Part shown: piece by piece, positions 1 through 64,000 of the stretch
How the letters are laid out: every line of letters begins with the position of its first letter
Numbering within the stretch: the stretch's first letter is position 1
Source of the DNA: a phage
Assembly (NCBI GenBank): GCA_037431425.1
Contig: GCA_037431425.1_4129.1
Strand: one strand, 5' to 3'
Length of the DNA stretch: 64,000 nucleotides
Notes under the pieces: generated by a model
The model's database searches: none
What the model was told of the DNA's origin: nothing
The model's input: only the letters and a program-made list of their open reading frames with translations
Program-made: the position numbers and the translations under genes

Positions 1-31
1 TTATGTATTATATGCATATTGAGGACTGATT

Positions 32-862
32 ATGTCATTGGAAAAATTAATCATTTCCGAATTCCGAAAGTACATCATGGATTGTGATAGAGATATCCAG
101 CGTAAATTCAATGAGTATCTTGACAAATATCCATATTTGATGTTTAATCCATTTGAAACTCAAACCGATGTCAAACTTGGATTTTACATTGGGTTTACTC
201 AACGAATTCTACAACAATATGAGATGAAACAAGCAGAGGTTTGGGTAGAAACTGATTCGAATGAGACGAATGTTTTTTACCTGTACTCTTATTATGCGGA
301 AATTGTTAGTTCAATGACACTAGAAGGGTATCTATTCGTCAAAACATCTGATATTGAAAAAATATACATAGAACCTGTATCTTTGGATATGGTTGCCCAG
401 CTTCCAACTATCCAGCAAATGGATGCGAATGAATTAACATATTCAGTATTTGAGTACCTTAATAGAGATGATTTAACTCAAGAAATTGAGAATATGGTTG
501 CATCATATACTTCAACTCTTATATCTAATGGTTCACTTAGAATAGAACTGATTTACGACGATACTAGTACTAATGCAGTACGAGGTACTCGAATTGGAAA
601 AGTTACTATACGTGTTGTCCACAATGATGTAGTACTTGGTTATATTTCGAAACGTGGTCATGACTTGTGTATGATTAACGCATATGTTATTGACCGAAAA
701 GAATGGAACGATTTAATGCAAAAAATCGTAGACGGAAGTGGAATTCGTGATATAATGAGTAATGAAACAGTGATAATTAATCCTGATATTGACTGTGATG
801 TATATTTTCCAGTTCCTGGATTTACACTACGTAATTTTGGTAAATTAAAGGATACAAAATGA
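32..862 (+). CDS. hypothetical protein (276 aa)
   Basis: Long track ORF; stop overlaps next start at 859. Confidence 0.6.
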   Translation: MSLEKLIISEFRKYIMDCDRDIQRKFNEYLDKYPYLMFNPFETQTDVKLGFYIGFTQRILQQYEMKQAEVWVETDSNETNVFYLYSYYAEIVSSMTLEGYLFVKTSDIEKIYIEPVSLDMVAQLPTIQQMDANELTYSVFEYLNRDDLTQEIENMVASYTSTLISNGSLRIELIYDDTSTNAVRGTRIGKVTIRVVHNDVVLGYISKRGHDLCMINAYVIDRKEWNDLMQKIVDGSGIRDIMSNETVIINPDIDCDVYFPVPGFTLRNFGKLKDTK

Positions 863-1149
863 AAATTTTAGAAGTTTTACTTGAAAAAGATGCATCTGGT
901 ACTCTTTATGTTGGTAATGATTTCAGTCCTGATCCAATTGATATGATGCAGCGTATTCAATCACTGACCCAATCAATTTCAGTTAAACAACCTTTCCTAA
1001 AAGAATTGGAAATTCATTGCGATAAAGACATGGAGCAGCATGATAATGTTATTTCTGATATCAAAAATCTGTTGACAAAGAACGGATATGTGGAGTATAA
1101 TCCTCCTATCGTAATCGTTATCCCTGGCTTCATGAGAGGAACATTGTAA
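859..1149 (+). CDS. hypothetical protein
   Basis: Track ORF; ATG at 859 after aaagga; co-oriented compact array. Confidence 0.55.
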   Translation: MKILEVLLEKDASGTLYVGNDFSPDPIDMMQRIQSLTQSISVKQPFLKELEIHCDKDMEQHDNVISDIKNLLTKNGYVEYNPPIVIVIPGFMRGTL

Positions 1150-1418
1150 TGACGAAAGAAGAAATGAAATCTCGCTTAAGCGAACTGAAGAAAGAACGCA
1201 AACTAGTCCGTTTGGACTGGGACATTCTTAACAAAAAAGATGAGCAATCATATGCTAATTGGAGTTCTGATAAAGTTCGCAATGAACGTAGTAAAGAAGA
1301 CAACAAACAGTTTATGGCACTGTCCAAGCGTTTATCTGCATTAAATAGTGAAATTACAGGTCTACAGAAAGAAATTATTTCGATTTTACGAGATGAGATT
1401 AAATCACTATATGAATAA
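1149..1418 (+). CDS. hypothetical protein, charged/coiled-coil-like
   Basis: Track ORF; start overlaps previous stop. Confidence 0.55.
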   Translation: MTKEEMKSRLSELKKERKLVRLDWDILNKKDEQSYANWSSDKVRNERSKEDNKQFMALSKRLSALNSEITGLQKEIISILRDEIKSLYE

Positions 1419-1707
1419 ACATGAAGTATTAGTATTAGATAATAAATTCTATGTACCAAATAATGATAGTACTGAAACATATTATCTAATTAATAAAATT
1501 ATGACTGAAACTAATACTTGTTGTCGTCAAATCCCAGGAAAATATGAGTTCAGTCAGTCTATTGGCTATTATCGTTATAATCCATTGGAATCATTTACAA
1601 TTGACGTGTTGAAAGTTATTGACATTCTTGTACAGAATGGGTATAATGAAAAACATGTAAATAACTCAGAATTACCAGTTTCAAAAATCGTTATTTCTAA
1701 TAATTAG
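1411..1707 (+). CDS. hypothetical protein
   Basis: Track ORF 1348..1707; start moved to in-frame ATG 1411 (ATGAATAA overlap with upstream stop). Confidence 0.5.
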   Translation: MNKHEVLVLDNKFYVPNNDSTETYYLINKIMTETNTCCRQIPGKYEFSQSIGYYRYNPLESFTIDVLKVIDILVQNGYNEKHVNNSELPVSKIVISNN

Positions 1708-1709
1708 AG

Positions 1710-1738
1710 TTGGATAATAACAGATGATGTGATATAAT
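1710..1738 (+). promoter_or_regulatory. sigma70-type promoter (TTGGAT-N17-TATAAT)
   Basis: Read directly from sequence; precedes ORF 1821. Confidence 0.5.
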
Positions 1739-1820
1739 GTTTTTATCGGCAGATGTTAAAATGCAAACCATTCCTCAATGATGAGGGTTTTTCATTAAAA
1801 AGAAATAAAAGGGTATTAAA

Positions 1821-2030
1821 ATGGCTAAAGAAATTCACGCACAAGTACTAGATATCACCGACTTCGACCGCACTGTGAACTACATTCAATTCCAGATTCA
1901 TCAAGCTGAAGAAGCTCTTGCTGCATTCCATGGTACTGGTGCAAGGCCAATCCGTTTTGCTCACCTAGTTGCATGGAAGAAAAGTCTACAAGAAGAACTG
2001 TCTGAAATGCGTAAAGCAAATCGTAAGTAA
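1821..2030 (+). CDS. hypothetical small protein
   Basis: Track ORF between promoter at 1710 and terminator hairpin at 2039. Confidence 0.55.
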   Translation: MAKEIHAQVLDITDFDRTVNYIQFQIHQAEEALAAFHGTGARPIRFAHLVAWKKSLQEELSEMRKANRK

Positions 2031-2038
2031 TCTGTTTT

Positions 2039-2067
2039 CGCCCCATCAATTCTGGTGGGGCATTTTA
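2039..2067 (+). terminator. rho-independent terminator
   Basis: GCCCCATCAATTCTGGTGGGGC hairpin followed by ATTTT. Confidence 0.6.
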
Positions 2068-2093
2068 ATCACATAAATCAAGAGGATTAACAC

Positions 2094-2600
2094 ATGAGTA
2101 TCGAGTATTGGTTTTTGTTTGTGTGTATTGGAACACTTGCATTAATTACAATTGGATTAATTTTTAATACAATGATTACTGGAAGTAAGTACTTTAAAAC
2201 ATTCCAGCTTTTAATGTCAGCTATGCCATATAGTGCAGAAGCCGAAAAAACAATTTCTCTAATTTTAGATAAGTTCGATGCAAATCTGTTAGTTGCGAAA
2301 ATTTCGGATTGTGATACAAATATGGTATTTTATTCTACCGTCGATGAATCAGGTTCAAAATATGACAAATGTACATCTCCTATAGTTGCTGAAATTTTTA
2401 TTGGTTCAAAATATTATGCTTACGGGTATGTAAGAAAATATTATTCCGAAGCAAAAGCTGAGTTGACGAAGAAACGCCCATCGGTAAAAACATTAAAACG
2501 TATCATTGCGTTGGAAAATAAACTTCGTGGAGAAATTAATACAAATGAACCACCATCAGTAATTAAATCAAAAAATAATATTGTCGTGGAGTTAGAATGA
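2094..2600 (+). CDS. hypothetical membrane protein
   Basis: Track ORF; hydrophobic N-terminus; SD aagagga upstream. Confidence 0.55.
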   Translation: MSIEYWFLFVCIGTLALITIGLIFNTMITGSKYFKTFQLLMSAMPYSAEAEKTISLILDKFDANLLVAKISDCDTNMVFYSTVDESGSKYDKCTSPIVAEIFIGSKYYAYGYVRKYYSEAKAELTKKRPSVKTLKRIIALENKLRGEINTNEPPSVIKSKNNIVVELE

Positions 2601-2601
2601 G

Positions 2602-2889
2602 ATGCAGCCTGAAAAATCAAAACAGATCCTTATTGATGTACAAGCTAAATTATTAGATGTTATGAAAATCATCGATGAGTTACCACAGGGTTATAAGTTC
2701 AAAGTTCGTGAGATGTTATCGTGTGCCGAAACTGTTGTTTCTATGTATGATGATGTGCAGAACGGAGTTATTCCTGATATTTTAAACGATGATGTAAATA
2801 ATACCGAAGTGGAAGAGACGATCTCAGAAACAGAAAATGTATCTAATAAAAAAGTACTTGATATTAGTGGTATAAAAATTAATATCTAA
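2602..2889 (+). CDS. hypothetical protein
   Basis: Track ORF, tightly abutting previous gene. Confidence 0.5.
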   Translation: MQPEKSKQILIDVQAKLLDVMKIIDELPQGYKFKVREMLSCAETVVSMYDDVQNGVIPDILNDDVNNTEVEETISETENVSNKKVLDISGIKINI

Positions 2890-2967
2890 AATATTCAATA
2901 AGAGAATTAATGAGTTATTAAATAGTTAGAGATCAAAACACATACATTCGCAGTTACGTCAAAAATC

Positions 2968-3003
2968 ACTTTATATTACCCAGTACTAGTACTGGGTATT
3001 TTT
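2968..3003 (+). terminator. terminator-like hairpin
   Basis: CCCAGTACTAGTACTGGG palindrome followed by TATTTTTAT. Confidence 0.5.
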
Positions 3004-3016
3004 ATAAGGATATAAA

Positions 3017-3409
3017 ATGACTAAATCTGAACTATATGAAATGATAGATTTCATTTATGAAATGGTACAGGATGAAAAACACATCAATACTATTGGATCA
3101 GGTCCAAGACAAATTGGTAACCAAATGACATATTCTTTGTCCTTATGGTTACACCAACAATTCAATGTTGATTGTTTGTATTTCCGTCCTGATATTGGTG
3201 CATATTATTTTGTCAATTATGATGCACTAATGAAACAAAGCAAGCGACCAGTTGATGAATCATTTGTTACATACCCATTTTACCTTGCTGAATCAGAGGA
3301 AGATGAATTTCAAAAAGAAACCGTTTTAAGCAAAGGCGAAATTTGTATCCCTTACGCACTTAAAGATAAAATGATTTACATCACAGAAGTTATGAAAACA
3401 TGCTGGTAA
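3017..3409 (+). CDS. hypothetical protein with C-terminal EExFQxxTV module
   Basis: Track ORF; C-terminal EDEFQKETV motif shared with about 9 other ORFs here. Confidence 0.55.
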   Translation: MTKSELYEMIDFIYEMVQDEKHINTIGSGPRQIGNQMTYSLSLWLHQQFNVDCLYFRPDIGAYYFVNYDALMKQSKRPVDESFVTYPFYLAESEEDEFQKETVLSKGEICIPYALKDKMIYITEVMKTCW

Positions 3410-3456
3410 GTGCAATGAAACTCAGATATAATACTATGACTTACTAAGGAGAACAT

Positions 3457-4026
3457 ATGAACTTTATTAAATTCAACACATCTGAGTCAGAAGCATACTT
3501 TAATACAAATAATAAATTTAATATTATTCTTAAAGACGGAACGGTTGTTATCGGAGTATCATTGCTTTCATTTGATGGCGAAAAACTCGAAACTGTTTAT
3601 AAATTCACCAATCTTGATGGTGATTATTGGGATACATCAGATGTATCTAAAATTTGCACACATTATGTATTTGAATCTATTGAAGTTGGTGATGGCTGGG
3701 CATTGACCTGCAATGGTAATAAAGTATTTTCTGGTAACATATTTGGGGTAATTTCCAGTAAAGAAATAGTAGACCATCATCTTCATGTTCTCAATAATAA
3801 CGCCAACACTTATACACCTGATAATATCAAAATTCACGATATTGTAACATATATTGATTATAATGGTTTCAGACATAAAGCAATTGTAACTGAAATTAAA
3901 AAACCAAAAAATTATTTCGATCACGGTTTGATTGAAGTATATATGGTAGGTGGCGAAAAACAATACTTTGAACATTTCACTTATACTGGTTGGGATAGAT
4001 TCCTAACCGTTATTGAGGAATACTAA
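3457..4026 (+). CDS. hypothetical protein
   Basis: Track ORF; SD aaggaga upstream. Confidence 0.55.
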   Translation: MNFIKFNTSESEAYFNTNNKFNIILKDGTVVIGVSLLSFDGEKLETVYKFTNLDGDYWDTSDVSKICTHYVFESIEVGDGWALTCNGNKVFSGNIFGVISSKEIVDHHLHVLNNNANTYTPDNIKIHDIVTYIDYNGFRHKAIVTEIKKPKNYFDHGLIEVYMVGGEKQYFEHFTYTGWDRFLTVIEEY

Positions 4027-4027
4027 C

Positions 4028-4516
4028 ATGCCGATTCGTGGTGTACCAGACCCAATACGTGAAATTCTTAAGCACATTCGCATTGAAACACTAGAAGTTA
4101 ACATGCGTCGTTATAATATATATTACTTTAAAACTTCCGAAATGAGTTCTGTACAGATTGTCATTGGTACATCTATTAAGATTACTCGTGTACTTGATGG
4201 CAGTACTGACTTTGTTGAATACAACGTACTTACTAATAAAGTAACACATACATATAAATGGAGTGGATATAAAACTATTAAATATGAGTTTGACTTAGCT
4301 AGAACCGAAGAAGAACGATTCATGTTGAGTACTATAAATCCAGAAAACTATCCTGACATTGATACATTTTTGCTAATTTTAAAATTGTATAATAAAGCAA
4401 ATGAGAAAGCTAAAGAGTACAATAGAATCATGTATGAACGCAAAAAAGAACGTGTACAAAAAAGTTATGATCTGTATGATAACCCATACGTGAAATATAG
4501 TAAGGGAAAGAAATGA
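4028..4516 (+). CDS. hypothetical protein
   Basis: Track ORF 4013..4516 begins with TTG; ATG at 4028 preceded by GAGGA is the better start. Confidence 0.5.
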   Translation: MPIRGVPDPIREILKHIRIETLEVNMRRYNIYYFKTSEMSSVQIVIGTSIKITRVLDGSTDFVEYNVLTNKVTHTYKWSGYKTIKYEFDLARTEEERFMLSTINPENYPDIDTFLLILKLYNKANEKAKEYNRIMYERKKERVQKSYDLYDNPYVKYSKGKK

Positions 4517-4917
4517 ATAATGAAGTTCAAATTATCATTACTCCACCTATACAAAGTCTGGATGTAACCATTAGTGATTTTTTGGAAAAATACTATGAAT
4601 GGTTTAATGAAGATTCAGTCATTTATAACCATTCATTACCTGATGGTTTCGTTGAGCTTATTGAATTAAATGCCAAATCACTATACTTCTGTGTTGAATA
4701 CAATGATTATATGACAGATGAAGCATATCGTTTTCGTTGTACATTGTATCCTAACCATTTTTCCATTGGTTATAAAGACTATCAGTACTGCACCACAAAC
4801 TATAGTGTAGAGGAAGAATTTCAGTACAATTTACTTTATCCTGATTTAGATTATACGATTGCAGTACTGTTGACTAAAATCATGGATTTTTATAAAGATA
4901 AATATAATGCAGCCTAA
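4513..4917 (+). CDS. hypothetical protein
   Basis: Track ORF; overlapping start/stop with neighbours. Confidence 0.5.
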   Translation: MNNEVQIIITPPIQSLDVTISDFLEKYYEWFNEDSVIYNHSLPDGFVELIELNAKSLYFCVEYNDYMTDEAYRFRCTLYPNHFSIGYKDYQYCTTNYSVEEEFQYNLLYPDLDYTIAVLLTKIMDFYKDKYNAA

Positions 4918-5092
4918 GACATTCGATGAGTGGTATCAAATACATTACAATATAAATGCAGCAGATATATACTATTTTAAGCTTGAATTGTATATATCAT
5001 TGCGTGACCCAGTTGAGTACTATAACAACATTATCAATTGTGATGATTTTGGTACATATTTTAGTATTGCAGTTATGGATAAAATAAGATGA
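4907..5092 (+). CDS. hypothetical small protein
   Basis: Track ORF. Confidence 0.45.
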   Translation: MQPKTFDEWYQIHYNINAADIYYFKLELYISLRDPVEYYNNIINCDDFGTYFSIAVMDKIR

Positions 5093-5259
5093 CACACAAA
5101 GAATGGTTAGATGAACTAAAGTTCAAACATGATCATTTTGGCCTTGGTATACGCCAGAGTCATTATGATGTGTTAAAAGATAAACAACTTTTCAAATCAT
5201 TAGTACTTGATGAGGATAGTAATCACTGGTACATCTATGAGCTTGCGGTTAGAGATTAG
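5089..5259 (+). CDS. small protein of the MTHxEW family (56 aa)
   Basis: Manually found ORF below track cutoff; ATGA overlap at 5089; N-terminus MTHKEWLDE resembles the tandem ORFs at 6345-6831. Confidence 0.4.
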   Translation: MTHKEWLDELKFKHDHFGLGIRQSHYDVLKDKQLFKSLVLDEDSNHWYIYELAVRD

Positions 5260-5269
5260 AAGATATAGT

Positions 5270-5562
<293 letters not shown>

Positions 5563-5569
5563 TTTTTCA

Positions 5570-5597
5570 TTGACAACCTCAGTATATTTGCTATAAT
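5570..5597 (+). promoter_or_regulatory. sigma70-type promoter (TTGACA-N16-TATAAT)
   Basis: Consensus hexamers; precedes ORF 5632. Confidence 0.65.
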
Positions 5598-5631
5598 CAC
5601 TTCAGATGAATAAATCCACGAGGTATCCAAA

Positions 5632-5832
5632 ATGACAAAAGCAGAACTTGTTGCATTATTGGAATCATACCCTGATGATGCATGTATTGAAATTGTACAT
5701 ACTACACGACATTTTGACATTGAAGATGTAGTACGTTATAATGATAAAGGTGTACTAATCATGGAACTGTGTATTGGTGAAGTGAAAACTGTACCTGAAT
5801 CAGAAAAACGTAAAAAAATTAATCAGGAGTAA
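5632..5832 (+). CDS. hypothetical small protein
   Basis: Track ORF downstream of promoter at 5570; SD-like sequence upstream. Confidence 0.55.
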   Translation: MTKAELVALLESYPDDACIEIVHTTRHFDIEDVVRYNDKGVLIMELCIGEVKTVPESEKRKKINQE

Positions 5833-5836
5833 TATT

Positions 5837-6109
5837 ATGCATTTTGAAAAATTCAACACAAGTCGTGACACACGCATTGATGCTCTTTATGAAACCCAAG
5901 ACTCAATTAGTATTCGTACACGTAGTGGTGATGTATATCATGACTGTACTATTGGTTGGGAACAGGGAAGAACACGTAGTGCAGAATTCGATAACTATCG
6001 CTTCTACCAAGGGGACATCACAATCTGGCCTGAAGACGTAGAAGATATTGCAATTGAAGATGAACATAAAGATGAATTTATCAAATTTAATCCCGAAACC
6101 GAATCATAA
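5837..6109 (+). CDS. hypothetical small protein
   Basis: Track ORF; SD aggag upstream. Confidence 0.55.
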   Translation: MHFEKFNTSRDTRIDALYETQDSISIRTRSGDVYHDCTIGWEQGRTRSAEFDNYRFYQGDITIWPEDVEDIAIEDEHKDEFIKFNPETES

Positions 6110-6114
6110 ATAAC

Positions 6115-6239
<125 letters not shown>

Positions 6240-6246
6240 CAAAAGA

Positions 6247-6320
6247 CGGGGTATAGCACAATTGGATAGTGCAAGAGAATTCTAATCTCTAGGTTGGGGG
6301 TTCAAGTCCCTCTACCTCGG
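6247..6320 (+). tRNA. tRNA-Arg (anticodon UCU)
   Basis: Hand-folded: acceptor CGGGGTA/TACCTCG (one GU), D-stem GCAC/GTGC, anticodon stem AGAGA/TCTCT loop ATTCTAA, T-loop TTCAAGT. Confidence 0.75.
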
Positions 6321-6344
6321 CCTACTTCAATTAAAGGTTAAACC

Positions 6345-6509
6345 ATGACGCATGAAGAATGGATGAATGACATTAATTTTAGATATGCAGGTATCGGTAA
6401 CTGGAGAAAGTATCATTGGGAAATCATATCAGACCCAGCAGAATACGATAAACTTATGAATCATGAAGTGTATCCGTGGTTCTTTATTGAAATAATGGTA
6501 CGATTATGA
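6345..6509 (+). CDS. small protein, MTHEEWMNDINFRY family, copy 1 (54 aa)
   Basis: Manually found; SD aaaggtta; ATGA overlap with copy 2; near-identical N-terminus across three tandem copies. Confidence 0.5.
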   Translation: MTHEEWMNDINFRYAGIGNWRKYHWEIISDPAEYDKLMNHEVYPWFFIEIMVRL

Positions 6510-6666
6510 CACATGAAGAATGGATGAATGACATTAATTTTAGATATTCGGGTATCGGTAAATGGCTAAAGTATCATTGGGAATTCATTTCAGAGCCACA
6601 TCTGTATGATAAACTTATCAACGATTCTGCATATAAAATGTACTTAATTGAACTACTGGTACGAAC

Positions 6667-6670
<4 letters not shown>
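6506..6670 (+). CDS. small protein, MTHEEWMNDINFRY family, copy 2 (54 aa)
   Basis: Tandem paralog; ATGA overlaps on both sides. Confidence 0.5.
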
Positions 6671-6839
<169 letters not shown>

Positions 6840-6843
6840 AATC

Positions 6844-7284
<441 letters not shown>

Positions 7285-7312
7285 GTATCTTAACAACAGA
7301 AGGTATATTGAA

Positions 7313-7552
7313 ATGGGTAAGTATTTTGTGAGTTATAGTTATAATGTATCACGAAAGATTCCACGCGGTGACGGAATGGGATGGTCTTATGATGCATATA
7401 CTTTAAATGAGTCATGTATCATCGAATTACAAGAAAAAGACCTTGACATTTTAAAAATCAAACAATATATTCTTGATGTTGAATTGGCACATCGTACTGA
7501 TACCTATCCAGATGTAAACAACATCAGCATCTTAGTACTAACCAAAGTATAA
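7313..7552 (+). CDS. hypothetical small protein
   Basis: Track ORF 7283..7552 starts with TTG inside the promoter; ATG at 7313 with SD agaaggta is preferred. Confidence 0.5.
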   Translation: MGKYFVSYSYNVSRKIPRGDGMGWSYDAYTLNESCIIELQEKDLDILKIKQYILDVELAHRTDTYPDVNNISILVLTKV

Positions 7553-7622
7553 GATAAAAAGAACTTTACTAAATAATTCCACTGGAGATTAATATGTTTA
7601 AAGATGAACGTCCAGATTTGTA

Positions 7623-7661
<39 letters not shown>

Positions 7662-7667
7662 GAATTC

Positions 7668-8002
7668 CACAATCAGACGTATATGGTGTAAGTTACGTCG
7701 ATGCTATCCAGAACAAGATCTCTGGTACTCTAGGAAGTGGTGAATGTTAACCTAGACGGGTTTGATAATTGGACGATAGGCAATTATTACTTGACTAGCA
7801 GGTTGAAACTAGAGGTGACAGTCCTTCACCAAACTGGAAAGCCGGATGGACTTTTATTTAAAAGGGTAAGGCGTGGAAATATGTTTACTGTAGTTGCTTT
7901 TAGTAGCCTGTACGCCCCACGTCAAGGTAGTCGAAAGGCAAGTTAAAACGGGTGGTTATAAAGCTGAATTAACAGCGGCGTTTAAAAGCGTCACCATCCA
8001 TT
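7668..8002 (+). ncRNA. candidate structured non-coding transcript (or small basic protein)
   Basis: Promoter 7633..7661 upstream, T8 run at the end; locally GC-richer; track ORF 7737..7946 inside has a GTG start and unconvincing composition. Confidence 0.3.
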
Positions 8003-8023
8003 TTTTTAATTAAAGTTGGCTAT

Positions 8024-8390
<367 letters not shown>

Positions 8391-8401
<11 letters not shown>

Positions 8402-8420
8402 TATTCAGTACTGATATAAT
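8391..8420 (+). promoter_or_regulatory. sigma70-type promoter (TGGACA-N18-TATAAT) upstream of tRNA-Ser(GCU)
   Basis: CAGTACTG then TATAAT, 7 nt before the tRNA 5' end. Confidence 0.55.
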
Positions 8421-8426
8421 TAATTT

Positions 8427-8513
<87 letters not shown>

Positions 8514-8525
8514 TAAATTGTTCCA

Positions 8526-8612
<87 letters not shown>

Positions 8613-8662
8613 CTGATATTGTTATTATATGAGTTCTAACGATAATGAAACACTAGGAACAT

Positions 8663-8833
<171 letters not shown>

Positions 8834-8857
8834 ACGAAATTACAATAGGAAATTAAA

Positions 8858-9043
8858 ATGCAACTTTTAATTCTTTCAATATTGTATATTATTATAATGG
8901 TTCCGATATCAATACGTTTAATTACAGTTGAACGATTTTTATCGAAACATGGAAATAGATCTATGATATTTGTACCAATCGGGTTGATATTGTTTGGTAT
9001 ATTTTCATTTATAATGGGAATTAACGCTACATTCATTTCATAG
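8858..9043 (+). CDS. hypothetical small membrane protein
   Basis: Track ORF; hydrophobic; agga upstream; immediately after the tRNA cluster. Confidence 0.45.
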   Translation: MQLLILSILYIIIMVPISIRLITVERFLSKHGNRSMIFVPIGLILFGIFSFIMGINATFIS

Positions 9044-9052
9044 GAAACAAAT

Positions 9053-9310
<258 letters not shown>

Positions 9311-9412
9311 ATAAAAAGAACGAAAAGTAGACGGTCGTATTCAGTACTGAATCACCAGGGGAGGTTGTGATTCCCGATTCAGTAGCTTAAAAGCAGACCC
9401 GTATGTGCCTAA

Positions 9413-9465
<53 letters not shown>

Positions 9466-9466
9466 T

Positions 9467-9512
<46 letters not shown>

Positions 9513-9513
9513 T

Positions 9514-9647
<134 letters not shown>

Positions 9648-9649
9648 TA

Positions 9650-9833
<184 letters not shown>

Positions 9834-9913
9834 TAAATAATACAGTAAGATGGCCTCCCCTCCATATCATGAGAGTATAGAGACTTGTTGGTTATCTTAC
9901 TTTTAAACAAACT

Positions 9914-9987
9914 GCCTCAATAGCAAAATTGGTAATGCACACGTTTTGTAAGCGTGAGATTTTTCCGTTCGAGTCGGAATTGGGGCA
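9914..9987 (+). tRNA. tRNA-Thr (anticodon UGU), tentative
   Basis: Hand-folded: acceptor GCCTCAA/TTGGGGC (one GU), anticodon stem CACGT/GCGTG loop TTTGTAA, T-arm TTCCG-TTCGAGT-CGGAA; D-arm and variable loop slightly irregular. Confidence 0.55.
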
Positions 9988-10004
9988 CAAAATAAAGGCA
10001 CACT

Positions 10005-10421
10005 ATGACATACAATATTGTTAAAATGGTGAACTATGTATTAAAAAACAACTCATGGTCACTGCATGATGTACAATTAGAAGATATTGGTGAAGTTAGA
10101 GTATTTTGCTATGATGACGATTTGAACGAAACCACTGATTTGAGTAAATGTTTTAATATTTTTCTTGGTTATGAAATCAATAATCATTTTTATTCATTTG
10201 ATGTGTATTTTGAACGAGTTAAAATCAGAATTGCTAATGTAAATAGTGATTATTATGACACTAGAATTGAATTGAATTTTGATGATATAGATACTGAAGA
10301 AAAATTCTTTCAGTACTGTCTCGTAAACGATCTAAATGGATTGACATTTGAGGACATTAAAGCTATACTTAAAGTTCAAAGATTGATACCAGAAGAGGTT
10401 CTAAATCCCTTTAATGACTAG
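10005..10421 (+). CDS. hypothetical protein with C-terminal EEKFFQY module
   Basis: Track ORF; paralog-like to 10414..10779. Confidence 0.55.
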   Translation: MTYNIVKMVNYVLKNNSWSLHDVQLEDIGEVRVFCYDDDLNETTDLSKCFNIFLGYEINNHFYSFDVYFERVKIRIANVNSDYYDTRIELNFDDIDTEEKFFQYCLVNDLNGLTFEDIKAILKVQRLIPEEVLNPFND

Positions 10422-10779
10422 TTTAATAACTCGTATAATGCAAGATGTTCGTAAGAATCTTTATACTGGTAATTTTGATGATCCTAACATAAAAATATTA
10501 TGTTATGATGGATTCACACTGGTACATCCATCAGAATCTAATAATATATACATAGCATATACTTCTCCTAATCTTTTGTATCAATTTGATTTATATAGTA
10601 CATTAGCGAAAGTAATCTTAGATGTTTCAAAGGAGCCAATTTTTATAGCAGTACGTGATATTGAGTACACAGAAGAATCATTATTCCAGTACTCAACGAT
10701 AAATGACATTGGTGGGTTGACATTGGATGAGGTTAATGCTATAATAGCAGTCTCACGTTTGATTGATACTCACAATTAG
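10414..10779 (+). CDS. hypothetical protein with C-terminal EESLFQYSTI module
   Basis: Track ORF; C-terminus alignable with 10005..10421. Confidence 0.55.
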   Translation: MTSLITRIMQDVRKNLYTGNFDDPNIKILCYDGFTLVHPSESNNIYIAYTSPNLLYQFDLYSTLAKVILDVSKEPIFIAVRDIEYTEESLFQYSTINDIGGLTLDEVNAIIAVSRLIDTHN

Positions 10780-10788
10780 GAGATTCAT

Positions 10789-10980
10789 ATGTTCTGGAAT
10801 TTATTATGCTTGTTTGGTCGTACATTAGTTCTTGCAATTATTCATACACCTGGCATTCGTAATTATGTTTCTTATGAATTTAAGAAAAATTATCACAACA
10901 ATACTGAAGATCGTGCAACTAAGATGTGCAAAGACTTCAATGTAGATGTTCCACCATTCAAGAAGTACGAGGATGAATAA
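10789..10980 (+). CDS. hypothetical small membrane protein
   Basis: Track ORF; SD aggag upstream. Confidence 0.5.
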   Translation: MFWNLLCLFGRTLVLAIIHTPGIRNYVSYEFKKNYHNNTEDRATKMCKDFNVDVPPFKKYEDE

Positions 10981-11264
10981 TGGAATTTATTGTTGCACCT
11001 GATGAACTAAAAACATTCACGTTCCGAGACAATAACAATTATCCTTATACAAATCATTCATTGAATTCATTACATGTTATTTCAATCATTGCATCTGAAT
11101 ACAGAGACAATCCATGTATTGATTTTAAAACCACTGATGGTGAATATACATGGGTGATCCCAAAAGATAAATATAGTTATCAAGGGGCAGTAGAAATTCG
11201 CGACTCGATTCTACAGCAAATTGAAGATGGACATACTCATCCTAAACTAAACATTCAGTACTGA
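10980..11264 (+). CDS. hypothetical protein
   Basis: Track ORF; ATAATGG overlap with upstream stop. Confidence 0.5.
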   Translation: MEFIVAPDELKTFTFRDNNNYPYTNHSLNSLHVISIIASEYRDNPCIDFKTTDGEYTWVIPKDKYSYQGAVEIRDSILQQIEDGHTHPKLNIQY

Positions 11265-11380
11265 AATCGCTTATCAGAATAACTTCTAATAATAATTATT
11301 TTTCTCTACTATCTAACAGTATTTTACAAGAATTCTGTATTTTTGAAGTTGATTTTTGAACTTCTTATATGTTATACTTA

Positions 11381-11411
11381 CGGCTGATTCAATTATGAAT
11401 CAGCCTTTTTT
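11381..11411 (+). terminator. rho-independent terminator
   Basis: GGCTGATTCA-ATTATG-AATCAGCC followed by T6. Confidence 0.65.
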
Positions 11412-11429
11412 CTTATGAGGATTAATATA

Positions 11430-11846
11430 ATGAACAGAGAAGTTATTAGTTTAATGGATGAGTATATAAACCAAACGCATCGTTTGATATTTTTAAATGA
11501 ATTCGAGTCCAGAACAACGTATCATTCTGGAGAATATGAGATAACGACTGGATCATTTCTGAACGGATATATGGAGTTTTTTGAACAAAGCGATAATGTT
11601 TTTATTTCCATATCTGAAAAACATGGTGATGGTTGTGTTATTGATGTATGGCCCAATAAAGTAGAGATTGATACTTCACACAAAATTGTAATTGATGTAG
11701 ACGAATCATTATATGATTTAACTGAAGATATGTATATGCAGCTAAATTTTGTATATGACCTAACTAATATAAGTTATTGTAATTTAAGTAAATTATTTTA
11801 TATTTGTGGTGTATTACATAATAATACACAACAAAATAAAGGATAA
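11430..11846 (+). CDS. hypothetical protein with C-terminal EDMYMQL module
   Basis: Track ORF 11415..11846; ATG at 11430 preceded by gagga is preferred. Confidence 0.5.
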   Translation: MNREVISLMDEYINQTHRLIFLNEFESRTTYHSGEYEITTGSFLNGYMEFFEQSDNVFISISEKHGDGCVIDVWPNKVEIDTSHKIVIDVDESLYDLTEDMYMQLNFVYDLTNISYCNLSKLFYICGVLHNNTQQNKG

Positions 11847-11854
11847 ACATTTAA

Positions 11855-12259
11855 ATGTTGAAAATTCCACAACAGGCATTATCTATACTAATTGAAAATG
11901 GTGTAATATTTTCTGAAGGATGTAGTTCATTCTATACATGTGATGTGGACCAGTACACATTTGAATACCGTTCATTTAAAAATACATTGAGTGTTTCGTG
12001 TGAAGCTTCTGACAACATTGTACTTGTTGTTTCTTTCTATGGTGTACCAAAATTCTTCATTGATATATATTATGATTCTTTTAAGATACAAACATACGAC
12101 CATTTTCTTGGTGAAGTGCTCTTGCAAATGCCAATTGAACATGTTACTATAAATGAAGATATGTTCTTTCAGCTATCTACGGTATATGATATGTGTGGTT
12201 TGACATTTGACAACATTAATGGTATTTTTGAAATTGCCAGAACCCTACGAGGAAGATGA
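11855..12259 (+). CDS. hypothetical protein with C-terminal EDMFFQLSTV module
   Basis: Track ORF. Confidence 0.55.
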   Translation: MLKIPQQALSILIENGVIFSEGCSSFYTCDVDQYTFEYRSFKNTLSVSCEASDNIVLVVSFYGVPKFFIDIYYDSFKIQTYDHFLGEVLLQMPIEHVTINEDMFFQLSTVYDMCGLTFDNINGIFEIARTLRGR

Positions 12260-12260
12260 T

Positions 12261-12668
12261 ATGGTCAAAATTTTAAGTGACAATACAGTTGATATTGTTA
12301 TTGATGTACTTGAAAACAGTAATACATTTGAGAAGAAACACAGTACTGTATACTTCGGTAAAGATTGTTGGCTGAACTATACATCTGATAGTTCATTTAT
12401 AATTCATGTTGAAAAGGGTGATATTGGATTAACGATACATGCTTCCTATAATAAAACAATCACTGTTATTGCCAACAAGCCAAGTTCTTCTGATTTCTGG
12501 GATATTATTGATGATTGTGATCATTTCATGTCAACATTCTATAAAACAGAAGAAGAACATTTCATGGATAGTACTGTTCGAGAATTACAAATTCCATTTA
12601 AATTAATGAAAGCGGCAAGGGATTTTATTTCAAAATACAAAAAAACAGGAGTATGTGATGCAATTTAA
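12261..12668 (+). CDS. hypothetical protein with C-terminal EEEHFMDSTV module
   Basis: Track ORF 12207..12668; ATG 12261 after gaggaag is preferred. Confidence 0.5.
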   Translation: MVKILSDNTVDIVIDVLENSNTFEKKHSTVYFGKDCWLNYTSDSSFIIHVEKGDIGLTIHASYNKTITVIANKPSSSDFWDIIDDCDHFMSTFYKTEEEHFMDSTVRELQIPFKLMKAARDFISKYKKTGVCDAI

Positions 12669-13119
12669 TGGTAATGTTTCTAAAGTTGCTTTAGTATTTG
12701 AAAATTGTGAGTGTGTGTATATTGATGTAAAGGATGTTTTATGGATGCATATTGGTGATGAGAAGACACTTTGTAGTCGTTTTTCGAATGGACTGACAAT
12801 TAGTACTGGTATTGGTGAGTTTGGAATTGCGTTACGTAGTAATACTCCAGCGGATTTTATGGACAATACCACACTGTTGGAACGTTTAAAAATGCGTGAC
12901 GTTACACATGTTTATCTATATGATAATCAAGACGTAGAACGTCATTATGTTGTTGAATGGGCTGATTATAACATGAATGGGCAATATTCCGTAAACCAGC
13001 GTGTACAAATTACACCAGGTGGTAATATTGTATTTGTTAGTACAACAGGTAAATTAATCAACGTAGATGATAAAAATATCGATCTATTTACGTCATACGA
13101 TAGTTATAATTTGAGGTGA
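12655..13119 (+). CDS. hypothetical protein
   Basis: Track ORF. Confidence 0.5.
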   Translation: MMQFNGNVSKVALVFENCECVYIDVKDVLWMHIGDEKTLCSRFSNGLTISTGIGEFGIALRSNTPADFMDNTTLLERLKMRDVTHVYLYDNQDVERHYVVEWADYNMNGQYSVNQRVQITPGGNIVFVSTTGKLINVDDKNIDLFTSYDSYNLR

Positions 13120-13123
13120 TATT

Positions 13124-13486
13124 ATGAACTTGTGGATATTTACACTTATTTGTTGTATTACTATTGTACTTTGTCGTCTAATTCATGTATACTCATATCA
13201 TAAAGCGTTACGTATTGAGCAAGAGACTTACTTAAAAAAACAGCCACCGAAGAAGTTACCATCACCGTATGGGTTGAAACGTGAAATGCACTCCAAAAGC
13301 AAAGAGTGGGGATATGCAATCACAAAAAATGGGTATATTTACACAGCGAGTAATGGTTATTTTCAAATTCACCACAAATTAGAGGTAGCAGTTAAGATTT
13401 TGTGGGAAATGGAGGATATTGGTGGTTATGAGCGTACTAAGTTTGAATACATATCAGATGATCCAGGAACTTCGCGAGAAACATGA
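13124..13486 (+). CDS. hypothetical protein with N-terminal membrane helix
   Basis: Track ORF. Confidence 0.5.
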   Translation: MNLWIFTLICCITIVLCRLIHVYSYHKALRIEQETYLKKQPPKKLPSPYGLKREMHSKSKEWGYAITKNGYIYTASNGYFQIHHKLEVAVKILWEMEDIGGYERTKFEYISDDPGTSRET

Positions 13487-13631
13487 TATAATTATCGATG
13501 TTGAGAAGAAGGAAGTTGTTATGAAAAAGCAAGAATATCGCATATTAGATAACTTCCGTCTAAAATCATTTATAATGAAGTTCTGTACAGATGAACATCT
13601 TACTGGACGAGCAATACGTAAGGAGTTGTAA
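13458..13631 (+). CDS. hypothetical small protein, start uncertain
   Basis: Track ORF 13419..13631 overlaps upstream gene; internal in-frame ATG chosen. Confidence 0.3.
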   Translation: MIQELREKHDIIIDVEKKEVVMKKQEYRILDNFRLKSFIMKFCTDEHLTGRAIRKEL

Positions 13632-13632
13632 A

Positions 13633-13974
13633 ATGAACTTAAGTTCAACAATTCAGTTTTTGAGCAATAACTTTGATAGGATCATATCTCGCGGTGGGAT
13701 GATTGTACATCCAGATACAGACGAAATGTATATCATTGGATTTGATAAAAATTCTTATGATCAAGTGCTTGTAATTTCAAAGTTAGAAAGTTATAATGAA
13801 GTCGTTCAGTTTTGTTGTACCGAATTTGGTATATACATTAAAGATGCTGAAACAAATACGATTTCACATTATTTTTATCACACACTGATGGGTACTAAAG
13901 ACTTCGGATTAAAGTTTGATGATTTAGTACAATGTCATTATATGTTTAAAACCTTCCCTGTTAGTGGACACTAA
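13633..13974 (+). CDS. hypothetical protein
   Basis: Track ORF 13591..13974; ATG 13633 preceded by aaggag is preferred. Confidence 0.5.
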   Translation: MNLSSTIQFLSNNFDRIISRGGMIVHPDTDEMYIIGFDKNSYDQVLVISKLESYNEVVQFCCTEFGIYIKDAETNTISHYFYHTLMGTKDFGLKFDDLVQCHYMFKTFPVSGH

Positions 13975-13988
13975 GGAGTGTATCAAAT

Positions 13989-14774
13989 ATGAACAACATT
14001 TTCTTCAAAACTATTTCTTTCAAAAAAGAATCTTACTCATATTCCTATGTTGATGGTAATGTGCTTAATATTGTTCTGAATGGGGTAGATGTTCCTGTGA
14101 AATTCGACTCACATGAAGAAGCAGTCGATGGGGCAAAAGAATTGAATTCAATTCTCAATGGTGAAGATAGTCAAAAACAAAAGGTAAAATCCGATTTAGA
14201 TGCACTTTTGGAAAAAATCAAAAGTGGTGAAGTTCTTGAAATTTTAGAAAACTGTAATGAAAAACTACGTAAAGTAGTCAATGATGTTCATGACCAGATT
14301 CAAGAAAAAGCACTAGACCAAGCCTTTAAACATGTATCTAAAAAAGCTGAATCACGTATTGATAATATGGTCAAAAACATTGATGATGTACTTTCACATC
14401 TCTTTACCAAAGAATACGAATGTAACACAGACGAGCCAGTTACTGAATCTAAAAAAGAAAAACGCAACTTTGGTTCAAGTGATGATGTATTTGGTTTTTC
14501 TAATGTACGAACAAGTGCAGATGAACCAAAGGAAATCAGTGAGATGCTCATTGGTGACATGACAACAAAACAACTTCGTAATGAAATTGACAAGTTTGTT
14601 ACTACATCTATCAAATCTGAACGTGCACAAAATATGTTCAAAAGTATCAGTGCTAATTTTGGTACTGAAGCCACCGAACAAGCACTAAATGCATTTAAAG
14701 AATTGATTTATAATGTTGCCATTCGCAATCCAGAAAAAACACTCGAAGAAGTCCTACGAGAAAATTTCAAATAA
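13989..14774 (+). CDS. hypothetical acidic protein (261 aa)
   Basis: Track ORF; followed by bidirectional terminator. Confidence 0.6.
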   Translation: MNNIFFKTISFKKESYSYSYVDGNVLNIVLNGVDVPVKFDSHEEAVDGAKELNSILNGEDSQKQKVKSDLDALLEKIKSGEVLEILENCNEKLRKVVNDVHDQIQEKALDQAFKHVSKKAESRIDNMVKNIDDVLSHLFTKEYECNTDEPVTESKKEKRNFGSSDDVFGFSNVRTSADEPKEISEMLIGDMTTKQLRNEIDKFVTTSIKSERAQNMFKSISANFGTEATEQALNAFKELIYNVAIRNPEKTLEEVLRENFK

Positions 14775-14788
14775 TTAGATAAAAGTAA

Positions 14789-14815
14789 AGCCACTACTTT
14801 CGTAGTGGCTTTTTT
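14789..14815. terminator. bidirectional terminator between convergent genes
   Basis: AAGCCACTAC-TTTC-GTAGTGGCTT flanked by A-run and T-run. Confidence 0.65.
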
Positions 14816-14816
14816 A

Positions 14817-15971
14817 TTATGCGTTATAACCAACAATAACGACAGTACAATCAATTGGATTTACTACTTTAACAGTTACGTTATCATCTTCATCAAACTG
14901 TATTTCGCTATGAACTACCTGTTTGGTTGAAGAATACAATTGAACTTGTGGTAATACTTTACCATGTTCAGTAACTGGAATAGATAGTGAATACATAGAG
15001 TCTTCATCTTCTACCCAATCACTCTCCACATATTCCTTATGGAATGGGGTGGTGTGTAGTGTTTTGCCCATAATACGCAAAGACACAGGCGAATTATCGC
15101 TTTGGTTCACTGTAATATCACCTTTATCATCAACAGACATATCAACACCTATTTGGTGTAAATCATCGCTATATGCTTGGAGAACTAATTTATTACCACG
15201 TTTATGAACATCATATGGTACGACCGCAGAAAAAACTCCATCACCTGATGGTTGGAATTGCGTCAATTGAACCGGAGTAACATAATCAACATCCTCGCCG
15301 TGTTCTTGAACATCAAATTCAACAACTTTAGTGTTATAATATGGGGAAGTTAATGTGGCAGTACCTTTGCCTTTTTGTTGAATAGCATCTACTTGAATCG
15401 TAAACTCATCATCAACAATTTGTTTAGTGACGTATTCTTTCCCTTCTGGTAATACAAATTTAATTTCCATGCCATTGGTATCAATTTCAGAACCAGCATT
15501 GAATAGTTTACCACTAATTGATTTATCACCAACAAATACTGGTGAAATAATAATATTATCAATATCCCTATCAATAATACTACATTCTGGGGTATACATA
15601 TTATAAAGAGATTTTGAATTTCCTAAAATAGTTTTGTGTAGTAGGAATTTATAAACAAATCCAGTATCTGCCTCTTGCTGCTCATTAGTGTGTCCACGAA
15701 CAAAGAAACTGTTTCTATTAATTTCACTTAATAGTTCATCATTAGATTTACTATAATTTAGCAGATAACCTTTATTATCTTTAGTTGTTAGTTGGACTTT
15801 ACGGTAAATTATATTAGTTCTTGGGTCAACCAAATCATATAATTTGTGACTTCTCTGACGATAGATTCTAATATTTTTAAGTTTAGTTCCGTCATTAAGT
15901 ATCGCTCCATCAACGACATAACCACATTCGCCAAACTTGTATCTACCTGCTGACGCTATAGACCTTGACAT
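14817..15971 (-). CDS. hypothetical protein (384 aa); isolated minus-strand gene
   Basis: Long track ORF convergent with 13989..14774, sharing the hairpin at 14789..14815. Confidence 0.65.
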   Translation of the reverse strand: MSRSIASAGRYKFGECGYVVDGAILNDGTKLKNIRIYRQRSHKLYDLVDPRTNIIYRKVQLTTKDNKGYLLNYSKSNDELLSEINRNSFFVRGHTNEQQEADTGFVYKFLLHKTILGNSKSLYNMYTPECSIIDRDIDNIIISPVFVGDKSISGKLFNAGSEIDTNGMEIKFVLPEGKEYVTKQIVDDEFTIQVDAIQQKGKGTATLTSPYYNTKVVEFDVQEHGEDVDYVTPVQLTQFQPSGDGVFSAVVPYDVHKRGNKLVLQAYSDDLHQIGVDMSVDDKGDITVNQSDNSPVSLRIMGKTLHTTPFHKEYVESDWVEDEDSMYSLSIPVTEHGKVLPQVQLYSSTKQVVHSEIQFDEDDNVTVKVVNPIDCTVVIVGYNA

Positions 15972-16029
15972 TTATCCTTCCTTTGTTATAATTATTATAA
16001 CATATTTATTGTATAGATTAAAAAAATGA

Positions 16030-16058
16030 TTGACACGTGTAAGAAAAACTGATACTAT
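16030..16058 (+). promoter_or_regulatory. sigma70-type promoter (TTGACA-N17-TACTAT)
   Basis: Precedes ORF 16089 in the divergent intergenic region. Confidence 0.5.
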
Positions 16059-16088
16059 AACATTTAATTATTAAGTGAGGATTTTTGT

Positions 16089-16673
16089 ATGAATGTTATT
16101 GAAGATAGATTAGTACTGAAAAATGGAAAAATGACTGTTAAGTTATATAAAGACGAAGCTGATTCATTCATGGCAAAAGCTATTGAAAAATCAGAACGAT
16201 ATAAATTATTAGCACCTGCTAGTAAATCACCGTATGGTTTTAATCATGCCCATAGTCATTTTGTAGGAATGGTTTGTGAACATGCATCTTTAGTTCTTTT
16301 TAATGAAATTGAAAATAATACTGGTATTAAACTTAATATTGATCCTGCATTTCAAAATGATGCACGCGATGGGGAGTGTGATATTAAGGTAAACAACCTT
16401 CGTATAGAAGTAAAAGGTATTAAGTATAAATCATGGACCGACTTTGGACCGTGTGTCAGCACTCGACAGTTGAAAAATATCCAAAAAAAAGCTGACGTAA
16501 TACTATGGGTATTGTATAATGAGAAAAAACAAGAGTTCACGTTTGAGGGTTTCAACTATGTGAAAGATATTAGTTCTATCCCAGTTGTGCTCACGGGTGT
16601 CCCAGGGCGACCAATGATTGAAAATCATCCAGTACTGAGTATTATCAAACCACTTCAGGAGTTACCGTTATGA
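16089..16673 (+). CDS. hypothetical protein; weak PD-(D/E)xK-like motif (DGECDIK...EVK)
   Basis: Track ORF downstream of promoter at 16030; nuclease assignment is speculative. Confidence 0.5.
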   Translation: MNVIEDRLVLKNGKMTVKLYKDEADSFMAKAIEKSERYKLLAPASKSPYGFNHAHSHFVGMVCEHASLVLFNEIENNTGIKLNIDPAFQNDARDGECDIKVNNLRIEVKGIKYKSWTDFGPCVSTRQLKNIQKKADVILWVLYNEKKQEFTFEGFNYVKDISSIPVVLTGVPGRPMIENHPVLSIIKPLQELPL

Positions 16674-16897
16674 TTACAGCCACTGTATACCAAGATATCA
16701 ATGAAGAGTTTAATTCCAAAATTGCATTTTTACAATTCCCAGTTATCCCACCAGTTGGGGCAACATTAAATCTAACCATTTGTGGGTTTGAAAAATATTA
16801 CGAAATTCTAGATATTGAGTACTGTGCTGATGTGTATTCATGTAATAGTGAATTTGCCATTCCGGTATCAATCGATATTATCGTTAAAGAGGTTTAA
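16670..16897 (+). CDS. hypothetical small protein
   Basis: Track ORF; ATGA overlap. Confidence 0.45.
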   Translation: MITATVYQDINEEFNSKIAFLQFPVIPPVGATLNLTICGFEKYYEILDIEYCADVYSCNSEFAIPVSIDIIVKEV

Positions 16898-16900
16898 AAT

Positions 16901-17356
16901 ATGTTTAAAAATTTTATTGTTATTGTAGCAGTACTGTTTGGTGCATCATGTTTTATTACACCAGTACATGCAGAAGAACAACGTCAAACTATTAAAACTA
17001 TTGGTACTGGTAAAACACCACCTAAACGTACTGCGGAAGAATACATGCCGGAAATCCGTGAGCGTTATCGCCAGACATACAGGGAAAAACATGCAAATGA
17101 CAAACCAATCAAAAAGCACAAATGGGAAGTAGTTAAATCCCCTTCATTTTGTGCTGGTTATGCGAAGGTAAAGGTTGAACAACACAACAACCAGTACTAT
17201 AAGGATATGTATTACTTCTATGACTCCAGAATTTCTGACACTGATTTGATGGCAGGGAAGGTTGATAAAGAAGAATTTCTTCAAGGTTATGATATGATGG
17301 ACGATGCTAAGATCATGGAGTGTGTAGATGTGTATGAAAAATATAGAGGGTTCTAA
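16901..17356 (+). CDS. putative secreted protein
   Basis: Track ORF; N-terminus MFKNFIVIVAVLFGASCFITPVHA looks like a signal peptide. Confidence 0.55.
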   Translation: MFKNFIVIVAVLFGASCFITPVHAEEQRQTIKTIGTGKTPPKRTAEEYMPEIRERYRQTYREKHANDKPIKKHKWEVVKSPSFCAGYAKVKVEQHNNQYYKDMYYFYDSRISDTDLMAGKVDKEEFLQGYDMMDDAKIMECVDVYEKYRGF

Positions 17357-17817
17357 TGATACTACTAGTATTATTATCAAGCCCGTTTGCTTATTTTATT
17401 CTGTATAATATTTTTAGTAATGCTCATCATTTTAAATACGCACAAACAATTGCAAAACATGAAGGATGGTGGCATTTTTTTCCAGCACTACTGTGTTCAT
17501 ATATGTTCAATGAACGCTATTTTATTTTTCCAGAATATACAAAGTACTATTATGATACTAAAATAAATGGCATAATTGAGTACTGTCTACGTAATTATCT
17601 GAACAATACAGATAATGTTAAAGTGAATTTATTAAATGGAAATTCACCAAGAATAGTCTTTACATCTTACATAGAAGACCCCATTTACTTATATCTATAT
17701 GATTATAGTATTTCGGTTCGTTGTTCTATGCGTAGTAGTTGTGAGTACTTTATCTTACTACCTACACAAATAAGATTAATAGAAAAATACTTGAAATTGA
17801 TTGACAAAAAAGATTAG
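17356..17817 (+). CDS. hypothetical membrane protein
   Basis: Track ORF; hydrophobic N-terminus. Confidence 0.5.
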   Translation: MILLVLLSSPFAYFILYNIFSNAHHFKYAQTIAKHEGWWHFFPALLCSYMFNERYFIFPEYTKYYYDTKINGIIEYCLRNYLNNTDNVKVNLLNGNSPRIVFTSYIEDPIYLYLYDYSISVRCSMRSSCEYFILLPTQIRLIEKYLKLIDKKD

Positions 17818-17829
17818 TAGGGTTATAAT
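17801..17829 (+). promoter_or_regulatory. sigma70-type promoter (TTGACA-N17-TATAAT)
   Basis: Consensus hexamers; precedes ORF 17862. Confidence 0.65.
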
Positions 17830-17861
17830 CATAAGACTAACCGACAAAAGAGGAACTGAAA

Positions 17862-18320
17862 ATGGACGTATTGGCTACCAATTTCAAACGTAACACAGAA
17901 GAGCGTGAAGGATACCTTAGTATTAGCGATGTAGTTGATGATAACTTCAAACAATACATTTTTAATAGTGCGATTAAGTTAAAATGCACAAAGGATGCAC
18001 CAGACCGTAGTTTTACTAAATGGATTGCATATTGGGAAGATTCACCAATTGCAATTGAAATGACAGTTATTACAACAGTTCTGGAAACGGGATATATCAA
18101 AGCTATTGTAGTTGATAAGAAAGTCAGATCTCTTGATGAAATTAACCCATATCCAGCCCGAAATTCTAAAGTTTTTGGGTTTTTGGTTGAAGGTAAGTTT
18201 ATGATTGAAAAAGATGCAAAAGAATATGTAATTAATATGCTACAAACACCAACCGAGAAAAAAAAGGTCGTTGACCAGAATGCTATTGATTCCATCAAGA
18301 AAGCATGGGGACTTAAGTAA
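17862..18320 (+). CDS. hypothetical protein
   Basis: Track ORF downstream of promoter 17801..17829; SD aagaggaa. Confidence 0.6.
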   Translation: MDVLATNFKRNTEEREGYLSISDVVDDNFKQYIFNSAIKLKCTKDAPDRSFTKWIAYWEDSPIAIEMTVITTVLETGYIKAIVVDKKVRSLDEINPYPARNSKVFGFLVEGKFMIEKDAKEYVINMLQTPTEKKKVVDQNAIDSIKKAWGLK

Positions 18321-18321
18321 C

Positions 18322-18744
18322 ATGTTCACACTAAGTAATACAAAATATCTTTTTCTTATTAGTATTATTGGTTGGGTTATGGCTCCAGTGCTTAATGCAC
18401 TGGGGATTCCAGAGGAACACAAACTTGTCAATATTTCAGGTTTAATCCAAGCTATTTCGTGGTATTCATTAATCATATTTTTTGTGTGTATTAACACATT
18501 TGCACGCGAGTATCGACGCTTACTTTATTTTAAAGTTTTCGGAACCACATACTATAGTTTTCTTTATACATTTATTTTAGTTCCATGTGTAGTATATGCC
18601 TTTGTTTTTGATTACTATACATATATGTGGGTGTGTAGTACAATGTTTGTTATGTTAGAATATACAAGAACTATTCAAAACTCATATGCAGAAGAGTTTC
18701 ATGATCAAGAAGTCAAACGCAAATTAACGGAGCTAAACAAATGA
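18322..18744 (+). CDS. hypothetical multi-pass membrane protein
   Basis: Track ORF 18271..18744; ATG 18322 directly after upstream stop is preferred. Confidence 0.5.
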   Translation: MFTLSNTKYLFLISIIGWVMAPVLNALGIPEEHKLVNISGLIQAISWYSLIIFFVCINTFAREYRRLLYFKVFGTTYYSFLYTFILVPCVVYAFVFDYYTYMWVCSTMFVMLEYTRTIQNSYAEEFHDQEVKRKLTELNK

Positions 18745-19166
18745 GAGTATATAATAAAATTTGTATTTTTGTATTTTTAGTTTGTGCGTTCAATTCCTTT
18801 GGCTACTACTGCAACGAAAACAATATTTCATATGGATTAAATCCTTTGTGGTTTTCAATTTCAAATGTAGCTCAAACTGGTATTGCTATTATGTCTGCCC
18901 TTATGTTCTTTCCAATAGTTACGATGGATACTGATTATGAAAGGCTTGGATTTATCCGTGATACTGGTGACGAACCTTACAGTAGATTGATTGTGTTGTA
19001 TCCATTTATTGTTATATTAGGTACTAATATCCAACTTGGGTCTTTATCTAATAGTCTTACTTCAGCAGTCATTACCATCTTTGCATTCATATTTTTTATG
19101 GTACACAAATCAGTACTTAAATGGCACATCACTCAATTGGCAGAGAAGGGTACAGAAATCAGTTGA
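18741..19166 (+). CDS. hypothetical multi-pass membrane protein
   Basis: Track ORF; ATGA overlap. Confidence 0.5.
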   Translation: MRVYNKICIFVFLVCAFNSFGYYCNENNISYGLNPLWFSISNVAQTGIAIMSALMFFPIVTMDTDYERLGFIRDTGDEPYSRLIVLYPFIVILGTNIQLGSLSNSLTSAVITIFAFIFFMVHKSVLKWHITQLAEKGTEIS

Positions 19167-19225
19167 CGTGATGTATCGAGTCATATATAATTATTACATC
19201 AAAACGATCAAATGGTAAGGAACTT

Positions 19226-19477
19226 ATGAACATTGATAAGGTCAAAGAACTTAGTGCAGCACTAATTAAGAACGAAGAAGTATGTGAAGAACTTCGCAGT
19301 ACTATCAAAGTGGAGTATGCACGTCTTCAAGCTATGCTTCAGGAGTCAGAATGGGTTGTAACGAAATCTATCGAATCCATCTATAAGGATATCGAATCTC
19401 TTTTTAACAAGAAAAGTAAAATCGAATCTGATTCATATAACAAACGCAAAGAATTAAATTCAGTACTTGGAATCTAA
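19226..19477 (+). CDS. hypothetical small protein
   Basis: Track ORF; SD aaggaa upstream. Confidence 0.5.
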   Translation: MNIDKVKELSAALIKNEEVCEELRSTIKVEYARLQAMLQESEWVVTKSIESIYKDIESLFNKKSKIESDSYNKRKELNSVLGI

Positions 19478-19554
19478 AAAAAAGTATTTGACATAAAACA
19501 AAATATGGAGTACAGTGTGCTCCATATTTAATTATAAGATAAAAGGAAACCGTT

Positions 19555-19824
19555 ATGAAATCTATTCTCGTTGCAGTTAACCAGATTGCTTCTCCATCTT
19601 TCAACTTCAAACAAGCTGTTGCTGATAAATTGAAGAAAATCTGCCCCAACGCTGAATTAACGTTCTGTGTGTTTGATTCTGAAAAAGTATCAACGGTTGA
19701 TCTAAACTATATCATCAACGACATTAAAAGCATTTCAGGCGAAAGTAATTTAAACTTACTAAATGAGATTGCTGATGATTATGATCATACACTAGTAATT
19801 TCGGAGAAATATTCAATCAAATGA
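19555..19824 (+). CDS. hypothetical small protein
   Basis: Track ORF; SD aaaggaaa upstream. Confidence 0.5.
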   Translation: MKSILVAVNQIASPSFNFKQAVADKLKKICPNAELTFCVFDSEKVSTVDLNYIINDIKSISGESNLNLLNEIADDYDHTLVISEKYSIK

Positions 19825-20240
19825 TTAGATTACTTCAGTACTTAATCATTAAATTTTTTGGCTGTCATACAATTGAAGGAAAAGCTACACTTGCACATAA
19901 AATTTTTGTAGCATTGTGTACAGGTGATTATGACGTATTGAATAAGTACTGTAAATCTCAAGCATGTATTGATATAATGGCACTTCGTATCTATGAGTGT
20001 CAATTCAATAGATATAATTTTTACCAGTACAGATATGATAAACAAGAATTTGATAGTTTTGGAATGTTAAAAAATTTATGCAACAATAAAAAGAATATGC
20101 ATATATCTGAATTTATTGCTTTGTATTTTTATTTAAAAAGTTCATTGTTCATGAACACGAGTCAACTTTTTGATACTAGATTTAATGCATTCAAAGGTGA
20201 AGAATTTTACATATATAATAAATTCTTAGATAAGGTTTAA
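19821..20240 (+). CDS. hypothetical Cys-rich protein
   Basis: Track ORF. Confidence 0.5.
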   Translation: MIRLLQYLIIKFFGCHTIEGKATLAHKIFVALCTGDYDVLNKYCKSQACIDIMALRIYECQFNRYNFYQYRYDKQEFDSFGMLKNLCNNKKNMHISEFIALYFYLKSSLFMNTSQLFDTRFNAFKGEEFYIYNKFLDKV

Positions 20241-20241
20241 T

Positions 20242-20739
20242 ATGACAACAGTTTACATTGATAAACGATTAAATTTATTGATTACTGATTCTAGAGTTAC
20301 ATTAACCATACCACGAAACTTATTTGGTATTTTCCCACTAAAACCAAAATATCAATATGAAGTTGTTAATCAAAAAACTTTATATGTACATGACCGTTTA
20401 TTCAGTGCTAGTGGGACAATAAGTGAAATTGATAAAGTACTGAATTGGTTAATTAACAAAGAACCTGTTATACCGCACAAAAAACTAGGTTGTCATTGTG
20501 TTCTACTATCCAAAGATTATATCATTCACATGAATATATCTAATGGTAAGTTCACTAAGAAACTTCAATATCTTCATGAAGACTATACATTCTTTATGGG
20601 AAGTGGTGGAGAGTATATGGTAGATGCAGCAATACATGAAGACACTACGACTTTATGTAATAAAGTTTTTAGTACATTCATGGACGTTCATAACCATGAT
20701 TCTTTTACAGATAGTAATATTAATGTGTATAAATTTTAA
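20242..20739 (+). CDS. hypothetical protein
   Basis: Track ORF. Confidence 0.5.
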   Translation: MTTVYIDKRLNLLITDSRVTLTIPRNLFGIFPLKPKYQYEVVNQKTLYVHDRLFSASGTISEIDKVLNWLINKEPVIPHKKLGCHCVLLSKDYIIHMNISNGKFTKKLQYLHEDYTFFMGSGGEYMVDAAIHEDTTTLCNKVFSTFMDVHNHDSFTDSNINVYKF

Positions 20740-20760
20740 TTTCGTCAATAGGAGAAGTAG

Positions 20761-21726
20761 GTGAAAAAACTTGATTTGAATACAATTGCAGATGAAGTTC
20801 TGGATGAATGCTTTGGTAATGAAGAAGTGAATACGCTGGATGCGTTAGAACCAGTTCAAGAAAAAGATAACATTGACGAGAAAAATAATGGTAATTTCAA
20901 GTTTAATATTAGTCTTAAGCGACCAGCAAATGTAACAAATGAAGATATTATTCGTGATATTCAAGCAGGTATTAACGTAAAGAAAAATACTGAACTATTA
21001 GTTCGTTATAATTACGGTTTGATTATTGATGTTGCAAGTAAATGCACGTGTTATATTCCATTTGAAGATAAGATTTCATATGGCATTGAGGGATTCATGC
21101 GAGCATTAAAAACATTTGACCTTAGTAAGAATGTAAAGTTCGCTACGTATGCATCGTCAAGTATCTATATGACTGTATACAATGAAAGCTCAGATGCTAA
21201 TCATCTGGTCCACTTCCCTCGTTACATGAGTGTTAATAAGATACAAGTGAAACGCTTCTGTCATAATTATGAGCGTCAGCATGGTTGTCGTCCTACACCT
21301 GAAATTATTTCTGAAGAGACTGGTATTGAAATCCAGCACGTTAAGAATTGTTTATTATTCCAAAGTGAATATACTTCACTGGATGCACCATTGGATGGTG
21401 TTTCTGATGGGACGATGAGTGATATTCTGCATTCATCTGAAGGTGATTATAATCTTAATGTTGACAGTATTCGTGCACCGTTGCGTTATACCATCAACGA
21501 ACTAACTAATGAGTTGAGTGCTAAGGAATGTGAGATTATTCAACGTGTTCATGGATTAGGTGAATTTAATCCTGAAACACTACGTGAAATTGCTGATAGT
21601 GGTTTTATTGATGACAATGGTAAGTGTGTAAAATCCAGATCTTCGGTTCATCGTAAATACAGTGATGCTCTTAAGAAACTCAAGAAATTAGTGCTCGCTA
21701 AAGGGTACGAATACGAAGATTTCTAA
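20761..21726 (+). CDS. sigma70-family RNA polymerase sigma factor
   Basis: Region-2-like stretch LLVRYNYGLIIDVASK...GIEGFMRALKTFD...KFATYASSSI and region-4-like HTH near the C-terminus (ECEIIQRVHGL...TLREIA...KYSDALKKLKK); GTG start with strong SD aggagaag; terminator follows. Confidence 0.75.
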   Translation: MKKLDLNTIADEVLDECFGNEEVNTLDALEPVQEKDNIDEKNNGNFKFNISLKRPANVTNEDIIRDIQAGINVKKNTELLVRYNYGLIIDVASKCTCYIPFEDKISYGIEGFMRALKTFDLSKNVKFATYASSSIYMTVYNESSDANHLVHFPRYMSVNKIQVKRFCHNYERQHGCRPTPEIISEETGIEIQHVKNCLLFQSEYTSLDAPLDGVSDGTMSDILHSSEGDYNLNVDSIRAPLRYTINELTNELSAKECEIIQRVHGLGEFNPETLREIADSGFIDDNGKCVKSRSSVHRKYSDALKKLKKLVLAKGYEYEDF

Positions 21727-21733
21727 ATTGTAA

Positions 21734-21762
21734 AGGTTGGCATATGCCAACCTTTTTTATTG
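21734..21762 (+). terminator. rho-independent terminator after the sigma factor gene
   Basis: AAGGTTGGCATATGCCAACCTT followed by T-run. Confidence 0.65.
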
Positions 21763-22314
21763 GGACACAGAATAAATATATGATATAATAATTATGTACA
21801 ATCCTGTTGAATGCAGAAATGCATATAAATTAGAACCTGATCCTATCGAAAACGTAGATGGCAGATGAGCAGTTCAGCAGTGCGATGAGCAGAAGAAACC
21901 CGTCAGAAGTGGGCATAGTTTGAACCCCTCACGGCAATGCGGCTCAATAAAGAACTCCGATAAGCATACAGAGAGTTCCTAGATAGACATATAAGGAATC
22001 ACACCTTACCAGATTTGCTAAGGGAGTCTTGAAATAAGACAGCTTGAGCTTTGATTGTATAGAGTTTCAAGTGAGTGCTGGGATGAAAAGACCAGTGACC
22101 GTTGCATATGACCGTGATAGGGAGAAACAGAGCAACCCGCTTCCGTTTGTGATTGATCATTTTAACAATATAGATCCGTCCAAAATTCACGATACAATAA
22201 TATCCGATGCCATCAGCGTCAAGAAGAGACTTAATTGTCTCTTTTTTATTACTTTCATTCCCCTGTGGGGGGATGAAATAGTCCTCAACAAATCCCGTCA
22301 AGTATTAAAAGTCC

Positions 22315-22343
22315 TAGACAGTTATGAAACATTCGCGTATAAT
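22315..22343 (+). promoter_or_regulatory. sigma70-type promoter (TAGACA-N17-TATAAT)
   Basis: Precedes ORF 22408. Confidence 0.5.
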
Positions 22344-22407
22344 ACGTAGTATTAGAAGCGAACAGACATCTCGAAGAGATGGATGATTAACTATTAAGGA
22401 ATATCCA

Positions 22408-22617
22408 ATGAATTCAATCATATTTTTAGTAGTAGCTTTCTCTGTTAATTCCGGTGTACAAATAACCCCAATGAATTCCATGAATCAATGTATAGCAGTT
22501 CGTGATAGTACATACGAACAAGTAAACAAAAATATTAGAATGACAGTTAGTAAAGAACAAATGTGGTGTTACAATAGTAATACTAACGCAAAGCTTATTG
22601 TAGGACAAACTCAATGA
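22408..22617 (+). CDS. putative small secreted protein
   Basis: Track ORF downstream of promoter 22315..22343; signal-peptide-like N-terminus. Confidence 0.5.
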   Translation: MNSIIFLVVAFSVNSGVQITPMNSMNQCIAVRDSTYEQVNKNIRMTVSKEQMWCYNSNTNAKLIVGQTQ

Positions 22618-22844
22618 GTTATGGTGTTCGTTTTGAGATTCGCTCTATTGTTATTAATGATGATAAGAAAGCATCGTTAGATAGTGATATACGTGAAATT
22701 TATCTATCATGTATCCGTGCAAAATCTGAAGCAGATGCATTAGCACAAATGTATAGTTTTAACTTTTCAAACGGATTTAATTTGGAACGAGTTATTGAAG
22801 TGAAAAAAGTACTTATAGGTTGTAGCATAGAAGGAATCATGTAA
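22614..22844 (+). CDS. hypothetical small protein
   Basis: Track ORF; ATGA overlap. Confidence 0.5.
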   Translation: MSYGVRFEIRSIVINDDKKASLDSDIREIYLSCIRAKSEADALAQMYSFNFSNGFNLERVIEVKKVLIGCSIEGIM

Positions 22845-22845
22845 A

Positions 22846-23634
22846 ATGTGCACTATAGATGAACTGATTCGACGGAATTCAAAATATTACAAACCATCAG
22901 AAATTGTAGATAACATTACTAAATCAGAGTTCGGACCAAATACACGAAAACTAATTCATGTAATGTTACGTGATGGCTTTAAATGTGATTGTTGTGGTGA
23001 ATCCAATGTGGTATTCACTTTACATAAGCACAGTACTAAAGAACGTTATAAATTCAGACCTTATGTACTTAAAGGGAAACGCCTTGTACGCATGACGTTA
23101 GACCATAATGTACTGGACTGTCTTCAGGGCGGTAATGATAAAGAAAACATGACTGCACTGTGTGAGGATTGCAATGCATTACGCCAGCATAAATTTGCTG
23201 AGTACAGCGAGTTTAAGTTCTGGTATCATAATGCAGATCGTTCTATTGAACCTGACGTTAACTACTGCTTTATCGAGTACATTAAGAATGCAAAAGATAC
23301 ATACATTCTTAAATCTATGGAACCAATTACCGTGTTTCCAATGAACCTATACACTACATTAAAGAATAGTTTTATGGTAGGTGATATTGATGCATTCAAG
23401 TATTTTGACAAAGGTGCAAAACATTTTGAAGTTCAATGTCTTAGTACTGCACTATGTGAACTTATTAAAATTTACATAAAAGATTATTTGGGTATTGACA
23501 ATGTACGCGTACCAGAGTATACTTTTTCTATTGATTTCGATTGTGAATCAATCAAAGAGTTTGGGATTCTTTTCAATAAACAAATAGAACTTGCAATTCA
23601 AAACGAAATCAAGTACTATAATACTAACATTTAA
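22846..23634 (+). CDS. HNH endonuclease-like protein
   Basis: Track ORF; CxxC pair and LDHNVLDCLQGGNDKENMTALCEDCNALRQH fit the HNH motif. Confidence 0.6.
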   Translation: MCTIDELIRRNSKYYKPSEIVDNITKSEFGPNTRKLIHVMLRDGFKCDCCGESNVVFTLHKHSTKERYKFRPYVLKGKRLVRMTLDHNVLDCLQGGNDKENMTALCEDCNALRQHKFAEYSEFKFWYHNADRSIEPDVNYCFIEYIKNAKDTYILKSMEPITVFPMNLYTTLKNSFMVGDIDAFKYFDKGAKHFEVQCLSTALCELIKIYIKDYLGIDNVRVPEYTFSIDFDCESIKEFGILFNKQIELAIQNEIKYYNTNI

Positions 23635-23649
23635 TCAGAGGAAATTATT

Positions 23650-23832
23650 ATGCAAATCATCATTCTTATCGTAGGTATCATTCTTGGTGTATATGGTCAC
23701 TCCTGGATGAACGAGAAGTTCCCTAATACCCGTCCTGAGTATTGCAGTACGAATGTATACCAGAATGGTGAGAAACCAAAGGAAAGTATTGGTAAAAAGC
23801 TGGACAAAGTACTTGACGTTATCAACGAATAA
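23650..23832 (+). CDS. hypothetical small membrane protein
   Basis: Track ORF; SD gagga upstream. Confidence 0.5.
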   Translation: MQIIILIVGIILGVYGHSWMNEKFPNTRPEYCSTNVYQNGEKPKESIGKKLDKVLDVINE

Positions 23833-23841
23833 GGGTAAAGT

Positions 23842-24042
23842 ATGTTTAAATCAAATACAAATGTTGGTAAGAAGGTTAAATTACTTGAGGATGTATCCAC
23901 CTTGAGTGGAATTTTCCCAAGAGGTCACATCATGACTATTATTGCAGAAACATCCCGTGGGTGGGATTTGGAAGATGCTGATGGTAATCGCATCCTTGAG
24001 GCTGGATTCTATGGTCATCGTGAATATAAAATCATTGATTAA
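23842..24042 (+). CDS. hypothetical small protein
   Basis: Track ORF. Confidence 0.5.
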   Translation: MFKSNTNVGKKVKLLEDVSTLSGIFPRGHIMTIIAETSRGWDLEDADGNRILEAGFYGHREYKIID

Positions 24043-24051
24043 GGATGTAAC

Positions 24052-24135
24052 ATGACTTTAGAGATTGTCTTTGGTATTGTTAGCTTAGTCGTCTGTGTGG
24101 GTTGGTTTGGGTATCTGATGATTTTTGGTGATTAA
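24052..24135 (+). CDS. hydrophobic peptide (27 aa), tentative
   Basis: Manually found; SD aaggatg; entirely hydrophobic. Confidence 0.3.
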   Translation: MTLEIVFGIVSLVVCVGWFGYLMIFGD

Positions 24136-24138
24136 TAC

Positions 24139-24166
24139 TTGACATAAGATATCAGTACTGTATAAT
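24139..24166 (+). promoter_or_regulatory. sigma70-type promoter (TTGACA-N16-TATAAT)
   Basis: Consensus; CAGTACTG immediately upstream of -10. Confidence 0.7.
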
Positions 24167-24259
24167 GTTTATATCAAAGGGAATGCAGTGAAAGGAAAGA
24201 CAGCATAATCGTACTCGTCACTGTGTTCCTTTACTTTTAAATTAAATGAGGAATTAACT

Positions 24260-24568
24260 ATGTTTCAAACTAACACTCAAGGTTTTGTAATCATTGATTT
24301 GAATCAAAACAGCGGTAATTGGATGAAACCTACTGACGCATGTATGCAGTTTGATTTCTTAGGTTACAGAATTAGTGTAAGCACTGGTGCTTCTGTACTG
24401 AGGGGTGGTTGTATTGTTGAACATCTGGTAACTGATCCAGAAGGTCGTGAGTATGAAATCGCAGGTTCAGTACAAGATGCCATTATGTTTGTATGTCAGC
24501 GTGAAATGAATGGTTCGAATTCAAATGCACTGACTCATGCTCTTTCTCAAGAAGTGGAGATTCGTTAA
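24260..24568 (+). CDS. hypothetical protein
   Basis: Track ORF downstream of promoter 24139..24166; SD gagga. Confidence 0.6.
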   Translation: MFQTNTQGFVIIDLNQNSGNWMKPTDACMQFDFLGYRISVSTGASVLRGGCIVEHLVTDPEGREYEIAGSVQDAIMFVCQREMNGSNSNALTHALSQEVEIR

Positions 24569-24819
24569 TGAAATACATTGTAGCAGTACTCGTCGCATTT
24601 TTACTCACTGCATGTGATGCTTCAACCAAAGAACGCACAAGTGATTTTATTCTCCCGACTGAATTAAAAGAAGCCGGATGTAAGATTTATCGTATGCAAA
24701 AGGACGGTGCTGATGTAACCTTGTATACAGTTTATTGCCCTAATGCAAATACCAGTACTGGATACACTAGCGGTAAAACACGAGTCAATACTTCAGTGAT
24801 TAATGGAGTACAACAATGA
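24568..24819 (+). CDS. putative lipoprotein
   Basis: Track ORF; N-terminus MKYIVAVLVAFLLTAC carries a lipobox-like LTAC. Confidence 0.55.
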   Translation: MKYIVAVLVAFLLTACDASTKERTSDFILPTELKEAGCKIYRMQKDGADVTLYTVYCPNANTSTGYTSGKTRVNTSVINGVQQ

Positions 24820-25184
24820 GCCTTGATACAACCCGTGCAACAGATTTATTAACTCGTCTGAATGATGAAGAATATCTTGCTGAAATAAAGTACAAGCTTG
24901 ACAAACTGGTTCGAAGTGCTGAAGTAATTGAAGTTGAAGGTCACTTACCAATGGATCAATTCCATACGTTCAACGAAGAGATGGTTTATTATCCTAATGA
25001 AATTTGGATTGAGTGGCAACATTGGACTGGTAAAACACTACGTATTGAAGGGTATTGTGTGAAGTATGAACGTGATCCTGGTTATGTGACAAAAACTTTG
25101 TCAATTTGGTGTACAAAAACACATGAACTCGTTGAGGTGAATTTGAATTATATGAATGGCTTCCGTTGGGGTGATGTTAAATGA
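24816..25184 (+). CDS. hypothetical protein
   Basis: Track ORF. Confidence 0.5.
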   Translation: MSLDTTRATDLLTRLNDEEYLAEIKYKLDKLVRSAEVIEVEGHLPMDQFHTFNEEMVYYPNEIWIEWQHWTGKTLRIEGYCVKYERDPGYVTKTLSIWCTKTHELVEVNLNYMNGFRWGDVK

Positions 25185-25456
25185 TTAAAAAACTCTTGAC
25201 GGTGTTCTTTGTATTCAGTACAATGTTTCTTACAGCATGTAACGATGACGGCAGGTTAAGTGCAAAAGACTTAGCTCGATTAGATTGTGCATACACAGGT
25301 AAGTCTTTTATTAACGAGTATGAGGTATGCACACAATCAGGTCGTATCTGTGGTGGTTGGGAGAAACGTCAGGAGCGATTGTATGTATATGAATGTCCTG
25401 GACAACTCAACAAAGTACTAAGCACACAAAAACTTGTTTATGATAAGGTTGAATAA
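25181..25456 (+). CDS. putative lipoprotein
   Basis: Track ORF; N-terminus MIKKLLTVFFVFSTMFLTAC carries a lipobox-like LTAC. Confidence 0.55.
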   Translation: MIKKLLTVFFVFSTMFLTACNDDGRLSAKDLARLDCAYTGKSFINEYEVCTQSGRICGGWEKRQERLYVYECPGQLNKVLSTQKLVYDKVE

Positions 25457-25671
25457 TGACTACTAATGAAATGATGCAGGTTATTTGGGATAAAGGTTGT
25501 GATATTAAAATCACTAGTACTGATGTTCGTGTATTCAAAACTGAATACCTGGAGTACTTGGACCTTGATACTTATAATAATATTGTATCAATTGAACATA
25601 AAGGTGCAGTACTTGAAACTATTGATGTGGTTCTGAAGAAAGCAACAGACCTATTAGGTGCGTCAGTGTGA
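25456..25671 (+). CDS. hypothetical small protein
   Basis: Track ORF. Confidence 0.5.
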   Translation: MTTNEMMQVIWDKGCDIKITSTDVRVFKTEYLEYLDLDTYNNIVSIEHKGAVLETIDVVLKKATDLLGASV

Positions 25672-25822
25672 ATAATAAAGAGTGGGAAGAATACCGAAAA
25701 AAATGCCGAGAGTTTGATAAAGAACTAACTGGTACTATTAATGCAGTAATGGGTGTATCTGTTTTTATTGCAGTTGTGTCATTATTTGCTGTTATTATTA
25801 ATAAATTTTTATAGGAACTCCC

Positions 25823-26020
25823 ATGTTTACTTTATATCTCGCAGTGGTTCTTACTAATGGTGAAATCACTCGTACTATTGGTGAAGGTGTATATAAAACG
25901 CCTGAGCAATGTTACTCTGCTACACATTGGCCTCGTGATAGTGATGATACTCGTACCGAATTTAAATGCATGAAAGTAAAAGGTGATTTTGTTAACCTTA
26001 AAGTTATTGAGGATAAATGA
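25823..26020 (+). CDS. hypothetical small protein
   Basis: Track ORF; SD aggaa. Confidence 0.5.
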   Translation: MFTLYLAVVLTNGEITRTIGEGVYKTPEQCYSATHWPRDSDDTRTEFKCMKVKGDFVNLKVIEDK

Positions 26021-26535
26021 TGAATATTAATGAGTTGTTAATATTATTGTTTAATCGTGGAAATGATGTAAGACGTACTATCTATCAAGACAAAATACAC
26101 ATTGAAACTGATAAATGTTATGGTAAAACAACTCATGAGATTTTAAAACCGAACGGTAAACGATATGCCGACGTATGTTTTCATGAAAGAAGTGATGGTA
26201 GTGACATAATCAGTACTGATATTGTGTTTTATGCTAGATCATCGGCAGAATCGTATGAAATCGAACTTGTATATTGCCCTAGTTCAAAAGCACACAATAA
26301 GCGTCAGATATTGTATGATGTTTATTCACCACCAGGTGTAGCTGAACATTTTGTTATCGATTACAGTACTGAAGAAAGTGTGTTTCAACAGAGTTTGATT
26401 CATAACTTCCAGTTGAACGATCCAAATGTACCAAAGATGTTCAAACTACTCGATGTAATTGATGTTGATTTTGAATTTGTTATGTGCATCAGAACTTCTT
26501 TAATCGATGAATTTATGGAATTACTTAATATATGA
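26017..26535 (+). CDS. hypothetical protein
   Basis: Track ORF. Confidence 0.5.
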   Translation: MMNINELLILLFNRGNDVRRTIYQDKIHIETDKCYGKTTHEILKPNGKRYADVCFHERSDGSDIISTDIVFYARSSAESYEIELVYCPSSKAHNKRQILYDVYSPPGVAEHFVIDYSTEESVFQQSLIHNFQLNDPNVPKMFKLLDVIDVDFEFVMCIRTSLIDEFMELLNI

Positions 26536-26753
26536 ATCGTTACTACATTGTTTATGAGCATGTATCTGAGTTTAATAATATACGTGGATATAAGAAAGAA
26601 GTTCAGAAGATTGATGTATTTGTACATGCTTTTAATCCTACTCATGCACTAATGAAACTGTTTGATGAAGTAACTAAGTACAACACACCAAAAACACAAC
26701 GCTATGTTGGAACTGTACATAGTGTAATGCTTACTGAATATGATGGAGAATGA
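26532..26753 (+). CDS. hypothetical small protein
   Basis: Track ORF. Confidence 0.5.
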   Translation: MNRYYIVYEHVSEFNNIRGYKKEVQKIDVFVHAFNPTHALMKLFDEVTKYNTPKTQRYVGTVHSVMLTEYDGE

Positions 26754-26756
26754 CAA

Positions 26757-26975
26757 ATGAATTTATATCTTGTTGAAGGGTCAGTGCAAGTGTGCACCGT
26801 AGATGGTGAAGGTTATCGCTTTTCACATGTAGAAGATTTTAAGTACGTTGTACATGCGGAAGGTCAGTATGACGCAGAAATTCAGGTTAAAGAATCATTC
26901 CGTAATAAGAATGCCATTGGAAAATTCAAATACCAGAACTTACAATTCATTGTATGGCCCAGCATTAATGACTAA
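26757..26975 (+). CDS. hypothetical small protein
   Basis: Track ORF. Confidence 0.5.
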   Translation: MNLYLVEGSVQVCTVDGEGYRFSHVEDFKYVVHAEGQYDAEIQVKESFRNKNAIGKFKYQNLQFIVWPSIND

Positions 26976-26976
26976 G

Positions 26977-27183
26977 ATGTGGTGGTGTCATGGTGTCTAC
27001 AATGTCTATGAATATGGTAGATTCAAAATGAGCAGTACATATGCCAGACGTGTAAATGCGAAAAACCAAGTTGATGCTGCTTGTGAGATTGTAGAGTGGT
27101 ATGCAGAGTTCAATGCAATTGAATATATGTACGAAATAGTCACAATAAATGTTGTACAAATTGACACTTCTTTGATACAATAA
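26977..27183 (+). CDS. hypothetical small protein
   Basis: Track ORF 26848..27183; ATG 26977 right after upstream stop is preferred. Confidence 0.4.
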   Translation: MWWCHGVYNVYEYGRFKMSSTYARRVNAKNQVDAACEIVEWYAEFNAIEYMYEIVTINVVQIDTSLIQ

Positions 27184-27214
27184 CTTTATCAAAACAACTT
27201 CATCTGAGGATTTT

Positions 27215-27877
27215 ATGTTAGTAAATCTCAACTTTATCACTTCTCCTGATTGGGCATTGCGTGGTGTTTCTTTGAACTTTAAAGAAACTCATTTTGAACA
27301 CATTGGTGATTGTACTTTAGTTAATGCTACATTTGATCCACATCATCCTTTTTGGGCTAAAATTCACGATCCAAATGTAAACAATAGTACATCAGTCATG
27401 ACTATTGTTCAAACGAAACATCCTGGTATTCTTGCAGGCTACCGTCCTGAACATGCAATTGAACACTTCACTGATTACGATGTGGTTGATGAATATCCAA
27501 TGATCCATAAAGATGGAAGTTTATACACATCTGAAGACGTTCGTGCTATCTTTAATAGTACTGATGATATTCTACCAAGTGGACGAGCACGTCCTAAGTC
27601 TTATCTTATGCATTCATCTTATGGTGTAGCAGACACACTTGAGCAGATTATGAAGAAGTTCAAGAACCTAATTGAAGGTCCAGAAGAAATTGTTTTATGC
27701 TATCATCCAGTACTGAAATCTGACCAACCAGAGAGTGGTGGGTGGCGTTGGCATAAGAATGGTGAGTACATCGGAACTAAGCGTAGTAAAGAACGCTTTG
27801 AGTACTTGTATGATGAGCCAGATGTTGATGTTGTTTTGTGTTATAATTTTCTTAAGGTGAAAAAGAAATGTATCTAG
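27215..27877 (+). CDS. hypothetical protein (220 aa)
   Basis: Track ORF; SD gagga. Confidence 0.6.
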   Translation: MLVNLNFITSPDWALRGVSLNFKETHFEHIGDCTLVNATFDPHHPFWAKIHDPNVNNSTSVMTIVQTKHPGILAGYRPEHAIEHFTDYDVVDEYPMIHKDGSLYTSEDVRAIFNSTDDILPSGRARPKSYLMHSSYGVADTLEQIMKKFKNLIEGPEEIVLCYHPVLKSDQPESGGWRWHKNGEYIGTKRSKERFEYLYDEPDVDVVLCYNFLKVKKKCI

Positions 27878-28110
27878 TATTGAATTTTGTAGTTGTGTTT
27901 TTGTTTATGTTATATCCTACACTTGTAGCATTAGCCACTAAACGAACATGGACACACATTATTACTGTTTTCTTTCTTAACGTTGTTCTTGTATTTGTGT
28001 CTATTATTATTCCAATAAGCTTTACATATACTGACATTGTATTTGTATTACTCTTTGTGTTCAGTTATCTTATGCTCATTGATGAAAATAATATTGACAA
28101 ACGTTCTTAG
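27868..28110 (+). CDS. hypothetical membrane protein
   Basis: Track ORF; two hydrophobic helices. Confidence 0.5.
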   Translation: MYLVLNFVVVFLFMLYPTLVALATKRTWTHIITVFFLNVVLVFVSIIIPISFTYTDIVFVLLFVFSYLMLIDENNIDKRS

Positions 28111-28121
28111 AACTGTATAAT
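28094..28121 (+). promoter_or_regulatory. sigma70-type promoter (TTGACA-N16-TATAAT)
   Basis: Consensus hexamers with extended TG. Confidence 0.65.
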
Positions 28122-28164
28122 AGTTACTGTAGTTTAAAAACACTTTATTTTGAGGATATGAAAT

Positions 28165-28485
28165 ATGTTATCAGTATTGTTTTCGATTCCATCCCTAGTT
28201 CTGATTTGGCTTATTGTTTACGAATTCTTTATCACTGATGTTAATGATAAAAAAGAGTTTGTACAGTTGTTTCTGCTAGATTCACCGATTGTCCGAATTT
28301 ATTATACTATCGTTTGTGTTTCAGTACTTGTATGGATTGTGAGTTTTATTTTTCCATTGGGATCATTAGTATATACATTGAATTTTATGGAAAATGTAGT
28401 GGCTATTCTATGGCTAATTGCAGCATGGTATGCAGGTAATGTTAGTATTTGGATTGATATTTTAAAATCTAAATTCACAAAATAA
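28165..28485 (+). CDS. hypothetical membrane protein
   Basis: Track ORF downstream of promoter 28094..28121; SD gagga. Confidence 0.55.
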   Translation: MLSVLFSIPSLVLIWLIVYEFFITDVNDKKEFVQLFLLDSPIVRIYYTIVCVSVLVWIVSFIFPLGSLVYTLNFMENVVAILWLIAAWYAGNVSIWIDILKSKFTK

Positions 28486-28568
28486 TATTTAATAGTAAAA
28501 AAATACCCCTATGATATTAAATACTTGTATACTATATGTACAAATGTATTTTTCTATAGGGGTTTGTT

Positions 28569-28928
28569 ATGGGTAGATATATAAAATTAATAGCATTTGC
28601 TTGCTTATTATTTTCATGTTTTAGTTATGGTTCGTCATCTGTAACACAATGTCGTAGTTCGAATGGAACTATATATTCATTGACAAACGATCCGAATAAT
28701 GGTAAAAACATTGTTATCAATGGTGTAACTTATCGTGTTAAAGCTCAGAGTACCATCGGTAATAAAAAGATAACGACTTATGTAAATGATTCTGGAACAA
28801 TTGCGAATGTTATATTAATCGTTAACCCAATAACAGGTAATGGTGATATCTATATTGTGATTTATTTGGATACAGCATTACAACGAGAACTAAATTTGGA
28901 TGAATTAAATCTGCACTGCAAAATATAG
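28569..28928 (+). CDS. putative secreted protein
   Basis: Track ORF; signal-peptide-like N-terminus. Confidence 0.5.
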   Translation: MGRYIKLIAFACLLFSCFSYGSSSVTQCRSSNGTIYSLTNDPNNGKNIVINGVTYRVKAQSTIGNKKITTYVNDSGTIANVILIVNPITGNGDIYIVIYLDTALQRELNLDELNLHCKI

Positions 28929-28938
28929 GATATAATAT

Positions 28939-29316
28939 ATGCTCAATTCTATTGTGATTTGGTTTTTAAGTATTCCAATTATTTTATCTTTTGTAATTTC
29001 TATTTGTATGATTTTATATTTTATTTTTGCTGGGGTGTATTTTATTTTTACAAACAAAGATATTTTTATTTCTAAACTTGATTCTATATTTGCTTGTGAG
29101 TCGTTAGCTTATAATTTGTGGATAATTTGTTCTTGTATCATGGGTATGGCATTCCTACTACACGAATTTAATGTCATTGATGATAATGTTGTATATATTA
29201 GTACTGGGTTAGCATTATATCCAGCTACATGGTACTTGATTTATGTTGTCGATATATGGTATAGTACTTACAAAGAATACCAGTGTAAAAAGTCATCAAA
29301 AGTTGAGAGGAAATGA
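28939..29316 (+). CDS. hypothetical multi-pass membrane protein
   Basis: Track ORF. Confidence 0.5.
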   Translation: MLNSIVIWFLSIPIILSFVISICMILYFIFAGVYFIFTNKDIFISKLDSIFACESLAYNLWIICSCIMGMAFLLHEFNVIDDNVVYISTGLALYPATWYLIYVVDIWYSTYKEYQCKKSSKVERK

Positions 29317-29669
29317 TTATGAAAATTATCTTGTTTTTTGTATCTATGTTAGTTTGTGGTTTAGTGTCAGCAGAACCGTTGGAAGGTGTTGTTTGTACAG
29401 ATGGAAATACCAAACACACATATCAAGGTGATAGCTATGACCGCGATATCGTTTATATTGATGGTCAACAATACAGCTTTGTTAAAGAACATACCATTGG
29501 TGACATTAGTTTTACTGAGTTCGCGAAAGATGAGAATCCGAAGGAATTGGCATTTATTGAAGTTGATTTGTATGAAGACAGTAATGGCTCTCAATATGCT
29601 AAACTTGTATTGATGCGTCGTGGTGCAAAAGAAACAAGTTTTGGTGGTTTATGTAAATACAAGGACTAA
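29313..29669 (+). CDS. putative secreted protein
   Basis: Track ORF; signal-peptide-like MIMKIILFFVSMLVCGLVSAEP. Confidence 0.55.
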   Translation: MIMKIILFFVSMLVCGLVSAEPLEGVVCTDGNTKHTYQGDSYDRDIVYIDGQQYSFVKEHTIGDISFTEFAKDENPKELAFIEVDLYEDSNGSQYAKLVLMRRGAKETSFGGLCKYKD

Positions 29670-29674
29670 ATTTT

Positions 29675-29866
29675 ATGTTGATTTATCAATGTGACGGTAT
29701 TCGTGTTCTACAACATCCTTATCTTCAAATCTTTCATGTTCAGATGTTTATGGAAGGTGATAATCCGAGAACTTATGAACGCACATATGATTATTTCACG
29801 GTCAAAGAGTGCGACAACATCGATGAAGTACGACGATTAGTACATGAACTCCAAAACAAAGGTTGA
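29675..29866 (+). CDS. hypothetical small protein
   Basis: Track ORF ending inside the first PeSL-like module. Confidence 0.5.
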   Translation: MLIYQCDGIRVLQHPYLQIFHVQMFMEGDNPRTYERTYDYFTVKECDNIDEVRRLVHELQNKG

Positions 29867-29892
29867 CTTCGGTCAGCCTTTTTTGTTATAAT
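29858..29892 (+). promoter_or_regulatory. PeSL-like module 1: terminator hairpin with embedded -35 TTGACT plus downstream -10
   Basis: GGTTGAC-TTCG-GTCAGCC stem-loop, T-run, then TATAAT 18 nt after TTGACT. Confidence 0.65.
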
Positions 29893-29920
29893 TATTTTAT
29901 ATTCTAATGGAGTTTAAATT

Positions 29921-30361
29921 ATGTTAGTATATCGTTTTGAACTTAAATTTAGTTACATTGAACCTGATTTGAAACCAGCAACAAATGTTGGTCCATTTGC
30001 ACGGTATTCTTCAAAATATAGTACTAAAAATGGTTTTGACCGTTTGTATATGTCTACGCCTACGCAGTTCCAACCTGAACCAACTGATGATGGGATCTAT
30101 TCAATCAAATATGGATGGGCATTTGGCTGTCAAAGTTTGAATGATTTGTTTCGGTTCTTTACTATGGACTTGGGTAAATTACATCGTGCTGGGTTTGCTA
30201 TTTCCGTATATGACGTACCTGATAATCACGTTGATATTGGACGAAACCAGGTTCAGTTCCATTATAGGAGTGCAACTTTGGTTCGTATTATGTCTATTAA
30301 GGAAGCAAAGGATGAGTACCGCCATAGTAAAAGAATAATACATGAGGCTGTATATGGATAA
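29921..30361 (+). CDS. hypothetical protein
   Basis: Track ORF downstream of PeSL-like promoter; SD ggag. Confidence 0.55.
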   Translation: MLVYRFELKFSYIEPDLKPATNVGPFARYSSKYSTKNGFDRLYMSTPTQFQPEPTDDGIYSIKYGWAFGCQSLNDLFRFFTMDLGKLHRAGFAISVYDVPDNHVDIGRNQVQFHYRSATLVRIMSIKEAKDEYRHSKRIIHEAVYG

Positions 30362-30698
30362 GACTCAAATAGAATTAAAAAAATTTGTATCGTTCTATCT
30401 ACCAAATGATCCACGTAATTCACAAAAAGATTTTGAATATTATAATATCCTAAGTAAACAGTTAATGAGAAAGTTTCAACAGTGTTTAAGTATATTCAAT
30501 ACTGATGGTAGACGTAGATACCGAATCATTTCAATGAATGATGAAAACGCAAACTACTTTGATTATGATGTTGTTTTTAGAGCATATAATGATGACCGAA
30601 TTAAATTAAATTATGATCAAATAATATTTGATCTAAGTGCTATATCTGTTATAATTACTCACATCGCCGAGATTAATGGTTTTAAAGAGTGGTATTGA
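30354..30698 (+). CDS. hypothetical protein
   Basis: Track ORF 30342..30698; ATG 30354 is an alternative start. Confidence 0.45.
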   Translation: MDKTQIELKKFVSFYLPNDPRNSQKDFEYYNILSKQLMRKFQQCLSIFNTDGRRRYRIISMNDENANYFDYDVVFRAYNDDRIKLNYDQIIFDLSAISVIITHIAEINGFKEWY

Positions 30699-30712
30699 AT
30701 AGAGGACAATAT

Positions 30713-30979
30713 ATGAAGCTTAAATTGCAATATAATGGATTTACTTTACGTAATGATACTGAGTTTGTCAATCGTTCACCTGGTGCTGAACTTTTTTTGC
30801 GAGAGATGAACATTCCTTTCATCATCACTACTGTAGGAGATCGTGAAGTTTTACAATACGCAGAGCATCCTATTATTGATGTTCCTTGGTACTCTGAACA
30901 TATGTACATGGATATGGCACGTCGCTACAACTGTAAGTTCATAGTAGAAGGTGATAAAATTACAGTACAATTTAAATGA
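30713..30979 (+). CDS. hypothetical protein
   Basis: Track ORF 30689..30979; ATG 30713 after agagga is preferred. Confidence 0.5.
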   Translation: MKLKLQYNGFTLRNDTEFVNRSPGAELFLREMNIPFIITTVGDREVLQYAEHPIIDVPWYSEHMYMDMARRYNCKFIVEGDKITVQFK

Positions 30980-31120
30980 TGTGAATTGAAATGATCATTT
31001 AAGCATCATTGTAAATGTAGAAATGGTGTACATGAAGTATAATATAAAAAGGGAAATCATATATGGTTTCCCCTTTTTCTTATTACGTACAATTAAGGAC
31101 ATATATTAATTGAGGAAATT

Positions 31121-31693
31121 ATGAATCGTAAAGGTCGTTTTAAGGTATCAAAGAAGAACAAAAGTTCTAGATTTAAGCCTATAGTTTTAACCGTTAAAGC
31201 CAAAGCGGAATTAACTGCACTTAGTAAAAAGATCATTTCATCTAAGATTAAAGTATCATACGTAAATTCGGTAAAATATCGAAAGGTTAAACCACAAGAC
31301 CTACTCATTTCACTTATATTTGAACGTAATGATTTTGAGATATCAGTGGATGATTATAGAGCCTATAATGCTGGTTTCATTAATGTTACTTGTACTACAG
31401 AACTAACTGAATTAGAACATTTGTCATGTATAGTAAATCTCGATAAAGGTGTAGTGAAATACCACTTTGTACATTTTACTAATATTAATGATGGAAAGGG
31501 TGTACAATCCAGAACTATAGTACCTACATGTGATGTGACTAAATTATCAAAGCTCAATGACGAAGAATATTTTCAAGAAAGTACTGTAACTGAATATATA
31601 GATGAAATTATAGCAACTTACAAAGAATGTATATGGGTTTTAAATGCAATGAAGCCTAAATTATGTTTGATGAATATTGTACGTGATTTATGA
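31121..31693 (+). CDS. hypothetical basic protein with C-terminal DEEYFQESTV module
   Basis: Track ORF; SD gaggaaa. Confidence 0.55.
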   Translation: MNRKGRFKVSKKNKSSRFKPIVLTVKAKAELTALSKKIISSKIKVSYVNSVKYRKVKPQDLLISLIFERNDFEISVDDYRAYNAGFINVTCTTELTELEHLSCIVNLDKGVVKYHFVHFTNINDGKGVQSRTIVPTCDVTKLSKLNDEEYFQESTVTEYIDEIIATYKECIWVLNAMKPKLCLMNIVRDL

Positions 31694-31706
31694 ATAAGGA
31701 ATTGAA

Positions 31707-32150
31707 ATGTGTTGGGTAAATGTAAACAGTATTGAGCTTAATGAAAAAGATATTTTTGCATTTGTAAATTTAACAAATAATACAGTTCTAAAAGGTCGAT
31801 TGTTCAGTTCCAGCACTGGTGAAAAATGGATTTCATTGATGAATGATTGTGGTGAGATTTATAATGTGATGTCGTTACCACAATGGGTCTATAGTAACAC
31901 TGCGGATGATGTTCTTGCAGCAGTTATGCGTGAGTTTGAAAAACTTCCCGGTGGTGATATCAAAAACAAAGTTTTTAATGCCGAGCGTAAAAATTATACA
32001 GCACAGCAATTAGAATCACTCGCTATTGCTGCATATCAAGCTGCTATTAAGAAGCCAGAATGTGTTATTCTTAAGTATATTCCAGACTTAAAACTCACAT
32101 TGGAAGATATGGATGCATTCATTTTTACATCTGAACTTGAACAGTACTGA
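31707..32150 (+). CDS. hypothetical protein
   Basis: Track ORF; SD aaggaa. Confidence 0.55.
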   Translation: MCWVNVNSIELNEKDIFAFVNLTNNTVLKGRLFSSSTGEKWISLMNDCGEIYNVMSLPQWVYSNTADDVLAAVMREFEKLPGGDIKNKVFNAERKNYTAQQLESLAIAAYQAAIKKPECVILKYIPDLKLTLEDMDAFIFTSELEQY

Positions 32151-32263
32151 TTTAACTTTGGGACAAACCTTCCTATAATGATATAATTTTTTTGTCAGTT
32201 TATTTAAATGACATATGAAATATAAATATTATTGTAAAGTTTATCTCTTATAGGAGTTATAAA

Positions 32264-32647
32264 ATGGTTGATAAATGGAATAAGAAAGAACCATCTCATG
32301 ATGTGGATATTTCTGACCTAGATAATGAACATAAACACAAGTACCTAGATTCACTAGGACTACTAAAGCCGGACCAAAGTATTGCACATGATCGTCCTTC
32401 ACGTGAAAAAGCATTCAGTCTGGAATCTCTAGGTCATGAGCTAAATCGTGTGTTTGAAGAACACCCAATCTATGTACGTGATATTATTGAGAAACTTAAA
32501 GTAACTCCTAAAGAGCACTTTAAAGCAACTGTACACTCTGCATTCAATGCATTACATGAAGCACTTAAGAAAACTCACAACCTTCGTAAGATTCATGATG
32601 ATATTGTAAATGCAATTGAAAGTGAAAAGCATAAGTTCAAAAAGTAA
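32264..32647 (+). CDS. hypothetical charged protein
   Basis: Track ORF; SD aggag; followed by PeSL-like module. Confidence 0.55.
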   Translation: MVDKWNKKEPSHDVDISDLDNEHKHKYLDSLGLLKPDQSIAHDRPSREKAFSLESLGHELNRVFEEHPIYVRDIIEKLKVTPKEHFKATVHSAFNALHEALKKTHNLRKIHDDIVNAIESEKHKFKK

Positions 32648-32653
32648 TAGAAA

Positions 32654-32686
32654 GGGTTGACTTCGGTCAGCCTTTTTTTATATACT
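32654..32686 (+). promoter_or_regulatory. PeSL-like module 2
   Basis: GGGTTGACTTCGGTCAGCC + T7 + TATACT. Confidence 0.6.
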
Positions 32687-32711
32687 ATAAATATAATCAT
32701 AGAGAAAAAAC

Positions 32712-33983
32712 ATGAAATCTATGGAGAGAAATCAAATGCCAAGTAATTTTACTGATAAAAATGGTGGTAACATGGCAGGTCACTCGGATAAATGGAGTGA
32801 ACGCAACCGCCGCCCAAATAGTTACCAAGCAGGCCAAGGTTCCCGTGGCTCCAGAAACCAAGGAACGGGACTTGCTGGCAAGGCAAACGCAGAAGCAGGT
32901 GAAGTTAAGAGTACTGAGAACATGACTGAGCTAGAAAAGCTACGTTATGTTAATTCATTAGGACTTCTTAATGCTACACAAAAACAACGTCTAGCTGATA
33001 TGGAACGCGAAGAAAAAGAAAAAACAACTACTAAAGAAGAATCAAAACAGGAAGCACCGAAGCCGTCTAACCCTGTCAAAGAACTGTCTGATAAGTTAGG
33101 TAAGATCTTTGCAAATAAACCCCAACTTATTCAAGGTATTGTCAAAGAATTACAATCTGTACCTAAAGAAGAATTAAAAGTCAAAGCACAAGCTGTTCTG
33201 GATGCAATGAAAGGAAATACCAGTACTGAACCAACTGAAGTGTTCAGTACTATTATGCGTGCACTGGAAGGTAAACAACAAGGTGAAGAACGTGGTGATG
33301 AAGTAAGTCTTGAACGTATTCTTAAAACATTTGATAGTATTGGGAAAGAAGATCGTGTTAATGCACAACAGGTTAAAAATGTTCTAGCAAAATTGGAAAA
33401 CCGTCTAGAAGGTAAAGATGATAAGATTAAATTGGTATCTGATGTAGTTGACAATGCACTTAAATCTTATGTACAAGGTGAAAAGAGTCGTTTTGTGACC
33501 GCGATGGATGCAGCATTCAATACTATGAAAAAGTACGAAGCTGACCATGGTGAGAAGGTTACACCTGATGGTTATCTGATGCGTGATGATGAAGAAGGTG
33601 CAGTAGAACAGAATGATGTTCATTCTGACGAAGATATTGATGACATGGAAGCTGAACTGTCACAAGATCGCCAAATGACTGAAAAATCACACAACGAACT
33701 AAAGAAATTAATGCAGTGGGTCGCTGATGTTGGAGAAAAAGCGGGTGCTGATAAGAAAAGTATAAACCGAAATCTTAGTTGGATTAAAGATAAAGTAGGT
33801 AACAACGCTCGCAAACTACAAAAAGCATGGACTGATGTAGTGAATGGTGCAGTAGATATTGACGTTGAATCTGGTGAAGCATATGATTATGCATTGACTA
33901 CACTTGATGATTCTTTTCGTGACTACGAAAAAGGAAACGTGACTCCTTGGGAAAAGGACATAATGAGCAAATACGGCAAATGA
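32712..33983 (+). CDS. hypothetical highly charged, low-complexity protein (about 420 aa)
   Basis: Long track ORF flanked by PeSL-like modules; N-terminal start ambiguous (ATGs at 32712, 32721, 32736). Confidence 0.6.
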   Translation: MKSMERNQMPSNFTDKNGGNMAGHSDKWSERNRRPNSYQAGQGSRGSRNQGTGLAGKANAEAGEVKSTENMTELEKLRYVNSLGLLNATQKQRLADMEREEKEKTTTKEESKQEAPKPSNPVKELSDKLGKIFANKPQLIQGIVKELQSVPKEELKVKAQAVLDAMKGNTSTEPTEVFSTIMRALEGKQQGEERGDEVSLERILKTFDSIGKEDRVNAQQVKNVLAKLENRLEGKDDKIKLVSDVVDNALKSYVQGEKSRFVTAMDAAFNTMKKYEADHGEKVTPDGYLMRDDEEGAVEQNDVHSDEDIDDMEAELSQDRQMTEKSHNELKKLMQWVADVGEKAGADKKSINRNLSWIKDKVGNNARKLQKAWTDVVNGAVDIDVESGEAYDYALTTLDDSFRDYEKGNVTPWEKDIMSKYGK

Positions 33984-33991
33984 TAACAAAA

Positions 33992-34024
33992 AGGTTGACT
34001 TCGGTCAGCCTTTTTTGTTATGAT
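33992..34024 (+). promoter_or_regulatory. PeSL-like module 3
   Basis: GGTTGACTTCGGTCAGCC + T6 + TATGAT. Confidence 0.6.
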
Positions 34025-34052
34025 AGTGCTATCCACTATTGAGGCCAGAGAG

Positions 34053-34694
34053 ATGACAAAGCAAGAAATATTCAAAACTTTAATTGACATATTACGTCCA
34101 TCTAAATTACGGTGTGCAATGGAGTTTGATATTCCTTATGCTGAACAGGTAATCTTTCCACAAGTGAAATCGGCAGGACTTACGTTACTTGGTATGGGAA
34201 TGTACTCTGTAGTAGTTGAACATAAAAACTATCCAGGTCGTGCATTTAAAGTAACCACGTCACGATGGGATGGTTTTCGTGCTTATGCAAAGTACTGCAT
34301 TGAAAACGCAGGAACTAAATTTCTTCCTGTTATATACAGTGCAAATGAGCAAGGAAACTTCGGCTGGTATGAGATGGATAAGTATTACCCTATAATTAAA
34401 CAAAAAAATAATTACGATGATTTTGTGAGTACTAAAATTGGTGATTTATATTCGTATGCACATGCTGGACAATATGCTTCATCAATATCTAATATGCGTG
34501 GTAGTCCAGAAGAAATTGCTATTGCAACAGTTGTTGCGAACATAATGAAAGAGTTTCATGGTCGTTTTGTACCAGACATTCATTCCAGAAATGTAATGAT
34601 GGACAAAGATGGTAACGTATATATCACAGATCCTATTTCATGTGATGTACGGAGAGAAATACCAATCACACAAGAAGACCCAGTTTTTTATTGA
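34053..34694 (+). CDS. putative protein kinase-like protein
   Basis: Track ORF 34020..34694 (start inside promoter -10; ATG 34053 preferred); DIHSRNVMMDKDGNVYITDP resembles a kinase catalytic loop plus DFG-like segment; GRAFKV resembles the VAIK lysine strand. Confidence 0.55.
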   Translation: MTKQEIFKTLIDILRPSKLRCAMEFDIPYAEQVIFPQVKSAGLTLLGMGMYSVVVEHKNYPGRAFKVTTSRWDGFRAYAKYCIENAGTKFLPVIYSANEQGNFGWYEMDKYYPIIKQKNNYDDFVSTKIGDLYSYAHAGQYASSISNMRGSPEEIAIATVVANIMKEFHGRFVPDIHSRNVMMDKDGNVYITDPISCDVRREIPITQEDPVFY

Positions 34695-34757
34695 CAGAAC
34701 TTTAATACTGTTATATTATTTAAAAATGATAAACGAATTGCATCTAAGGGTAAAATC

Positions 34758-35039
34758 ATGCGTTCATTTGAAAACTTAATCGGAAAAAACCGTTTAGCAG
34801 AAATTGAAGCAGATGTAAAAGAATTGTCACAATCAAAAAGTTATATCCACTTAGATGAACTTTTTATTAAGTACGGTGAAATTGGATTTAAGACACTATT
34901 TGTTTTTACTTTGAAAGTACACAGTTTAAAGTACTTCGATTTAAGTTATAAAAATGGTCAACCGAATCTATATCATATGTATTATCTCAAGAATATAGAA
35001 GAAGCTCATTCCTTATTTTCTGAATATCTGAAGGTATAA
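34758..35039 (+). CDS. hypothetical small protein
   Basis: Track ORF. Confidence 0.5.
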   Translation: MRSFENLIGKNRLAEIEADVKELSQSKSYIHLDELFIKYGEIGFKTLFVFTLKVHSLKYFDLSYKNGQPNLYHMYYLKNIEEAHSLFSEYLKV

Positions 35040-35040
35040 A

Positions 35041-35379
35041 ATGGAACAATATTTTGAATTAATTAATAAAGTGTCATTCTATGTAGTGTCATTGACGTGG
35101 GTTTATTTCATGTTTTGCTACATTATTGCATTCTTCCGATATACTACTTTATATGAACGTATCTATTATGATGCACCAATTTCATTCTTGGTGTTCTGTG
35201 CATGTACGTGGGGAATATTAGAAGTACTGATATGTGGATATAGAACTGATGAATTAAATCTGGTATCGGTATTGACTGGGTTATCACTTGGTGTTATGAT
35301 ATCTTTCTTTCCAGTATGGTTGTTCTTTGAACTGATCCATCGCATTGATGTATGGCGTTCTAATATCCCTGAAAAATAA
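35041..35379 (+). CDS. small two-helix membrane protein, RxxIPE family, copy A1
   Basis: Track ORF; hydrophobic segments; C-terminal WRSNIPEK. Confidence 0.55.
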   Translation: MEQYFELINKVSFYVVSLTWVYFMFCYIIAFFRYTTLYERIYYDAPISFLVFCACTWGILEVLICGYRTDELNLVSVLTGLSLGVMISFFPVWLFFELIHRIDVWRSNIPEK

Positions 35380-35388
35380 GGATTGATA

Positions 35389-35730
35389 ATGATTTTCTAT
35401 ACTAATGCGTTTGCTTATGCTATTGCATCAATCTACATTGTGTACTTCTTATTTGGTGGAGTACTGTACTTCTTTAAGTACAAAACATTGTTTAACCGAA
35501 TGTATCCAAATCACCCAATTGTAGTAGTACTTTTGATAATTTCTGTTGCTCATATCATTGTAGAAACAATAATGGGTATCAGTGCAGTACATTACAGTCT
35601 AGGTACTATTGTAATTATTACTATGATCATAGCATACATTTTAGTAATGGGTTCTGGTTTATTTGGGAATGTAGCAATGAAAATGTATAATCGAATCAAA
35701 ACATTACGTGATAATCTACCGGAGCGTTGA
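35389..35730 (+). CDS. small two-helix membrane protein, RxxIPE family, copy A2
   Basis: Track ORF 35383..35730; ATG 35389 after aagga; C-terminal LRDNLPER. Confidence 0.55.
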   Translation: MIFYTNAFAYAIASIYIVYFLFGGVLYFFKYKTLFNRMYPNHPIVVVLLIISVAHIIVETIMGISAVHYSLGTIVIITMIIAYILVMGSGLFGNVAMKMYNRIKTLRDNLPER

Positions 35731-35731
35731 G

Positions 35732-36076
35732 TTGTATAATTTAAATTTAATATCATATATCATAACAACAATGTTTACTTTCTATGCCTTTGTTGGTATA
35801 ATCCTACTGTACTTTAAATTTTATAAAGTCTTTGACCGTTTATTTCCATCATTGGAACATGAATTCTTAGTGGTGATGTACATATGTTTAACGTGTATGT
35901 CTACATTTTTCACTGTATTTGATGGTATCATCGGTATTAAAGCTGAAGATCCAAATGGAAGTACACTTGTTGCCTTTATCCTGGTAGGATTCTTCGGCAC
36001 TTATATCACTTTCATTTCAACATGGTCTGTGGTTGATTATCTCATTAGATTACGAGATAAAATGCCAAATCGATAG
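35732..36076 (+). CDS. small two-helix membrane protein, RxxIPE family, copy A3
   Basis: Track ORF 35708..36076; TTG start at 35732 inferred from paralog alignment and ggag SD; C-terminal LRDKMPNR. Confidence 0.45.
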   Translation: MYNLNLISYIITTMFTFYAFVGIILLYFKFYKVFDRLFPSLEHEFLVVMYICLTCMSTFFTVFDGIIGIKAEDPNGSTLVAFILVGFFGTYITFISTWSVVDYLIRLRDKMPNR

Positions 36077-36085
36077 GGGATTGCT

Positions 36086-36343
36086 ATGTTTGCATTGCGT
36101 AATAAAAATACAAAAGAGATTCTATGTATCTCAGCAGTATGGGATTGTGCAGGAAGTGAAATGATCCTCGAAGAAGGTTCAGGTGATTGTGTTTATGTTG
36201 TTCAGGATCGTCGTGAACTTGAATCATTACTTGATGAATTTAATGCTGGTGGTAATCCTAAAAGTACTGAATTCCCTGTGATTATTAATCCAGCACCACC
36301 TGGTTCTTATGAAATTCTACAACTGTGGGAGATGGATAAGTAA
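36086..36343 (+). CDS. hypothetical small protein
   Basis: Track ORF. Confidence 0.5.
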   Translation: MFALRNKNTKEILCISAVWDCAGSEMILEEGSGDCVYVVQDRRELESLLDEFNAGGNPKSTEFPVIINPAPPGSYEILQLWEMDK

Positions 36344-36723
36344 TGCGTCAAATGTACAAAGTAACCGAGCTAAACAAGCGTCTGATTAAACAATCAATGT
36401 TCGAGGACAAAGAGTCTTATTATAACTTTAAACGTGCTGTAGAGGCTGCTATCCATATCCAGAAGCTTAAAGATAGTGGTTGTATTATTCTCGAAAATGG
36501 TTCTGATGTTGTAACGGATGACTTTAGTGTAGCGTTTGATGTTTCACCAGATGGTATACTATCAATGCCACGATTAGGAACTGGAAACATGACTGTTTGG
36601 GTCGGCTTCACTATGGGTAATGTACCAGACACGGTGTATGTAGATGATATTGAGTTGAAAGAAAGCTTCAAAAACTTATCTTATCTTGAACCACAATACG
36701 CACATGAAATGAATTTATTTTGA
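36343..36723 (+). CDS. hypothetical protein
   Basis: Track ORF; ATGA-type overlap. Confidence 0.5.
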   Translation: MRQMYKVTELNKRLIKQSMFEDKESYYNFKRAVEAAIHIQKLKDSGCIILENGSDVVTDDFSVAFDVSPDGILSMPRLGTGNMTVWVGFTMGNVPDTVYVDDIELKESFKNLSYLEPQYAHEMNLF

Positions 36724-36724
36724 G

Positions 36725-36752
36725 TTGACAAACAGATTTAGTACTGTATAAT
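36725..36752 (+). promoter_or_regulatory. sigma70-type promoter (TTGACA-N16-TATAAT)
   Basis: Consensus; TAGTACTG immediately upstream of -10. Confidence 0.7.
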
Positions 36753-36799
36753 GTTTACCAACGGGATGAATTTCCCATCCCTACTATCGAGGAATTACC

Positions 36800-37354
36800 A
36801 TGATTACTTTTAAGAAAACAGCTAACCATATCCATGAAATTTACATTAACGGTCATAAAGCTGGGCTTCTTCGCTTACTGGCACATCATCCTAATGTAGA
36901 CGTATCTGATAATGAACCTAAAGATTGGCGTGTCTTTTTCTTTGGAAAGTACAGTGATTTTCAAGTATCAAATCTGAAGAAGATTCGTTCAGTATGCACG
37001 TTAACTGAAATTAAAGAAAAGTTAGCAGAAGCACTGAAAACCAATCCAGATGGAATCCTTCCTCCTGATAACTTTGTAGATAAAGGTTATGCTTTAGCTC
37101 ATTTCAAAGATGGTACTATTCAATCTATTAGTACTGAATATGAATATCAATGGACTGAGTACTTCACTTATGGCTCACCTAATACATTGATGGCTTCACG
37201 TAGTAAATTGGAAGAAGTACTGACACGTATTAATGAACGCGAGCGTCAGTTCTATGACAAACCAGAAATGTGGAGTTCAACTCACATTGACCGTATTGAC
37301 TATGTTATTATGACTCCAATCTTTAACACTGCTTACTATGATTCTTTGAAATAA
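36800..37354 (+). CDS. hypothetical protein
   Basis: Track ORF downstream of promoter 36725..36752; SD gaggaa. Confidence 0.6.
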   Translation: MITFKKTANHIHEIYINGHKAGLLRLLAHHPNVDVSDNEPKDWRVFFFGKYSDFQVSNLKKIRSVCTLTEIKEKLAEALKTNPDGILPPDNFVDKGYALAHFKDGTIQSISTEYEYQWTEYFTYGSPNTLMASRSKLEEVLTRINERERQFYDKPEMWSSTHIDRIDYVIMTPIFNTAYYDSLK

Positions 37355-37365
37355 GGATAACTTAT

Positions 37366-37542
37366 ATGAAACTACGTACTCGTAATCGCCTGATGGATGC
37401 ACTGTACCATGAACAGTATTCATTAAATGAAGTAAAGAGACAGTTAATGTATACATATCAGTTACCTGCCCGTGCTGCGAAACAACGTGCTAAAGAATTA
37501 CTGAAAGAAGCTATCGAGTACTGGGAGTCTGATTCGTATTAA
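37366..37542 (+). CDS. hypothetical small protein (58 aa)
   Basis: Manually found; SD aaggata upstream. Confidence 0.4.
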   Translation: MKLRTRNRLMDALYHEQYSLNEVKRQLMYTYQLPARAAKQRAKELLKEAIEYWESDSY

Positions 37543-37581
37543 TATTACGTGATATGTCACATTAATTAAGTGAGACGATAA

Positions 37582-37833
37582 ATGAAAATTTTATTAGTTC
37601 TAATACTACTAATTGTTTTACCATTTACTTTAGTATCTCCTGAACTTGCATGGAATGTGTTTGTGTACTTGGTATGTACTATTGCGGTAAATGGTATCTT
37701 GTTCTTAGTTCTATTCATAAATGGAATAGGACACGGTGGTGGATGGACCAGTACTGCTAATATTGTACATAAAACCACTATGTCTTTATTTGTAGTGTGG
37801 AATTTATTCTGGACTTGGTTTGTGTTCTTCTAA
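37582..37833 (+). CDS. hypothetical membrane protein
   Basis: Track ORF; hydrophobic throughout. Confidence 0.5.
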   Translation: MKILLVLILLIVLPFTLVSPELAWNVFVYLVCTIAVNGILFLVLFINGIGHGGGWTSTANIVHKTTMSLFVVWNLFWTWFVFF

Positions 37834-37841
37834 TTAAAAAT

Positions 37842-38213
37842 ATGAATATAGATTTGAAAGGTTCAACACGAACTGTTATCCTTATTGGTGATTATGCTAT
37901 TAAGATTCCAACCTTTAAAAGTTGGAAGTTATTCCTAACTGGAATGATAGCGAACCTCAATGAACGTTCATGGATGCAGTACTCCAATCGTAGTGATAGT
38001 GGAATATCCCCTACGCTGTGGTCCTCTCGTACTGGTTTAATAACAATACAGAAACGTTGTAAACCTGTACAACATAGGGGTTTATTTTGGGTTGAGTTGT
38101 GTGCGTTGGCATCAAAATCAGAGTTGAATACTGACTTCTTCTATTCAGATGCGAAGCCAGAAAACTTTGGGTATCTGTGTGGTAAGTTGGTTAAACTTGA
38201 TTATGGAGATTAA
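37842..38213 (+). CDS. putative small protein kinase-like protein
   Basis: Track ORF 37797..38213 trimmed to ATG 37842; SDAKPENFG...LVKLDYGD resembles a kinase catalytic loop plus DFG; IGDYAIKIP is VAIK-like. Confidence 0.5.
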   Translation: MNIDLKGSTRTVILIGDYAIKIPTFKSWKLFLTGMIANLNERSWMQYSNRSDSGISPTLWSSRTGLITIQKRCKPVQHRGLFWVELCALASKSELNTDFFYSDAKPENFGYLCGKLVKLDYGD

Positions 38214-38214
38214 T

Positions 38215-38484
38215 ATGTACGCATTGTATAATAAAGAAAAGAAACGATTTGCTAAGGTTGAAATTTCGATTGATACATTTGACATGTTGGAGTACTGTAT
38301 TGTAACGGATTTATATGCTAACTTGTATTACGTTCTTGATGACGTATCAGTACTGCAACGATTGCTTGAGAATTCCAAAAGTCAATGCCAGGGCATCTAT
38401 GATGGTTCATCTTATGAAACACCTGAGTGTTCCTACGGCTATCTGGACGGGTATGAGATTGTGAAGTTGGGGATTGTTGAATAA
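38215..38484 (+). CDS. hypothetical small protein
   Basis: Track ORF 38149..38484; ATG 38215 after ggagatt is preferred. Confidence 0.45.
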   Translation: MYALYNKEKKRFAKVEISIDTFDMLEYCIVTDLYANLYYVLDDVSVLQRLLENSKSQCQGIYDGSSYETPECSYGYLDGYEIVKLGIVE

Positions 38485-38496
38485 ATGGATTAAACA

Positions 38497-38910
38497 ATGA
38501 AGAAGTGTATCACGTGTAATATTGAAAAAGACATTAGTGAATTTGGTATAAGAAAAGATACTGGGAAACATAGAAATACATGCAAAGGTTGTAGTAATAT
38601 TACCAGTAAGAAAACCAGAAATAAAAAAACTGATGTCAAAAAACTTGAAGAAATCAAAAGAAAAAATAAAGATTTCATGTCCAGAGTTAAATCATTTTAT
38701 GGTTGTAGTATTTGTATGATGAAGTATCCAGAATGTTTAGACTTTCATCATCTTGATCCGAATATCAAAGAACATACACCAAGTTCTATGTTCAGTAAAA
38801 GTCGAGATGCTATCAAAGATGAAATTCGAAAGTGTATGATTCTTTGTTCTAATCATCATCGCATGGTCCATTCTGGAAGACTATGCTTAATTGAAAGAAA
38901 AAAGGGTTGA
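38497..38910 (+). CDS. HNH endonuclease-like protein (homing-endonuclease-like)
   Basis: Track ORF; CxxC...CxxC and DFHHLDP...CSNHHRMVH fit an HNH/zinc-finger motif. Confidence 0.6.
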   Translation: MKKCITCNIEKDISEFGIRKDTGKHRNTCKGCSNITSKKTRNKKTDVKKLEEIKRKNKDFMSRVKSFYGCSICMMKYPECLDFHHLDPNIKEHTPSSMFSKSRDAIKDEIRKCMILCSNHHRMVHSGRLCLIERKKG

Positions 38911-38936
38911 CTTCTGTCAGCCCTTTTTGCTATAAT
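38904..38936 (+). promoter_or_regulatory. PeSL-like module 4
   Basis: GGGTTGACTTCTGTCAGCCC + T5 + GCTATAAT; downstream roughly 25 bp identical to module 6. Confidence 0.65.
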
Positions 38937-38966
38937 CATTTCATCGAAGCTTGAGGATATTAAAAA

Positions 38967-39449
38967 ATGAACTACTTAGATTTGATTAACTCATATGTAA
39001 TTAGCCCATATATTAACGATGAAAGTATTAAATGTGTAGTATCAGTTGAGGATCACCCAACTGGTGCATTAAAACTATTTGGTGCAGGTCAAATTAACAA
39101 CCGCAACGGGTATACATTTGAATATTTACCATCAAGTGATAAGTTTGGATGTTATGACCACGAAACAAATAAGGGATATATTTGGGGAACACACTTAAGT
39201 ATTGCACAATCTTCGCTTTTCGAAGACCATAATGGGTATATGTGGCGATATTTAGGTGCAGTACTGCTTGATATCGCCCGTAGGTATAAGAAGTGTATAA
39301 CATTAACTTATACTCATACAAATGAATATAAAAACGAAGTTCAAGTTATTGATGAGGATTTTTTTAAAAATATTCCTTATATTGATTTTAACTGTCAAAA
39401 TGGTTATGCTACATACCCAGCAAGTTTTGAAGGTGAAAGATACTTTTAA
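38967..39449 (+). CDS. hypothetical protein
   Basis: Track ORF downstream of PeSL-like promoter; SD gagga. Confidence 0.6.
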   Translation: MNYLDLINSYVISPYINDESIKCVVSVEDHPTGALKLFGAGQINNRNGYTFEYLPSSDKFGCYDHETNKGYIWGTHLSIAQSSLFEDHNGYMWRYLGAVLLDIARRYKKCITLTYTHTNEYKNEVQVIDEDFFKNIPYIDFNCQNGYATYPASFEGERYF

Positions 39450-39541
39450 AAAGAGTTGATTTAAAATGTATAAGTGATATACTTATCATATCAAGACGAA
39501 ACAACAACCAACATGTAAACGCTACTAATTAGGAGACACAC

Positions 39542-39952
39542 ATGATCAACAAACATTTCGCAGTTTCCAAAACTGTAACCATCGATAATGAATGGGAAAT
39601 TACCATTCTAAATGATACGGCTCGTGGACTACTGGCAGAGAATATTCTCCAGAAGTATATTGACTGTGAATCTGAGTTGATCATTCATGAACGCACTAAA
39701 TTTCTTCTAATTGGTGGAAAGAAATGTAAAGTTCTGGTATTCACCGACAAAATGACTCGTGCAGATATCATTACTAAATTGGTTAGTTCTTCACGTCATC
39801 GTCCGGGTGTTAATAGATCAATTGATGAGATTAAAGAAATGAAGCCAGGTGATTTATTCATTGTTGCAGGGTTTGATTCAAAAACAAGAAAAATGAGTAT
39901 TTCAGAAATGTATACTAATGCTGAAATGCGTAACAAATTCTTTTCTAACTAA
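39542..39952 (+). CDS. hypothetical protein
   Basis: Track ORF; SD aggaga. Confidence 0.55.
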   Translation: MINKHFAVSKTVTIDNEWEITILNDTARGLLAENILQKYIDCESELIIHERTKFLLIGGKKCKVLVFTDKMTRADIITKLVSSSRHRPGVNRSIDEIKEMKPGDLFIVAGFDSKTRKMSISEMYTNAEMRNKFFSN

Positions 39953-39987
39953 TCAACCCATGTAGTGTAATCTTATACACATTTTAG

Positions 39988-41205
39988 ATGGATAAAAATA
40001 TGATCTTCGAAACTGAAAAAACATTACTTGAAACTTACACTTTGGATAATCTAGTTAAACTTAACCTTGAACGACCAGATATCCAACGCAATTGGCAATG
40101 GAAAAATAATAACCAAAACAATCTTATTATTTCCATTCTAAAGAATTCTCCAATTGGTCAATTTTTAGTATGGAATGAAACTAGTTCAAATACGATGTAC
40201 ATCACTGATGGTCGTCATCGCTATACAGTAATTTCAAACTTCATGAACAATAAATTCCCAGTCACTGTTAGAACTGAAGATGGGACTAAGGATTATTATT
40301 ATGGTTCTGATGATCCAGTAGAAGAAGAAAGCATTTCACTGAAACTTGGTGGAAAGCGTAAAACATGGGATTTTTTATCTAAAGAAGAGCGTGATGCTTT
40401 TCGTGCAAAGGAAGTATCAGTAACATTCGTTCATACAGACGATGCTGAAAAGATTTCAGATATGTTTATTGCAATTAATACTGCATCATCTAATCTATGT
40501 AAAGTTGATTTGTTAGTATGTAAGCACCACACAAATACATATATGAAACGTATTGATAAGCTATTTTCAATTGAGTTTGGCAAAGATGAACCCATGGCAG
40601 CATTAGTGAGTGATTTTTACCGTGCAATCGGTCATTGTTGTGTTAATGGTAATCATGAGAAACACTTATCGAAGCTTAAAGCTAACCCTAAAGTACAGAA
40701 GCGTGAATTTTTTGAAATGTTCTTTATGGTCAAAGCGTTCGCGAAATTATGTGCTAGTGCACTAGATGGTAAGCTAAACTCATACCGTATGCCAAAGATG
40801 AACCAACAAATTGAAGAAGCAATTATTAGTACTGAATCTCTTAGTGAGAAACATGCTGATGCTGATTTTGTTCAGTTTGTTAATGCAGTTCGTGAGATGA
40901 ATTTGGTATCACCTGTAAAATCTGCACAAAAATTTCAATTTATCCATGAAGATATGAAGAATACCTTTAATAAGAGACTCTTTTGTATTTTGATGGGATT
41001 GTTTTATGCTTATGGTACAAGATTGCCATTACATTTTCGTGATGTATGGGGTGACATTTATAATGAAATGTCAGAAAAAAGTTCAGAACTACCTACTAAT
41101 GGAACCGATAGTCCTTCCGCAATTTTAGCTGGCATTGAAATGATTGAACCATACTTTAGTTCAGCATTTAATAATATTCCATTGAGTGCTTACGTGGGAA
41201 AGTGA
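39988..41205 (+). CDS. DUF262/ParB-like nuclease-domain protein (GmrSD N-terminal-like)
   Basis: N-terminal PDIQRNWQW and DGRHR motifs resemble the DUF262 signature (QR..W and DGQQR); stop overlaps the GTG start of the next HNH ORF. Confidence 0.6.
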   Translation: MDKNMIFETEKTLLETYTLDNLVKLNLERPDIQRNWQWKNNNQNNLIISILKNSPIGQFLVWNETSSNTMYITDGRHRYTVISNFMNNKFPVTVRTEDGTKDYYYGSDDPVEEESISLKLGGKRKTWDFLSKEERDAFRAKEVSVTFVHTDDAEKISDMFIAINTASSNLCKVDLLVCKHHTNTYMKRIDKLFSIEFGKDEPMAALVSDFYRAIGHCCVNGNHEKHLSKLKANPKVQKREFFEMFFMVKAFAKLCASALDGKLNSYRMPKMNQQIEEAIISTESLSEKHADADFVQFVNAVREMNLVSPVKSAQKFQFIHEDMKNTFNKRLFCILMGLFYAYGTRLPLHFRDVWGDIYNEMSEKSSELPTNGTDSPSAILAGIEMIEPYFSSAFNNIPLSAYVGK

Positions 41206-41414
41206 AAAAACGTGGTGTACTAAATACACCACAAAAACAATATCTTTTGAAAAGATATTCTTTGTGTTATCTTTGTGGACAGAAGATATCGGATTCAGAT
41301 ATACTACATTTTGACCATGTTCAATCATTAAAAGATGGTGGTAGTAATGAATTAAGTAATATACGACCAACGCACTCCATTTGTAATTTACGTAAAGGTG
41401 CTAAGAGTATGTAA
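41202..41414 (+). CDS. small HNH endonuclease
   Basis: CxxC followed by HFDHVQSLKDGGSNELSNIRPTHSICNLRKG (HNH); GTGA overlap with upstream stop suggests translational coupling. Confidence 0.65.
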   Translation: MKKRGVLNTPQKQYLLKRYSLCYLCGQKISDSDILHFDHVQSLKDGGSNELSNIRPTHSICNLRKGAKSM

Positions 41415-41463
41415 AGCTAATACTCCCCAAAGATGGGGAGTATATATAATTAAAGGGATTTAT

Positions 41464-42300
41464 ATGAGTATTAAAAATAAATTAGATCAGTATTATACAA
41501 ATCCAGAGTATGCTAAAAAATGTTATACTAAATCATTAGAGTTTATTTCGTCTCGAATGGACATTAATTCATCTTATTATATGGAGCCTTGTGTTGGGAC
41601 TGGTTCGTTTTATCTACAGTTTCCTGAATCCCGTCGATTTGGGTGTGACATTGATCCGGTACATCTTGATGAAAATGTTATCCATTCCGATTTTTTACTT
41701 GAATTTGGTATCAATGCAAGAAGTAAAGGTGAACCAATACTTGTTATAAGTAATCCACCTTTTGGGAAAATTTCTTCTTTAGCCATTAAGTTTTTTAATA
41801 AATGTGCATCAATGCCTGAAGTGAAATATATTTGTTTTATTGTCCCTATGACATTTCGAAAAGCAGCAACACAAAATAAACTCAATGAGATGTTTCACCT
41901 GGTATTAGATGAAGATTCACCAAATGACGCTTTTATACTGCACGGAGAACCACATCATGTACCATGCGTATTTCAGATATGGGAACGTAGGGATACAGTT
42001 CGTGAGAAACATGAGATTAAGAACAAATCAGACTATTTCGACTATTGTACTAAGGAAGAGGCTGATGTTTTTATAAAACGTGTAGGAACCAAAGCAGGTG
42101 AGTATGCCGAGCCAGGGAAAGAACACAAAGATGCAAGTATGTACTACATTAAAACTAAGTATGTTGATGAAATCATTAAGGTTTTGAAAAGTAAAGATTA
42201 CCTTGATGAGATAAAACGTATACGTAAAACCACAGCAGGGGTATACTGTGTGTCCAAATCTGAAATCGTTCTTAATATTGAAAAACGTTTGAATCTTTGA
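41464..42300 (+). CDS. N6-adenine DNA methyltransferase (NPPF-type)
   Basis: Track ORF 41398..42300 trimmed to ATG 41464 with SD aaaggga; motif I EPCVGTGSF and motif IV SNPPFGK. Confidence 0.7.
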   Translation: MSIKNKLDQYYTNPEYAKKCYTKSLEFISSRMDINSSYYMEPCVGTGSFYLQFPESRRFGCDIDPVHLDENVIHSDFLLEFGINARSKGEPILVISNPPFGKISSLAIKFFNKCASMPEVKYICFIVPMTFRKAATQNKLNEMFHLVLDEDSPNDAFILHGEPHHVPCVFQIWERRDTVREKHEIKNKSDYFDYCTKEEADVFIKRVGTKAGEYAEPGKEHKDASMYYIKTKYVDEIIKVLKSKDYLDEIKRIRKTTAGVYCVSKSEIVLNIEKRLNL

Positions 42301-42308
42301 AAATTATA

Positions 42309-42340
42309 GGTTGACTTCGGTCAGCCTTTATTGTTATAAT
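42309..42340 (+). promoter_or_regulatory. PeSL-like module 5 (upstream of denV)
   Basis: GGTTGACTTCGGTCAGCC + TTTATTG + TTATAAT. Confidence 0.6.
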
Positions 42341-42368
42341 CATTTTATATAACCAAGAGGATGATTAC

Positions 42369-42872
42369 ATGACACGCATTAATTTAGTACACGTTAAAGA
42401 ACTTGCTGACCAACATTTGATGGCTGAATATCGTGAACTTCCACGGGTGTTCGGTGCTGTACAAAAACACGTTCAAGCACGTAAGCGTGTCCGTGATTTT
42501 AAAATTAACAGTACTTATCTGTTAGGTTCAGGCCATGTGACATTCTTCTACGACAAGTTACTGTACTTACAAAAGCGTCATGTTGAGATTGTTAACGAAT
42601 GTTTGCGTCGTGGTATGAAGATTCAAAACACGGAAGTAAACGACATCAGCGGCTTCCCTGATGAGTTTTGTAATGACTACGTACCATCGGAGTCAGAGAT
42701 TAAAATGTCTCGTGACCGTTTGATTGAGAAGCTCCAGATGAAGCCTAAGTGGTATAAGTTTACTGCTGTTGAAATTCCACAGTACGTTAAAGATATGCAG
42801 AACGTAAAATCTAGTACTGATATGTTCGAAGAAATTGAAGAGCAAATCAAAGATGAAATGAATAATTATTAA
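42369..42872 (+). CDS. denV: endonuclease V, pyrimidine-dimer DNA glycosylase/AP lyase
   Basis: N-terminal half [35 protein letters not shown]...[10 protein letters not shown] closely matches T4 DenV as recalled; flanked by PeSL-like modules. Confidence 0.9.
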
Positions 42873-42876
42873 AGGT

Positions 42877-42911
42877 AAGGGTTGACTTCGGTCAACCCTT
42901 TTTGCTATAAT
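42877..42911 (+). promoter_or_regulatory. PeSL-like module 6 (downstream of denV)
   Basis: AAGGGTTGACTTCGGTCAACCCTT perfect 10-bp stem + T-run + GCTATAAT. Confidence 0.65.
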
Positions 42912-42939
42912 CATTTCATCAACTACAGAGGGTAACGAA

Positions 42940-43713
42940 ATGAACCGTACAGAAAAAGCACTTCAAATCGAAAAAAACTTCAACTCCATGATGGCAGCAC
43001 TGGAATGTCTTCTGGATACGCAAACTAACTCCATCAATTCTTTGATTGTATCAGGAAAAGGTGGTGTTGGTAAAACTTACAACGTTGACCAGCGTTTACG
43101 GAAAGCGGATGATAACTTTGAAATTGACTACAAAAAAATCAGTGGTAAAGTAACTACTGTGGGTCTGTACGAAGCACTGTATCGTTCACGTCATGCTGCT
43201 TCTGTACTGTTGCTGGATGATGTTGATATCTTCTCTGATGAGACTAACATTGACTTACTCAAAGCTGTATTGGATACATCTGAAAAGCGTGTAGTATCAT
43301 ATGCAACATCTGCTAAGTACCTTGAACAGCAGGGTATTCCTAAGCAGTTTGAATTCCGTGGTAAGGTTATTTTCCTGACGAACAAAAACCTGTCACAGAT
43401 TGCTAAAGGTAAAAGTAGTTTAGCACCACACATCGATGCACTGATTACTCGTAGCATCTTTGTTGATCTGCAACTGTTTACAAATGAAGAAGTAATGATT
43501 CACATTGAAAATATTATGAACAAAACAAACATCCTTGAAAACAATGGTGTTAACAAAAATGGTTGCAAAGCAATTCTGAATTGGATGCTGAACAATGAAG
43601 ATCGTCTGCGTAGCCCATCACTGCGTATGCCAGTACTGATCGCTGGTTTGTATAATAAATTTCCATACGACTGGGAGTCTATGGCAGAGAATATGTTCCT
43701 TGAGAAAATTTAA
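42940..43713 (+). CDS. P-loop NTPase
   Basis: Walker A SGKGGVGKT and Walker B-like VLLLDDVD; SD gagggtaa. Confidence 0.6.
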   Translation: MNRTEKALQIEKNFNSMMAALECLLDTQTNSINSLIVSGKGGVGKTYNVDQRLRKADDNFEIDYKKISGKVTTVGLYEALYRSRHAASVLLLDDVDIFSDETNIDLLKAVLDTSEKRVVSYATSAKYLEQQGIPKQFEFRGKVIFLTNKNLSQIAKGKSSLAPHIDALITRSIFVDLQLFTNEEVMIHIENIMNKTNILENNGVNKNGCKAILNWMLNNEDRLRSPSLRMPVLIAGLYNKFPYDWESMAENMFLEKI

Positions 43714-43775
43714 TTATATGTGTTGACGATTCTACTATAGTGTAGTTCTATAATACTTCATACTGGAGATACGAT

Positions 43776-44117
43776 ATGCTTGAGTTTTTTAATTCAAATA
43801 CAATGCTTGGTATTACTTTAATTTACATGTTTGTATTTTTGTTTTATCATTCAATTGTAATTAGTCTGTGGTATTTTAAAAGGAAAGTTGTTTTTAAATT
43901 GTATTCGTATGATAATGTATTCTTAGTTGTATATAGTATTGTACAAGGTGGGTTTATTTTATTTGGTATTATGACTTATTTCATTTATCGATTGGAAATT
44001 GATAATACACCACACATTACACAATATGTTGTGTTTTCGGGACTAATCGTGTGGTTGTTGACATGTGTCGTGTACTTTATTATTAAAGCTCGTGACAAAA
44101 TTAAAGGGGAATTCTAA
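43776..44117 (+). CDS. small two-helix membrane protein, RxKI family, copy B1
   Basis: Track ORF; first of eight tandem paralogs; C-terminal ARDKIKGEF. Confidence 0.55.
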   Translation: MLEFFNSNTMLGITLIYMFVFLFYHSIVISLWYFKRKVVFKLYSYDNVFLVVYSIVQGGFILFGIMTYFIYRLEIDNTPHITQYVVFSGLIVWLLTCVVYFIIKARDKIKGEF

Positions 44118-44455
44118 TGTTAACATTTTTTCAGTCAGATACAATGATTAGTATTACGTTGATTTATCTGTTTGGATTTTTCTTTTATCATGCACTAGTT
44201 GTAGTACTATGGTATTTTAAAAAGAATATAGTTTTCAAACTGTATCCTAAAGGAAACGTTTCATTACTTCTTTTCACTATTATCCAAGGTATCTTTGCAA
44301 TTTTTGGTATTACTGCACATTTAATTTATTGTGCTAATCCACATTTGAACTCAATATCACAATACATTGTATTTTTTGGATTACTAATTTGGGTACTAAT
44401 ATACGTAACTAATCTCATCATTAATGGTAGAGCTAAAATTCACGGGGACTTTTAA
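44117..44455 (+). CDS. small two-helix membrane protein, copy B2
   Basis: Tandem paralog; N-terminus nearly identical to B1; ATGA-type junction. Confidence 0.55.
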   Translation: MLTFFQSDTMISITLIYLFGFFFYHALVVVLWYFKKNIVFKLYPKGNVSLLLFTIIQGIFAIFGITAHLIYCANPHLNSISQYIVFFGLLIWVLIYVTNLIINGRAKIHGDF

Positions 44456-44802
44456 TGTTTGAATCTTATCTTGACTTTTTAAGGAATAGTCCAGTAGCAC
44501 ACTCACTTGCTGGGATTGTTCTATCAGGCTATATCACATTTTGGGTAGTTATGTTTCTAGGATGGTATTTTAAACGACAATTCTATAAGCGTAACGGTGA
44601 AGATTTTATGAATTCTGCTATTAATCAATCGTTGTTTGCATCAACATTGATAGCATCAATTGTAGCAACACTCACTGGTGCAGTTCTACCAGCATTCGCC
44701 GCAGTTTACGGCACACTTGGAGTGGTATGTTTATCTTTTATATTGATCATTAAACTTTGTTGTGTTATGATTGAACTTCGAAATAAGATACCGGAGGAAT
44801 GA
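44455..44802 (+). CDS. small membrane protein, copy B3
   Basis: Tandem paralog; C-terminal LRNKIPEE. Confidence 0.55.
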   Translation: MFESYLDFLRNSPVAHSLAGIVLSGYITFWVVMFLGWYFKRQFYKRNGEDFMNSAINQSLFASTLIASIVATLTGAVLPAFAAVYGTLGVVCLSFILIIKLCCVMIELRNKIPEE

Positions 44803-45137
44803 TGGAGTATTTTATTGATTTACTGCCGTGGTATATGAAAGTGAGTATTTTATACTATATTATTAGTACTGGATTCTACTTCCTGATGTGGTTTTTTAAA
44901 CGACCAATTTCAGTGTACATCGCTGATAACATGCTGCAATTAAAATTACAAGCATGGTTTTATATGGCGATGTTTATGCCTATTATTCACTACTCAATGA
45001 TTAGTCTAGGTTTACGTTCTAATGGTGAACCAATTGTATTAGTATTCTATTGGGCTTCAACTCTAGTATATGTCGGTTTGTTGTTATACCCAATCGTTCA
45101 TATATTACGTGCTAAAGTTCCTGATGCGAGGTACTAA
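44799..45137 (+). CDS. small membrane protein, copy B4
   Basis: Tandem paralog; C-terminal LRAKVPDARY. Confidence 0.55.
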   Translation: MMEYFIDLLPWYMKVSILYYIISTGFYFLMWFFKRPISVYIADNMLQLKLQAWFYMAMFMPIIHYSMISLGLRSNGEPIVLVFYWASTLVYVGLLLYPIVHILRAKVPDARY

Positions 45138-45451
45138 TGGATATAGTAACATTGATTTACACGTTGTATTCATTCTATTTTATTATGTGTTGGATTGGAT
45201 TTTTATTTGTACTGAAGACGTTTGATTATGTTGAAAGACAGATAAAAGAATTTTGTATTCCTTTTATTGGGTCAACCATAATTAGTATTACTTGTTTGTA
45301 TTATTTGGTATGTGATCCACCAGATAACACTGCAATGATTGACTTTATGTTAGCACCAACTACTGTTATTTTTTTATGTAGTCTGCTGCCACCTATTAGT
45401 CGTGGGTTAGCAGAATTTAGACGCAAACAAAAGCTTAAACGAGGGATGTAA
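45137..45451 (+). CDS. small membrane protein, copy B5
   Basis: Tandem paralog; overlapping start/stop. Confidence 0.5.
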   Translation: MDIVTLIYTLYSFYFIMCWIGFLFVLKTFDYVERQIKEFCIPFIGSTIISITCLYYLVCDPPDNTAMIDFMLAPTTVIFLCSLLPPISRGLAEFRRKQKLKRGM

Positions 45452-45819
45452 TGGAAATCACACTTATTATATTAACTTCTATGTTGTTTATTAGTACAGT
45501 TGTTATTATTGGCAAGTTCTTCTGTGTATCCTTCTTGGAAACCGTATATGATGAAATTGCAGATGATTATGAATTAGAAGCAGGATTTTTTATTACGTAT
45601 TGGGTTAGTTTATTACTGCTTATCACAGTATGGGTTTTGCATATATTCCAATGGGGTATGGTTGGTGATGATCCATTACTGGGAATTATTTGTGCGACAT
45701 TTGGGCTACTGACTGGTGCTGCCCACAATCTGATAGTAATTGTGCAAACTATAAAATGCGTATTAGTTCCACATTTTCAGAGAATGCACCAAAACATTAA
45801 ACGCCGCAAACGAGGTTAA
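45451..45819 (+). CDS. small membrane protein, copy B6
   Basis: Tandem paralog. Confidence 0.5.
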   Translation: MEITLIILTSMLFISTVVIIGKFFCVSFLETVYDEIADDYELEAGFFITYWVSLLLLITVWVLHIFQWGMVGDDPLLGIICATFGLLTGAAHNLIVIVQTIKCVLVPHFQRMHQNIKRRKRG

Positions 45820-45820
45820 T

Positions 45821-46183
45821 ATGAACGGGATAGAGTTATCTGTGTTTGGTCAATCGCTAATAATTATTAATACTTTCTTTTTCTCACTTAATGCATTTAT
45901 GTGTATTGGGAAGTATTTTCATAAACGACCATTATCAAATATATATGATGTAATTCAAACGAGATATAGTCCAGCATATACTATAGTTATTAGCAGTTTC
46001 AATTTTGGTTTTGTTTTATTAGTAATTGGAATGTTAACATCAACGTTGAATATCATCACATTCGGTCTTATGATATGTTCATTGGCATTAACATTAGTTA
46101 TATGTTGTTTAGTACTACACCTTATGGTTCTATTATATTTAAAGATATATGCAATTCACCACCGCTTAGGTACGAGGAAATGA
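45821..46183 (+). CDS. small membrane protein, copy B7
   Basis: Tandem paralog. Confidence 0.5.
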   Translation: MNGIELSVFGQSLIIINTFFFSLNAFMCIGKYFHKRPLSNIYDVIQTRYSPAYTIVISSFNFGFVLLVIGMLTSTLNIITFGLMICSLALTLVICCLVLHLMVLLYLKIYAIHHRLGTRK

Positions 46184-46184
46184 T

Positions 46185-46556
46185 ATGAGTTATCGTGAAG
46201 TATTTTCTATAATTTCAATTATTATGTTCAGTGCTGGGACATTGATTTGGTTATTATACTTTTTCTGTATTAATCCAGTGTATAATATGTTATGCAATAT
46301 TAAATCAAGTACTGGCTATATGACCTTTATGATCTTTATGGGATATTATTGTCTAAGCATTTTAGGTGTTTTTTTGGTTGTTATATTTGATCTAGGACCA
46401 AACAGGGACGGTCTGCAAATGTATGAGTTAATAACTATGTTTGGGTGTATGATACCAACTGCACTAATGTTTGTAGCTATTGGTGCTGGATGTATAAAGT
46501 TATACAATTATTTAAAATCCATTCATCATTACATTCATAATAAACGTATGTCCTAA
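46185..46556 (+). CDS. small membrane protein, copy B8
   Basis: Tandem paralog. Confidence 0.5.
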   Translation: MSYREVFSIISIIMFSAGTLIWLLYFFCINPVYNMLCNIKSSTGYMTFMIFMGYYCLSILGVFLVVIFDLGPNRDGLQMYELITMFGCMIPTALMFVAIGAGCIKLYNYLKSIHHYIHNKRMS

Positions 46557-46601
46557 TAAAAATCCAGTACTATTAAGTACTGGATTATTTGAGGTAGAGC
46601 A

Positions 46602-47249
46602 ATGAAATCGAAATTAGGTTTGTTTTACAGTAATTATTTTGTTAAGCAGCGTAAATTTATAAAGAAATACTTCTCTACAGAGAAGTCCGGTCCTATAATT
46701 TTTAAAAGATCAAAATATTATACTTACTTAGCTGGTGTTAAACAGTCTAAAAAATTTATTGCTCTATTAAATAAAAATAAAGTGAAAGCTTCTTATGTTG
46801 AAACCAGAAAAAATTCCCCTATAACTCCTAGTGATTTTATTGAGTACGGGTGTTTTTATATTGAGAATAATGGTAACACCTATTTTATGGATATTGATTG
46901 TAATACATCGAATCTTTTTAACATTGTAATAAAACCATCAAAACAATATAATGTTTATGGTGATGCTAATATAAAATTGATCAAAAACAAAGATTGGTTT
47001 GATTTTGAAATAAATGTTTTAGATGAAAATTTTGATGAAGTGCCCAGTAAACCTGAAATATGTGATATTCTAAATAGTTTAAAAGGTAGTAGCTACAATA
47101 TACCATCTGATTTAATGTTTCAGTACTCTTTAATAGATAAAGATATTGAAGATTATATTGCGTGTGCTAAAATCTTGAATTATCTGTATGATGAATTTAA
47201 AAAGAGTTCTAAAATCACAGCATTCACACTTTATAATATTTCTATATAA
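46602..47249 (+). CDS. hypothetical protein (215 aa)
   Basis: Track ORF; SD gaggtaga; followed by bidirectional terminator. Confidence 0.6.
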   Translation: MKSKLGLFYSNYFVKQRKFIKKYFSTEKSGPIIFKRSKYYTYLAGVKQSKKFIALLNKNKVKASYVETRKNSPITPSDFIEYGCFYIENNGNTYFMDIDCNTSNLFNIVIKPSKQYNVYGDANIKLIKNKDWFDFEINVLDENFDEVPSKPEICDILNSLKGSSYNIPSDLMFQYSLIDKDIEDYIACAKILNYLYDEFKKSSKITAFTLYNISI

Positions 47250-47259
47250 TTTAAAATAT

Positions 47260-47290
47260 TAAAGCCAGTTCTCTCGTACTGGCTTTAATA
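47260..47290. terminator. bidirectional terminator between 46602..47249 (+) and the RCC1-like array (-)
   Basis: AAAGCCAGT-TCTCTCG-TACTGGCTTT with flanking A/T runs. Confidence 0.6.
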
Positions 47291-48436
47291 TTATTTTTTC
47301 CAAGGAAGTAACGAAGTTGGTATTTTGATAGGTATATTTGATGAAACAACATCAGGAAAATTTGCATCCCCACAAACATACAAATTATCGTCTTCGTCTA
47401 TCAATAATATATAGTTGTAACTTCTACAAAACCCATTTAAACCTCTTCCCTCTAATGCAGATAAATTTATTTCAGTGAATTGTGTTATATATGTTTCATT
47501 TGAACCAACACCACATTGACCATTAGCATTTATACCACAAGTAAGCAATTTATTATTGTTTTGAATTATACATGATGGTCCAGCAAGGTTTGTACCTAGT
47601 TCACCTACAACGTTGACCTCACCTTGTAATGATAAATTTGGAATCACTGTACTCATTGGGACACGAGATGTATTTCCAACACCTGCTTGTCCTGAACCAT
47701 TAGTGGATGCTACTTTAACAGTACCGTCATTAAGAAAAATATAAGATGTTTCGATTGTATTAACTGCTTGAGTAGCTGATGTTATTGACGTATCCTGTTT
47801 GAATTTGAGTACATTTGTTGTTGTCGAACCAGAGATATATGTAGCACCTGCGTACCAATATGTTCCATCCTGGAGTACTAAACCAGTACTTCTAATTGAA
47901 CACCCAGCACTTCGAACATTTTCTATATGACTATATGTAAAGGTTGATACAATTGAAGATTCACCATTACCAAATACCCCACCAGTACCTGCACCACAGA
48001 AAAACCATTTACCGTTTTTCAAAAATACACGCATACAAGCAGAAATAACCACACTATCAATATCACTTGCAGTTACACCAAAATCGGTAAAGAAATGAGT
48101 TATATCAATCCAATTGCCACCAGTATTTGATGGGAGATGTGGAATTACAACTCTAGTCCCTGTGTACCAGATTGTATCATCATCTTTAATAACAAGCGTA
48201 CCTTGAACACCCCCCCAATACCTGGTTACATTAGTATTAACAAGTGTCCACTCATTAGATGATTCCGTTGAGCCATTACCACCTTGACCATATGATGATG
48301 AACCGCACCAGTATAAATTGCCATTTTTATTTAAATAAAATTTTGCATCAGCCGAACATTGTAATCTGTATTTGAATACAGTTTTTGGTGCTGGTGCAAT
48401 ATTTGCATACTTAATCATTCTTCCAAAAGGTAACAT
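47291..48436 (-). CDS. RCC1-like repeat (beta-propeller-type) protein, paralog 1
   Basis: N-terminus MLPFGRMIKYANIAP shared by all seven; Gly/Ser/Thr/Asn-rich with GxNxxGQxG-type repeats; own SD gagggag and TATAAT upstream. Confidence 0.7.
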   Translation of the reverse strand: MLPFGRMIKYANIAPAPKTVFKYRLQCSADAKFYLNKNGNLYWCGSSSYGQGGNGSTESSNEWTLVNTNVTRYWGGVQGTLVIKDDDTIWYTGTRVVIPHLPSNTGGNWIDITHFFTDFGVTASDIDSVVISACMRVFLKNGKWFFCGAGTGGVFGNGESSIVSTFTYSHIENVRSAGCSIRSTGLVLQDGTYWYAGATYISGSTTTNVLKFKQDTSITSATQAVNTIETSYIFLNDGTVKVASTNGSGQAGVGNTSRVPMSTVIPNLSLQGEVNVVGELGTNLAGPSCIIQNNNKLLTCGINANGQCGVGSNETYITQFTEINLSALEGRGLNGFCRSYNYILLIDEDDNLYVCGDANFPDVVSSNIPIKIPTSLLPWKK

Positions 48437-48484
48437 AATTTCTCTCCCTCATTCATTATACTGTATTTAACCCAATTAAGAAAA

Positions 48485-48503
48485 GCCAGTATCAAGTACT
48501 GGT
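48485..48503 (-). terminator. intergenic hairpin between RCC1-like paralogs
   Basis: CCAGTA-TCAAG-TACTGG preceded by A-run on + (T-run on - strand). Confidence 0.55.
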
Positions 48504-48509
48504 ATTTTA

Positions 48510-49859
48510 TTATTGTAATGGAATTTCAGTGAGTGTTTTATATGTACTTCCGTTATACACCCCTCTCCAATATACTTTACCATCAGTACTAACCACTAAT
48601 AATCCATATGTTGTAAACCCAAGAGTACCACCAACATACATAGCATCTTTGATTCTAATACCAATGTCTTCATATGTAAATGACGCGACTGCACCCGCTT
48701 GCCATGAAGGACTAGCGTAGTAATCACTATAAACACCATGTGCTTTATATATTGATGTTGTTCCTGGTTCAAAAATGACAGTTCCACAGTAGTTCATTCG
48801 TATTTTAGTACTGGATGAAGTTGGTACATTTATACCTACATCATCTTTTATCCCTGTGGTTAGGACGTTAAAACCACCCGCCACACGGTTGACGTCATTC
48901 GCACCGATTAAATACATACCAACGTTGTAGCCCATATAAAACACACTAGAGCTTCCATTCCAGAAAGAAAAACCACCACCATTCCCACAGCGATATAGTT
49001 GTGAATTTGAGCAGTACATCATACCTTCGTTTGTCGCATCAAATTCATCTGCTTTTCCTATTGTAGCTACAGTAGTCCAAGTTTTAATTACTTGGTTTGT
49101 ACTAGCTGGTGTTTGTATACCATATCGTATATTATACCCTTTACCGACTATTGTACCATCTTCTAATTTGGCATAAAGTACAGGTCTATTACCAACAAAA
49201 TACATATTATTGTGTGACATGTCTATTGTGCATCTTAATGAAACTACTTTTTGTTTCAATTGATTATCTTTAGTAAAAGAAGTAAAGTAGTAATCTGATG
49301 TTGAGTTGTTTATTAAACCTTGTATTGACAACCCCATATACCAGATTTCTCCCTTACTATTCAAAGCTGCCAAAATACAACTATATTTTGAAGTGTATGT
49401 TGGGTTTACTGAAGTTGCTGGTCCTTTGTCATATCCACCACAGAATACCATCTCCACAACTTCACCTACGTTAGCAAAATAAGAAGATACATTGATAAAA
49501 CCATTTGTTATAAAAGGTGCTGTATTTATACTTGAATGTGTGAATATCCCATTTGCATATACACCACAAAAATGATATGAACCATCATTATCTTGGACTA
49601 TTATTCCATTTGATAGTAACCAAAAATTGTTTACATTTTTTCTTACTAATTCGATTCCTGCCCCATTAGTTGGCGTTATACCAAAAGAAACATATTTTGT
49701 TTGACCAATTCCATATAAATTTCCATTTGATGCTAATATTGCACCAAACCAATTACCACCACCATTCTTGTTATGACCCATACCTATAGAATCAAATTTC
49801 TTAACAGTAGGAGCTTGTACTTTGTTCCCATAATTCACCATTCTTCCAAAAGGTAACAT
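48510..49859 (-). CDS. RCC1-like repeat protein, paralog 2 (449 aa)
   Basis: Conserved N-terminus MLPFGRMVNYGN; upstream aaggaggg SD and TATAAT; terminator hairpin. Confidence 0.7.
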   Translation of the reverse strand: MLPFGRMVNYGNKVQAPTVKKFDSIGMGHNKNGGGNWFGAILASNGNLYGIGQTKYVSFGITPTNGAGIELVRKNVNNFWLLSNGIIVQDNDGSYHFCGVYANGIFTHSSINTAPFITNGFINVSSYFANVGEVVEMVFCGGYDKGPATSVNPTYTSKYSCILAALNSKGEIWYMGLSIQGLINNSTSDYYFTSFTKDNQLKQKVVSLRCTIDMSHNNMYFVGNRPVLYAKLEDGTIVGKGYNIRYGIQTPASTNQVIKTWTTVATIGKADEFDATNEGMMYCSNSQLYRCGNGGGFSFWNGSSSVFYMGYNVGMYLIGANDVNRVAGGFNVLTTGIKDDVGINVPTSSSTKIRMNYCGTVIFEPGTTSIYKAHGVYSDYYASPSWQAGAVASFTYEDIGIRIKDAMYVGGTLGFTTYGLLVVSTDGKVYWRGVYNGSTYKTLTEIPLQ

Positions 49860-49906
49860 ATTTCCCTCCTTTATTCATTATACTATATTTAATACTAAAA
49901 GAAAAA

Positions 49907-49925
49907 GCCAGTACAGAGTACTGGC
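49907..49925 (-). terminator. intergenic hairpin between RCC1-like paralogs
   Basis: GCCAGTAC-AGA-GTACTGGC; T-run on - strand. Confidence 0.6.
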
Positions 49926-49931
49926 ATTATT

Positions 49932-51083
49932 TTAAATTGGTGAATCTTCAACAAATATAGTACTAGCAGTACCACCTGATACTGGGTTAGTACCACTTGA
50001 ATATATTTTGTTTCCATCTGTCATATATGTTTTACCATAGCAACTTTGGATTTTAACATCTTTGAAATTCAAATCAGGAGTAATAGATTTAGTGTAAGTT
50101 AATACGTTAGTAGTTGAACCTGTACTTAATTGTCCATAGTATGAAGTTGCAGAGTTATTACCAGCAACGTATACGCCAGTATCAGTAATAACAAAGTTCG
50201 AGTAATATCCGTACCCATATCCTATATCTAATATATTTCCTTGTGGTTGATTTACCACTGCTGTTGTCAATATTTGGGTTGTAGCCCCAGTACCAGTCGC
50301 TGCCTGACCATATGTTTGGTCACCACCTGTGTACACTGAAACAACTGACGTGCTTTTGTTTCTTGCAATACCTTGCACCATTCCATTAATTGTACTTATA
50401 AATGCAATAGTGTTAACAGTTGCTGGTAATCTGGATGACAATGTGAAGAATTTATAAGAAGTAGGACCGTCAGTGTTCCCATAAACTTCACCTGTGTAAT
50501 ATAATCTACCACTTTCAGCAATAAATGAACACATGTTTATACCTGCAATAATCCTTTTCGGTATCGCACCAGTTGGTATAATTGATTGTACTAAAGTAGA
50601 AAAACTACTAGTATAAGAATAATTACCAAGCTGTCCTCTTGTGTTATAACCACCACACCAAATGGTCCCATTACTCATAAGTATTGAAATGAAGTTATTT
50701 CCTAGTGATATTTCTGTAATTGTTCCTTGTGATTTGACTTGGTTAATAACGGTTTGCATAGAAGTCCATGCATTAACAGATGACGTACCCATACACACAT
50801 TGTATTGTTGTCCTGTGTATTGATATGTCCCATCTGACTTGTGAATCATTGTAGCATACTGACCACACCATACATCAGTGACATCAGATGCAGTTACAGT
50901 CCATGATGATCTGGCTATATTGTCACCTAAACCCAACTGACCATTTGAATTGTTACCACGGGTGTATAACTTACCATTACTACCCAATACCATAACCCAG
51001 TTATACCCTGCAACTAATTTTTTAATGGCAGCAGGGGATGGTGCAACATTCCCATAATCAAACATTCTAACAAAAGGTAACAT
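49932..51083 (-). CDS. RCC1-like repeat protein, paralog 3
   Basis: N-terminus MLPFVRMFDYGNVAP; repeats such as GNNSNGQLGLGDN. Confidence 0.7.
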   Translation of the reverse strand: MLPFVRMFDYGNVAPSPAAIKKLVAGYNWVMVLGSNGKLYTRGNNSNGQLGLGDNIARSSWTVTASDVTDVWCGQYATMIHKSDGTYQYTGQQYNVCMGTSSVNAWTSMQTVINQVKSQGTITEISLGNNFISILMSNGTIWCGGYNTRGQLGNYSYTSSFSTLVQSIIPTGAIPKRIIAGINMCSFIAESGRLYYTGEVYGNTDGPTSYKFFTLSSRLPATVNTIAFISTINGMVQGIARNKSTSVVSVYTGGDQTYGQAATGTGATTQILTTAVVNQPQGNILDIGYGYGYYSNFVITDTGVYVAGNNSATSYYGQLSTGSTTNVLTYTKSITPDLNFKDVKIQSCYGKTYMTDGNKIYSSGTNPVSGGTASTIFVEDSPI

Positions 51084-51130
51084 ATTTCCCTCCTTTATTC
51101 ATTATACTATATTTAATACTAAAAGAAAAA

Positions 51131-51150
51131 GCCAGTACTTGAGTACTGGC
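51131..51150 (-). terminator. intergenic hairpin between RCC1-like paralogs
   Basis: GCCAGTACTTGAGTACTGGC; T-run on - strand. Confidence 0.6.
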
Positions 51151-51157
51151 TTTCTTA

Positions 51158-52348
51158 TTACAATTTTCTAGGTGTATCCAGAACATATCTATTTGTTTTA
51201 GGGCCACCATCATCATAAGTTCCGGTTGAATATATATTTTTCATATCAGCAGTTAGGAAAGTACGCAACGAACCGCGATATATTTTTATTTTATCATACA
51301 TAGAATATGTTATTTCTGACGGCAATGGACATGCAGTAAATTTACCAATGGTAGCATCATAACCAACACCCAATGTACCAGCATAACTACTCGCATTTAA
51401 ACCAGTTGCATATACACCTGCACTCGTAACTAGTATACTAGATTGTGCTGGGTATCCAGTATGGATTGAATAATAAGTACCAGGTGGCAATGTGGCACTA
51501 TTATTTCCTAAAACTCCATTAACATTGCTAGATGTAGTTTTATTTCCCCATGCTCCATTATTAGCTAATCCACCAACTAGAAACTGACGTGCTCCTGTAC
51601 TTGGATTCTCTACTAAAGCACTGACAGCACCAAATGAACAAACAGTATATTGTAATGTTTTTGTATATGTGGTACTTGGCTGATATAAAGTATATTCATT
51701 AAATGGTGTCCATGTGGTACTAGTACTTATGCCAGATGTAATACCACCAATATATAAATTATTTTGTTTATCAAACAACATTACACAGTTATATGTTGAC
51801 ATTATTTGTGCAATATCAACATCTGGTGTTACAGCTTTAACAAATGAGCCATCGGTTATTTGTTGAGTTTTTCCAGTACCATCTGCGAATTGTCTAGCAC
51901 TATTCCACCCTGTACTCCATATTGTATTATTATCCATTAAGAAAGTAAACCACGTAGTACCTGCATACATTTGTTTAATTGAAGTACTTGAACTTTGTTT
52001 GTACAAATTTTCAATATATTGGTTATAACTTAAAAACGTAGTAGTACTAGTTTCTAAACCAATATGACTACCATATCCACAATAAAAATAATTTAAGTCA
52101 TTATCTTGAACTAACAAAGTTCCTTGTGTCATCCAGCAATCTTTGATATTTTCTCTAATTAATGTCCACGACCTTACTGCATTATTATTTCCTCTACCAA
52201 ACTTCCCCCAACTATTACTGCCTCGTGCGTATAGTTGACCGTCGGTATAAAGTACAACAACCTCAGTATCAGTTGGTATTATTTTCTTAATTTGAAGTGG
52301 GACGGGTACAATATTCCCGTACTTAACTATTCTTCCAAAAGGTAACAT
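51158..52348 (-). CDS. RCC1-like repeat protein, paralog 4
   Basis: N-terminus MLPFGRIVKYGNIVP; repeat GSNSWGKFGRGNN. Confidence 0.7.
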   Translation of the reverse strand: MLPFGRIVKYGNIVPVPLQIKKIIPTDTEVVVLYTDGQLYARGSNSWGKFGRGNNNAVRSWTLIRENIKDCWMTQGTLLVQDNDLNYFYCGYGSHIGLETSTTTFLSYNQYIENLYKQSSSTSIKQMYAGTTWFTFLMDNNTIWSTGWNSARQFADGTGKTQQITDGSFVKAVTPDVDIAQIMSTYNCVMLFDKQNNLYIGGITSGISTSTTWTPFNEYTLYQPSTTYTKTLQYTVCSFGAVSALVENPSTGARQFLVGGLANNGAWGNKTTSSNVNGVLGNNSATLPPGTYYSIHTGYPAQSSILVTSAGVYATGLNASSYAGTLGVGYDATIGKFTACPLPSEITYSMYDKIKIYRGSLRTFLTADMKNIYSTGTYDDGGPKTNRYVLDTPRKL

Positions 52349-52391
52349 ATCCCCTCCTTATTCATTATACTATATTTAATCAAAAATAAAA

Positions 52392-52410
52392 GCCAGTATC
52401 AAGTACTGGC
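52392..52410 (-). terminator. intergenic hairpin between RCC1-like paralogs
   Basis: GCCAGTATCAAGTACTGGC. Confidence 0.6.
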
Positions 52411-52424
52411 ATAGTTTTATAATA

Positions 52425-53531
52425 TTATTTCGGCATCGTAATTGCAGACCATGAATTTGTAGTAATTGGACCTGGTATGTACACTAAAGAACCACATGCA
52501 TAAATTTGTCTATTCCCATCATACACAACACTAAAGTTAGTACAAGTAAACAATGACGAATTTAATGGATTGTAAGTATCTAATGTTAGTGTATTCACCC
52601 ACTTATTTGAACCTAGACCACCTGACCTACCAAATGCACCAGTACTGTATATCTTACCTTCAGTTGTTGCATATATATTAACATATGAAGTTGAACTGGA
52701 TTTAGCTATTTTATGTATCTTACTATCAATAGCACTGGAGTTAAATGTAAAAGGATATATTTCTACGTTAGTTGATGAACCATTACCGAGTTGACCAGAA
52801 TACTGCAAGCCAGCGACGTATGTACCACCACCTGAATATGCTATAGTACTAGTACTGTTACCTCCCATTATTTTAACACTAGTTAAACGACTTACTAAAG
52901 TAGTGTACTGACCTTTACTAACACCTAGTGAACCATAACTACTAGTACCACATCCAATAAGGTTACCGTTGGATGTTAAGATTAATGTGTTGTTTTGTGT
53001 ACCATATATATCAGCAACTTCATTTGTACCAGTATTCAGTACTAACACAAAAGCACTCTGTGAATTAGGATATCCACCACCGAGTGAATAGTTACTGTTC
53101 ATGCCTCTTCCATAAACCTTTGTACCACTAGCATCTACGTAGTGCATCGTATCTGAACCAATTGATATCATTTTAATATTAGATATGTGTGGAAATGAAG
53201 AAGTAACATCTAAACCACCCAAGGGGATTGCAGTATTACCCGTACCTAACTGAGAAGTAACTCCGTGCATTCTGAACTCTTCTCCTTTGAGATACAGAAG
53301 ATTGTACCCACCAGCCCATGCATCAGAAACACCCTCTGCAACTAATATCCAATTATTTTTTTCCGCTGTACCAACGGCATTCAACTGCCAATATGAATTA
53401 TCTCCACATCCATATAATGTACCATCACTATATAGTACGTACAAATTATTGGTTCCACAAAATACTTTCTTGATCGTTATACCTTCTGGAGCTATATTTC
53501 CATAGGTCATTATTCTTGCAAAAGGTAACAT
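52425..53531 (-). CDS. RCC1-like repeat protein, paralog 5
   Basis: N-terminus MLPFARIMTYGNIAP; repeat GDNSYWQLN. Confidence 0.7.
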   Translation of the reverse strand: MLPFARIMTYGNIAPEGITIKKVFCGTNNLYVLYSDGTLYGCGDNSYWQLNAVGTAEKNNWILVAEGVSDAWAGGYNLLYLKGEEFRMHGVTSQLGTGNTAIPLGGLDVTSSFPHISNIKMISIGSDTMHYVDASGTKVYGRGMNSNYSLGGGYPNSQSAFVLVLNTGTNEVADIYGTQNNTLILTSNGNLIGCGTSSYGSLGVSKGQYTTLVSRLTSVKIMGGNSTSTIAYSGGGTYVAGLQYSGQLGNGSSTNVEIYPFTFNSSAIDSKIHKIAKSSSTSYVNIYATTEGKIYSTGAFGRSGGLGSNKWVNTLTLDTYNPLNSSLFTCTNFSVVYDGNRQIYACGSLVYIPGPITTNSWSAITMPK

Positions 53532-53576
53532 ATCCCCTCCTTATTCATTATACTATATTTAATACAAATAAGAAAA

Positions 53577-53595
53577 GCCAGTATCAAGTACTGGC
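53577..53595 (-). terminator. intergenic hairpin between RCC1-like paralogs
   Basis: GCCAGTATCAAGTACTGGC. Confidence 0.6.
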
Positions 53596-53601
53596 CTATA
53601 T

Positions 53602-54771
53602 TTAAACTGGCGAATCTAATATAAATTCTAAACTACTAATGCCACCATATGTGACATCTGTTCCCGTGCTATATACAAAATTACCATCAGTTATATAAGT
53701 TCGGTTATAACTACCTGCCATCTGTGACTTACTATAATCAAACCCATCAGGTACGATTGCTTTGGTATATACTAATGCATTAGTAGATGTACCAATACCT
53801 AACATACCAGCTTGTGTAGATTGATTGTAGCCGCAACAATATATACCATCTGTTGTAGCAATAACTTGGTTATAATATGAAGTATTGTTAGCAATGCTTA
53901 CTACATCACCAGGTGGCATTAGTGATGCTGTTTGTACCTCAAATGCTCTATAATCTTTGAGAGAACCATCTTTCCCATCTGCTTGTGCACCAAATATTCT
54001 TGAACCACCATTTGCGATGATAGTTTTACCAGTAGGATCAGTGCCTATTGCCATTGCCATTGAAGTACCATTATTCACATAGTACTTTATATTAATTGTA
54101 TTACTTAAGCTGGTAGGAGCACCATAATATATATTATATAACTTACTTCCTGAACTTGTAACTGCATTGACTCTTCCTGTATAAAATAACCATCCTTGGT
54201 TTGTAACATAACCGTGCATTAAATTACTTGCAAACAATTTAACAGGTAATTGATTTGCTACGGTAGGAACAGTACTTTTGACGAATCTACCAGAAACATA
54301 GTTAATTGTTGTTCCATCACCCAACTGACCATCCGACCCTACTCCAGTACTCCATATTGTTTGGTCTGATAGTAACACACTTGTAGTCTGATAACTAATG
54401 GCTATATCTAATATTGGTAATGTTAATGTATTGAATATAGGCATAGCAGATGTCCATATTGATACTCCTGACCCTTTCATACCAACAGTTGTTGAACTTC
54501 CACTGTACCATATTTCATTATTGCTTTTCTTAACAACTATCGACGTGGCTCCCATCCAAAAATCTTCAACACCAGAAGTACTAAAAGTCCATGTAGTAAC
54601 AGTATTTTTGTGACCTAAACCCAAAATACCATATGCATTATCACCACGCACATATAAATCACCACTGTTTGTTAAAACAGCAACATTATCGTTGTTAGCA
54701 AGTATTTTTTTAATATTTGGTTTAGCAGGTGCAATATTCCCGTACTTAACCATCCTCGCAAAAGGTAACAA
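53602..54771 (-). CDS. RCC1-like repeat protein, paralog 6
   Basis: N-terminus MLPFARMVKYGNIAP; repeat GDNAYGILGLGHKN. Confidence 0.7.
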   Translation of the reverse strand: MLPFARMVKYGNIAPAKPNIKKILANNDNVAVLTNSGDLYVRGDNAYGILGLGHKNTVTTWTFSTSGVEDFWMGATSIVVKKSNNEIWYSGSSTTVGMKGSGVSIWTSAMPIFNTLTLPILDIAISYQTTSVLLSDQTIWSTGVGSDGQLGDGTTINYVSGRFVKSTVPTVANQLPVKLFASNLMHGYVTNQGWLFYTGRVNAVTSSGSKLYNIYYGAPTSLSNTINIKYYVNNGTSMAMAIGTDPTGKTIIANGGSRIFGAQADGKDGSLKDYRAFEVQTASLMPPGDVVSIANNTSYYNQVIATTDGIYCCGYNQSTQAGMLGIGTSTNALVYTKAIVPDGFDYSKSQMAGSYNRTYITDGNFVYSTGTDVTYGGISSLEFILDSPV

Positions 54772-54816
54772 AATTAAATCTCCAAAATTAAAATAATTAT
54801 ATAGTATTTACAAAAA

Positions 54817-54842
54817 TACCAGTACATATTTCAGTACTGGTA
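54817..54842 (-). terminator. intergenic hairpin between RCC1-like paralogs
   Basis: TACCAGTAC-ATATTTCA-GTACTGGTA. Confidence 0.55.
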
Positions 54843-54847
54843 TATTA

Positions 54848-55969
54848 TTAAAAGGGCAACGGTAACTCAGTAAAAGAACTTACGTCCGGTAAACCATACA
54901 TTGAATTAGCATCACCACAGTAATACCACTTCGTAGAATCATGTACCACCGATAAACGCAGTGCACATAACACTTCCTGTATGTCATTAAACACCATCGG
55001 GACTAACTCATATGTATCTGCAAATGAAGATACACCACCACTCGCATGAAAAGTATTTGTCCCAGCATAAAATAACTGATTAGTGTTCTTACCCACAGCA
55101 AATGTAATCAAATTCCCATCATTCTCCCATAAAGAAGAAAACTTATCAACACTACCAGAAAGCTCTGTGTAAGTACTCGTAATGGCATTAACCGCCGCCG
55201 CATTACCCATCTGTTTATTCAAGTTCTGCCCAGCAATAAAATATCTCGTTCGTGCACTAGAATCAGTATATAATAACCCAGTGTTCGTGGTCATCATTCC
55301 AATGTCCTTAATCGTCATACCAGGCTGTGAATAACTTAGATACGAAGTTAAATTAACATTATTACCCAACGAACCGTTAGAACTCATGCCACAACGATGT
55401 AATATACCACTTGTATCAACGTAGATAGTACTAACACCACTCGTATACAACTCTTGTACATTATTCGCAATAAACACAGCAGTCGCCTTATTACTAACCC
55501 CACCAAATGATAGGTTATTATCAAATCCCTTAGCGTATAATTGATTATTAGTAGTCAATAATCCAATCGTGTAATAAGACATTTTCATATCCCTTACTGT
55601 ACTCAAATCTACTGCCCCAAATTGATACGTAACATCTGTCCATTTGAAAATCTGTGCACTACCAACACCACCCGTTTCAAACCATTTGTCACCACAGTAC
55701 AATATGCGATTATCCTTAGTAAAGATAACTGTTAACGCTCCACTACCACACGCAAACTTTACATCACTTCTAACCTTCGTCCAATCACGTACATAGGTAG
55801 TGGTGTTATTACCTATACCTAACTTGCCATAACGGTTATAACCACGCACCCATAAATCACCACTCTTAGTAATTAATAGTAATGCGTCTCCTGTACTTAT
55901 TATTCGAAATCCCGATCTAGGATCAGGTACAATATTCCCGTACTTAACCATTCTCCCAAAAGGTAACAT
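54848..55969 (-). CDS. RCC1-like repeat protein, paralog 7
   Basis: N-terminus MLPFGRMVKYGNIVP; repeat GYNRYGKLGIGNN; first gene of the minus-strand array. Confidence 0.7.
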   Translation of the reverse strand: MLPFGRMVKYGNIVPDPRSGFRIISTGDALLLITKSGDLWVRGYNRYGKLGIGNNTTTYVRDWTKVRSDVKFACGSGALTVIFTKDNRILYCGDKWFETGGVGSAQIFKWTDVTYQFGAVDLSTVRDMKMSYYTIGLLTTNNQLYAKGFDNNLSFGGVSNKATAVFIANNVQELYTSGVSTIYVDTSGILHRCGMSSNGSLGNNVNLTSYLSYSQPGMTIKDIGMMTTNTGLLYTDSSARTRYFIAGQNLNKQMGNAAAVNAITSTYTELSGSVDKFSSLWENDGNLITFAVGKNTNQLFYAGTNTFHASGGVSSFADTYELVPMVFNDIQEVLCALRLSVVHDSTKWYYCGDANSMYGLPDVSSFTELPLPF

Positions 55970-56013
55970 AATTCCCTCCTTTATTCATTATATCATATTT
56001 ACCCAAAAAACAC

Positions 56014-56042
56014 TTGACACCCTTTCAGTACTGTTGTACGAT
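56014..56042 (+). promoter_or_regulatory. sigma70-type promoter (TTGACA-N17-TACGAT) at the head of the small-ORF array
   Basis: Lies in the divergent region between the RCC1-like array and the small-ORF array; contains CAGTACTG. Confidence 0.5.
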
Positions 56043-56067
56043 AGAAGGAATATTAGGAGAACTACAC

Positions 56068-56295
56068 ATGACAAATACCCTTAAGTACTACCTCAATACT
56101 CTGCCCGACCTAGAGTACGGGAAGTTTCTCGCAGATAGTTCGTGGCTGATTGAGCTAAAAACACATAACAGCCCTGGATGCACCCTTATGATGAACAATG
56201 CTATTGATACCCTTATAGTGAGTATTTTACATAGCAATATCTACAAGGATAACAATAAACAATTAACAAAAATATTAGTACTGCTATCTCTATGA
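56068..56295 (+). CDS. small protein, first member of tandem small-ORF array
   Basis: Track ORF 56014..56295 trimmed to ATG 56068 with SD taggaga, downstream of promoter 56014..56042. Confidence 0.5.
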   Translation: MTNTLKYYLNTLPDLEYGKFLADSSWLIELKTHNSPGCTLMMNNAIDTLIVSILHSNIYKDNNKQLTKILVLLSL

Positions 56296-56495
56296 ATATC
56301 GAACAGTTCTACATCAATGCACTACCAACTAAAAGTCTTCAAGAAAGCCTACTGTATACACAAAAGAATTTTAAAAACTTCAAACGTTGCCCTAAACTAC
56401 TGAACTCGTACATGAATAATATCATAAGAAATGTTTTACAAGGAGAAGAAAGTATGCAATACTATCACATCATTATCCTTATATTGGAGTACTAA
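56292..56495 (+). CDS. small array protein (about 67 aa)
   Basis: Track ORF; ATGA junction; hydrophobic C-terminus YHIIILILEY. Confidence 0.5.
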   Translation: MNIEQFYINALPTKSLQESLLYTQKNFKNFKRCPKLLNSYMNNIIRNVLQGEESMQYYHIIILILEY

Positions 56496-56496
56496 T

Positions 56497-56706
56497 ATGA
56501 ATACCGAACATAAAGAATTCTACACCAAATACCTCAGCAACGAAGAACAATTGTTTCTAAGAAGTGTATCACCTTTACGTATAGATACACCACACGCCAG
56601 AGAATGCTTTAATAATTGTATACGTAGTACCCTAGAAGCAATCGAATATAATAACAAAAATATTATGTACTCCAGTTTAATCGGACTAATATACTTCTAT
56701 GAATAA
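56497..56706 (+). CDS. small array protein (HKEFY...LIYFYE type)
   Basis: Track ORF 56431..56706 trimmed to ATG 56497 after upstream stop; near-paralog of 59716..59925. Confidence 0.5.
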   Translation: MNTEHKEFYTKYLSNEEQLFLRSVSPLRIDTPHARECFNNCIRSTLEAIEYNNKNIMYSSLIGLIYFYE

Positions 56707-56890
56707 TCATAAAGATTTCTATTGCAGTAAACTACACAAACAATACAGAGATTCATTTCCCAATGAACCTATGGATATGAATAGTCCCTTTTATAACTTT
56801 GACTTCAGACTGGAGACACGTTATGCAATAGAACATCAATTTCCTGAAACTAAGTACTTATCTATCATGAACCTCATCTTTAAGTTCTAA
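56699..56890 (+). CDS. small array protein
   Basis: Track ORF; HKDFY N-terminal motif. Confidence 0.45.
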   Translation: MNNHKDFYCSKLHKQYRDSFPNEPMDMNSPFYNFDFRLETRYAIEHQFPETKYLSIMNLIFKF

Positions 56891-56942
56891 AAGGTGCACC
56901 AAGGACAGAGTATTTTAATATAGTAAGGCTAATTACACTACC

Positions 56943-57128
56943 ATGAATCACATAAGCTACTACTACCAACAACTATCCGACAGAGACAAGTACAGTCACA
57001 ACTCCCATGTGTGGTACTACAAACGCGGCAGTATAAGAGACAAACATCATTACTTCAGTGCTGCTATAACAGAAGTACTAACAACTAAGTACACGTACAG
57101 AGCAGTACTGAAACTTATCTCTATATAA
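56943..57128 (+). CDS. small array protein, LKLISI subfamily
   Basis: Track ORF; C-terminal YTYRAVLKLISI. Confidence 0.5.
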   Translation: MNHISYYYQQLSDRDKYSHNSHVWYYKRGSIRDKHHYFSAAITEVLTTKYTYRAVLKLISI

Positions 57129-57136
57129 GGTACTAT

Positions 57137-57322
57137 ATGAATACATTTGAGTACTATACCAATAAACTATCTATGCCTGAAAGATCTCATCTCTATGTGT
57201 GGAGAAATGCGTATAAAAACGGAAATAAACTTATACAAAGAAATTCCCTTACAGTGTGTACCAATTTAATTAACGCAGAGTACCGCACATATATTGAAGT
57301 ACTGAAACTCATCTCTATCTAA
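57137..57322 (+). CDS. small array protein, LKLISI subfamily
   Basis: Track ORF; NTFEYY N-terminus; C-terminal YIEVLKLISI. Confidence 0.5.
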   Translation: MNTFEYYTNKLSMPERSHLYVWRNAYKNGNKLIQRNSLTVCTNLINAEYRTYIEVLKLISI

Positions 57323-57330
57323 GGTACTCT

Positions 57331-57510
57331 ATGCAAGAATTCTATATCTATAATCTCCAGCACAAAGATAGATACAACTATAATCAATTCCAAAGGTACT
57401 ACACCGTCGGGAACATCAAAGATAAAAAACGATACCTACTATCATGTACTGTAGATGCACAAAACAAAAAGTACACGTACAGAGAAGTACTGAAACTAAT
57501 TTCTATTTGA
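57331..57510 (+). CDS. small array protein, LKLISI subfamily (59 aa)
   Basis: Manually found, just under the track cutoff; C-terminal YTYREVLKLISI. Confidence 0.45.
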   Translation: MQEFYIYNLQHKDRYNYNQFQRYYTVGNIKDKKRYLLSCTVDAQNKKYTYREVLKLISI

Positions 57511-57518
57511 GGTAATAT

Positions 57519-57707
57519 ATGAATACTTTTGAGTACTACTTCAATAAACTAAATTCCATAGAACAAAATATGTACAATTCATATATTAAGTACTATCAAT
57601 CATCTGCACCTGGAATTAAAAATATATCAATAAAGATTATCACTAACCGTGTACTGACATCTGAACGTTATATGTATATGGATGCACTGAAACTCATCTC
57701 TATGTAA
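57519..57707 (+). CDS. small array protein, LKLISI subfamily
   Basis: Track ORF; NTFEYY N-terminus; C-terminal ALKLISM. Confidence 0.5.
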   Translation: MNTFEYYFNKLNSIEQNMYNSYIKYYQSSAPGIKNISIKIITNRVLTSERYMYMDALKLISM

Positions 57708-57717
57708 GGAATAAACT

Positions 57718-57897
57718 ATGAACAATTTCTATATAGAACACATAACCATAAAAGACCGTTTCATGTACGACACCTTCGTGAAGTACTACAACCTCGCAAC
57801 TAACAGTACTAAAAATATCAATCTCAATAGCTGCATACACCAAGCACTAACAAAAGAAAATCCCTTCAGGGAAATCCTTGCACTTGCATCTGTATAA
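57718..57897 (+). CDS. small array protein (59 aa)
   Basis: Manually found; C-terminal FREILALASV. Confidence 0.4.
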   Translation: MNNFYIEHITIKDRFMYDTFVKYYNLATNSTKNINLNSCIHQALTKENPFREILALASV

Positions 57898-57907
57898 AGG
57901 AATTCAA

Positions 57908-58573
57908 ATGAAACTTAATCCACAAAGTAAACAATACCTTAAGCACTTTAAGTACCTCAACAGTATTCAAGCAGAATCTATTACATCTTCTTATACTTAT
58001 CACCCGAATATACTAAAGAAACGAAATAAAAAGAATAAATCCAGTACAGATCTAGTATCAAAGAACCTCAAATCGTACTTGAAGAAAAATAATATCTCTA
58101 TTCATTGTGCGAATATCTATAATACTGATTTAAAAGCATTGAGTACTAATACCAGCACAAAAACACTAAAGAATACATCTATCTATATCTATATGCACCT
58201 GGATAATATCCCGTGCACTATAATTCTATCTTTCGGGAATGTATACTTCTTCGGGAATTGTAATACCACCCATGATATCCGTACAGCACAATTCCAAATC
58301 GGAGATATGTACTGCATGGGTTCAGAAAAAATACACGATAACATGCATTTCTTCCAACAGCAACGTACAGAAGAAACTAATACAGTACTAGAATTCCTCA
58401 AAGAACTTCAAAACAAAGAATTATCTCAAGAAGAACTATTCATGTACAGCACCGTAATCAATAATCCAGAACTCTACAAAAACGCGTACAATCTAACAAA
58501 ACATGTGCAGGAACTTATTAGTACTAATAAGAAAATTCATCACCTCATGACATATATTGCAAACTATGCATAA
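57908..58573 (+). CDS. hypothetical protein (about 221 aa) embedded in the small-ORF array
   Basis: Track ORF 57878..58573 trimmed to ATG 57908 with SD aaaggaa. Confidence 0.55.
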   Translation: MKLNPQSKQYLKHFKYLNSIQAESITSSYTYHPNILKKRNKKNKSSTDLVSKNLKSYLKKNNISIHCANIYNTDLKALSTNTSTKTLKNTSIYIYMHLDNIPCTIILSFGNVYFFGNCNTTHDIRTAQFQIGDMYCMGSEKIHDNMHFFQQQRTEETNTVLEFLKELQNKELSQEELFMYSTVINNPELYKNAYNLTKHVQELISTNKKIHHLMTYIANYA

Positions 58574-58751
58574 AGAATACTACCAAAATAAACTCCCAAT
58601 GCATCTACAACACCTTGTACCAACAGAACCATTGGGTATAGAAAAAGACTACGAAAAAGACTACTTCATTAAGTGCACCAAATCCTCAATAGATATTGAG
58701 GACTATAATCGAGTACTGTATCACATCCTTTTACTAATATATAAGTACTAA
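58566..58751 (+). CDS. small array protein, KEYYQNKLPM subfamily
   Basis: Track ORF 58557..58751 (TTG) trimmed to ATG 58566; C-terminal LLLIYKY. Confidence 0.5.
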   Translation: MHKEYYQNKLPMHLQHLVPTEPLGIEKDYEKDYFIKCTKSSIDIEDYNRVLYHILLLIYKY

Positions 58752-58752
58752 T

Positions 58753-58947
58753 ATGAATAATGAATACTATAAAGAATACTACCAAAATAAACTCCCTATG
58801 TATCTACAACACCTTATACCAACAAAACCTATTGGCATAAAAGATCATGAAAAAATAATGTTCCAACAATGTTCTAAGTACATCCTAATAGACGATCACA
58901 ATCCATATATGCTGTACTATATAATAATGCTAACATTCAGGTACTAA
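58753..58947 (+). CDS. small array protein, KEYYQNKLPM subfamily
   Basis: Track ORF; close paralog of 58566..58751. Confidence 0.55.
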   Translation: MNNEYYKEYYQNKLPMYLQHLIPTKPIGIKDHEKIMFQQCSKYILIDDHNPYMLYYIIMLTFRY

Positions 58948-58948
58948 T

Positions 58949-59131
58949 ATGCACAAAGAATACTACACACAATTTCTCCCCAGTATATTTGAACACTACG
59001 CCAGATATAAAGTCCCACTGGATAACGATTTGGCAGTACTCGGATTCAATAACTGCATAGAACGCAGTATAGAAAATAGTAGTTCATATGACCAACTATA
59101 TAACACTATCCTACTTATATTCAGGTACTAA
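58949..59131 (+). CDS. small array protein
   Basis: Track ORF; HKEYY N-terminus; C-terminal LLIFRY. Confidence 0.5.
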   Translation: MHKEYYTQFLPSIFEHYARYKVPLDNDLAVLGFNNCIERSIENSSSYDQLYNTILLIFRY

Positions 59132-59132
59132 T

Positions 59133-59321
59133 ATGTTTAAAGAATACTACGCAAAATATTTCCCAATGTATCTCAGAACTAATCTATTAGATAAACCTCG
59201 CGATATCAATGCTCAAAACGATAAAGTGTACTTTATTATGTGCACTAAAGCATGTATACTAGATCATGACAGCTACCATCGAGTACTCTATCATACACTG
59301 TACCTAACATTCGTGTACTAA
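59133..59321 (+). CDS. small array protein
   Basis: Track ORF 59088..59321 trimmed to ATG 59133; FKEYY N-terminus. Confidence 0.5.
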   Translation: MFKEYYAKYFPMYLRTNLLDKPRDINAQNDKVYFIMCTKACILDHDSYHRVLYHTLYLTFVY

Positions 59322-59331
59322 AGAGAACATT

Positions 59332-59526
59332 ATGCAACACAAGTTCAAAGAATTCTACTTAAGCCGCCTGGAACTAAACTCCCAAATGCTTATACCACTA
59401 AAACCAATAGATATCAAGGATAAGAAAAATACCCAACAATTCATCTACCATACACAGTGTGCTATCTCCCCAGATTATAATACATATAAATTGTACTATA
59501 TCATCGCCCTAATACTCAGGTACTAA
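59332..59526 (+). CDS. small array protein
   Basis: Track ORF; FKEFY N-terminus; C-terminal ALILRY. Confidence 0.5.
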   Translation: MQHKFKEFYLSRLELNSQMLIPLKPIDIKDKKNTQQFIYHTQCAISPDYNTYKLYYIIALILRY

Positions 59527-59528
59527 TC

Positions 59529-59714
59529 ATGTATAAAGAATACTACACACAATTTGTTAAAGAAAACTACAAATATGCCGTCCCCATAAAACCCTTAAAT
59601 GCTAATGACCCAAATACTATATTCCTGTTTAATGACGCAATACGTACAGTACTCAATACTAAAGATGAACAAGTGCAGTACGTATTCTTACTTTTACTTA
59701 TATACAGACACTAA
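59529..59714 (+). CDS. small array protein
   Basis: Track ORF; YKEYY N-terminus; C-terminal LLLIYRH. Confidence 0.5.
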   Translation: MYKEYYTQFVKENYKYAVPIKPLNANDPNTIFLFNDAIRTVLNTKDEQVQYVFLLLLIYRH

Positions 59715-59715
59715 T

Positions 59716-59925
59716 ATGAATAAAGTACATAAAGAATTCTATTCCAGATACCTCAGCCTATCAGAACAAATGTTTATAAGATCTACACCACCATTAAGTA
59801 CTGATACTTACTTCGGTAGAGTATGCTACAATAAATGTGTACAAATGACTTTAAACGCAAACGACAATAATAACAGTACTAACCTGTACTCAGGCATCAT
59901 AGGTATACTATTTCTATATGATTAA
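59716..59925 (+). CDS. small array protein
   Basis: Track ORF 59599..59925 trimmed to ATG 59716; near-paralog of 56497..56706. Confidence 0.5.
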   Translation: MNKVHKEFYSRYLSLSEQMFIRSTPPLSTDTYFGRVCYNKCVQMTLNANDNNNSTNLYSGIIGILFLYD

Positions 59926-60100
59926 AGAATATAAAGACTTCTACATAAGAAAACTAACATTCGTCCCCGTAAGAATATACAAAGAATGCGACCCAAGATT
60001 ATACCTATGGCACTTCAATGAGTGCATAAAAGATTCTATATACCCTAAGAACTATAAAGAACAATTGTGCTCAGTACTAACACTAGTACTATCATATTAA
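59918..60100 (+). CDS. small array protein
   Basis: Track ORF; IKEYKDFY N-terminus. Confidence 0.5.
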   Translation: MIKEYKDFYIRKLTFVPVRIYKECDPRLYLWHFNECIKDSIYPKNYKEQLCSVLTLVLSY

Positions 60101-60113
60101 TAGAGATAATACT

Positions 60114-60326
60114 ATGAATAAAGAACATAAAAACTTCTATATAAGTAAACTAAAAGAAAATGAACAAGTATGGATTAGATCTATAATAGAACTGGCATTT
60201 AATAGATACGCACTGAATAGATGTACACAGATTGCTATAGACCCTTATCCCATTGAAGAGGATGAAAAGGATGTACAGTACAATCAGTACTACTATATCT
60301 TAATGCTTATATATAGACCTATATAG
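60114..60326 (+). CDS. small array protein, last member
   Basis: Track ORF; NKEHKNFY N-terminus; C-terminal LMLIYRPI. Confidence 0.5.
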   Translation: MNKEHKNFYISKLKENEQVWIRSIIELAFNRYALNRCTQIAIDPYPIEEDEKDVQYNQYYYILMLIYRPI

Positions 60327-60340
60327 GAAACTACACAGGC

Positions 60341-60426
60341 GAATTGCTAAAATTCAGCCTGCTATACGTCTGAATTGTTAAAATTCAGCCTGCTATACGT
60401 CTGAATTGTTAAAATTCAGCCTGGAC
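60341..60426. repeat. tandem direct repeat, about 29-bp unit x 2.5
   Basis: AATTG(C/T)TAAAATTCAGCCTGCTATACGTCTG repeated head-to-tail. Confidence 0.8.
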
Positions 60427-60467
60427 AAATGCGATCACCAGGATTCTCTCCAGGCTAAACACCGTAG

Positions 60468-60535
60468 TCATAAGTAATCATAAGTAATCATATATAAACA
60501 TTTATATGAGCATTTATAAGCATTTATAAGCACCG
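60468..60535. repeat. short tandem repeats
   Basis: ATAAGTAATC x2 then ATTTATAAGC x2. Confidence 0.7.
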
Positions 60536-61027
60536 TAGAATCACAGAATGATTATATATGATTCAGTACTGCCCCAAAAGTATTCAGTACTGAAGAATTA
60601 CCCCTGAATGATTCAGTACTGATATGCCACTAAGTAGGCAGAGGAAGTCTGCCGTACTTTGTAGTTTCCAAGCTCCTTTTCCATTTTGCAAATTACATCA
60701 AATGTAATCAAAAGTAATCACGTAATGATTAGTACTGAAATATTAGTTTCATCTTTTTTCAAATACCTTTTTACCCTTCGGGGTAAATGTATTTTTACCC
60801 ATTTACCTTTGGGGTAAAATCCCATTACCCCTTGAGGCTCCAGCAAAAAGTTGGAAAGTACTCCATCCTAAATCTCGATCCTAAAAATTTTGGAGTACCT
60901 ATGAAATAAAAGTTGGATCTTCGAAAGTTGAAATTTACGTTGGGACGTTTATGATTTGTGGGATATAATGATGTTTGTAGTCGGGTAGTTCTCAAGAATA
61001 TCAGTACTGAATGGTGAAAGAAAGTTA

Positions 61028-61055
61028 TTGACATTATGATTCAGTACTGTATAAT
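61028..61055 (+). promoter_or_regulatory. sigma70-type promoter (TTGACA-N16-TATAAT) in the non-coding region
   Basis: Consensus; TTCAGTACTG immediately upstream of -10; no obvious ORF downstream. Confidence 0.55.
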
Positions 61056-61383
61056 GTTCTACATAGAGAGATGAGTTGCTGCGAACAATTCATTTACTCT
61101 ACCTCCTGTCGTGAGACAGTACAGAAAAGATAGTTCCTCCTGTGGTGGTACATCTTTTTGAACCTCATATGAAAATCGTAATAACAGTACTGGTATTAAC
61201 AGAATGGTATCAGTACTGACTTTAATCTAATACATTATACCACCAGCTTGTGCTGGTGGATTCCCTCTAACAGTATTCAGTACTACATGATAGTCTTCAT
61301 CCTCCTAGGGTAACATAGTGAGGGCTATTGTGGGAGTACTGAATACTCCTTTCAAAAGATAGAATAATGGTATAGTACCGACG

Positions 61384-62000
61384 GATTTTGGGCGTAGTTA
61401 CCCTGGGTGTATTTTGGACGTAGATATGTCTAGCCCTCCAGAAGTCTGGAAGTAAAGATGGCTATCTATCTAGACGGCTAAACGGCTAGATTTCTAGATG
61501 GCTGTATGGCTAGACGTTTGGATGGCTAAACGGCTAAACGGCTAGATGGTTACACGTCTGGAAGTATAGACGGCTAAATCAAAATTTTTATTTTGTTTTT
61601 CCAATAGTTCCCCTACCGCGTGAGGATATTTTTTCCCCGCAGTATCTGGAGTTAGATTTTTCTGAATCTGGAATCATTATCTAATAAACTGGGGGCAATG
61701 TCAACCGCCTGGATGAATATTTTTAAAAAATAATCTAGTACTAAATTTTGGGCGTAACTATGCACCCGGTGGGCTTGAGTCTTTCTCGACTTGATGAAAT
61801 AATTATATCAGTACTGAAAAAATAAAGCAATACCCTAAACGCAAAAAAAATTTAATTAATTTGCTTGCTATTCTGGGCCGTACTATGGTACTATTAATTC
61901 AGTACTGAGAAAGTGCTTTTACCTGCTAGGGTGCGGGAGTGTATCCTTTTTAAATTTTATGAATTTTGGGCAGATCTCCGCACCCTGTGGGTTAGTGCCT
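61384..62000. repeat. dispersed copies of ATTTTGGGCG...CACCC(G/T)GTGGG element
   Basis: Copies near 61384, 61745, 61958, with a partial copy at 63940. Confidence 0.55.
61441..61575. repeat. iteron-like cluster of degenerate short repeats
   Basis: At least 8 copies of GGCTA(A/G/T)ACGG / ATGGCT(A/G)T units bracketed by CCAGAAGTCTGGAAGTA and CACGTCTGGAAGTAT. Confidence 0.75.
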
Positions 62001-62204
62001 TGTGTCCGGCTTATGTAGTAATTATACGCTTTTTCAGTACTGAGTCAATACCTAAAAACAAAATAATTGAAAATAATTTAACGCGTTTAAACGGCCCGTA
62101 AAGCCCTGGAATGATTAGAATGGTGCAAATGTATAGCTTAGGTGTAATATCTCGTTAGAATGCGACTGAGGCCGTTTTACGGGGTATAGGGATGATTTAG
62201 TGGA

Positions 62205-62296
62205 TTGATTCAGTACTGAATAATAGTACTCCTATATAGAAAGATAGTTCCCCTGGATGGTTGCAGTACTGAATAATAGTACTCCTATATAGAAAG
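62205..62296. repeat. direct repeat pair, about 38 bp
   Basis: CAGTACTGAATAATAGTACTCCTATATAGAAAGA occurs twice about 50 bp apart. Confidence 0.8.
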
Positions 62297-62329
62297 AAAA
62301 CTATTTTAAAAAGTATTTGTAGAAAGTAC

Positions 62330-62358
62330 TTGCACCGTACTGATAAAAGCGTATAATG
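62330..62358 (+). promoter_or_regulatory. promoter (TTGCAC-N17-TATAAT) plus conserved leader hairpin
   Basis: Followed by GAGAGCGGGAGCACTTCCCGCT stem-loop before ORF 62356. Confidence 0.6.
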
Positions 62359-62775
62359 TTTTACATCGAGAGCGGGAGCACTTCCCGCTACACATTAAGA
62401 GAGATTAAAACGATGGCGACTCAAATCAATAAAATTATTGCTAACCTGGTTAACTTCCGTGAAGAGATGAAAGGTCTTCCGGCTGAAACGGTAAAAATTC
62501 ACATTTCAGCTTATCGGGAACTTATTGCAATGTTACCGCTTAAGCGTGAACAATACGCCGCTACCGTGATGCTTGATGCGATGATCAATAAGATGATCGC
62601 CAGTGATTTAACGATGGTTTATCAGTACATGGGCGAAAATTTCGCGGTGTCTGGTAAGCCAGTACCAGGGATGGCAACTACTGAGGAATTGCACGGTTTA
62701 AATTTAAAACAAGATGCATGGGATAATATGCCTCGTTTCCTGGTATGGGCTGACAGTGGCAAAATTTACAAATAA
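62356..62775 (+). CDS. hypothetical protein (139 aa)
   Basis: Track ORF with own promoter 62330..62358 and leader hairpin; more G/C-rich codons than the rest of the window. Confidence 0.6.
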   Translation: MFYIESGSTSRYTLREIKTMATQINKIIANLVNFREEMKGLPAETVKIHISAYRELIAMLPLKREQYAATVMLDAMINKMIASDLTMVYQYMGENFAVSGKPVPGMATTEELHGLNLKQDAWDNMPRFLVWADSGKIYK

Positions 62776-62790
62776 GTTTAATAAAGTACT

Positions 62791-62819
62791 TGCCAACTAA
62801 GTTTAAAAGCGTATAATAC
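62791..62819 (+). promoter_or_regulatory. promoter (TTGCCA-N17-TATAAT)
   Basis: Same AAGCGTATAAT core as 62330 and 63496; leader hairpin GGGAAGTTTAAAAACTTCCC. Confidence 0.6.
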
Positions 62820-62896
62820 TTTACATCAGGTGCAACGGGAAGTTTAAAAACTTCCCTATAGGGGAATAGTTCCCCACTATATAAGAGGATTAAAAA

Positions 62897-63136
62897 ATGG
62901 CTAAATCAAAAATGTTCTTAGGTCACAAAAACAAAACTCATTGGAATGTAAGCCTTTGGATTAATAACGATGAATCATTATACCGGTTGGCCCTGGACTT
63001 TATTGCCGCTAATACTAATCGCAATGATGCGGCCCGTCATATGATGTTATTTTTAGAACAGACTGGACAAGATAAAACACCGGACGGATTCAAATATAGC
63101 ACTACTGCGATCCGTGCGGCGATGGTTGGAATGTAA
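62897..63136 (+). CDS. hypothetical small protein
   Basis: Track ORF with own promoter 62791..62819; SD agagga. Confidence 0.6.
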   Translation: MAKSKMFLGHKNKTHWNVSLWINNDESLYRLALDFIAANTNRNDAARHMMLFLEQTGQDKTPDGFKYSTTAIRAAMVGM

Positions 63137-63150
63137 TAGAATTTATTTAA

Positions 63151-63184
63151 AGTACTATCGCAAAAAATGATAGTACTTTATAAT
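63151..63184 (+). promoter_or_regulatory. palindromic operator-like site (AGTACTATC-N9-GATAGTACT) overlapping a -10 TATAAT
   Basis: Perfect 9-bp inverted repeat flanking a 9-bp spacer, ending at the TATAAT at 63179. Confidence 0.45.
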
Positions 63185-63221
63185 AGTGTTTTATTCATAC
63201 ACCAACGATAAGGGCAATAGC

Positions 63222-63488
63222 ATGAATATTAAGTATTTTGCGACGCGTGAACAAGCTCGGAAGGCGGCGAAAGTGGAAGGTGCAACGTTTAAAGATATGG
63301 GCATACAATCGGAACGTGGTAAACGTTGGGCCATTGTAAAGCGTAGTACAGCCAGATCATTACAGTACTGGTTAGCGGCTTTAAAAAGTCCTGCTAGTGT
63401 ATCGCGTCGAGTGGTAGAAATAAAGCTCGACCGTAAGGGGAATCGTGTTACCGTGTACCGTACTAAAAAGATAGCAGTACTTGAATAA
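63222..63488 (+). CDS. hypothetical basic protein
   Basis: Track ORF 63186..63488 starts upstream of the predicted TSS; ATG 63222 after aaggg is preferred. Confidence 0.5.
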   Translation: MNIKYFATREQARKAAKVEGATFKDMGIQSERGKRWAIVKRSTARSLQYWLAALKSPASVSRRVVEIKLDRKGNRVTVYRTKKIAVLE

Positions 63489-63495
63489 AAAGAAC

Positions 63496-63523
63496 TTGCA
63501 AACTATGTTTAATGGCGTATAAT
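63496..63523 (+). promoter_or_regulatory. promoter (TTGCAA-N16-TATAAT) plus conserved leader hairpin
   Basis: Followed by GAGAGCGGGAACACTTCCCGCC, near-identical to the leader at 62370. Confidence 0.6.
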
Positions 63524-63575
63524 GTTTTACATCGAGAGCGGGAACACTTCCCGCCTATAAACTGGAGTAATAAAA

Positions 63576-63806
63576 ATGACTAATATGTATATGACTGAAG
63601 TTAAAACCGTAAAAGATACTACCACGAATAAAACTACTTACTTACAGCGGATCTGCGGTGTATGGCAACGTATCAGCAAATCAAAGTACTATAAATTAAC
63701 ATCATATGCCAATCGTTCGGATTCATTCAGTACTGAAATAAAAGGTAATAAAGTACACCAATACGGCACTTATTATTATTATAGCCTGGACGCGATTGCA
63801 GTATAA
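63576..63806 (+). CDS. hypothetical small protein
   Basis: Track ORF with own promoter 63496..63523 and leader hairpin. Confidence 0.55.
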   Translation: MTNMYMTEVKTVKDTTTNKTTYLQRICGVWQRISKSKYYKLTSYANRSDSFSTEIKGNKVHQYGTYYYYSLDAIAV

Positions 63807-63836
63807 GTAGTTTACAAATCTTTACAATTGCCGGTA

Positions 63837-63865
63837 TTGACTTAAAATGTCAGTACTGGCATAAT
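63837..63865 (+). promoter_or_regulatory. sigma70-type promoter (TTGACT-N17-CATAAT)
   Basis: Contains CAGTACTG; near the window end. Confidence 0.45.
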
Positions 63866-64000
63866 GTATCTATTGAAACGAACAATTTGGCCCACGGGGT
63901 GCGGGAGTGTATCTATAGCAAAATTAGTTTAGTATAATTACAATTGTGCACCCGGTGGGTTAGCTGTTGTCATGGGGTATATTATGCCAGTACTTGATAA

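What the first reader, a model, noticed from the sequence alone, without database searches (positions are those of the whole stretch)
39988..42300. DUF262/ParB-like protein coupled to an HNH ORF, followed by an N6-adenine methyltransferase, in one cassette
ORF 39988..41205 carries DUF262-like motifs (QRNWQW, DGRHR). Its stop overlaps the GTG start of a 70-aa HNH ORF (GTGA), so together they resemble a split GmrSD-like modification-dependent nuclease. Directly downstream is a methyltransferase with motif I (EPCVGTGSF) and NPPF. The whole unit is bracketed by PeSL-like modules at 38904 and 42309. A phage-borne nuclease plus MTase could be a restriction-like inter-phage competition or anti-defence system; the DNA motif involved is unknown (AGTACT is one speculative candidate).
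Basis: partly seen in the sequence, partly recalled or inferred. Interest (0 to 1): 0.8.

Follow-up and report, generated by a model that had tools for sequence, protein, structure and literature searches.

The report
Frameshift-joined phage nuclease with methyltransferase
A giant E. coli phage carries a DNA-cutting enzyme whose cutting domain appears to be attached only when the ribosome slips back one base at a conserved "slippery" site, and the gene sits next to a DNA methylase, so the unit looks like a phage-owned restriction-modification weapon with a built-in dose control.

Summary
ORF 39988-41205 is a DUF262/ParB-like protein, 41202-41414 is an HNH domain, 41464-42300 is an N6-adenine-type methyltransferase, and PeSL-like terminator/promoter modules bracket the unit.

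The "split GmrSD" reading misses the main feature. The DUF262 ORF ends in G_GGA_AAG, the phage lambda G/GT slippery heptamer, in the correct phase. A stop codon follows it, and the HNH frame is the -1 frame.

This signature is kept in all 8 lineages found, down to 22% protein identity. The shift window is only 13-31 nt. Two lineages have no start codon before the HNH zinc motif. The predicted 475-aa fusion aligns end to end, across the junction, with natural single-chain DUF262-HNH proteins (E 1e-48).

Single-chain relatives on Lactobacillales plasmids sit directly after adenine methyltransferases and match a Type II restriction-enzyme model.

Best reading: an accessory cassette of Asteriusvirus-type and Mimasvirus-type jumbo phages, made of a small partner protein, DUF262-ParBDB, a frameshift-added HNH, and a methyltransferase. 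It probably acts like a restriction-modification system against unmethylated host or rival DNA. The frameshift itself and the target are inferred, not shown.

It is a new variant of known kinds.

The parts
38905..38936 (+). Upstream PeSL-like module: a G+C-rich stem-loop that contains the -35 box TTGACT, followed by an extended -10 box TATAAT. It is the likely early promoter of the cassette.
   Evidence: The 18-mer repeat has 6 copies in the window against 0 expected. The promoter scan scores 11 of 12 matches at 38907-38936.
38967..39449 (+). 160-aa ORF of unknown function, the first gene of the transcription unit.
   Evidence: It has no family hit. It is conserved at 81% identity in metagenomic locus L003 only. 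Whether it belongs to the functional core is uncertain.
39542..39952 (+). 136-aa conserved partner protein, always directly upstream of the DUF262 gene.
39988..41205 (+). Zero-frame product (405 aa; possibly 401 aa if translation starts at ATG 40000): a ParB-like DUF262 NTPase domain plus a helical ParBDB-like DNA-binding domain. This is the 'short form' without a nuclease.
41196..41202 (+). Slippery heptamer G_GGA_AAG, the proposed -1 programmed frameshift site. The zero-frame stop TGA follows at 41203-41205.
   Evidence: It is in the correct phase in all 8 lineages. It is identical to the lambda G/GT heptamer (PMC3296357). The codon choice xxG-GGA-AAG has probability of about 0.0075 per lineage.
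41212..41232 (+). Hairpin GTGGTGTA-ctaaa-TACACCAC, 9 nt after the heptamer. It is a possible frameshift stimulator specific to this lineage.
   Evidence: Together with a second hairpin it folds at -16.2 kcal/mol, z -6.2. L003 keeps it with compensatory changes. It is not conserved in L005, L007 or GAP32.
41202..41414 (+). -1 frame extension that encodes a basic linker plus an HNH (beta-beta-alpha-Me) nuclease domain. Joined to 39988-41202 it gives the 475-aa 'long form'.
   Evidence: PF01844 at 1.1e-11. The -1 frame is open from the heptamer in all lineages. The distance from heptamer to CxxC is fixed at 21-23 codons. hhalign shows colinearity with single-chain DUF262-HNH proteins across the junction.
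41420..41443 (+). Conserved hairpin ATACTCCCC-aaagat-GGGGAGTAT between the HNH stop codon and the methyltransferase ribosome-binding site. Its role is unknown.
   Evidence: It is present in L003 (with compensatory changes), L005 and L007. This was read by eye from the alignment; the automatic consensus fold recovered only 3 pairs.
41464..42300 (+). 278-aa gamma-class N6-adenine-type DNA methyltransferase, with motif I EPCVGTGSF followed by NPPF.
   Evidence: PADLOC MTase_II at 5.7e-34. phrog_5172 at 1.7e-89. It is 69% identical to GAP32_519 and is annotated as a putative N6-adenine methyltransferase in ph0011.
42309..42340 (+). Downstream PeSL-like module: the terminator of the cassette and the promoter of denV.

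Best explanation
The region is one early transcription unit of an Asteriusvirus-type jumbo phage. It is an accessory cassette that most members of the genus lack.

**Core.** A ParB-like DUF262 NTPase/DNA-sensor protein (DUF262 plus a ParBDB-like domain) has its HNH nuclease domain encoded in the -1 frame. Most ribosomes terminate at TGA 41203 and make the 405-aa nuclease-less form. A minority slip back one base on G_GGA_AAG: tRNA-Gly moves from GGA to GGG, and tRNA-Lys moves from AAG to AAA. These ribosomes continue through a basic linker into the HNH domain and make a 475-aa DUF262-ParBDB-HNH enzyme. That enzyme has the same layout as natural single-chain DUF262-HNH restriction-type nucleases.

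**Proposed function.** The adjacent adenine methyltransferase marks the phage's own DNA. The armed enzyme, probably NTP-dependent and working together with the unarmed form and perhaps the conserved 136-aa partner, attacks DNA that lacks the mark, meaning host chromosome or co-infecting phages. The frameshift keeps the nuclease dose low relative to sensor and methyltransferase.

**Shown:** domain identities, cassette structure, conservation of the recoding signature, colinearity with single-chain relatives, and linkage to the methyltransferase.

**Inferred:** that the frameshift happens and how efficient it is, that the nuclease is active, and that unmethylated DNA is the target.
For: **Recoding**
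- The heptamer G_GGA_AAG is in phase at the end of the DUF262 ORF in 8 lineages, with DUF262 identity down to 22%.
- All 8 proteins end in an invariant Gly-Lys.
- The zero-frame stop comes 0-7 codons later, and the HNH domain is always in the -1 frame.
- The region open in both frames is only 13-31 nt.
- L012 and L013 have no ATG, GTG or TTG between the heptamer and the CxxC motif. L005, L007, GAP32 and L011 have none near the junction.
- The peptide KRG.LN..QK.Y is conserved with synonymous changes upstream of any start codon.
- The distance from heptamer to CxxC is fixed at 21-23 codons.
- The specific codon choice has probability of about 0.0075 per lineage, or about 2e-11 for 5 deep lineages.
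- The same heptamer drives about 4% frameshifting in lambda G/GT, with the stop codon just downstream (PMC3296357).
- A strong hairpin lies 9 nt downstream in the window.

**The fusion is the functional form**
- More distant relatives (P0016, P0026, P0043, P0066, P0074, P0101; 451-501 aa) are in-frame GmrSD_N...HNH(PF01844) proteins.
- The profile of the predicted fusions aligns with them globally across the junction: probability 100%, E 1.3e-48, 406 columns.

**Restriction-modification-like role**
- A methyltransferase of this family is adjacent in 6 of 8 lineages, including a rearranged order in L012.
- The methyltransferase family occurs in 230 phage records, but the nuclease occurs in only 2 phages. 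This is the orphan-methyltransferase versus dependent-nuclease pattern.
- Single-chain DUF262-HNH genes on five Lactobacillales plasmids follow EcoRI-family adenine methyltransferases. In four plasmids they are directly adjacent; in the fifth an inserted optrA resistance gene separates them. They match PADLOC REase_II PDLC03418 at 1e-91 to 1e-130.

**Accessory status**
- The cassette is absent from 121Q and about 30 other Asteriusviruses, and it is bracketed by PeSL repeats.
Against: - No protein-level or ribosome-profiling data exist, so frameshift efficiency is unknown.
- The downstream hairpin is not conserved outside the window's sub-lineage.
- In the window and L003 a GTG overlaps the stop codon, so some independent HNH translation cannot be excluded there.
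- L011 and L013 show no adjacent methyltransferase in the DNA held.
- Between the window and GAP32 the methyltransferase is 69% identical but the DUF262 protein only 22%, so the two genes have partly separate histories.
- Biochemically characterised DUF262 nucleases (GmrSD, BrxU) cut modified DNA, not unmodified DNA, and they are the top structural matches.
- The methyltransferase's target motif is unknown.
Confidence: 0.6

Rival explanations
1. Frameshift-joined DUF262-HNH nuclease that works as a Type IV-like, modification-dependent enzyme. In this reading it excludes hypermodified competitors such as T-even phages. The neighbouring methyltransferase is an unrelated orphan anti-restriction gene that shares the cassette only by linkage.
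For: - The top structural matches are BrxU and SspE.
- PADLOC hits are NsnA (Menshen) and PD-T4-2_A, and the Menshen system is reported to defend against T2, T4 and T6 (PMC12065111).
- The methyltransferase family is mostly solitary in phages, for example inside the replication module of Phapecoctavirus.
- L011 and L013 lack an adjacent methyltransferase.
- The methyltransferase and the nuclease diverge at very different rates.
Against: - A methyltransferase is adjacent in 6 of 8 lineages, although this family occurs in only about 0.45% of phage records.
- The linkage is kept even when gene order is rearranged (L012).
- The HNH stop codon overlaps the methyltransferase start codon in GAP32.
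- Single-chain DUF262-HNH(PF01844) relatives are the nuclease partner of methyltransferase pairs and match a Type II restriction-enzyme model.
Confidence: 0.25
2. Two separate proteins: a DUF262 subunit and a free 70-aa HNH subunit. The HNH subunit would be made by translational coupling at the GTGA overlap, and the two would assemble like the originally described GmrS/GmrD heterodimer.
For: - GTG 41202 overlaps the TGA stop codon in the window, ph0011, L003 and L004.
- One gene caller called the 70-aa ORF in L004.
Against: - The overlapping codon is GTA or GCC in GAP32, L005, L007, L011, L012 and L013.
- L012 and L013 have no start codon before the zinc-ligand CxxC motif.
- The peptide upstream of the possible internal starts is conserved.
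- The linker aligns with contiguous sequence of single-chain relatives.
- The founding 'split' GmrS/GmrD case was itself later reinterpreted as a fusion (PMC4619093).
Confidence: 0.07
3. A selfish mobile element. In this reading the DUF262-HNH enzyme acts as a homing-type endonuclease that spreads the cassette, together with the free-standing HNH gene at 38497-38910, into cassette-less relatives. The methyltransferase would protect the carrier's own target site.
For: - The cassette and the upstream HNH gene are jointly absent from 121Q.
- A similar free-standing HNH gene sits at the same relative position in GAP32.
- The cassette is bracketed by repeated PeSL modules that could mediate recombination.
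- Its distribution in the genus is patchy.
Against: - No known homing endonuclease has a DUF262 NTPase.
- Homing does not need a methyltransferase of broad distribution.
- This reading is not exclusive of the best explanation, because restriction-modification systems themselves behave selfishly.
Confidence: 0.06
4. A decaying gene: a frameshift mutation has split a former single-chain DUF262-HNH gene, and the HNH part is no longer made.
For: - Single-chain relatives exist.
- The HNH ORF is unannotated in ph0011 and GAP32.
Against: - The same frame relation and the same heptamer are kept in 8 lineages at 22-87% identity.
- The HNH catalytic and zinc residues are conserved, with synonymous substitutions.
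- Random frameshift mutations would not recur at one slippery heptamer.
Confidence: 0.02

Closest known systems
Phage lambda gpG/gpGT -1 programmed ribosomal frameshift (tail assembly chaperone)
   Same: - The slippery heptamer G_GGA_AAG is identical and encodes Gly-Lys in both frames.
- The zero-frame stop lies just downstream.
- The result is an abundant short product plus a rarer C-terminally extended product (PMC3296357).
   Different: - The gene is a DNA sensor/nuclease, not a tail chaperone.
- The extension adds a catalytic domain.
- Frameshifting here is predicted from conservation and has not been measured.
Single-chain DUF262-HNH(PF01844) nucleases paired with EcoRI-family adenine methyltransferases (PADLOC REase_II model PDLC03418; plasmids of Enterococcus, Leuconostoc, Pediococcus and Apilactobacillus)
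   Same: - The domain order is the same: DUF262, a helical middle region, then a C-terminal HNH.
- An N6-adenine methyltransferase gene is immediately adjacent.
- The profile-profile match is 99.4%, E 2.4e-20.
   Different: - They are encoded as one ORF without recoding.
- They are shorter (360-394 aa).
- The methyltransferase belongs to a different family (PF13651).
- They are bacterial and plasmid-borne.
- They have no small partner gene.
GmrSD / BrxU Type IV restriction enzymes (DUF262 + DUF1524)
   Same: - Both carry a C-terminal His-Me finger nuclease.
   Different: - The nuclease here is PF01844 HNH, not DUF1524.
- A methyltransferase is linked.
- The nuclease is joined by a frameshift.
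- The cassette is encoded by a lytic jumbo phage.
- Modification dependence is untested and not favoured.
SspE of the SspABCD-SspE phosphorothioate system
   Same: - It is a DUF262 nuclease functionally coupled to a DNA-modification module that marks self DNA.
- Its middle DNA-binding domain is homologous to ParBDB (PMC12065111).
   Different: - The modification is phosphorothioate, not methylation.
- The nuclease is DUF1524.
- It is a single chain.
- It is bacterial.
Menshen NsnA
   Same: The ParB-DUF262 plus ParBDB two-domain layout is shared. The PADLOC NsnA model matches residues 29-390 at E 2.6e-15.
   Different: - There is no NsnB ABC ATPase and no NsnC effector nearby.
- The effector here is an HNH domain added in cis by frameshift.
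Virus-encoded 'modify self, degrade the rest' strategies (T4 EndoII/EndoIV with hmC DNA; chlorovirus restriction-modification systems). This comparison comes from general knowledge and was not tested here.
   Same: A lytic virus carries both a DNA modification for its own genome and a nuclease that can attack unmodified host or rival DNA.
   Different: - The enzyme families are unrelated.
- No recoding is involved.
- The function here is inferred only.

Membership tests
-1 programmed ribosomal frameshift of the lambda G/GT type | X_XXY_YYZ slippery heptamer in the zero-frame phase | tested here: met
   G_GGA_AAG at 41196-41202. The phase is correct in all 8 lineages.
-1 programmed ribosomal frameshift of the lambda G/GT type | The -1 frame is open from the heptamer and encodes a conserved, functional extension, and the overlap window is short | tested here: met
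   The -1 frame runs into the PF01844 HNH domain. The overlap is 13-31 nt. The extension is conserved at the protein level with synonymous changes.
-1 programmed ribosomal frameshift of the lambda G/GT type | The signal is conserved among divergent homologs beyond what protein coding requires | tested here: met
   8 of 8 lineages use xxG-GGA-AAG, with probability of about 0.0075 per lineage from codon usage.
-1 programmed ribosomal frameshift of the lambda G/GT type | Downstream stimulatory RNA structure. This is optional and is not required in lambda. | tested here: inconclusive
   The hairpin is strong in the window (z -6.2) and in L003. It is weak or absent in L005, L007 and GAP32.
-1 programmed ribosomal frameshift of the lambda G/GT type | Both the short product and the trans-frame product are detected in vivo | not testable with these tools
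   This needs a western blot, mass spectrometry or ribosome profiling.
GmrSD family Type IV restriction enzymes | N-terminal DUF262 (ParB/Srx-like NTPase) domain with QR..W, DGxxR and F...N motifs | tested here: met
   [not shown]
GmrSD family Type IV restriction enzymes | DUF1524 (PF07510) His-Me nuclease domain | tested here: not met
   There is no PF07510 hit. The nuclease is PF01844 HNH.
GmrSD family Type IV restriction enzymes | Cleavage depends on modified bases, and no cognate methyltransferase is present | not testable with these tools
   The activity is untested. The context argues against it, because a methyltransferase is adjacent in 6 of 8 lineages.
Restriction-modification pair with a DUF262-HNH nuclease (PADLOC REase_II PDLC03418 type) | DUF262...HNH(PF01844) on one polypeptide | tested here: inconclusive
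   This is met only if the frameshift occurs. The predicted fusion is colinear with the family: hhalign 99.4%, E 2.4e-20. The window protein itself does not reach the PDLC03418 model. GAP32-like P0007 and P0008 hit it at about 1e-5.
Restriction-modification pair with a DUF262-HNH nuclease (PADLOC REase_II PDLC03418 type) | Adjacent co-oriented DNA methyltransferase | tested here: met
   The methyltransferase at 41464-42300 lies 50 nt after the HNH stop codon. It is adjacent in 6 of 8 lineages.
Restriction-modification pair with a DUF262-HNH nuclease (PADLOC REase_II PDLC03418 type) | The nuclease cuts unmethylated DNA, and the cognate methylation protects | not testable with these tools
   This needs toxicity-and-rescue experiments and in vitro cleavage assays.
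Menshen (NsnABC) | NsnA-like ParB-DUF262 plus ParBDB protein | tested here: met
   PADLOC NsnA at 2.6e-15, covering residues 29-390 of the protein and positions 68-379 of the 385-position profile.
Menshen (NsnABC) | NsnB ABC ATPase and NsnC effector encoded downstream | tested here: not met
   The downstream genes are the HNH extension and a methyltransferase. No ATPase or NsnC hit was found.
N6-adenine DNA methyltransferase (gamma class) | SAM-binding motif I (FxGxG-like) followed by catalytic (D/N)PP(Y/F) | tested here: met
   EPCVGTGSF is followed about 55 aa later by NPPF. PADLOC MTase_II at 5.7e-34. No Pfam model is above threshold.
N6-adenine DNA methyltransferase (gamma class) | Demonstrated m6A at a defined motif | not testable with these tools
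   This needs SMRT or nanopore methylome data.
PeSL-type promoter/stem-loop modules of T4-like phages | A repeated stem-loop that carries the -35 box, followed by a -10 box, lying between gene cassettes | tested here: met
   Six copies are in the window, and three carry an 11-of-12 promoter match. Homology to published PeSL sequences was not tested.

The most novel reading that the evidence does not exclude
Programmed -1 frameshifting is used here as a stoichiometry device for a virus-encoded restriction-like weapon. Most translation yields an unarmed ParB-like DNA sensor or clamp. A few percent yields the same protein carrying an HNH blade. The two forms co-assemble on DNA, so nuclease activity is dosed, and perhaps kept in check by the unarmed form, while the co-transcribed methyltransferase gets ahead in marking phage DNA. 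This would be the first recoding-controlled restriction-modification-type system. It would also extend lambda-type G_GGA_AAG frameshifting from tail chaperones to inter-genome conflict genes.
Probability: 0.3. Interest if true: 0.85.

Novelty: new variant of a known kind. Interest (0 to 1): 0.7.

Why it matters
**Recoding.** Conserved programmed frameshifts in phages are known mainly from tail assembly chaperones, with a few other cases such as dnaX and insertion-sequence transposases. My searches of the held paper library found no conserved frameshift that adds a nuclease domain to a DNA sensor.

**Annotation.** The finding explains why "split" DUF262/HNH gene pairs can be real rather than sequencing errors. 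It also corrects the public annotation of ph0011 and GAP32, where the HNH ORF is missing.

**Biology.** It suggests a simple solution to the restriction-modification establishment problem: keep the nuclease scarce relative to the methyltransferase. It points to a restriction-like module that lytic jumbo phages may use against host DNA or against rival phages, including close relatives that lack the cassette.

**Testability.** The prediction can be tested directly with one tagged construct and a synonymous heptamer mutant.

Tried and rejected
1. **Fusion sequence in the large tools.** I used the zero-frame protein and a local hhalign run instead.
2. **Natural in-frame fusions inside the close clade.** None was found. 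All 5 full-length relatives among 1.84 billion representatives end in ...GK. In-frame fusions exist only among more distant relatives.
3. **A universal downstream stimulatory RNA structure.** Rejected, because the hairpin is lineage-specific.
4. **IMG/VR scans with P0005, P0006 and P0008.** They found no relatives, and L015 was spurious.
7. **AGTACT as the methyltransferase motif.** AGTACT is enriched genome-wide, including in the 121Q region without the cassette, and only 2 sites lie in the cassette. No link was found.
8. **Rfam.** No credible RNA family was found in 38400-43000.
9. **PDB sequence search.** It gave nothing for the methyltransferase or the DUF262 protein.
10. **Transcriptional slippage.** The A6 run after the stop codon is not conserved, so I rejected it.
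Full report
**What the window is**

The 14 kb around the finding is 98.6% identical to Escherichia phage ph0011 (Asteriusvirus, 348 kb). It is about 87% identical, with large gaps, to some 35 other Asteriusviruses.

The stretch 38970-42370 is found only in ph0011. In all other relatives only the first roughly 60 bases of the query, the PeSL-like module, match. In phage 121Q the homolog of the gene ending at 38484 is followed directly by denV. There, both the free-standing HNH gene (38497-38910) and the whole cassette are missing. The cassette is therefore an accessory module in a hypervariable region.

**Checking the observation**

- The ORF 39988-41205 hits Pfam GmrSD_N/DUF262 (E 8.6e-18). 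The ORF 41202-41414 hits HNH PF01844 (E 1.1e-11).
- The third ORF has no Pfam hit. It matches PADLOC Type II methyltransferase models (E 5.7e-34) and phrog_5172 (E 1.7e-89). It has EPCVGTGSF followed by NPPF. Its real start is most likely ATG 41464, as annotated in ph0011 and conserved in GAP32.
- The 18-mer GGTTGACTTCGGTCAGCC occurs six times in the window, with none expected. At 38905, 42309 and 42880 it overlaps an 11-of-12 sigma-70 promoter match.
- The unit 38905-42309 has one such promoter at its head and none inside. It is therefore one transcription unit of five ORFs.

**The key finding: a conserved -1 frameshift signature**

Searching 50,697 phage records with the DUF262 protein found only ph0011 and Cronobacter phage GAP32 (22% identity). 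In GAP32 the gene lies directly upstream of a 69%-identical methyltransferase. Between those two GAP32 genes is an unannotated HNH ORF.

In both phages the DUF262 ORF ends ...GTG GGA AAG followed by a stop codon, and the HNH ORF is in the -1 frame. G_GGA_AAG is the slippery heptamer of the phage lambda G/GT frameshift. In lambda, about 4% of ribosomes slip and bypass a stop just downstream (PMC3296357).

I then collected every relative I could find.

- A word-indexed search gave three close homologs at 75-87% identity.
- A full HMMER scan of 1.84 billion representative proteins gave only five full-length relatives in total, so the family is very small. Every one of them ends in Gly-Lys exactly at the end of the profile.
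- DNA for eight lineages shows the same arrangement. The lineages are window/ph0011, L003/L004, L005/L006, L007-L009, GAP32, L011, L012 and L013.

All eight lineages share these features:

- G_GGA_AAG is in the zero-frame phase.
- A stop codon follows 0, 1 or 7 codons later.
- The -1 frame is open from the heptamer into an HNH domain.
- The region open in both frames is only 13-31 nt long.

Elsewhere that codon is GTA or GCC. L012 and L013 have no ATG, GTG or TTG anywhere between the heptamer and the CxxC zinc motif.

The distance from heptamer to CxxC is fixed at 21-23 codons. The peptide just after the heptamer (KRG.LN..QK.Y in the Asteriusvirus-like lineages) is conserved with synonymous substitutions, although it lies upstream of any possible internal start.

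Given a Gly-Lys terminus, the codon combination xxG-GGA-AAG has probability of about 0.0075 per lineage from this phage's codon usage. For five deeply separated lineages that is about 2e-11.

A stable hairpin starts 9 nt after the heptamer in the window. Together with a second hairpin it gives -16.2 kcal/mol, z -6.2. L003 keeps it through compensatory changes. It is not conserved in the other lineages, so it is at most a lineage-specific enhancer.

Pseudogenisation, sequencing error and simple termination-reinitiation do not explain this pattern. Programmed -1 frameshifting does.

**The fused product is a known kind of protein**

More distant relatives from the HMMER search are natural single-chain proteins of 451-501 aa. 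They have GmrSD_N at the N-terminus and PF01844 HNH at the extreme C-terminus. Six of the ten I sampled have this layout.

A profile of the eight predicted fusions aligns globally with these proteins: probability 100%, E 1.3e-48, 406 columns. The alignment runs straight through the frameshift junction and the linker.

**What it probably does**

Two lines of evidence favour a restriction-modification-like role over a GmrSD-like, modification-dependent one.

First, the linkage pattern.

- A methyltransferase of this family is adjacent in 6 of 8 lineages.
- In L012, where both genes are only 26-28% identical to the window's, the methyltransferase is upstream rather than downstream.
- In GAP32 the HNH stop codon overlaps the methyltransferase start codon.
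- The methyltransferase family occurs in 230 phage records, mostly alone, for example between primase and polymerase in Phapecoctavirus. The nuclease occurs in only two phages.
- This is the asymmetry expected when the nuclease depends on the methyltransferase.

Second, the bacterial relatives. On plasmids of Enterococcus dispar, E. faecium, Leuconostoc, Pediococcus and Apilactobacillus, a single-chain DUF262-HNH gene follows an EcoRI-family adenine methyltransferase. In four of these plasmids the two genes are directly adjacent; in E. dispar an inserted optrA resistance gene lies between them. These proteins match PADLOC's Type II restriction-enzyme model PDLC03418 over its full length, at 1e-91 to 1e-130. 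The phage fusions match that group at 99.4%, E 2.4e-20.

My working model has four parts.

- The methyltransferase marks phage DNA.
- The rare armed form attacks unmarked host or rival DNA. It probably works with the abundant unarmed form and possibly with the conserved 136-aa partner.
- The frameshift keeps the nuclease scarce.
- The target and the activity are inferences.

Several facts keep the Type IV-like alternative alive, at about 0.25.

- The characterised DUF262 nucleases cut modified DNA.
- L011 and L013 lack a visible methyltransferase.
- Between the window and GAP32 the methyltransferase and the nuclease diverge very unequally (69% against 22% identity).

**The small partner**

**Comparison and novelty**

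The closest known things are:

- the lambda G/GT frameshift (same heptamer and logic, unrelated gene);
- single-chain DUF262-HNH restriction-type enzymes with adjacent methyltransferases (same protein layout, no recoding);
- GmrSD/BrxU and SspE (same sensor fold, different nuclease domain);
- Menshen NsnA (same two-domain sensor, different partners).

It fails GmrSD membership on the DUF1524 criterion. It fails Menshen membership on NsnB and NsnC.

I found no report of a frameshift-joined DUF262 nuclease in three places:

- paper searches combining DUF262, HNH, GmrSD and frameshift terms;
- the PRFect frameshift-prediction paper;
- the GmrSD phylogenomics paper, which attributes closely spaced split genes to errors.

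The HNH ORF is unannotated in both public phage records. I rate this a new variant of known kinds, with interest 0.7.

**Limits**

- No expression data exist.
- The family is rare.
- The methylation motif is unknown.
- I could not inspect the neighbourhoods of the bacterial methyltransferase homologs, because the assembly server failed.

Noticed in passing
whole window (for example 184 AGTACT sites); also L010 (121Q), L002, L005, L011 and L013: The oligonucleotide bias is extreme. AGTACT occurs 184 times against about 22 expected from base composition (Markov z +5.8). GTAC has z +11. GCGC is completely absent (0 against 28 expected). GATC is at half its expected count. The bias is shared by relatives that lack the cassette, and GCGC is absent from every related locus, so it is a property of this phage group.
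   Followed up: partly
window 41420-41443: A conserved 9-bp hairpin ATACTCCCC/GGGGAGTAT lies between the HNH stop codon and the methyltransferase ribosome-binding site. L003 keeps it through compensatory changes (AGACTCCCA/TGGGAGTCT), and L005 and L007 also have it. It has no T-tract, so it is not a classical terminator. It may be a processing, stability or translational element (read by eye).
   Followed up: partly
window 38497-38910: A free-standing HNH endonuclease ORF (137 aa, phrog_2255 at E 1.9e-31) sits just upstream of the cassette. It is absent from 121Q together with the cassette. It is 48% identical to the N-terminal part of GAP32_516, which occupies the same relative position in GAP32. 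It may be a homing endonuclease that co-mobilises the cassette.
   Followed up: partly
L001 (ph0011) 6306-6565; L002 (GAP32) 5140-5361: The HNH ORF is not annotated in either public phage record, and most metagenome gene calls also miss it.
   Followed up: yes
L005 6197-6224: This lineage has a second in-phase slippery-like heptamer, G_GGA_AAC, 18 nt after the first and directly before the stop codon. A slip at either site enters the same HNH frame.
   Followed up: no
window 43776-45137 and onward: There is a tandem array of at least four paralogous ORFs of about 112 aa that look like membrane proteins. They are joined head to tail with overlapping stop and start codons. Their homologs in ph0011 and 121Q are annotated as hypothetical.
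   Followed up: no
window 29861, 32655, 33993, 38905, 42309, 42880: There are six copies of the same stem-loop/promoter module, exact or with one mismatch. They mark cassette boundaries and are plausible recombination points for module shuffling in this genus.
   Followed up: partly
window 41239-41259: A second perfect 9-bp hairpin (AATATCTTT-tga-AAAGATATT) lies inside the HNH linker coding region, right after the first hairpin. It is not conserved in L003.
   Followed up: no
L016 (Enterococcus dispar plasmid pK205-4b-C) 61-4699: On this 8.6-kb plasmid an optrA resistance gene is inserted between the EcoRI-family methyltransferase and its DUF262-HNH partner. The insertion splits what is an adjacent pair on four other plasmids.
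   Followed up: no

Follow-up and report, generated by a model that had tools for sequence, protein, structure and literature searches.

An endonuclease V gene flanked by PeSL-like modules in the genome of an Asteriusvirus jumbo coliphage

The stem-loop elements known as PeSLs have been described in T4-like phages, in RB49/phi1 (Arbiol et al. 2010, PMC2839356) as well as in PST/T4 and nt-1/KVP40 (Comeau et al. 2014, PMC4122927). Experiments have shown that they are promoters and terminators and that they form mini-circles (PMC2839356, PMC4122927). They are concentrated in hyperplastic regions, at indel junctions, with half-PeSLs and crossovers in the loop (PMC2839356, PMC4122927). With regard to the group of jumbo phages that is of concern here, the related phage PA5oct uses the host RNA polymerase, and RNA-seq has placed TTGAC/TATAATA promoters at its transcription starts (PMC7318152). 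The papers searched on 121Q, RaK2, GAP32, CBB, PA5oct, fEgEco12 and relatives list sigma-70-like promoters and terminators separately, and no PeSL-type elements or shuffling were found in them. PeSL-type shuffling in Rak2-like jumbo phages appears to be undescribed.

The window analysed here is a stretch of 64,000 nucleotides of phage DNA, in which an initial annotation had pointed to a homolog of the T4 gene denV lying alone between two PeSL-like modules. The gene had been taken as an independently transcribed and potentially mobile unit, in a region rearranged relative to T4. In the following sections the gene, the modules and the locus in related phages are compared with these known systems.

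The denV gene and its genome

The window belongs to a jumbo coliphage of about 350 kb of the genus Asteriusvirus (121Q/PBECO4 group). In a megablast search, positions 41000-45000 were 99% identical to Escherichia phage ph0011 (OP557969; Asteriusvirus, 348 kb), which matches the window in gene order and in its three modules, and 84-94% identical, over parts of the query, to some 38 further phages of the 121Q/PBECO4 group. A single ORF lies within 42309-42911:

42369-42872, + strand: denV, T4-type endonuclease V (pyrimidine-dimer DNA glycosylase/AP lyase), 167 aa

The assignment to denV is clearly borne out by sequence similarity. The ORF matches the Pfam family PF03013 (Pyr_excise) with E=1.8e-15 and 57.5 bits (cut-off 23), its residues 1-132 match the T4 endonuclease V structures 2END and 1VAS with E=3.7e-54, and T4 DenV, used as a tblastn query against the window, finds it at 64% identity (E=6e-58). 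The identity to T4 endonuclease V amounts to 62-64% over 131-132 aligned residues, and the first 31 residues are near-identical; the N-terminus MTRINL and one 13-residue motif are those of T4, and YRELPR is present. Thr2, Arg3, Arg22, Glu23 and Arg26 are all kept, with Arg3, Arg22 and Arg26 invariant in the DenV alignment. The structure matches also include 1ENK, 1ENJ and 1ENI, mutant T4 chains that differ at the Thr2/Glu23 positions. In T4 endonuclease V, the alpha-amino group of Thr2 (after Met removal) is the nucleophile, Glu23 is catalytic, Arg3, Arg22 and Arg26 are basic DNA-binding residues, and the C-terminal aromatic segment is WYKYY. The corresponding segment reads WYKFT in the window: W128, Y129 and K130 do not vary, and its final two residues are changed.

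The protein consists of a catalytic domain (1-132) and an acidic C-terminal extension (133-167), which is common to 121Q and UE-S1 and absent in T4, Muenster and WPEC3, the last of these having a different C-terminus. An AlphaFold2 model from the single sequence had a mean pLDDT of 35; the fold is presumably the all-alpha one of endonuclease V, given the 62-64% identity to solved structures. The ORF is thus a true DenV that looks functional, with a predicted activity of cutting DNA at UV-induced pyrimidine dimers. The gene itself is already known, since it is annotated as endonuclease V in ph0011, fEgEco12 and 121Q.

With regard to the T4 neighbourhood of denV, the gene order in T4 is e-ipIII-ipII-denV-vs.8, so that the lysozyme gene does lie near denV there, as had been noted, and it is indeed missing from the window: out of 14 T4 denV-region proteins only DenV finds a match, the 13 others (e, ipII, ipIII, nudE, vs.3-vs.8, regB etc.) having none in the 64 kb. 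A T4-type organisation around denV was rejected on this count of one in 14 and on the identity of the genome as an Asteriusvirus. The description of the region as rearranged relative to T4 has to be given up, since the window is not T4-like and has no neighbours in common with the T4 denV region, and there is consequently no synteny there to be rearranged.

Modules flanking denV

The window has six copies of the sequence GGTTGACTTCGGTCARCCYTT, each of them on the + strand, at 29861, 32655, 33993, 38905, 42309 and 42880, whereas none was found in 100 shuffles. These copies mark the following modules:

29850-29895, + strand: module 1, conserved in 121Q with no breakpoint
32644-32689, + strand: module 2; 121Q has two modules here, around a 114-bp ORF (gene 200)
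33982-34027, + strand: module 3; 121Q has two modules here, around about 1.1 kb (genes 202-204)
38894-38958, + strand: module 4; hairpin of -20 kcal/mol (z=-6.8), TTGACT-18-TATAAT with TG
42298-42368, + strand: module 5; hairpin/putative terminator at 42308-42327 with a U-rich tail, -11.6 kcal/mol (z=-3.0), the weakest of the six
42311-42316 and 42332-42340, + strand: predicted promoter of module 5, -35 TTGACT and extended -10 TGtTATAAT; predicted transcription start near 42347, SD GAGG at 42357-42360
42869-42939, + strand: module 6; hairpin at 42877-42900 and T5 at 42901-42905, -16.7 kcal/mol (z=-4.9)
42882-42887 and 42906-42911, + strand: predicted promoter of module 6, -35 and -10, followed by an SD and by the ATG of the next gene at 42940

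The order of parts is fixed in the aligned copies: an A-rich tract, a stem-loop, a T-run, a TATAAT-like box, an SD and an ATG. The module proper takes up about 45 nt, with a hairpin of 8-12 bp that has a UUCG loop and contains the -35 TTGACT. Terminator and promoter overlap within this short length, since one and the same stretch is both the -35 hexamer and the 5' arm of the stem. A promoter scan gave TTGACT-18-TATAAT at 10-11 of the 12 positions, with TATGAT or TATACT in two copies, and the score of 11 was reached by modules 1, 4, 5 and 6. The 18-bp spacer is one above the optimum, and a TG extension (TGnTATAAT) is found in five of the six modules, both copies that flank denV included. RNA folding gave -11.6 to -20 kcal/mol for the six hairpins (z -3.0 to -6.8), and all six modules have a GAGG-like SD and then an ATG 25-35 nt past the -10. 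The genes around the modules are mostly small hypothetical ORFs. An identity of the modules as MITEs or transposons was rejected: there are no target duplications and no transposase, and all copies share one orientation with respect to the gene start.

The precise bracketing of denV by modules 5 and 6 that had been noted holds, as the copy at 42309 lies 40 nt before the ATG of denV and that at 42880 stands 5 nt past its stop; the interval 42309-42911 opens with the first base of module 5 and closes exactly with the final -10 base of module 6. The two flanking copies form a direct repeat in which about 85% of 41 nt agree, including an exact core of 15 nt. The hairpin that follows denV (42877-42900; ten pairs, then TTTTT) ranked first in a terminator scan of a 19-kb region. 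Two hairpins inside denV (42477 and 42644) were considered as terminators and treated as chance, being weak and having no proper T-run. Elsewhere in the window, the ORF at 32712-33983 stands alone between modules 2 and 3, so a single-gene interval is not unique to denV.

These features suggest how the modules might work at the denV locus. RNA that reads through from upstream would fold, within the module, into a GC-clamped UUCG hairpin followed by a U-run, that is, an intrinsic terminator. As DNA, the same module would be a strong sigma-70 early promoter, composed of an A-rich UP-like tract, TTGACT, 18 bp and TGnTATAAT. Host RNA polymerase would start near 42347 in module 5 and transcribe denV early, the transcript would end at the hairpin and U-run of module 6 (42877-42905), giving an mRNA of its own of about 555 nt, and the transcript of the ATPase operon downstream would begin at the promoter embedded in module 6. 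The independent transcription proposed initially is partly upheld. With a promoter before the gene and a terminator hairpin after it, a monocistronic unit of about 555 nt is the natural reading of the sequence. However, the hairpin of module 5 is the weakest of the six and its U-tract is interrupted (UUUAUUG); transcripts of the methyltransferase operon may therefore read through into denV, which may not be strictly monocistronic.

The conservation of the hairpin was analysed in 26 full modules from six genomes of two genera (the window, four other Asteriusviruses and Klebsiella phage Muenster). Standard pairs are formed by 96% of the pair cells across these modules, compared to 25-62% when the partners are slid. 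One stem pair covaries, being GC in 15 sequences and AU in five, and a U.G wobble is present in 19 of the 23 distinct module sequences. The 5' arm is invariant, as it is also the -35, and the 3' arm varies by pairing-preserving transitions only; the loops are UUCG or GAAA. The covariation, the wobble, the loops and the pairing-preserving changes point to an RNA hairpin and a terminator rather than to a DNA operator, and they argue for a module hairpin that works at the RNA level as a transcription terminator, an activity predicted from these patterns. The alternative, in which the inverted repeat over the -35 is an operator where a phage or host regulator shuts the early promoters, would agree with a palindrome centred on the -35, a common operator layout, and with the location of every copy at promoters of one temporal class. 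However, the palindrome is imperfect as DNA in the 19 copies with a T opposite G, which nonetheless pair as U.G in RNA, and the variants (A or G opposite U, U opposite G) all preserve RNA pairing. Moreover, UUCG and GAAA are extra-stable RNA tetraloops and each hairpin has an A-run before it and a T-run after it, which makes an operator highly improbable.

The denV locus across related phages

The neighbours of denV that enter the comparison with related genomes are the following:

38497-38910, + strand: free-standing HNH-type endonuclease gene, 137 aa, with its TGA stop inside the -35 TTGAC of module 4
38959-42308, + strand: 3.35-kb island between modules 4 and 5, with orf160, orf136, DUF262/GmrSD_N (NsnA-like), a 70-aa HNH nuclease and a type II N6-adenine methyltransferase
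42940-43713, + strand: NrdC.10-like AAA ATPase gene, the conserved right-hand neighbour, with a weak Pfam AAA_16 match

The position and orientation of denV are the same in the six genomes inspected (ph0011, fEgEco12, 121Q, UE-S1, CRJP21 and WPEC3). In all of them a conserved 270-bp gene, alone or together with the HNH gene, lies upstream of denV, and the NrdC.10-like ATPase gene lies downstream, followed by an array of small membrane-protein genes. Neither a second denV copy nor an alternative location was seen among the Asteriusvirus genomes inspected. At least 37 phage records contain DenV at an identity of 80% or more; the region as such is matched by 39 records. The ATPase is 41% identical to T4 NrdC.10, 42% to the KVP40 homolog, 54% to that of RaK2 and 51% to that of GAP32.

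Upstream of denV, 121Q, UE-S1 and CRJP21 have the 270-bp gene, a module and then denV directly. In WPEC3 and fEgEco12 the HNH-type gene stands in addition before the module, and the window and ph0011 have the HNH gene, module 4, the island, module 5 and denV. The HNH-type gene, which is annotated as an HNH endonuclease, is found at 94-97% nucleotide identity in fEgEco12, vB_Ec-M-J, JP4, WPEC3, EC.P1 and UB, and is absent from 121Q, UE-S1 and CRJP21. The complete island was found in ph0011 only, among 50,697 phage records, and is absent from 121Q, UE-S1, WPEC3, CRJP21 and fEgEco12. Its genes matched GmrSD_N (8.6e-18) and HNH (1.1e-11) in Pfam, and NsnA (2.6e-15) and MTase_II (5.7e-34) in PADLOC; the small island ORFs, the HNH-type gene and a membrane-protein paralog gave no Pfam match.

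Downstream of denV, a full module and the ATPase gene follow in the window, ph0011 and fEgEco12. The genomes of 121Q, CRJP21 and UE-S1 have only a 5' half-module at this point (GGGTTGACTTCGGT / TACACAAAGG), fused to 0.7-2.9 kb of other genes that end in a full module and the ATPase gene, and WPEC3 carries yet another gene set. An explanation of the denV-ATPase adjacency as a deletion in the ph0011 lineage was withdrawn, since fEgEco12 has the same adjacency without the island. Since each arrangement is found in more than one genome, the downstream difference may be a deletion or an insertion, and any direction given here to an event is tentative.

The junctions between these arrangements fall inside modules, and the modules that contain them are chimeric. 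Module 4 equals the HNH-to-denV module of WPEC3 and fEgEco12 up to CATCGAA, just past the -10 (in the -10/TSS region), and continues as the leader of the first island gene. By this comparison it is the putative ancestral denV module, now joined to that leader. The left part of module 5 is found with the island only, and in its right part, at GAGGATGA.TACATG, the module returns to the ancestral denV leader. Module 6 combines a left half that agrees with the half-module following denV in 121Q and UE-S1 with a right half that agrees with the module in front of their ATPase gene; the two overlap at 42877-42892, in the stem and loop. The junction sites are thus the loop or 3' arm in module 6 and the stretch between the -10 and the SD in modules 4 and 5. 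An independent test outside the denV locus was provided by the comparison of the window at 24-37 kb with 121Q. Over 24-46 kb (22 kb compared), five of the six large indels relative to 121Q abut modules, which make up about 1% of the sequence; the sixth (30998-31103) is away from any module, and module 1 shows no break. Junctions in intergenic modules may partly reflect survivorship, since recombinants that break genes are lost.

On a longer timescale, the DenV proteins of Asteriusvirus and Alcyoneusvirus are 77-79% identical to each other, and those of the jumbo phages are 59-62% identical to T4 DenV and 52-56% to that of a Klebsiella T4-like phage. The identity of the jumbo and T-even-type proteins to RB43/KVP40 DenV is 33-39%. 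In a neighbour-joining tree of nine DenV sequences, rooted at the midpoint, the jumbo clade is sister to the T-even clade. The adjacent NrdC.10-like ATPase, used as a control, is as close to its homolog in KVP40 as to that in T4, with about 41% identity in each case. Klebsiella phage Muenster (Alcyoneusvirus) has denV among other neighbours, with a module of its own directly upstream, and GAP32 has no denV at the equivalent locus. These results suggest that denV was long ago transferred horizontally between the T-even lineage and an ancestral phage of this jumbo group, a transfer that we infer, the tree being one of nine sequences with a midpoint root. The gene looks like accessory cargo on a long timescale and like a fixed resident within the genus.

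Proposed exchange at modules and comparison with known systems

The reading that best accommodates these results, and that we consider likely, is that of a resident denV in an early and accessory region punctuated by PeSL-type modules, where neighbouring genes are swapped at the modules and denV stays. The modules are the only sequence common to otherwise unrelated neighbouring genes and would thus offer portable homology for recombination. General recombination in mixed infections would swap cassettes via 40-50 bp of module homology, and a swapped gene would keep its promoter, terminator and ribosome-binding site. Cassettes would in this way be gained, lost and exchanged at the modules while denV remains in place. 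In the lineage of the window, the 3.35-kb island would have recombined between the old denV promoter and denV, carrying module 5 in.

The potential mobility ascribed to denV at the outset would require a different account, in which denV and one module form a mobile PeSL cassette, and modules 5 and 6 recombine to give a 571-bp mini-circle that re-inserts elsewhere or in other phages. Such mini-circles with a single ORF have been demonstrated in RB49/phi1 (PMC2839356), and denV does lie between direct repeats with a 15-nt exact core in about 85% identity over 41 nt. The DenV tree, the different neighbours of denV in Muenster, where a module is again directly upstream, and the lack of the gene at the equivalent locus of GAP32 would also fit. 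Within the genus, however, denV keeps its position and orientation in six of six Asteriusvirus genomes and is present in at least 37 of the 39 records that match the region, with no second copy or other location seen. Furthermore, 121Q, UE-S1 and CRJP21 have no excisable denV unit, because the downstream repeat is a half-module only. The mobile cassette is hence improbable, and the claim of mobility fails within the genus, where it is the flanking DNA that varies; it retains some merit on the deep timescale, where the acquisition of denV looks horizontal and GAP32 has none at the equivalent locus. A different objection concerns the modules rather than the gene. They might be ordinary, strongly selected signals for termination and early transcription, with breakpoints that coincide with them through the survival of intergenic junctions. 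Function dictates nearly all of the module's composition, from the -35 and its complement to the stable tetraloop, the GC clamp and the A/T tracts. In addition, there is no evident dedicated recombinase in the vicinity of the modules, module 1 has no breakpoint and one indel is away from modules. Nevertheless, junctions within the 45 nt of a module yield chimeric yet intact modules, which fit homologous exchange within a repeat and not random intergenic joining, and ordinary signals account poorly for half-modules at junctions or for five of six indels at elements that cover about 1% of the sequence. This explanation is therefore unlikely, and the exchange of neighbours around a resident denV remains the preferred one.

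The modules extend well beyond the window. In a BLAST search with a 46-nt consensus, the genomes of Asteriusviruses and of further Rak2-like jumbo phages (RaK2, Munch, 7t3, Erwinia and Yersinia relatives, with GAP32 checked directly), in at least three genera, namely Asteriusvirus, Alcyoneusvirus and Mimasvirus, had 6-9 copies each, and close copies were also found in KVP40-like vibriophages. In the annotations of the relatives, among the records listed, the modules are never treated as promoter-terminator units, some being labelled 'terminator' only. A more far-reaching possibility, to which we give little weight, is that the shared PeSL core is a cross-family recombination adaptor and not the product of convergence, so that co-infecting unrelated large myoviruses trade cassettes that are ready to be expressed. 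If this were true, the T-even-like denV and the island with DUF262, HNH and methyltransferase genes would be examples of such traffic.

As for their use, the modules provide a simple annotation signature for early transcription units and recombination hotspots and, in phage engineering, candidate safe insertion sites with a promoter and a terminator. If the proposed exchange operates, it would explain the turnover of accessory genes in genomes of 350 kb, such as restriction or defence-like islands and homing endonucleases, with expression undisturbed. The gene in itself is ordinary, and the gain is a modest extension of the known PeSL mechanism to a new phage group.

The comparison with the described systems can be made at the level of the gene, the locus and the module. 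T4 endonuclease V has WYKY in its aromatic patch, whereas the protein of the window has WYKF and carries an acidic C-terminal extension of about 30 residues that T4 does not have, and denV is found here in a jumbo-phage genome with none of the T4 neighbour genes. Among the closest relatives, fEgEco12 has the module-denV-module-ATPase layout of the window without the 3.35-kb island, and ph0011 alone shares the island. The PeSLs and the modules of the window are alike in having an AT-rich tract, a stem-loop, a sigma-70-like promoter, an SD and an ATG, and also in being located among small ORFs of unknown function and at indel junctions, with some half elements. They differ in their hosts and in some details of layout. 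The published PeSLs are those of T4-like phages and the modules belong to a Rak2-like jumbo phage; in RB49/phi1 the stem is described as lying between or over the promoter boxes, and in PST and nt-1 as immediately preceding the promoter, whereas the modules have the -35 inside the 5' arm of the stem, an 18-bp spacer and an extended -10. The stem formula of the nt-1/KVP40 PeSLs (A3-4 G3 - loop - C3 T3-4) is an exact fit to the modules, and a 29-nt module core, AAAAGGGTTGACTTCGGTCAGCCCTTTTT, is identical (29/29) in the KVP40-like Vibrio phage D480. The PeSL mechanism has been described only for T4-like phages, and what appears to be practically the same element is found here in the early regions of Rak2-like phages.

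Gene cassettes between the modules

The modules, in which a predicted terminator hairpin is combined with a predicted promoter, enclose gene sets of different sizes. The intervals and genes considered here, other than denV, are the following:

32712-33983: 423-aa ORF, alone between modules 2 and 3, homologous to gp201 of 121Q ('structural protein')
38497-38910: Cys-rich HNH-type gene, labelled HNH endonuclease in relatives
38959-42308: 3.35-kb island upstream of denV, with two unknown ORFs and DUF262/GmrSD_N, HNH and methyltransferase (MTase) genes

Since the 423-aa ORF alone fills its interval, the denV unit is not the sole single-gene interval. An even smaller single-gene cassette is found in 121Q, where gene 200, a 114-bp ORF, is enclosed by two modules 183 bp apart (121Q region L012, 9938-10140). 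This gene is missing from the window, in which one module (module 2) is left at that site.

The gene content of the island is restriction- or defence-like, on a lytic jumbo phage. Its DUF262/GmrSD_N protein is NsnA-like according to PADLOC, the 70-aa HNH nuclease overlaps the end of this protein, and the methyltransferase is of the type II N6-adenine class. Among 50,697 phage records, the complete island is present in ph0011 only. Cronobacter phage GAP32 carries the DUF262, small HNH and MTase genes in the same order as the window, with amino acid identities of 22%, 46% and 69%, respectively, and this set also has modules on both sides and, downstream, the same ATPase gene as in the window.

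With regard to the HNH-type gene that precedes module 4, it is carried by some Asteriusviruses only, and a Pfam search gave no match. Its TGA stop codon falls within the -35 TTGAC of module 4, and thus the reading frame extends across the A-tract of this module.

The 3' end of denV and the genes downstream

The following features are located at the end of denV and in the neighbouring genes:

42765-42869: acidic C-terminal extension of DenV, about 30 residues (residues 133-167)
L004 3522 (121Q), L005 4347 (CRJP21) and L002 5584 (UE-S1): half-module directly 3' of denV
43776-45819: six consecutive hydrophobic-protein genes, 104-122 aa each, with overlapping stop and start codons

The acidic extension is also present in 121Q and UE-S1, while T4 DenV lacks it and the C-termini in WPEC3 and Klebsiella phage Muenster are short and differ. 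The nucleotide homology between WPEC3 and the window ends within the extension, at 42785. The half-module of 121Q, CRJP21 and UE-S1, which looks like a recombination scar, retains the A-tract, the 5' arm, the loop and GTYA, and is joined to the following gene at its ribosome-binding site. As only a half-module follows denV in these three phages, the gene is probably co-transcribed there with the downstream genes.

In the GenBank record of vB_EcoM_CRJP21, the product names appear to be out of step with the genes: a 339-bp gene ten genes upstream of the real denV (516 bp) carries the name 'Endonuclease V', denV itself is labelled hypothetical, and the ATPase and membrane-protein genes bear the name 'Regulator of chromosome condensation'.

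The NrdC.10-like ATPase, encoded to the right of denV, reaches at least 60% amino acid identity in only about 17 phage records. The 5' two-thirds of its gene (42940-43495) are far more diverged from 121Q (L004 6449-7000) than the flanks, and the megablast match to 121Q begins inside the gene, at about 43495. Sequence comparison therefore suggests alternative alleles and mosaicism within this gene. In the hydrophobic-protein array, at least the first two genes are paralogous (70-76% nucleotide identity between copies), and the copy number varies among relatives, with one fewer in WPEC3 and fEgEco12. The GAP32 equivalents are annotated as membrane proteins with three TM segments.

Promoter- and terminator-like elements in the window and in other phages

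Two further types of element are present in the window:

6844, 7253, 24139, 36725 and 61028, + strand: second conserved promoter-like family, TTGACW-N6-TYCAGTACTGTATAATGTT
21735-21752: plain terminator-like hairpin AAAGGTTGGCATATGCCAACCTTTTTT

The promoter-like family has five matches in the window against none expected, three of them inside 800 bp, as well as a related copy at 7633, and the terminator hairpin is absent from it. The plain hairpin resembles the modules in its A/T-tract design, but has neither TTGAC nor a -10 box.

Outside Asteriusvirus, the KVP40-like Vibrio phage D480 (L013 2500-2545) contains a 29-nt core, AAAAGGGTTGACTTCGGTCAGCCCTTTTT, flanked on one side by a DNA ligase gene and on the other by a hypothetical gene. 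This core is identical to the Asteriusvirus consensus, which may reflect either convergence or exchange. In T4, a promoter of the T4 early type (GTTTAC ... TATGATACTAT) lies 5' of denV (L006 2940-3000) and, by eye, is enclosed by the inverted repeat CTCCTGTAG ... CTACAGGAG, so that T4 denV, on this visual reading, also has a promoter and stem-loop arrangement.

Follow-up and report, generated by a model that had tools for sequence, protein, structure and literature searches.

A variable array of RCC1-like propeller genes with a shared N-terminal leader in an Asteriusvirus genome: possible exchangeable binding modules of the virion

Seven consecutive genes of a jumbo coliphage encode proteins that begin almost identically and then diverge, which raises the question of what the common start and the variable bodies do for the phage. 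The window, by which we mean the whole 64,000-nucleotide stretch that was analyzed, belongs to an Asteriusvirus (a 121Q/phAPEC6-like jumbo phage of E. coli). An ORF check found seven intact reading frames of 368–449 aa at 47291–55969, all on the minus strand, exactly where an earlier note made from the sequence had placed them. In transcription order they encode body types K (54848–55969, 373 aa), I (53602–54771, 389 aa, with a TTG start), F (52425–53531, 368 aa), A (51158–52348, 396 aa), P (49932–51083, 383 aa), Q (48510–49859, 449 aa, a highly divergent member) and B (47291–48436, 381 aa). A 215-aa gene flanks the array on one side and an array of ~ 60-aa genes on the other. These flanks are kept in phages ph0011, 121Q, UE-S1, G17, WPEC5 and JP4, placing their arrays at the same syntenic locus, which is surrounded by small early-type genes outside the structural module. 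Sequencing errors that split a single gene do not explain the paralogs, because every one of them is matched by full-length orthologues elsewhere among phages, and these are under purifying selection (dN/dS 0.14–0.44).

Six of the seven proteins match an RCC1, RCC1_2 or RCC1-like domain in Pfam (PF00415, PF13540 or PF25390); the repeat models exceed their cut-off for five of the proteins, and the whole-domain model PF25390 stays under its 150-bit cut-off. The type Q protein gave no match in the Pfam search and matches phrog_4219 weakly (1.6e-13), the three other window genes scanned against this family yielding E-values of 4e-96, 5e-65 and 1e-56. The family profile matches HERC2, UVR8, RPGR and RCC1 at 1e-54 to 1e-70, and BLIP-II is among its sequence matches. 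The AF2 model of the type P protein (pLDDT 89.7, pTM 0.88) is a 7-bladed RCC1-like propeller that begins at about residue 20, residues 1–20 forming a low-confidence extension. Foldseek aligns this model with UVR8 at a TM score of 0.80 (E 4e-24) and also matches it to RPGR, HERC2 and RCC1, in support of the beta-propeller fold that the earlier note had suggested. The type Q model is of low confidence (pLDDT 60.7) and still resembles RCC1-like propellers, with TM scores of 0.52–0.63. All seven window bodies are predicted to be 7-bladed RCC1-like propellers, as in types K, I and B, or very divergent versions of them. Judged from the type P model, they are single-chain propellers without a beta-helix or trimerization module. 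The seven-bladed propeller and the GxxGQLG-type repeat signature are shared with BLIP-II and with the RCC1-like domains of eukaryotic RCC1, UVR8, RPGR and HERC2. However, the phage proteins are only about 20% identical to the eukaryotic domains and, unlike them, appear to be virion components with a specific N-terminal leader. The comparison lends no support to a Ran-GEF or chromatin function: bacteria are not known to have a Ran, and the pI of the family proteins (median 6.8, range 5.1–9.2) argues against histone-like DNA binding.

The proteins share a conserved leader. All seven window proteins start with MLPF-R(M/I)--Y(G/A)N, written MLPFGRMVKYGNIVP in the type K protein, and M1, L2, P3, F4, R6, Y10 and N12 are identical in every one of them. 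The mean pairwise identity over residues 1–12 is 0.76, compared with 19–25% between the whole proteins, which bears out the near-invariant N-terminus and variable body described earlier. Leader and junction counts were made over 72 array genes from seven genomes. L2, P3, F4 and R6 are unchanged in all 72 genes, and codons 2–4 read TTA CCT TTT in 70, so that they are nearly invariant at synonymous sites too. Y10, G11, N12 and P15 are conserved while their codons vary synonymously; residues 10–15 are therefore under selection at the peptide level. The same leader occurs in Munch (17 genes), fHe-Yen9-04 (five genes) and GAP32, and its conservation spans four jumbo-phage lineages. Other lineages have leaders of their own, MLEM(L/M)NLG in W70 and M(F/Y)PIP in CR9, PVP-SE1 and GAP31. 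The conserved N-terminus is not confined to RCC1 bodies, since in relatives the same leader precedes a Gly-rich 245-aa protein (phrog_4474), Gly_rich_2, a Laminin_G_3/ConA-like lectin domain and a phrog_6011 virion structural protein. Because relatives carry it on such different bodies, the leader appears to behave as a portable tag, and leader variants are uncoupled from body type. It is the 12–15-residue leader M-(L/I)-P-F-x-R-(M/I)-x-x-Y-G-N, rather than the RCC1 fold, that defines the array.

The conserved start continues upstream into the intergenic spacers. The earlier note had assigned each gene its own terminator, promoter and Shine-Dalgarno (SD) unit, and this holds in the window, where six of the seven genes are each preceded by a cassette of hairpin, T-run, TAAATAnnnTATAAT and SD. 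The first gene has a promoter and SD only (55970–56013, minus strand, as are all the cassettes; TAAATATGATATAAT at 55987–56001, then AAGGAGGG) and lacks the array hairpin because it adjoins a divergent promoter region. This flank is fixed across all genomes, whatever body comes after it. The assignment does not extend to the whole family, as 11 of the 72 genes have tight operon-type junctions without a cassette. Five window spacers follow the plan (G)CCAGTAC-loop-(G)TACTGG(C), T-run, TAAATAnnnTATAAT and AGGAGG-type SD. Canonical cassettes lie at 53532–53601 (hairpin 53575–53597, T-run, TAAATATAGTATAAT at 53547–53561, AAGGAGGGG), 52349–52424 (hairpin 52392–52410, promoter motif 52364–52378, SD), 51084–51157 (hairpin 51126–51155, −18 kcal/mol, promoter motif 51101–51115, SD) and 49860–49931 (hairpin 49907–49925, promoter motif 49877–49891, SD). 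The cassette at 48437–48509 has a slightly degenerate hairpin (48486–48502), the promoter motif TAAATACAGTATAAT at 48455–48469 and the SD GAGGGAGAG. The spacer at 54772–54847 is a divergent version of the common plan, with a hairpin at 54816–54843, a T-run, TAAATACTATATAAT at 54796–54810 and a weak SD, GGAG, ahead of the gene with the TTG start; in other phages this variant accompanies the 3' end of genes of type K or O. A bidirectional terminator hairpin with a stem of the same family (47255–47292) separates the last array gene from the convergent plus-strand gene at 46602–47249. The hairpin pattern has 13 matches against none expected, and hairpin folding energies run from −6.6 to −18 kcal/mol (z −3 to −7.5).

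The promoter within the cassette is distinctive. The TATAAT without a canonical −35 noted earlier does lack a −35, but it is only part of an invariant composite, TAAATA-nnn-TATAAT, of which the window holds eight exact copies, every one on the minus strand. One lies ahead of each of the seven array genes. The TAAATA half matches the core of the T4-type late promoter of the genus, seen upstream of head and tail genes, which in phAPEC6 are preceded by (T/C/A)ATAAATA. The one remaining exact copy of TAAATAnnnTATAAT (15994–16008, minus strand) lies directly upstream of a minus-strand gene at 14817–15971 that encodes a virion structural protein (phrog_10468) without the leader. This protein is the orthologue of phAPEC6 gp077, which was detected in virions with 10 peptides and 37.8% coverage. 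As the composite motif was not found in the main late gene block, it may form a distinct temporal class; both the class and the timing of expression are read here from the motifs.

The array differs between phages in content rather than by point mutation. Copy number at this one syntenic site ranges from 5 to 17, a variation among related phages that the earlier note had proposed looking for, and the seven genomes hold 26 body types. The window repertoire K I F A P Q B differs from that of every compared genome, and type A is the sole type found in all seven. Between the window and ph0011, which are 97% identical, there are two indels of exactly one gene each: type F (52425–53531), bounded by a ~ 111-nt cassette repeat, and type P (49932–51083), bounded by a ~ 103-nt repeat, are both missing in ph0011. 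Together with the dN/dS values, these observations indicate that the diversity comes from anciently diverged cassettes being present, absent or reshuffled, not from the hypervariable positions that had been envisaged. The arrangement resembles the PeSL (promoter-early stem-loop) mobile regulatory cassettes of T4-type phages, in which a composite of terminator hairpin and promoter is repeated between genes of the hyperplastic region and indels between close relatives start and stop in the repeats (PMC2839356, PMC4122927), as do those between the window and ph0011. However, the PeSL promoter is an early sigma-70 promoter, whereas that of the array has the late-type TAAATA core with TATAAT and no −35. 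The array repeat also takes in the SD and about 12 codons at the start of the gene, so that the protein leader is swapped too, and it lies between paralogous genes of a single virion-protein family, where PeSL lie between unrelated ORFans.

This family was already known, having been in the literature since 2017–2020 (121Q, PBECO4, phAPEC6), with the 121Q and PBECO4 copies listed in 2017, as multi-copy "RCC1-like / DNA condensation" genes, and the window array represents the same Asteriusvirus/Rak2-like family, which includes GAP32 gp001, at the same syntenic locus. The accounts in the literature searched treat the genes only as encoding proteins with an RCC1 domain, for which a role in DNA condensation was guessed. 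In them we found nothing on the leader common to the genes, on its use ahead of other folds, on the cassettes, on a dedicated promoter or on indels bounded by cassettes. The present analysis adds the fold, the conservation and portability of the leader, the copy-number range with cassette-bounded indels, and the promoter shared with another virion gene. Published proteomics of relatives suggests that the window proteins are virion-associated. Eight of the eleven copies reported in phAPEC6 were detected in its virions by mass spectrometry (gp003, 005, 006, 007, 009, 010, 549 and 551), as were three MLPF proteins in those of JP4; GAP32 gp001 is reported as a structural protein identified by mass spectrometry, and W70_237-239, which belong to phrog_4219, gave 141–233 spectra each. 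These data report presence only, often from 1–5 peptides and in some cases from one. Phage CBB bears tail hairs with terminal globules and reportedly lacks the family, so the family proteins are not simply "the hairs". None of the solved phage structures contains such a propeller chain.

The reading that we infer from these data, with a probability of about one half, is that the array encodes late-made, interchangeable binding modules held on the virion exterior by their leader and shuffled by cassette recombination, a form of the diversified binding family proposed in the earlier note. Transcription from the dedicated TAAATA-nnn-TATAAT promoter, with its T4-type late core, would have the proteins made during particle assembly. 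Docking of the leader at one common site would carry the proteins into the particle, and the bodies would serve as monomeric binding heads outside the virion, associated with the tail, baseplate or fibers, such that each phage displays a mixture of binding specificities. The ~ 100–115-nt repeat of terminator hairpin, promoter, SD and first ~ 12 codons would make the expression of each gene autonomous and offer a homology tract for unequal recombination, through which cassettes may be added, deleted or reordered and leaders exchanged between bodies. An external location is favored by the Vequintavirinae homologue, which is the last gene in the tail-fiber module; by PVP-SE1 gp40, which has an extra Big_2 Ig-like domain and falls in a 'tail protein' PHROG; and by RCC1-like propellers in Pseudomonas phage proteins annotated as tail fibers. 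There is a precedent for the proposed docking in the short lineage-specific N-terminal peptides that attach secondary receptor-binding proteins (PMC6872550; validated in PMC13352976), a principle present in the jumbo relatives RaK2/K64-1. The receptor-binding proteins of K1-5/K1E/SP6, KP32, KP34, Menlow and PhiK64-1/RaK2 likewise combine such a peptide with otherwise unrelated, horizontally exchanged bodies, several per virion. However, their bodies form trimeric beta-helix depolymerases, with genes in the tail module, whereas the array bodies are apparently monomeric, lie in a separate array and in relatives also include lectin and Gly-rich domains. Their docking partner is a T4gp10-like branching domain, and no such domain turned up when five phAPEC6 baseplate and tail proteins were scanned with Pfam.

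An external location is weakened by the position of the array among small early-type genes and by that of the three W70 paralogues far from the tail genes. T4 internal proteins, moreover, also combine a short N-terminal tag with very diverse bodies. The leader could thus be a capsid-targeting sequence (CTS) that loads a variable binding arsenal onto the scaffold core of the head, to be ejected with the DNA and to bind or inhibit host factors such as defense systems. As the main rival, we consider this possible but less likely. The head morphogenesis genes of these phages are T4-like and include a prohead core protease, and an inner body is present; each paralogue is of low abundance in the mass spectrometry; and RCC1-like propellers can inhibit proteins tightly, BLIP-II being an example of the matches. 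T4 IPI, IPII, IPIII and Alt share with the array a conserved ~ 10-residue N-terminal tag, highly diverse bodies and packaging in the virion, and their genes are polymorphic among close relatives, as the array genes are reported to be among the most divergent of near-identical phages. Like the T4 IP genes, the array lies in a hyperplastic region amid small genes, with PeSL-like cassettes. The T4 CTS, however, ends in a Glu that is cut by the prohead protease. This site has no conserved counterpart in the array, where neither a conserved Glu nor a T4-type (L/I)xE motif occurs in alignment positions 1–40, which cover the leader and beyond. Unlike T4 internal proteins, the bodies of the array are large propellers, with relatives of lectin or Ig type, and Big_2 Ig-like, ConA-like lectin and Gly-rich domains are typical of exposed virion proteins. 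The tail-fiber position in Vequintavirinae and, by annotation, the fusion of RCC1-like propellers to tail-fiber N-terminal domains in other phages speak against internal cargo as well, and 40-kDa propellers would have to unfold to traverse the tail tube.

Two further explanations carry less weight. The proteins might be non-structural and intracellular, acting in host takeover or anti-defense and contaminating virion preparations, with a 5' end kept alike by gene conversion in a cassette for regulation and translation initiation, not by the function of its peptide. The near-invariance of codons 2–4 at synonymous sites is what nucleotide-level constraint or conversion would produce, the single-peptide identifications and the early-type neighborhood fit as well, and yet this explanation is unlikely. 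Family members were detected independently in four phages of three lineages by three laboratories and, in W70, with as many as 233 spectra; residues 10–15 are conserved across synonymous change; the leader is kept across genera on bodies < 30% identical and at junctions that often lack a cassette; and the promoter is shared with the gene of a bona fide virion protein at 14817–15971. Very improbable is the explanation behind the GenBank names, that RCC1-like proteins of an inner body organize and condense the packaged 350-kb genome. It was suggested by the phAPEC6 authors from the binding of RCC1 to chromatin and the inner body in cryo-EM, and the presence of the proteins in virions agrees with it. 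However, it draws on the name of the eukaryotic founder of a fold that is a generic binding scaffold, and with the pI given above the proteins are not basic. An essential packaging role also sits poorly with 5 to 17 copies, at least 26 interchangeable body types, absence from CBB and the occurrence of non-RCC1 bodies behind the same leader. The "DNA condensation" label is name-driven and poorly supported. If the external, docked reading is true, the array would be an exchangeable kit of predicted binding modules.

The array at 47291–55969 comprises seven intact minus-strand open reading frames, encoding proteins of 368–449 aa whose pairwise identity is only 19–25%. All seven proteins start with the leader MLPF-R(M/I)--Y(G/A)N, in which M1, L2, P3, F4, R6, Y10 and N12 are invariant; mean pairwise identity over residues 1–12 is 0.76. 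Six of the seven matched the Pfam RCC1, RCC1_2 or RCC1-like domain models. The 449-aa gene (48510–49859) yielded no match in the Pfam scan, and is matched by the family profile phrog_4219 at 1.6e-13. The AlphaFold2 model of gene 49932–51083, computed with a 32-sequence alignment, has a pLDDT of 89.7 and a pTM of 0.88. Foldseek aligned it best with UVR8 (TM 0.80, E 4e-24), followed by the RCC1-like domains of RPGR, HERC2 and RCC1. The propeller begins at approximately residue 20, and residues 1–20 form a lower-confidence extension with a short helix. The best matches of the 449-aa gene model (pLDDT 60.7) are still RCC1-like propellers, but support for a propeller is weak here because the underlying alignment included RCC1 paralogues. 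Fold and profile searches identified no RCC1-like chain in solved phage structures. The open reading frames, Pfam matches and alignment bear out the earlier note's description of seven tandem RCC1-like paralogs with a common N-terminus, and its counter-possibility, a single gene split by sequencing errors, was rejected because each array gene has full-length orthologues. Several array genes are annotated in fragments in phages 121Q (locus coordinates 9090–13911) and JP4 (2888–6159); the 121Q examples, 121Q_234/235, 236/237 and 239/240, are single full-length genes in other phages. The fragments reflect either real pseudogenisation or sequencing frameshifts.

Reading the arrays of seven Asteriusvirus genomes yielded 72 leader genes, all of which retain L2, P3, F4 and R6. 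Y10, G11, N12 and P15 are kept while their codons vary synonymously (TAC/TAT, GGG/GGA, AAT/AAC, CCT/CCA); thus, selection acts on the leader peptide. Codons 2–4 are near-invariant, synonymous sites included, a pattern suggesting that gene conversion or a further constraint at the nucleotide level is also at work. The leader is also kept in three further Rak2-like jumbo-phage lineages, represented by Salmonella phage Munch (17 array genes, MIPF-RIL-YGN), Yersinia phage fHe-Yen9-04 (5 array genes, MLPF(P/S)(I/V)I) and Cronobacter phage GAP32 (one gene, gp001, MLPFSRIIQYGN). Homologous propellers of phage W70 start with a different leader, MLEM(L/M)NLG, and those of CR9, PVP-SE1 and GAP31 with M(F/Y)PIP-L-L.

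The leader also precedes bodies unrelated to RCC1. Five Asteriusvirus arrays encode a 245-aa glycine-rich protein (phrog_4474) that carries the leader, has no RCC1 signal and, unlike its neighbours, is 95–100% conserved among the genomes. Pfam and PHROG assignments of Munch leader genes with non-RCC1 bodies (locus 7422–8225, 11962–12663 and 18578–19225) comprise Gly_rich_2, Laminin_G_3/ConA-like lectin and phrog_6011 ‘virion structural protein’; a 121Q leader gene with a non-RCC1 body lies at 16426–17163 of its locus. Sequence matches in the PDB were found for neither the glycine-rich type D body nor the Munch lectin body. Judged from sequence, the family is better defined by the leader than by the RCC1 fold. 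Lineage-specific, outlasting its cargo and heading unrelated folds, the leader behaves like a putative address or docking element.

The earlier note had assigned to every gene its own hairpin, promoter and Shine-Dalgarno unit. Five of the six spacers conform to this plan and contain, on the minus strand, a (G)CCAGTAC-loop-(G)TACTGG(C) hairpin, a T-run, TAAATA-nnn-TATAAT and an AGGAGG-type Shine-Dalgarno sequence. The spacer before gene 53602–54771, which has a TTG start, is a diverged version, and the first array gene (54848–55969) has the promoter and Shine-Dalgarno sequence but lacks the array hairpin because a divergent promoter region adjoins it. Thirteen matches to the hairpin pattern were counted where 0 were expected, with folding energies of −6.6 to −18 kcal/mol and z-scores of −3 to −7.5; the hairpin observation is therefore confirmed. 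Among the 72 gene starts of the seven genomes, 49 show hairpin and promoter, 7 the first-gene flank, 11 tight operon-type junctions and 5 a partial arrangement, so the cassette is not obligatory for leader genes. The ungapped nucleotide identity of the cassettes, 0.63, was left unused because small indels depress it. No Rfam family matched in the 44–64 kb portion of the window. The CCAGTAC...GTACTGG terminator stem also occurs outside the array, after plus-strand genes (2980–2995 and 46564–46583); apparently a single stem sequence, combined with variable loops, serves this phage for many terminators.

The promoter element of the cassettes is a composite motif, in which exactly three variable bases separate (A/T/G)TAAATA from a downstream TATAAT; its hexamers and spacing are kept in the diverged cassettes too. 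The 64-kb window has eight exact copies, every one of them on the minus strand, and seven precede array genes. The eighth (15994–16008) lies upstream of gene 14817–15971, a phrog_10468 virion structural protein orthologous to phAPEC6 gp077. The latter was detected in phAPEC6 virions by mass spectrometry with 37.8% coverage (phAPEC6 paper), and its gene is likewise preceded by the composite motif. No copy of the composite motif lies in the main structural block (50 kb) of phAPEC6. Head, portal-region, baseplate and tail genes of phAPEC6 are preceded by (T/C/A)ATAAATA; TATAAATA is the late promoter of the major capsid gene. A T4-type late motif of this kind has also been proposed for CBB and GAP32, and the phAPEC6 annotation includes a gp55-like late sigma factor gene. 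From the motif distribution we infer that a dedicated promoter class may serve virion-protein genes that form opposite-strand islands in an early-type region. Specificity lies in the composite motif alone: by itself, the plain 13-mer TAGTATAATGAAT shows no significant enrichment across the window (15 occurrences vs 8.8 expected), and a simple sigma-70 promoter scan was uninformative (85 matches vs 89 expected). In the phAPEC6 sequence upstream of gp225c, the major head protein, and of gp228c, an inverted repeat (TTTTTCAGT..TATAAATA..ACTGAAAAA) surrounds the late promoter of the major capsid gene, and CAGTAC/GTAC motifs recur beside several phAPEC6 late promoters and in the array hairpins.

The closest DNA match of the window is phage ph0011, with 97% identity but covering only 76% of the query region, and the window belongs to an Asteriusvirus, a 121Q/PBECO4/phAPEC6-like jumbo myophage of E. 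coli. The family census was based on tblastn and direct locus reading because word-indexed protein searches gave few relatives (17 and 54). The syntenic site is flanked on one side by a 215-aa plus-strand gene and on the other by the array of ~60-aa genes; it contains 5 leader genes in ph0011, 7 in the window, 9 in UE-S1, 12 in 121Q, 12–13 in G17, ~13 in JP4, ~14 in phAPEC6, 14 in WPEC5 (plus one more RCC1-like gene past the flanking gene) and 17 in Munch. The copy-number variation among related phages raised by the earlier note thus spans 5 to 17 genes at one site. Clustering the bodies at ≥55% identity yielded 26 types across the seven genomes, and the window order, K I F A P Q B in the direction of transcription, is matched by no other genome compared.

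The window differs from ph0011 by exactly two one-gene insertions, of types F and P, whose junctions overlap by 111 and 103 nt, the length of cassette plus leader. The leader variants VRMFDY, ARMMNY and GRMVKY are spread independently of body type, the first-gene flank is constant regardless of the body that follows, and the diverged cassette moves together with the 3′ ends of certain genes upstream of it. Orthologues exhibit dN/dS of 0.14–0.44, indicating purifying selection, and dS of up to 0.9; the diversity therefore derives from sorting and exchange of old alleles rather than from rapid point mutation, and positive selection as its source is unsupported at the whole-gene level. The same cassette-recombination logic operates in the PeSL cassettes of T4-type phages (PMC2839356, PMC4122927), except that the array repeat extends into coding sequence. 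In comparisons of isolates that are otherwise near-identical, the array ranks among the largest differing blocks.

Adjoining the array and divergent from it are ~20 tandem paralogous plus-strand genes of 59–77 aa (56014–60326), whose products commonly have M..EYY..KL close to the N-terminus and end in LKLISI or L(I/T)FRY. The GC skew (−0.20 to −0.28) and AT skew (+0.18 to +0.20) of these genes are opposite to those of other plus-strand genes. This series, variable in copy number, also flanks the RCC1-like array in ph0011, 121Q, UE-S1, G17, WPEC5 and JP4. Five back-to-back paralogous plus-strand genes of 104–123 aa, whose start and stop codons overlap or abut, occupy 44799–46556; their products are hydrophobic and probably membrane proteins, and the counterpart in ph0011 and 121Q comprises 8–9 genes. 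The ~2-kb segment 60330–62350 has slightly higher GC and no convincing open reading frame; tRNA and Rfam scans of it found nothing, and a similar unannotated gap occupies the equivalent place in 121Q, G17 and UE-S1. Six tRNA genes (Ser-TGA, Arg-TCT, Ser-GCT, Met-CAT, Asn-GTT and Thr-TGT) are located at 6153–9988.

The multi-copy family itself is already published, and the window represents a member whose repertoire is new. According to the CBB paper, 121Q and PBECO4 have multi-copy homologues of gp001 of GAP32, a protein detected in GAP32 virions by mass spectrometry. The phAPEC6 paper describes eleven RCC1-like proteins, and its Table 1 includes gp003, 005, 006, 007, 009, 010, 549 and 551 among 62 virion proteins; we confirmed all eight as array members. 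The glycine-rich protein could not be scored in these data because it is annotated only as a 303-nt fragment, gp004. The JP4 virion mass spectrometry supplement, which has no RCC annotation, contains three MLPF-leader proteins, located by leader-string search alone. W70, an unrelated ~137-kb Vequintavirinae phage, has three tandem phrog_4219 virion proteins with 141–233 spectra each. Virion proteomics, proposed earlier as a check, has therefore already been done in relatives (phAPEC6, JP4, GAP32 and W70), with a positive result.

We assign a probability of roughly 0.5 to the array proteins being external binding modules on the virion. In Seunavirus and Certrevirus phages, the tail-fibre module ends with the homologue, which shares its strand; PVP-SE1 gp40 has an additional Big_2 Ig-like domain and its PHROG is annotated ‘tail protein’. 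The presence of the leader on ConA-like lectin and glycine-rich domains also counts for an exposed binding role, and BFVD contains RCC1-like propellers within Pseudomonas phage proteins annotated as tail fibre, one with a T7-tail-fibre N-terminal domain. Lineage-specific N-terminal docking peptides of 7–11 residues are known to hang secondary receptor-binding proteins on virions (PMC6872550), an attachment mode that includes the RaK2/K64-1 group and was experimentally validated in 2026 (PMC13352976). A Pfam scan for a docking partner among phAPEC6 gp240, 244, 245, 247 and 248 returned only a T4 gp15-like sheath stabiliser. Internal or ejected cargo resembling the T4 internal proteins, whose diverse members likewise have nothing but a capsid targeting sequence in common, is an unlikely though serious competitor: the array genes lie outside the structural module and phAPEC6 has an inner body of undefined composition, but a conserved Glu cleavage site is lacking after the leader and the associated domains are of surface type. 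Contamination of the virion preparations by non-structural proteins appears improbable. The published idea that these proteins organise packaged DNA, a speculation of the phAPEC6 authors, is very improbable, given a near-neutral median pI of 6.8, the dispensability and interchangeability of the genes and the reported absence of the family from CBB (CBB paper).

Somewhat more tentatively than external binding itself, we suggest that the leader may be a general virion address tag and recombination handle of Rak2-like jumbo phages. The 12–15-residue leader M(L/I)PFxR(M/I)xxYGN would plug any soluble domain, be it β-propeller, lectin or Gly-rich adhesin-like, into a common particle site, and the tag together with the regulatory cassette would double as a handle by which phages trade modules. 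The outcome would be a virion bearing a strain-specific mosaic of monomeric binding heads or, alternatively, of inhibitors that are ejected. What is new here is the redefinition of the system as a set of virion proteins that are tagged by the leader, shuffled as cassettes and served by a promoter class of their own; two concrete, testable mechanisms are added to this.

Asteriusvirus phages are under development for therapy against pathogenic E. coli. If the proteins are binding heads displayed on the virion, the array would be a determinant of host range or adsorption hidden by the ‘DNA condensation’ annotation, and the leader a ready-made handle for engineering new jumbo-phage specificities. 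If they are ejected cargo, they would constitute a new class of large β-propeller effectors. In both cases, the product names used in GenBank are misleading. Should the leader prove to be an address tag, the array would represent a mode of host-range or counter-defence diversification so far undescribed for Gram-negative myophages.
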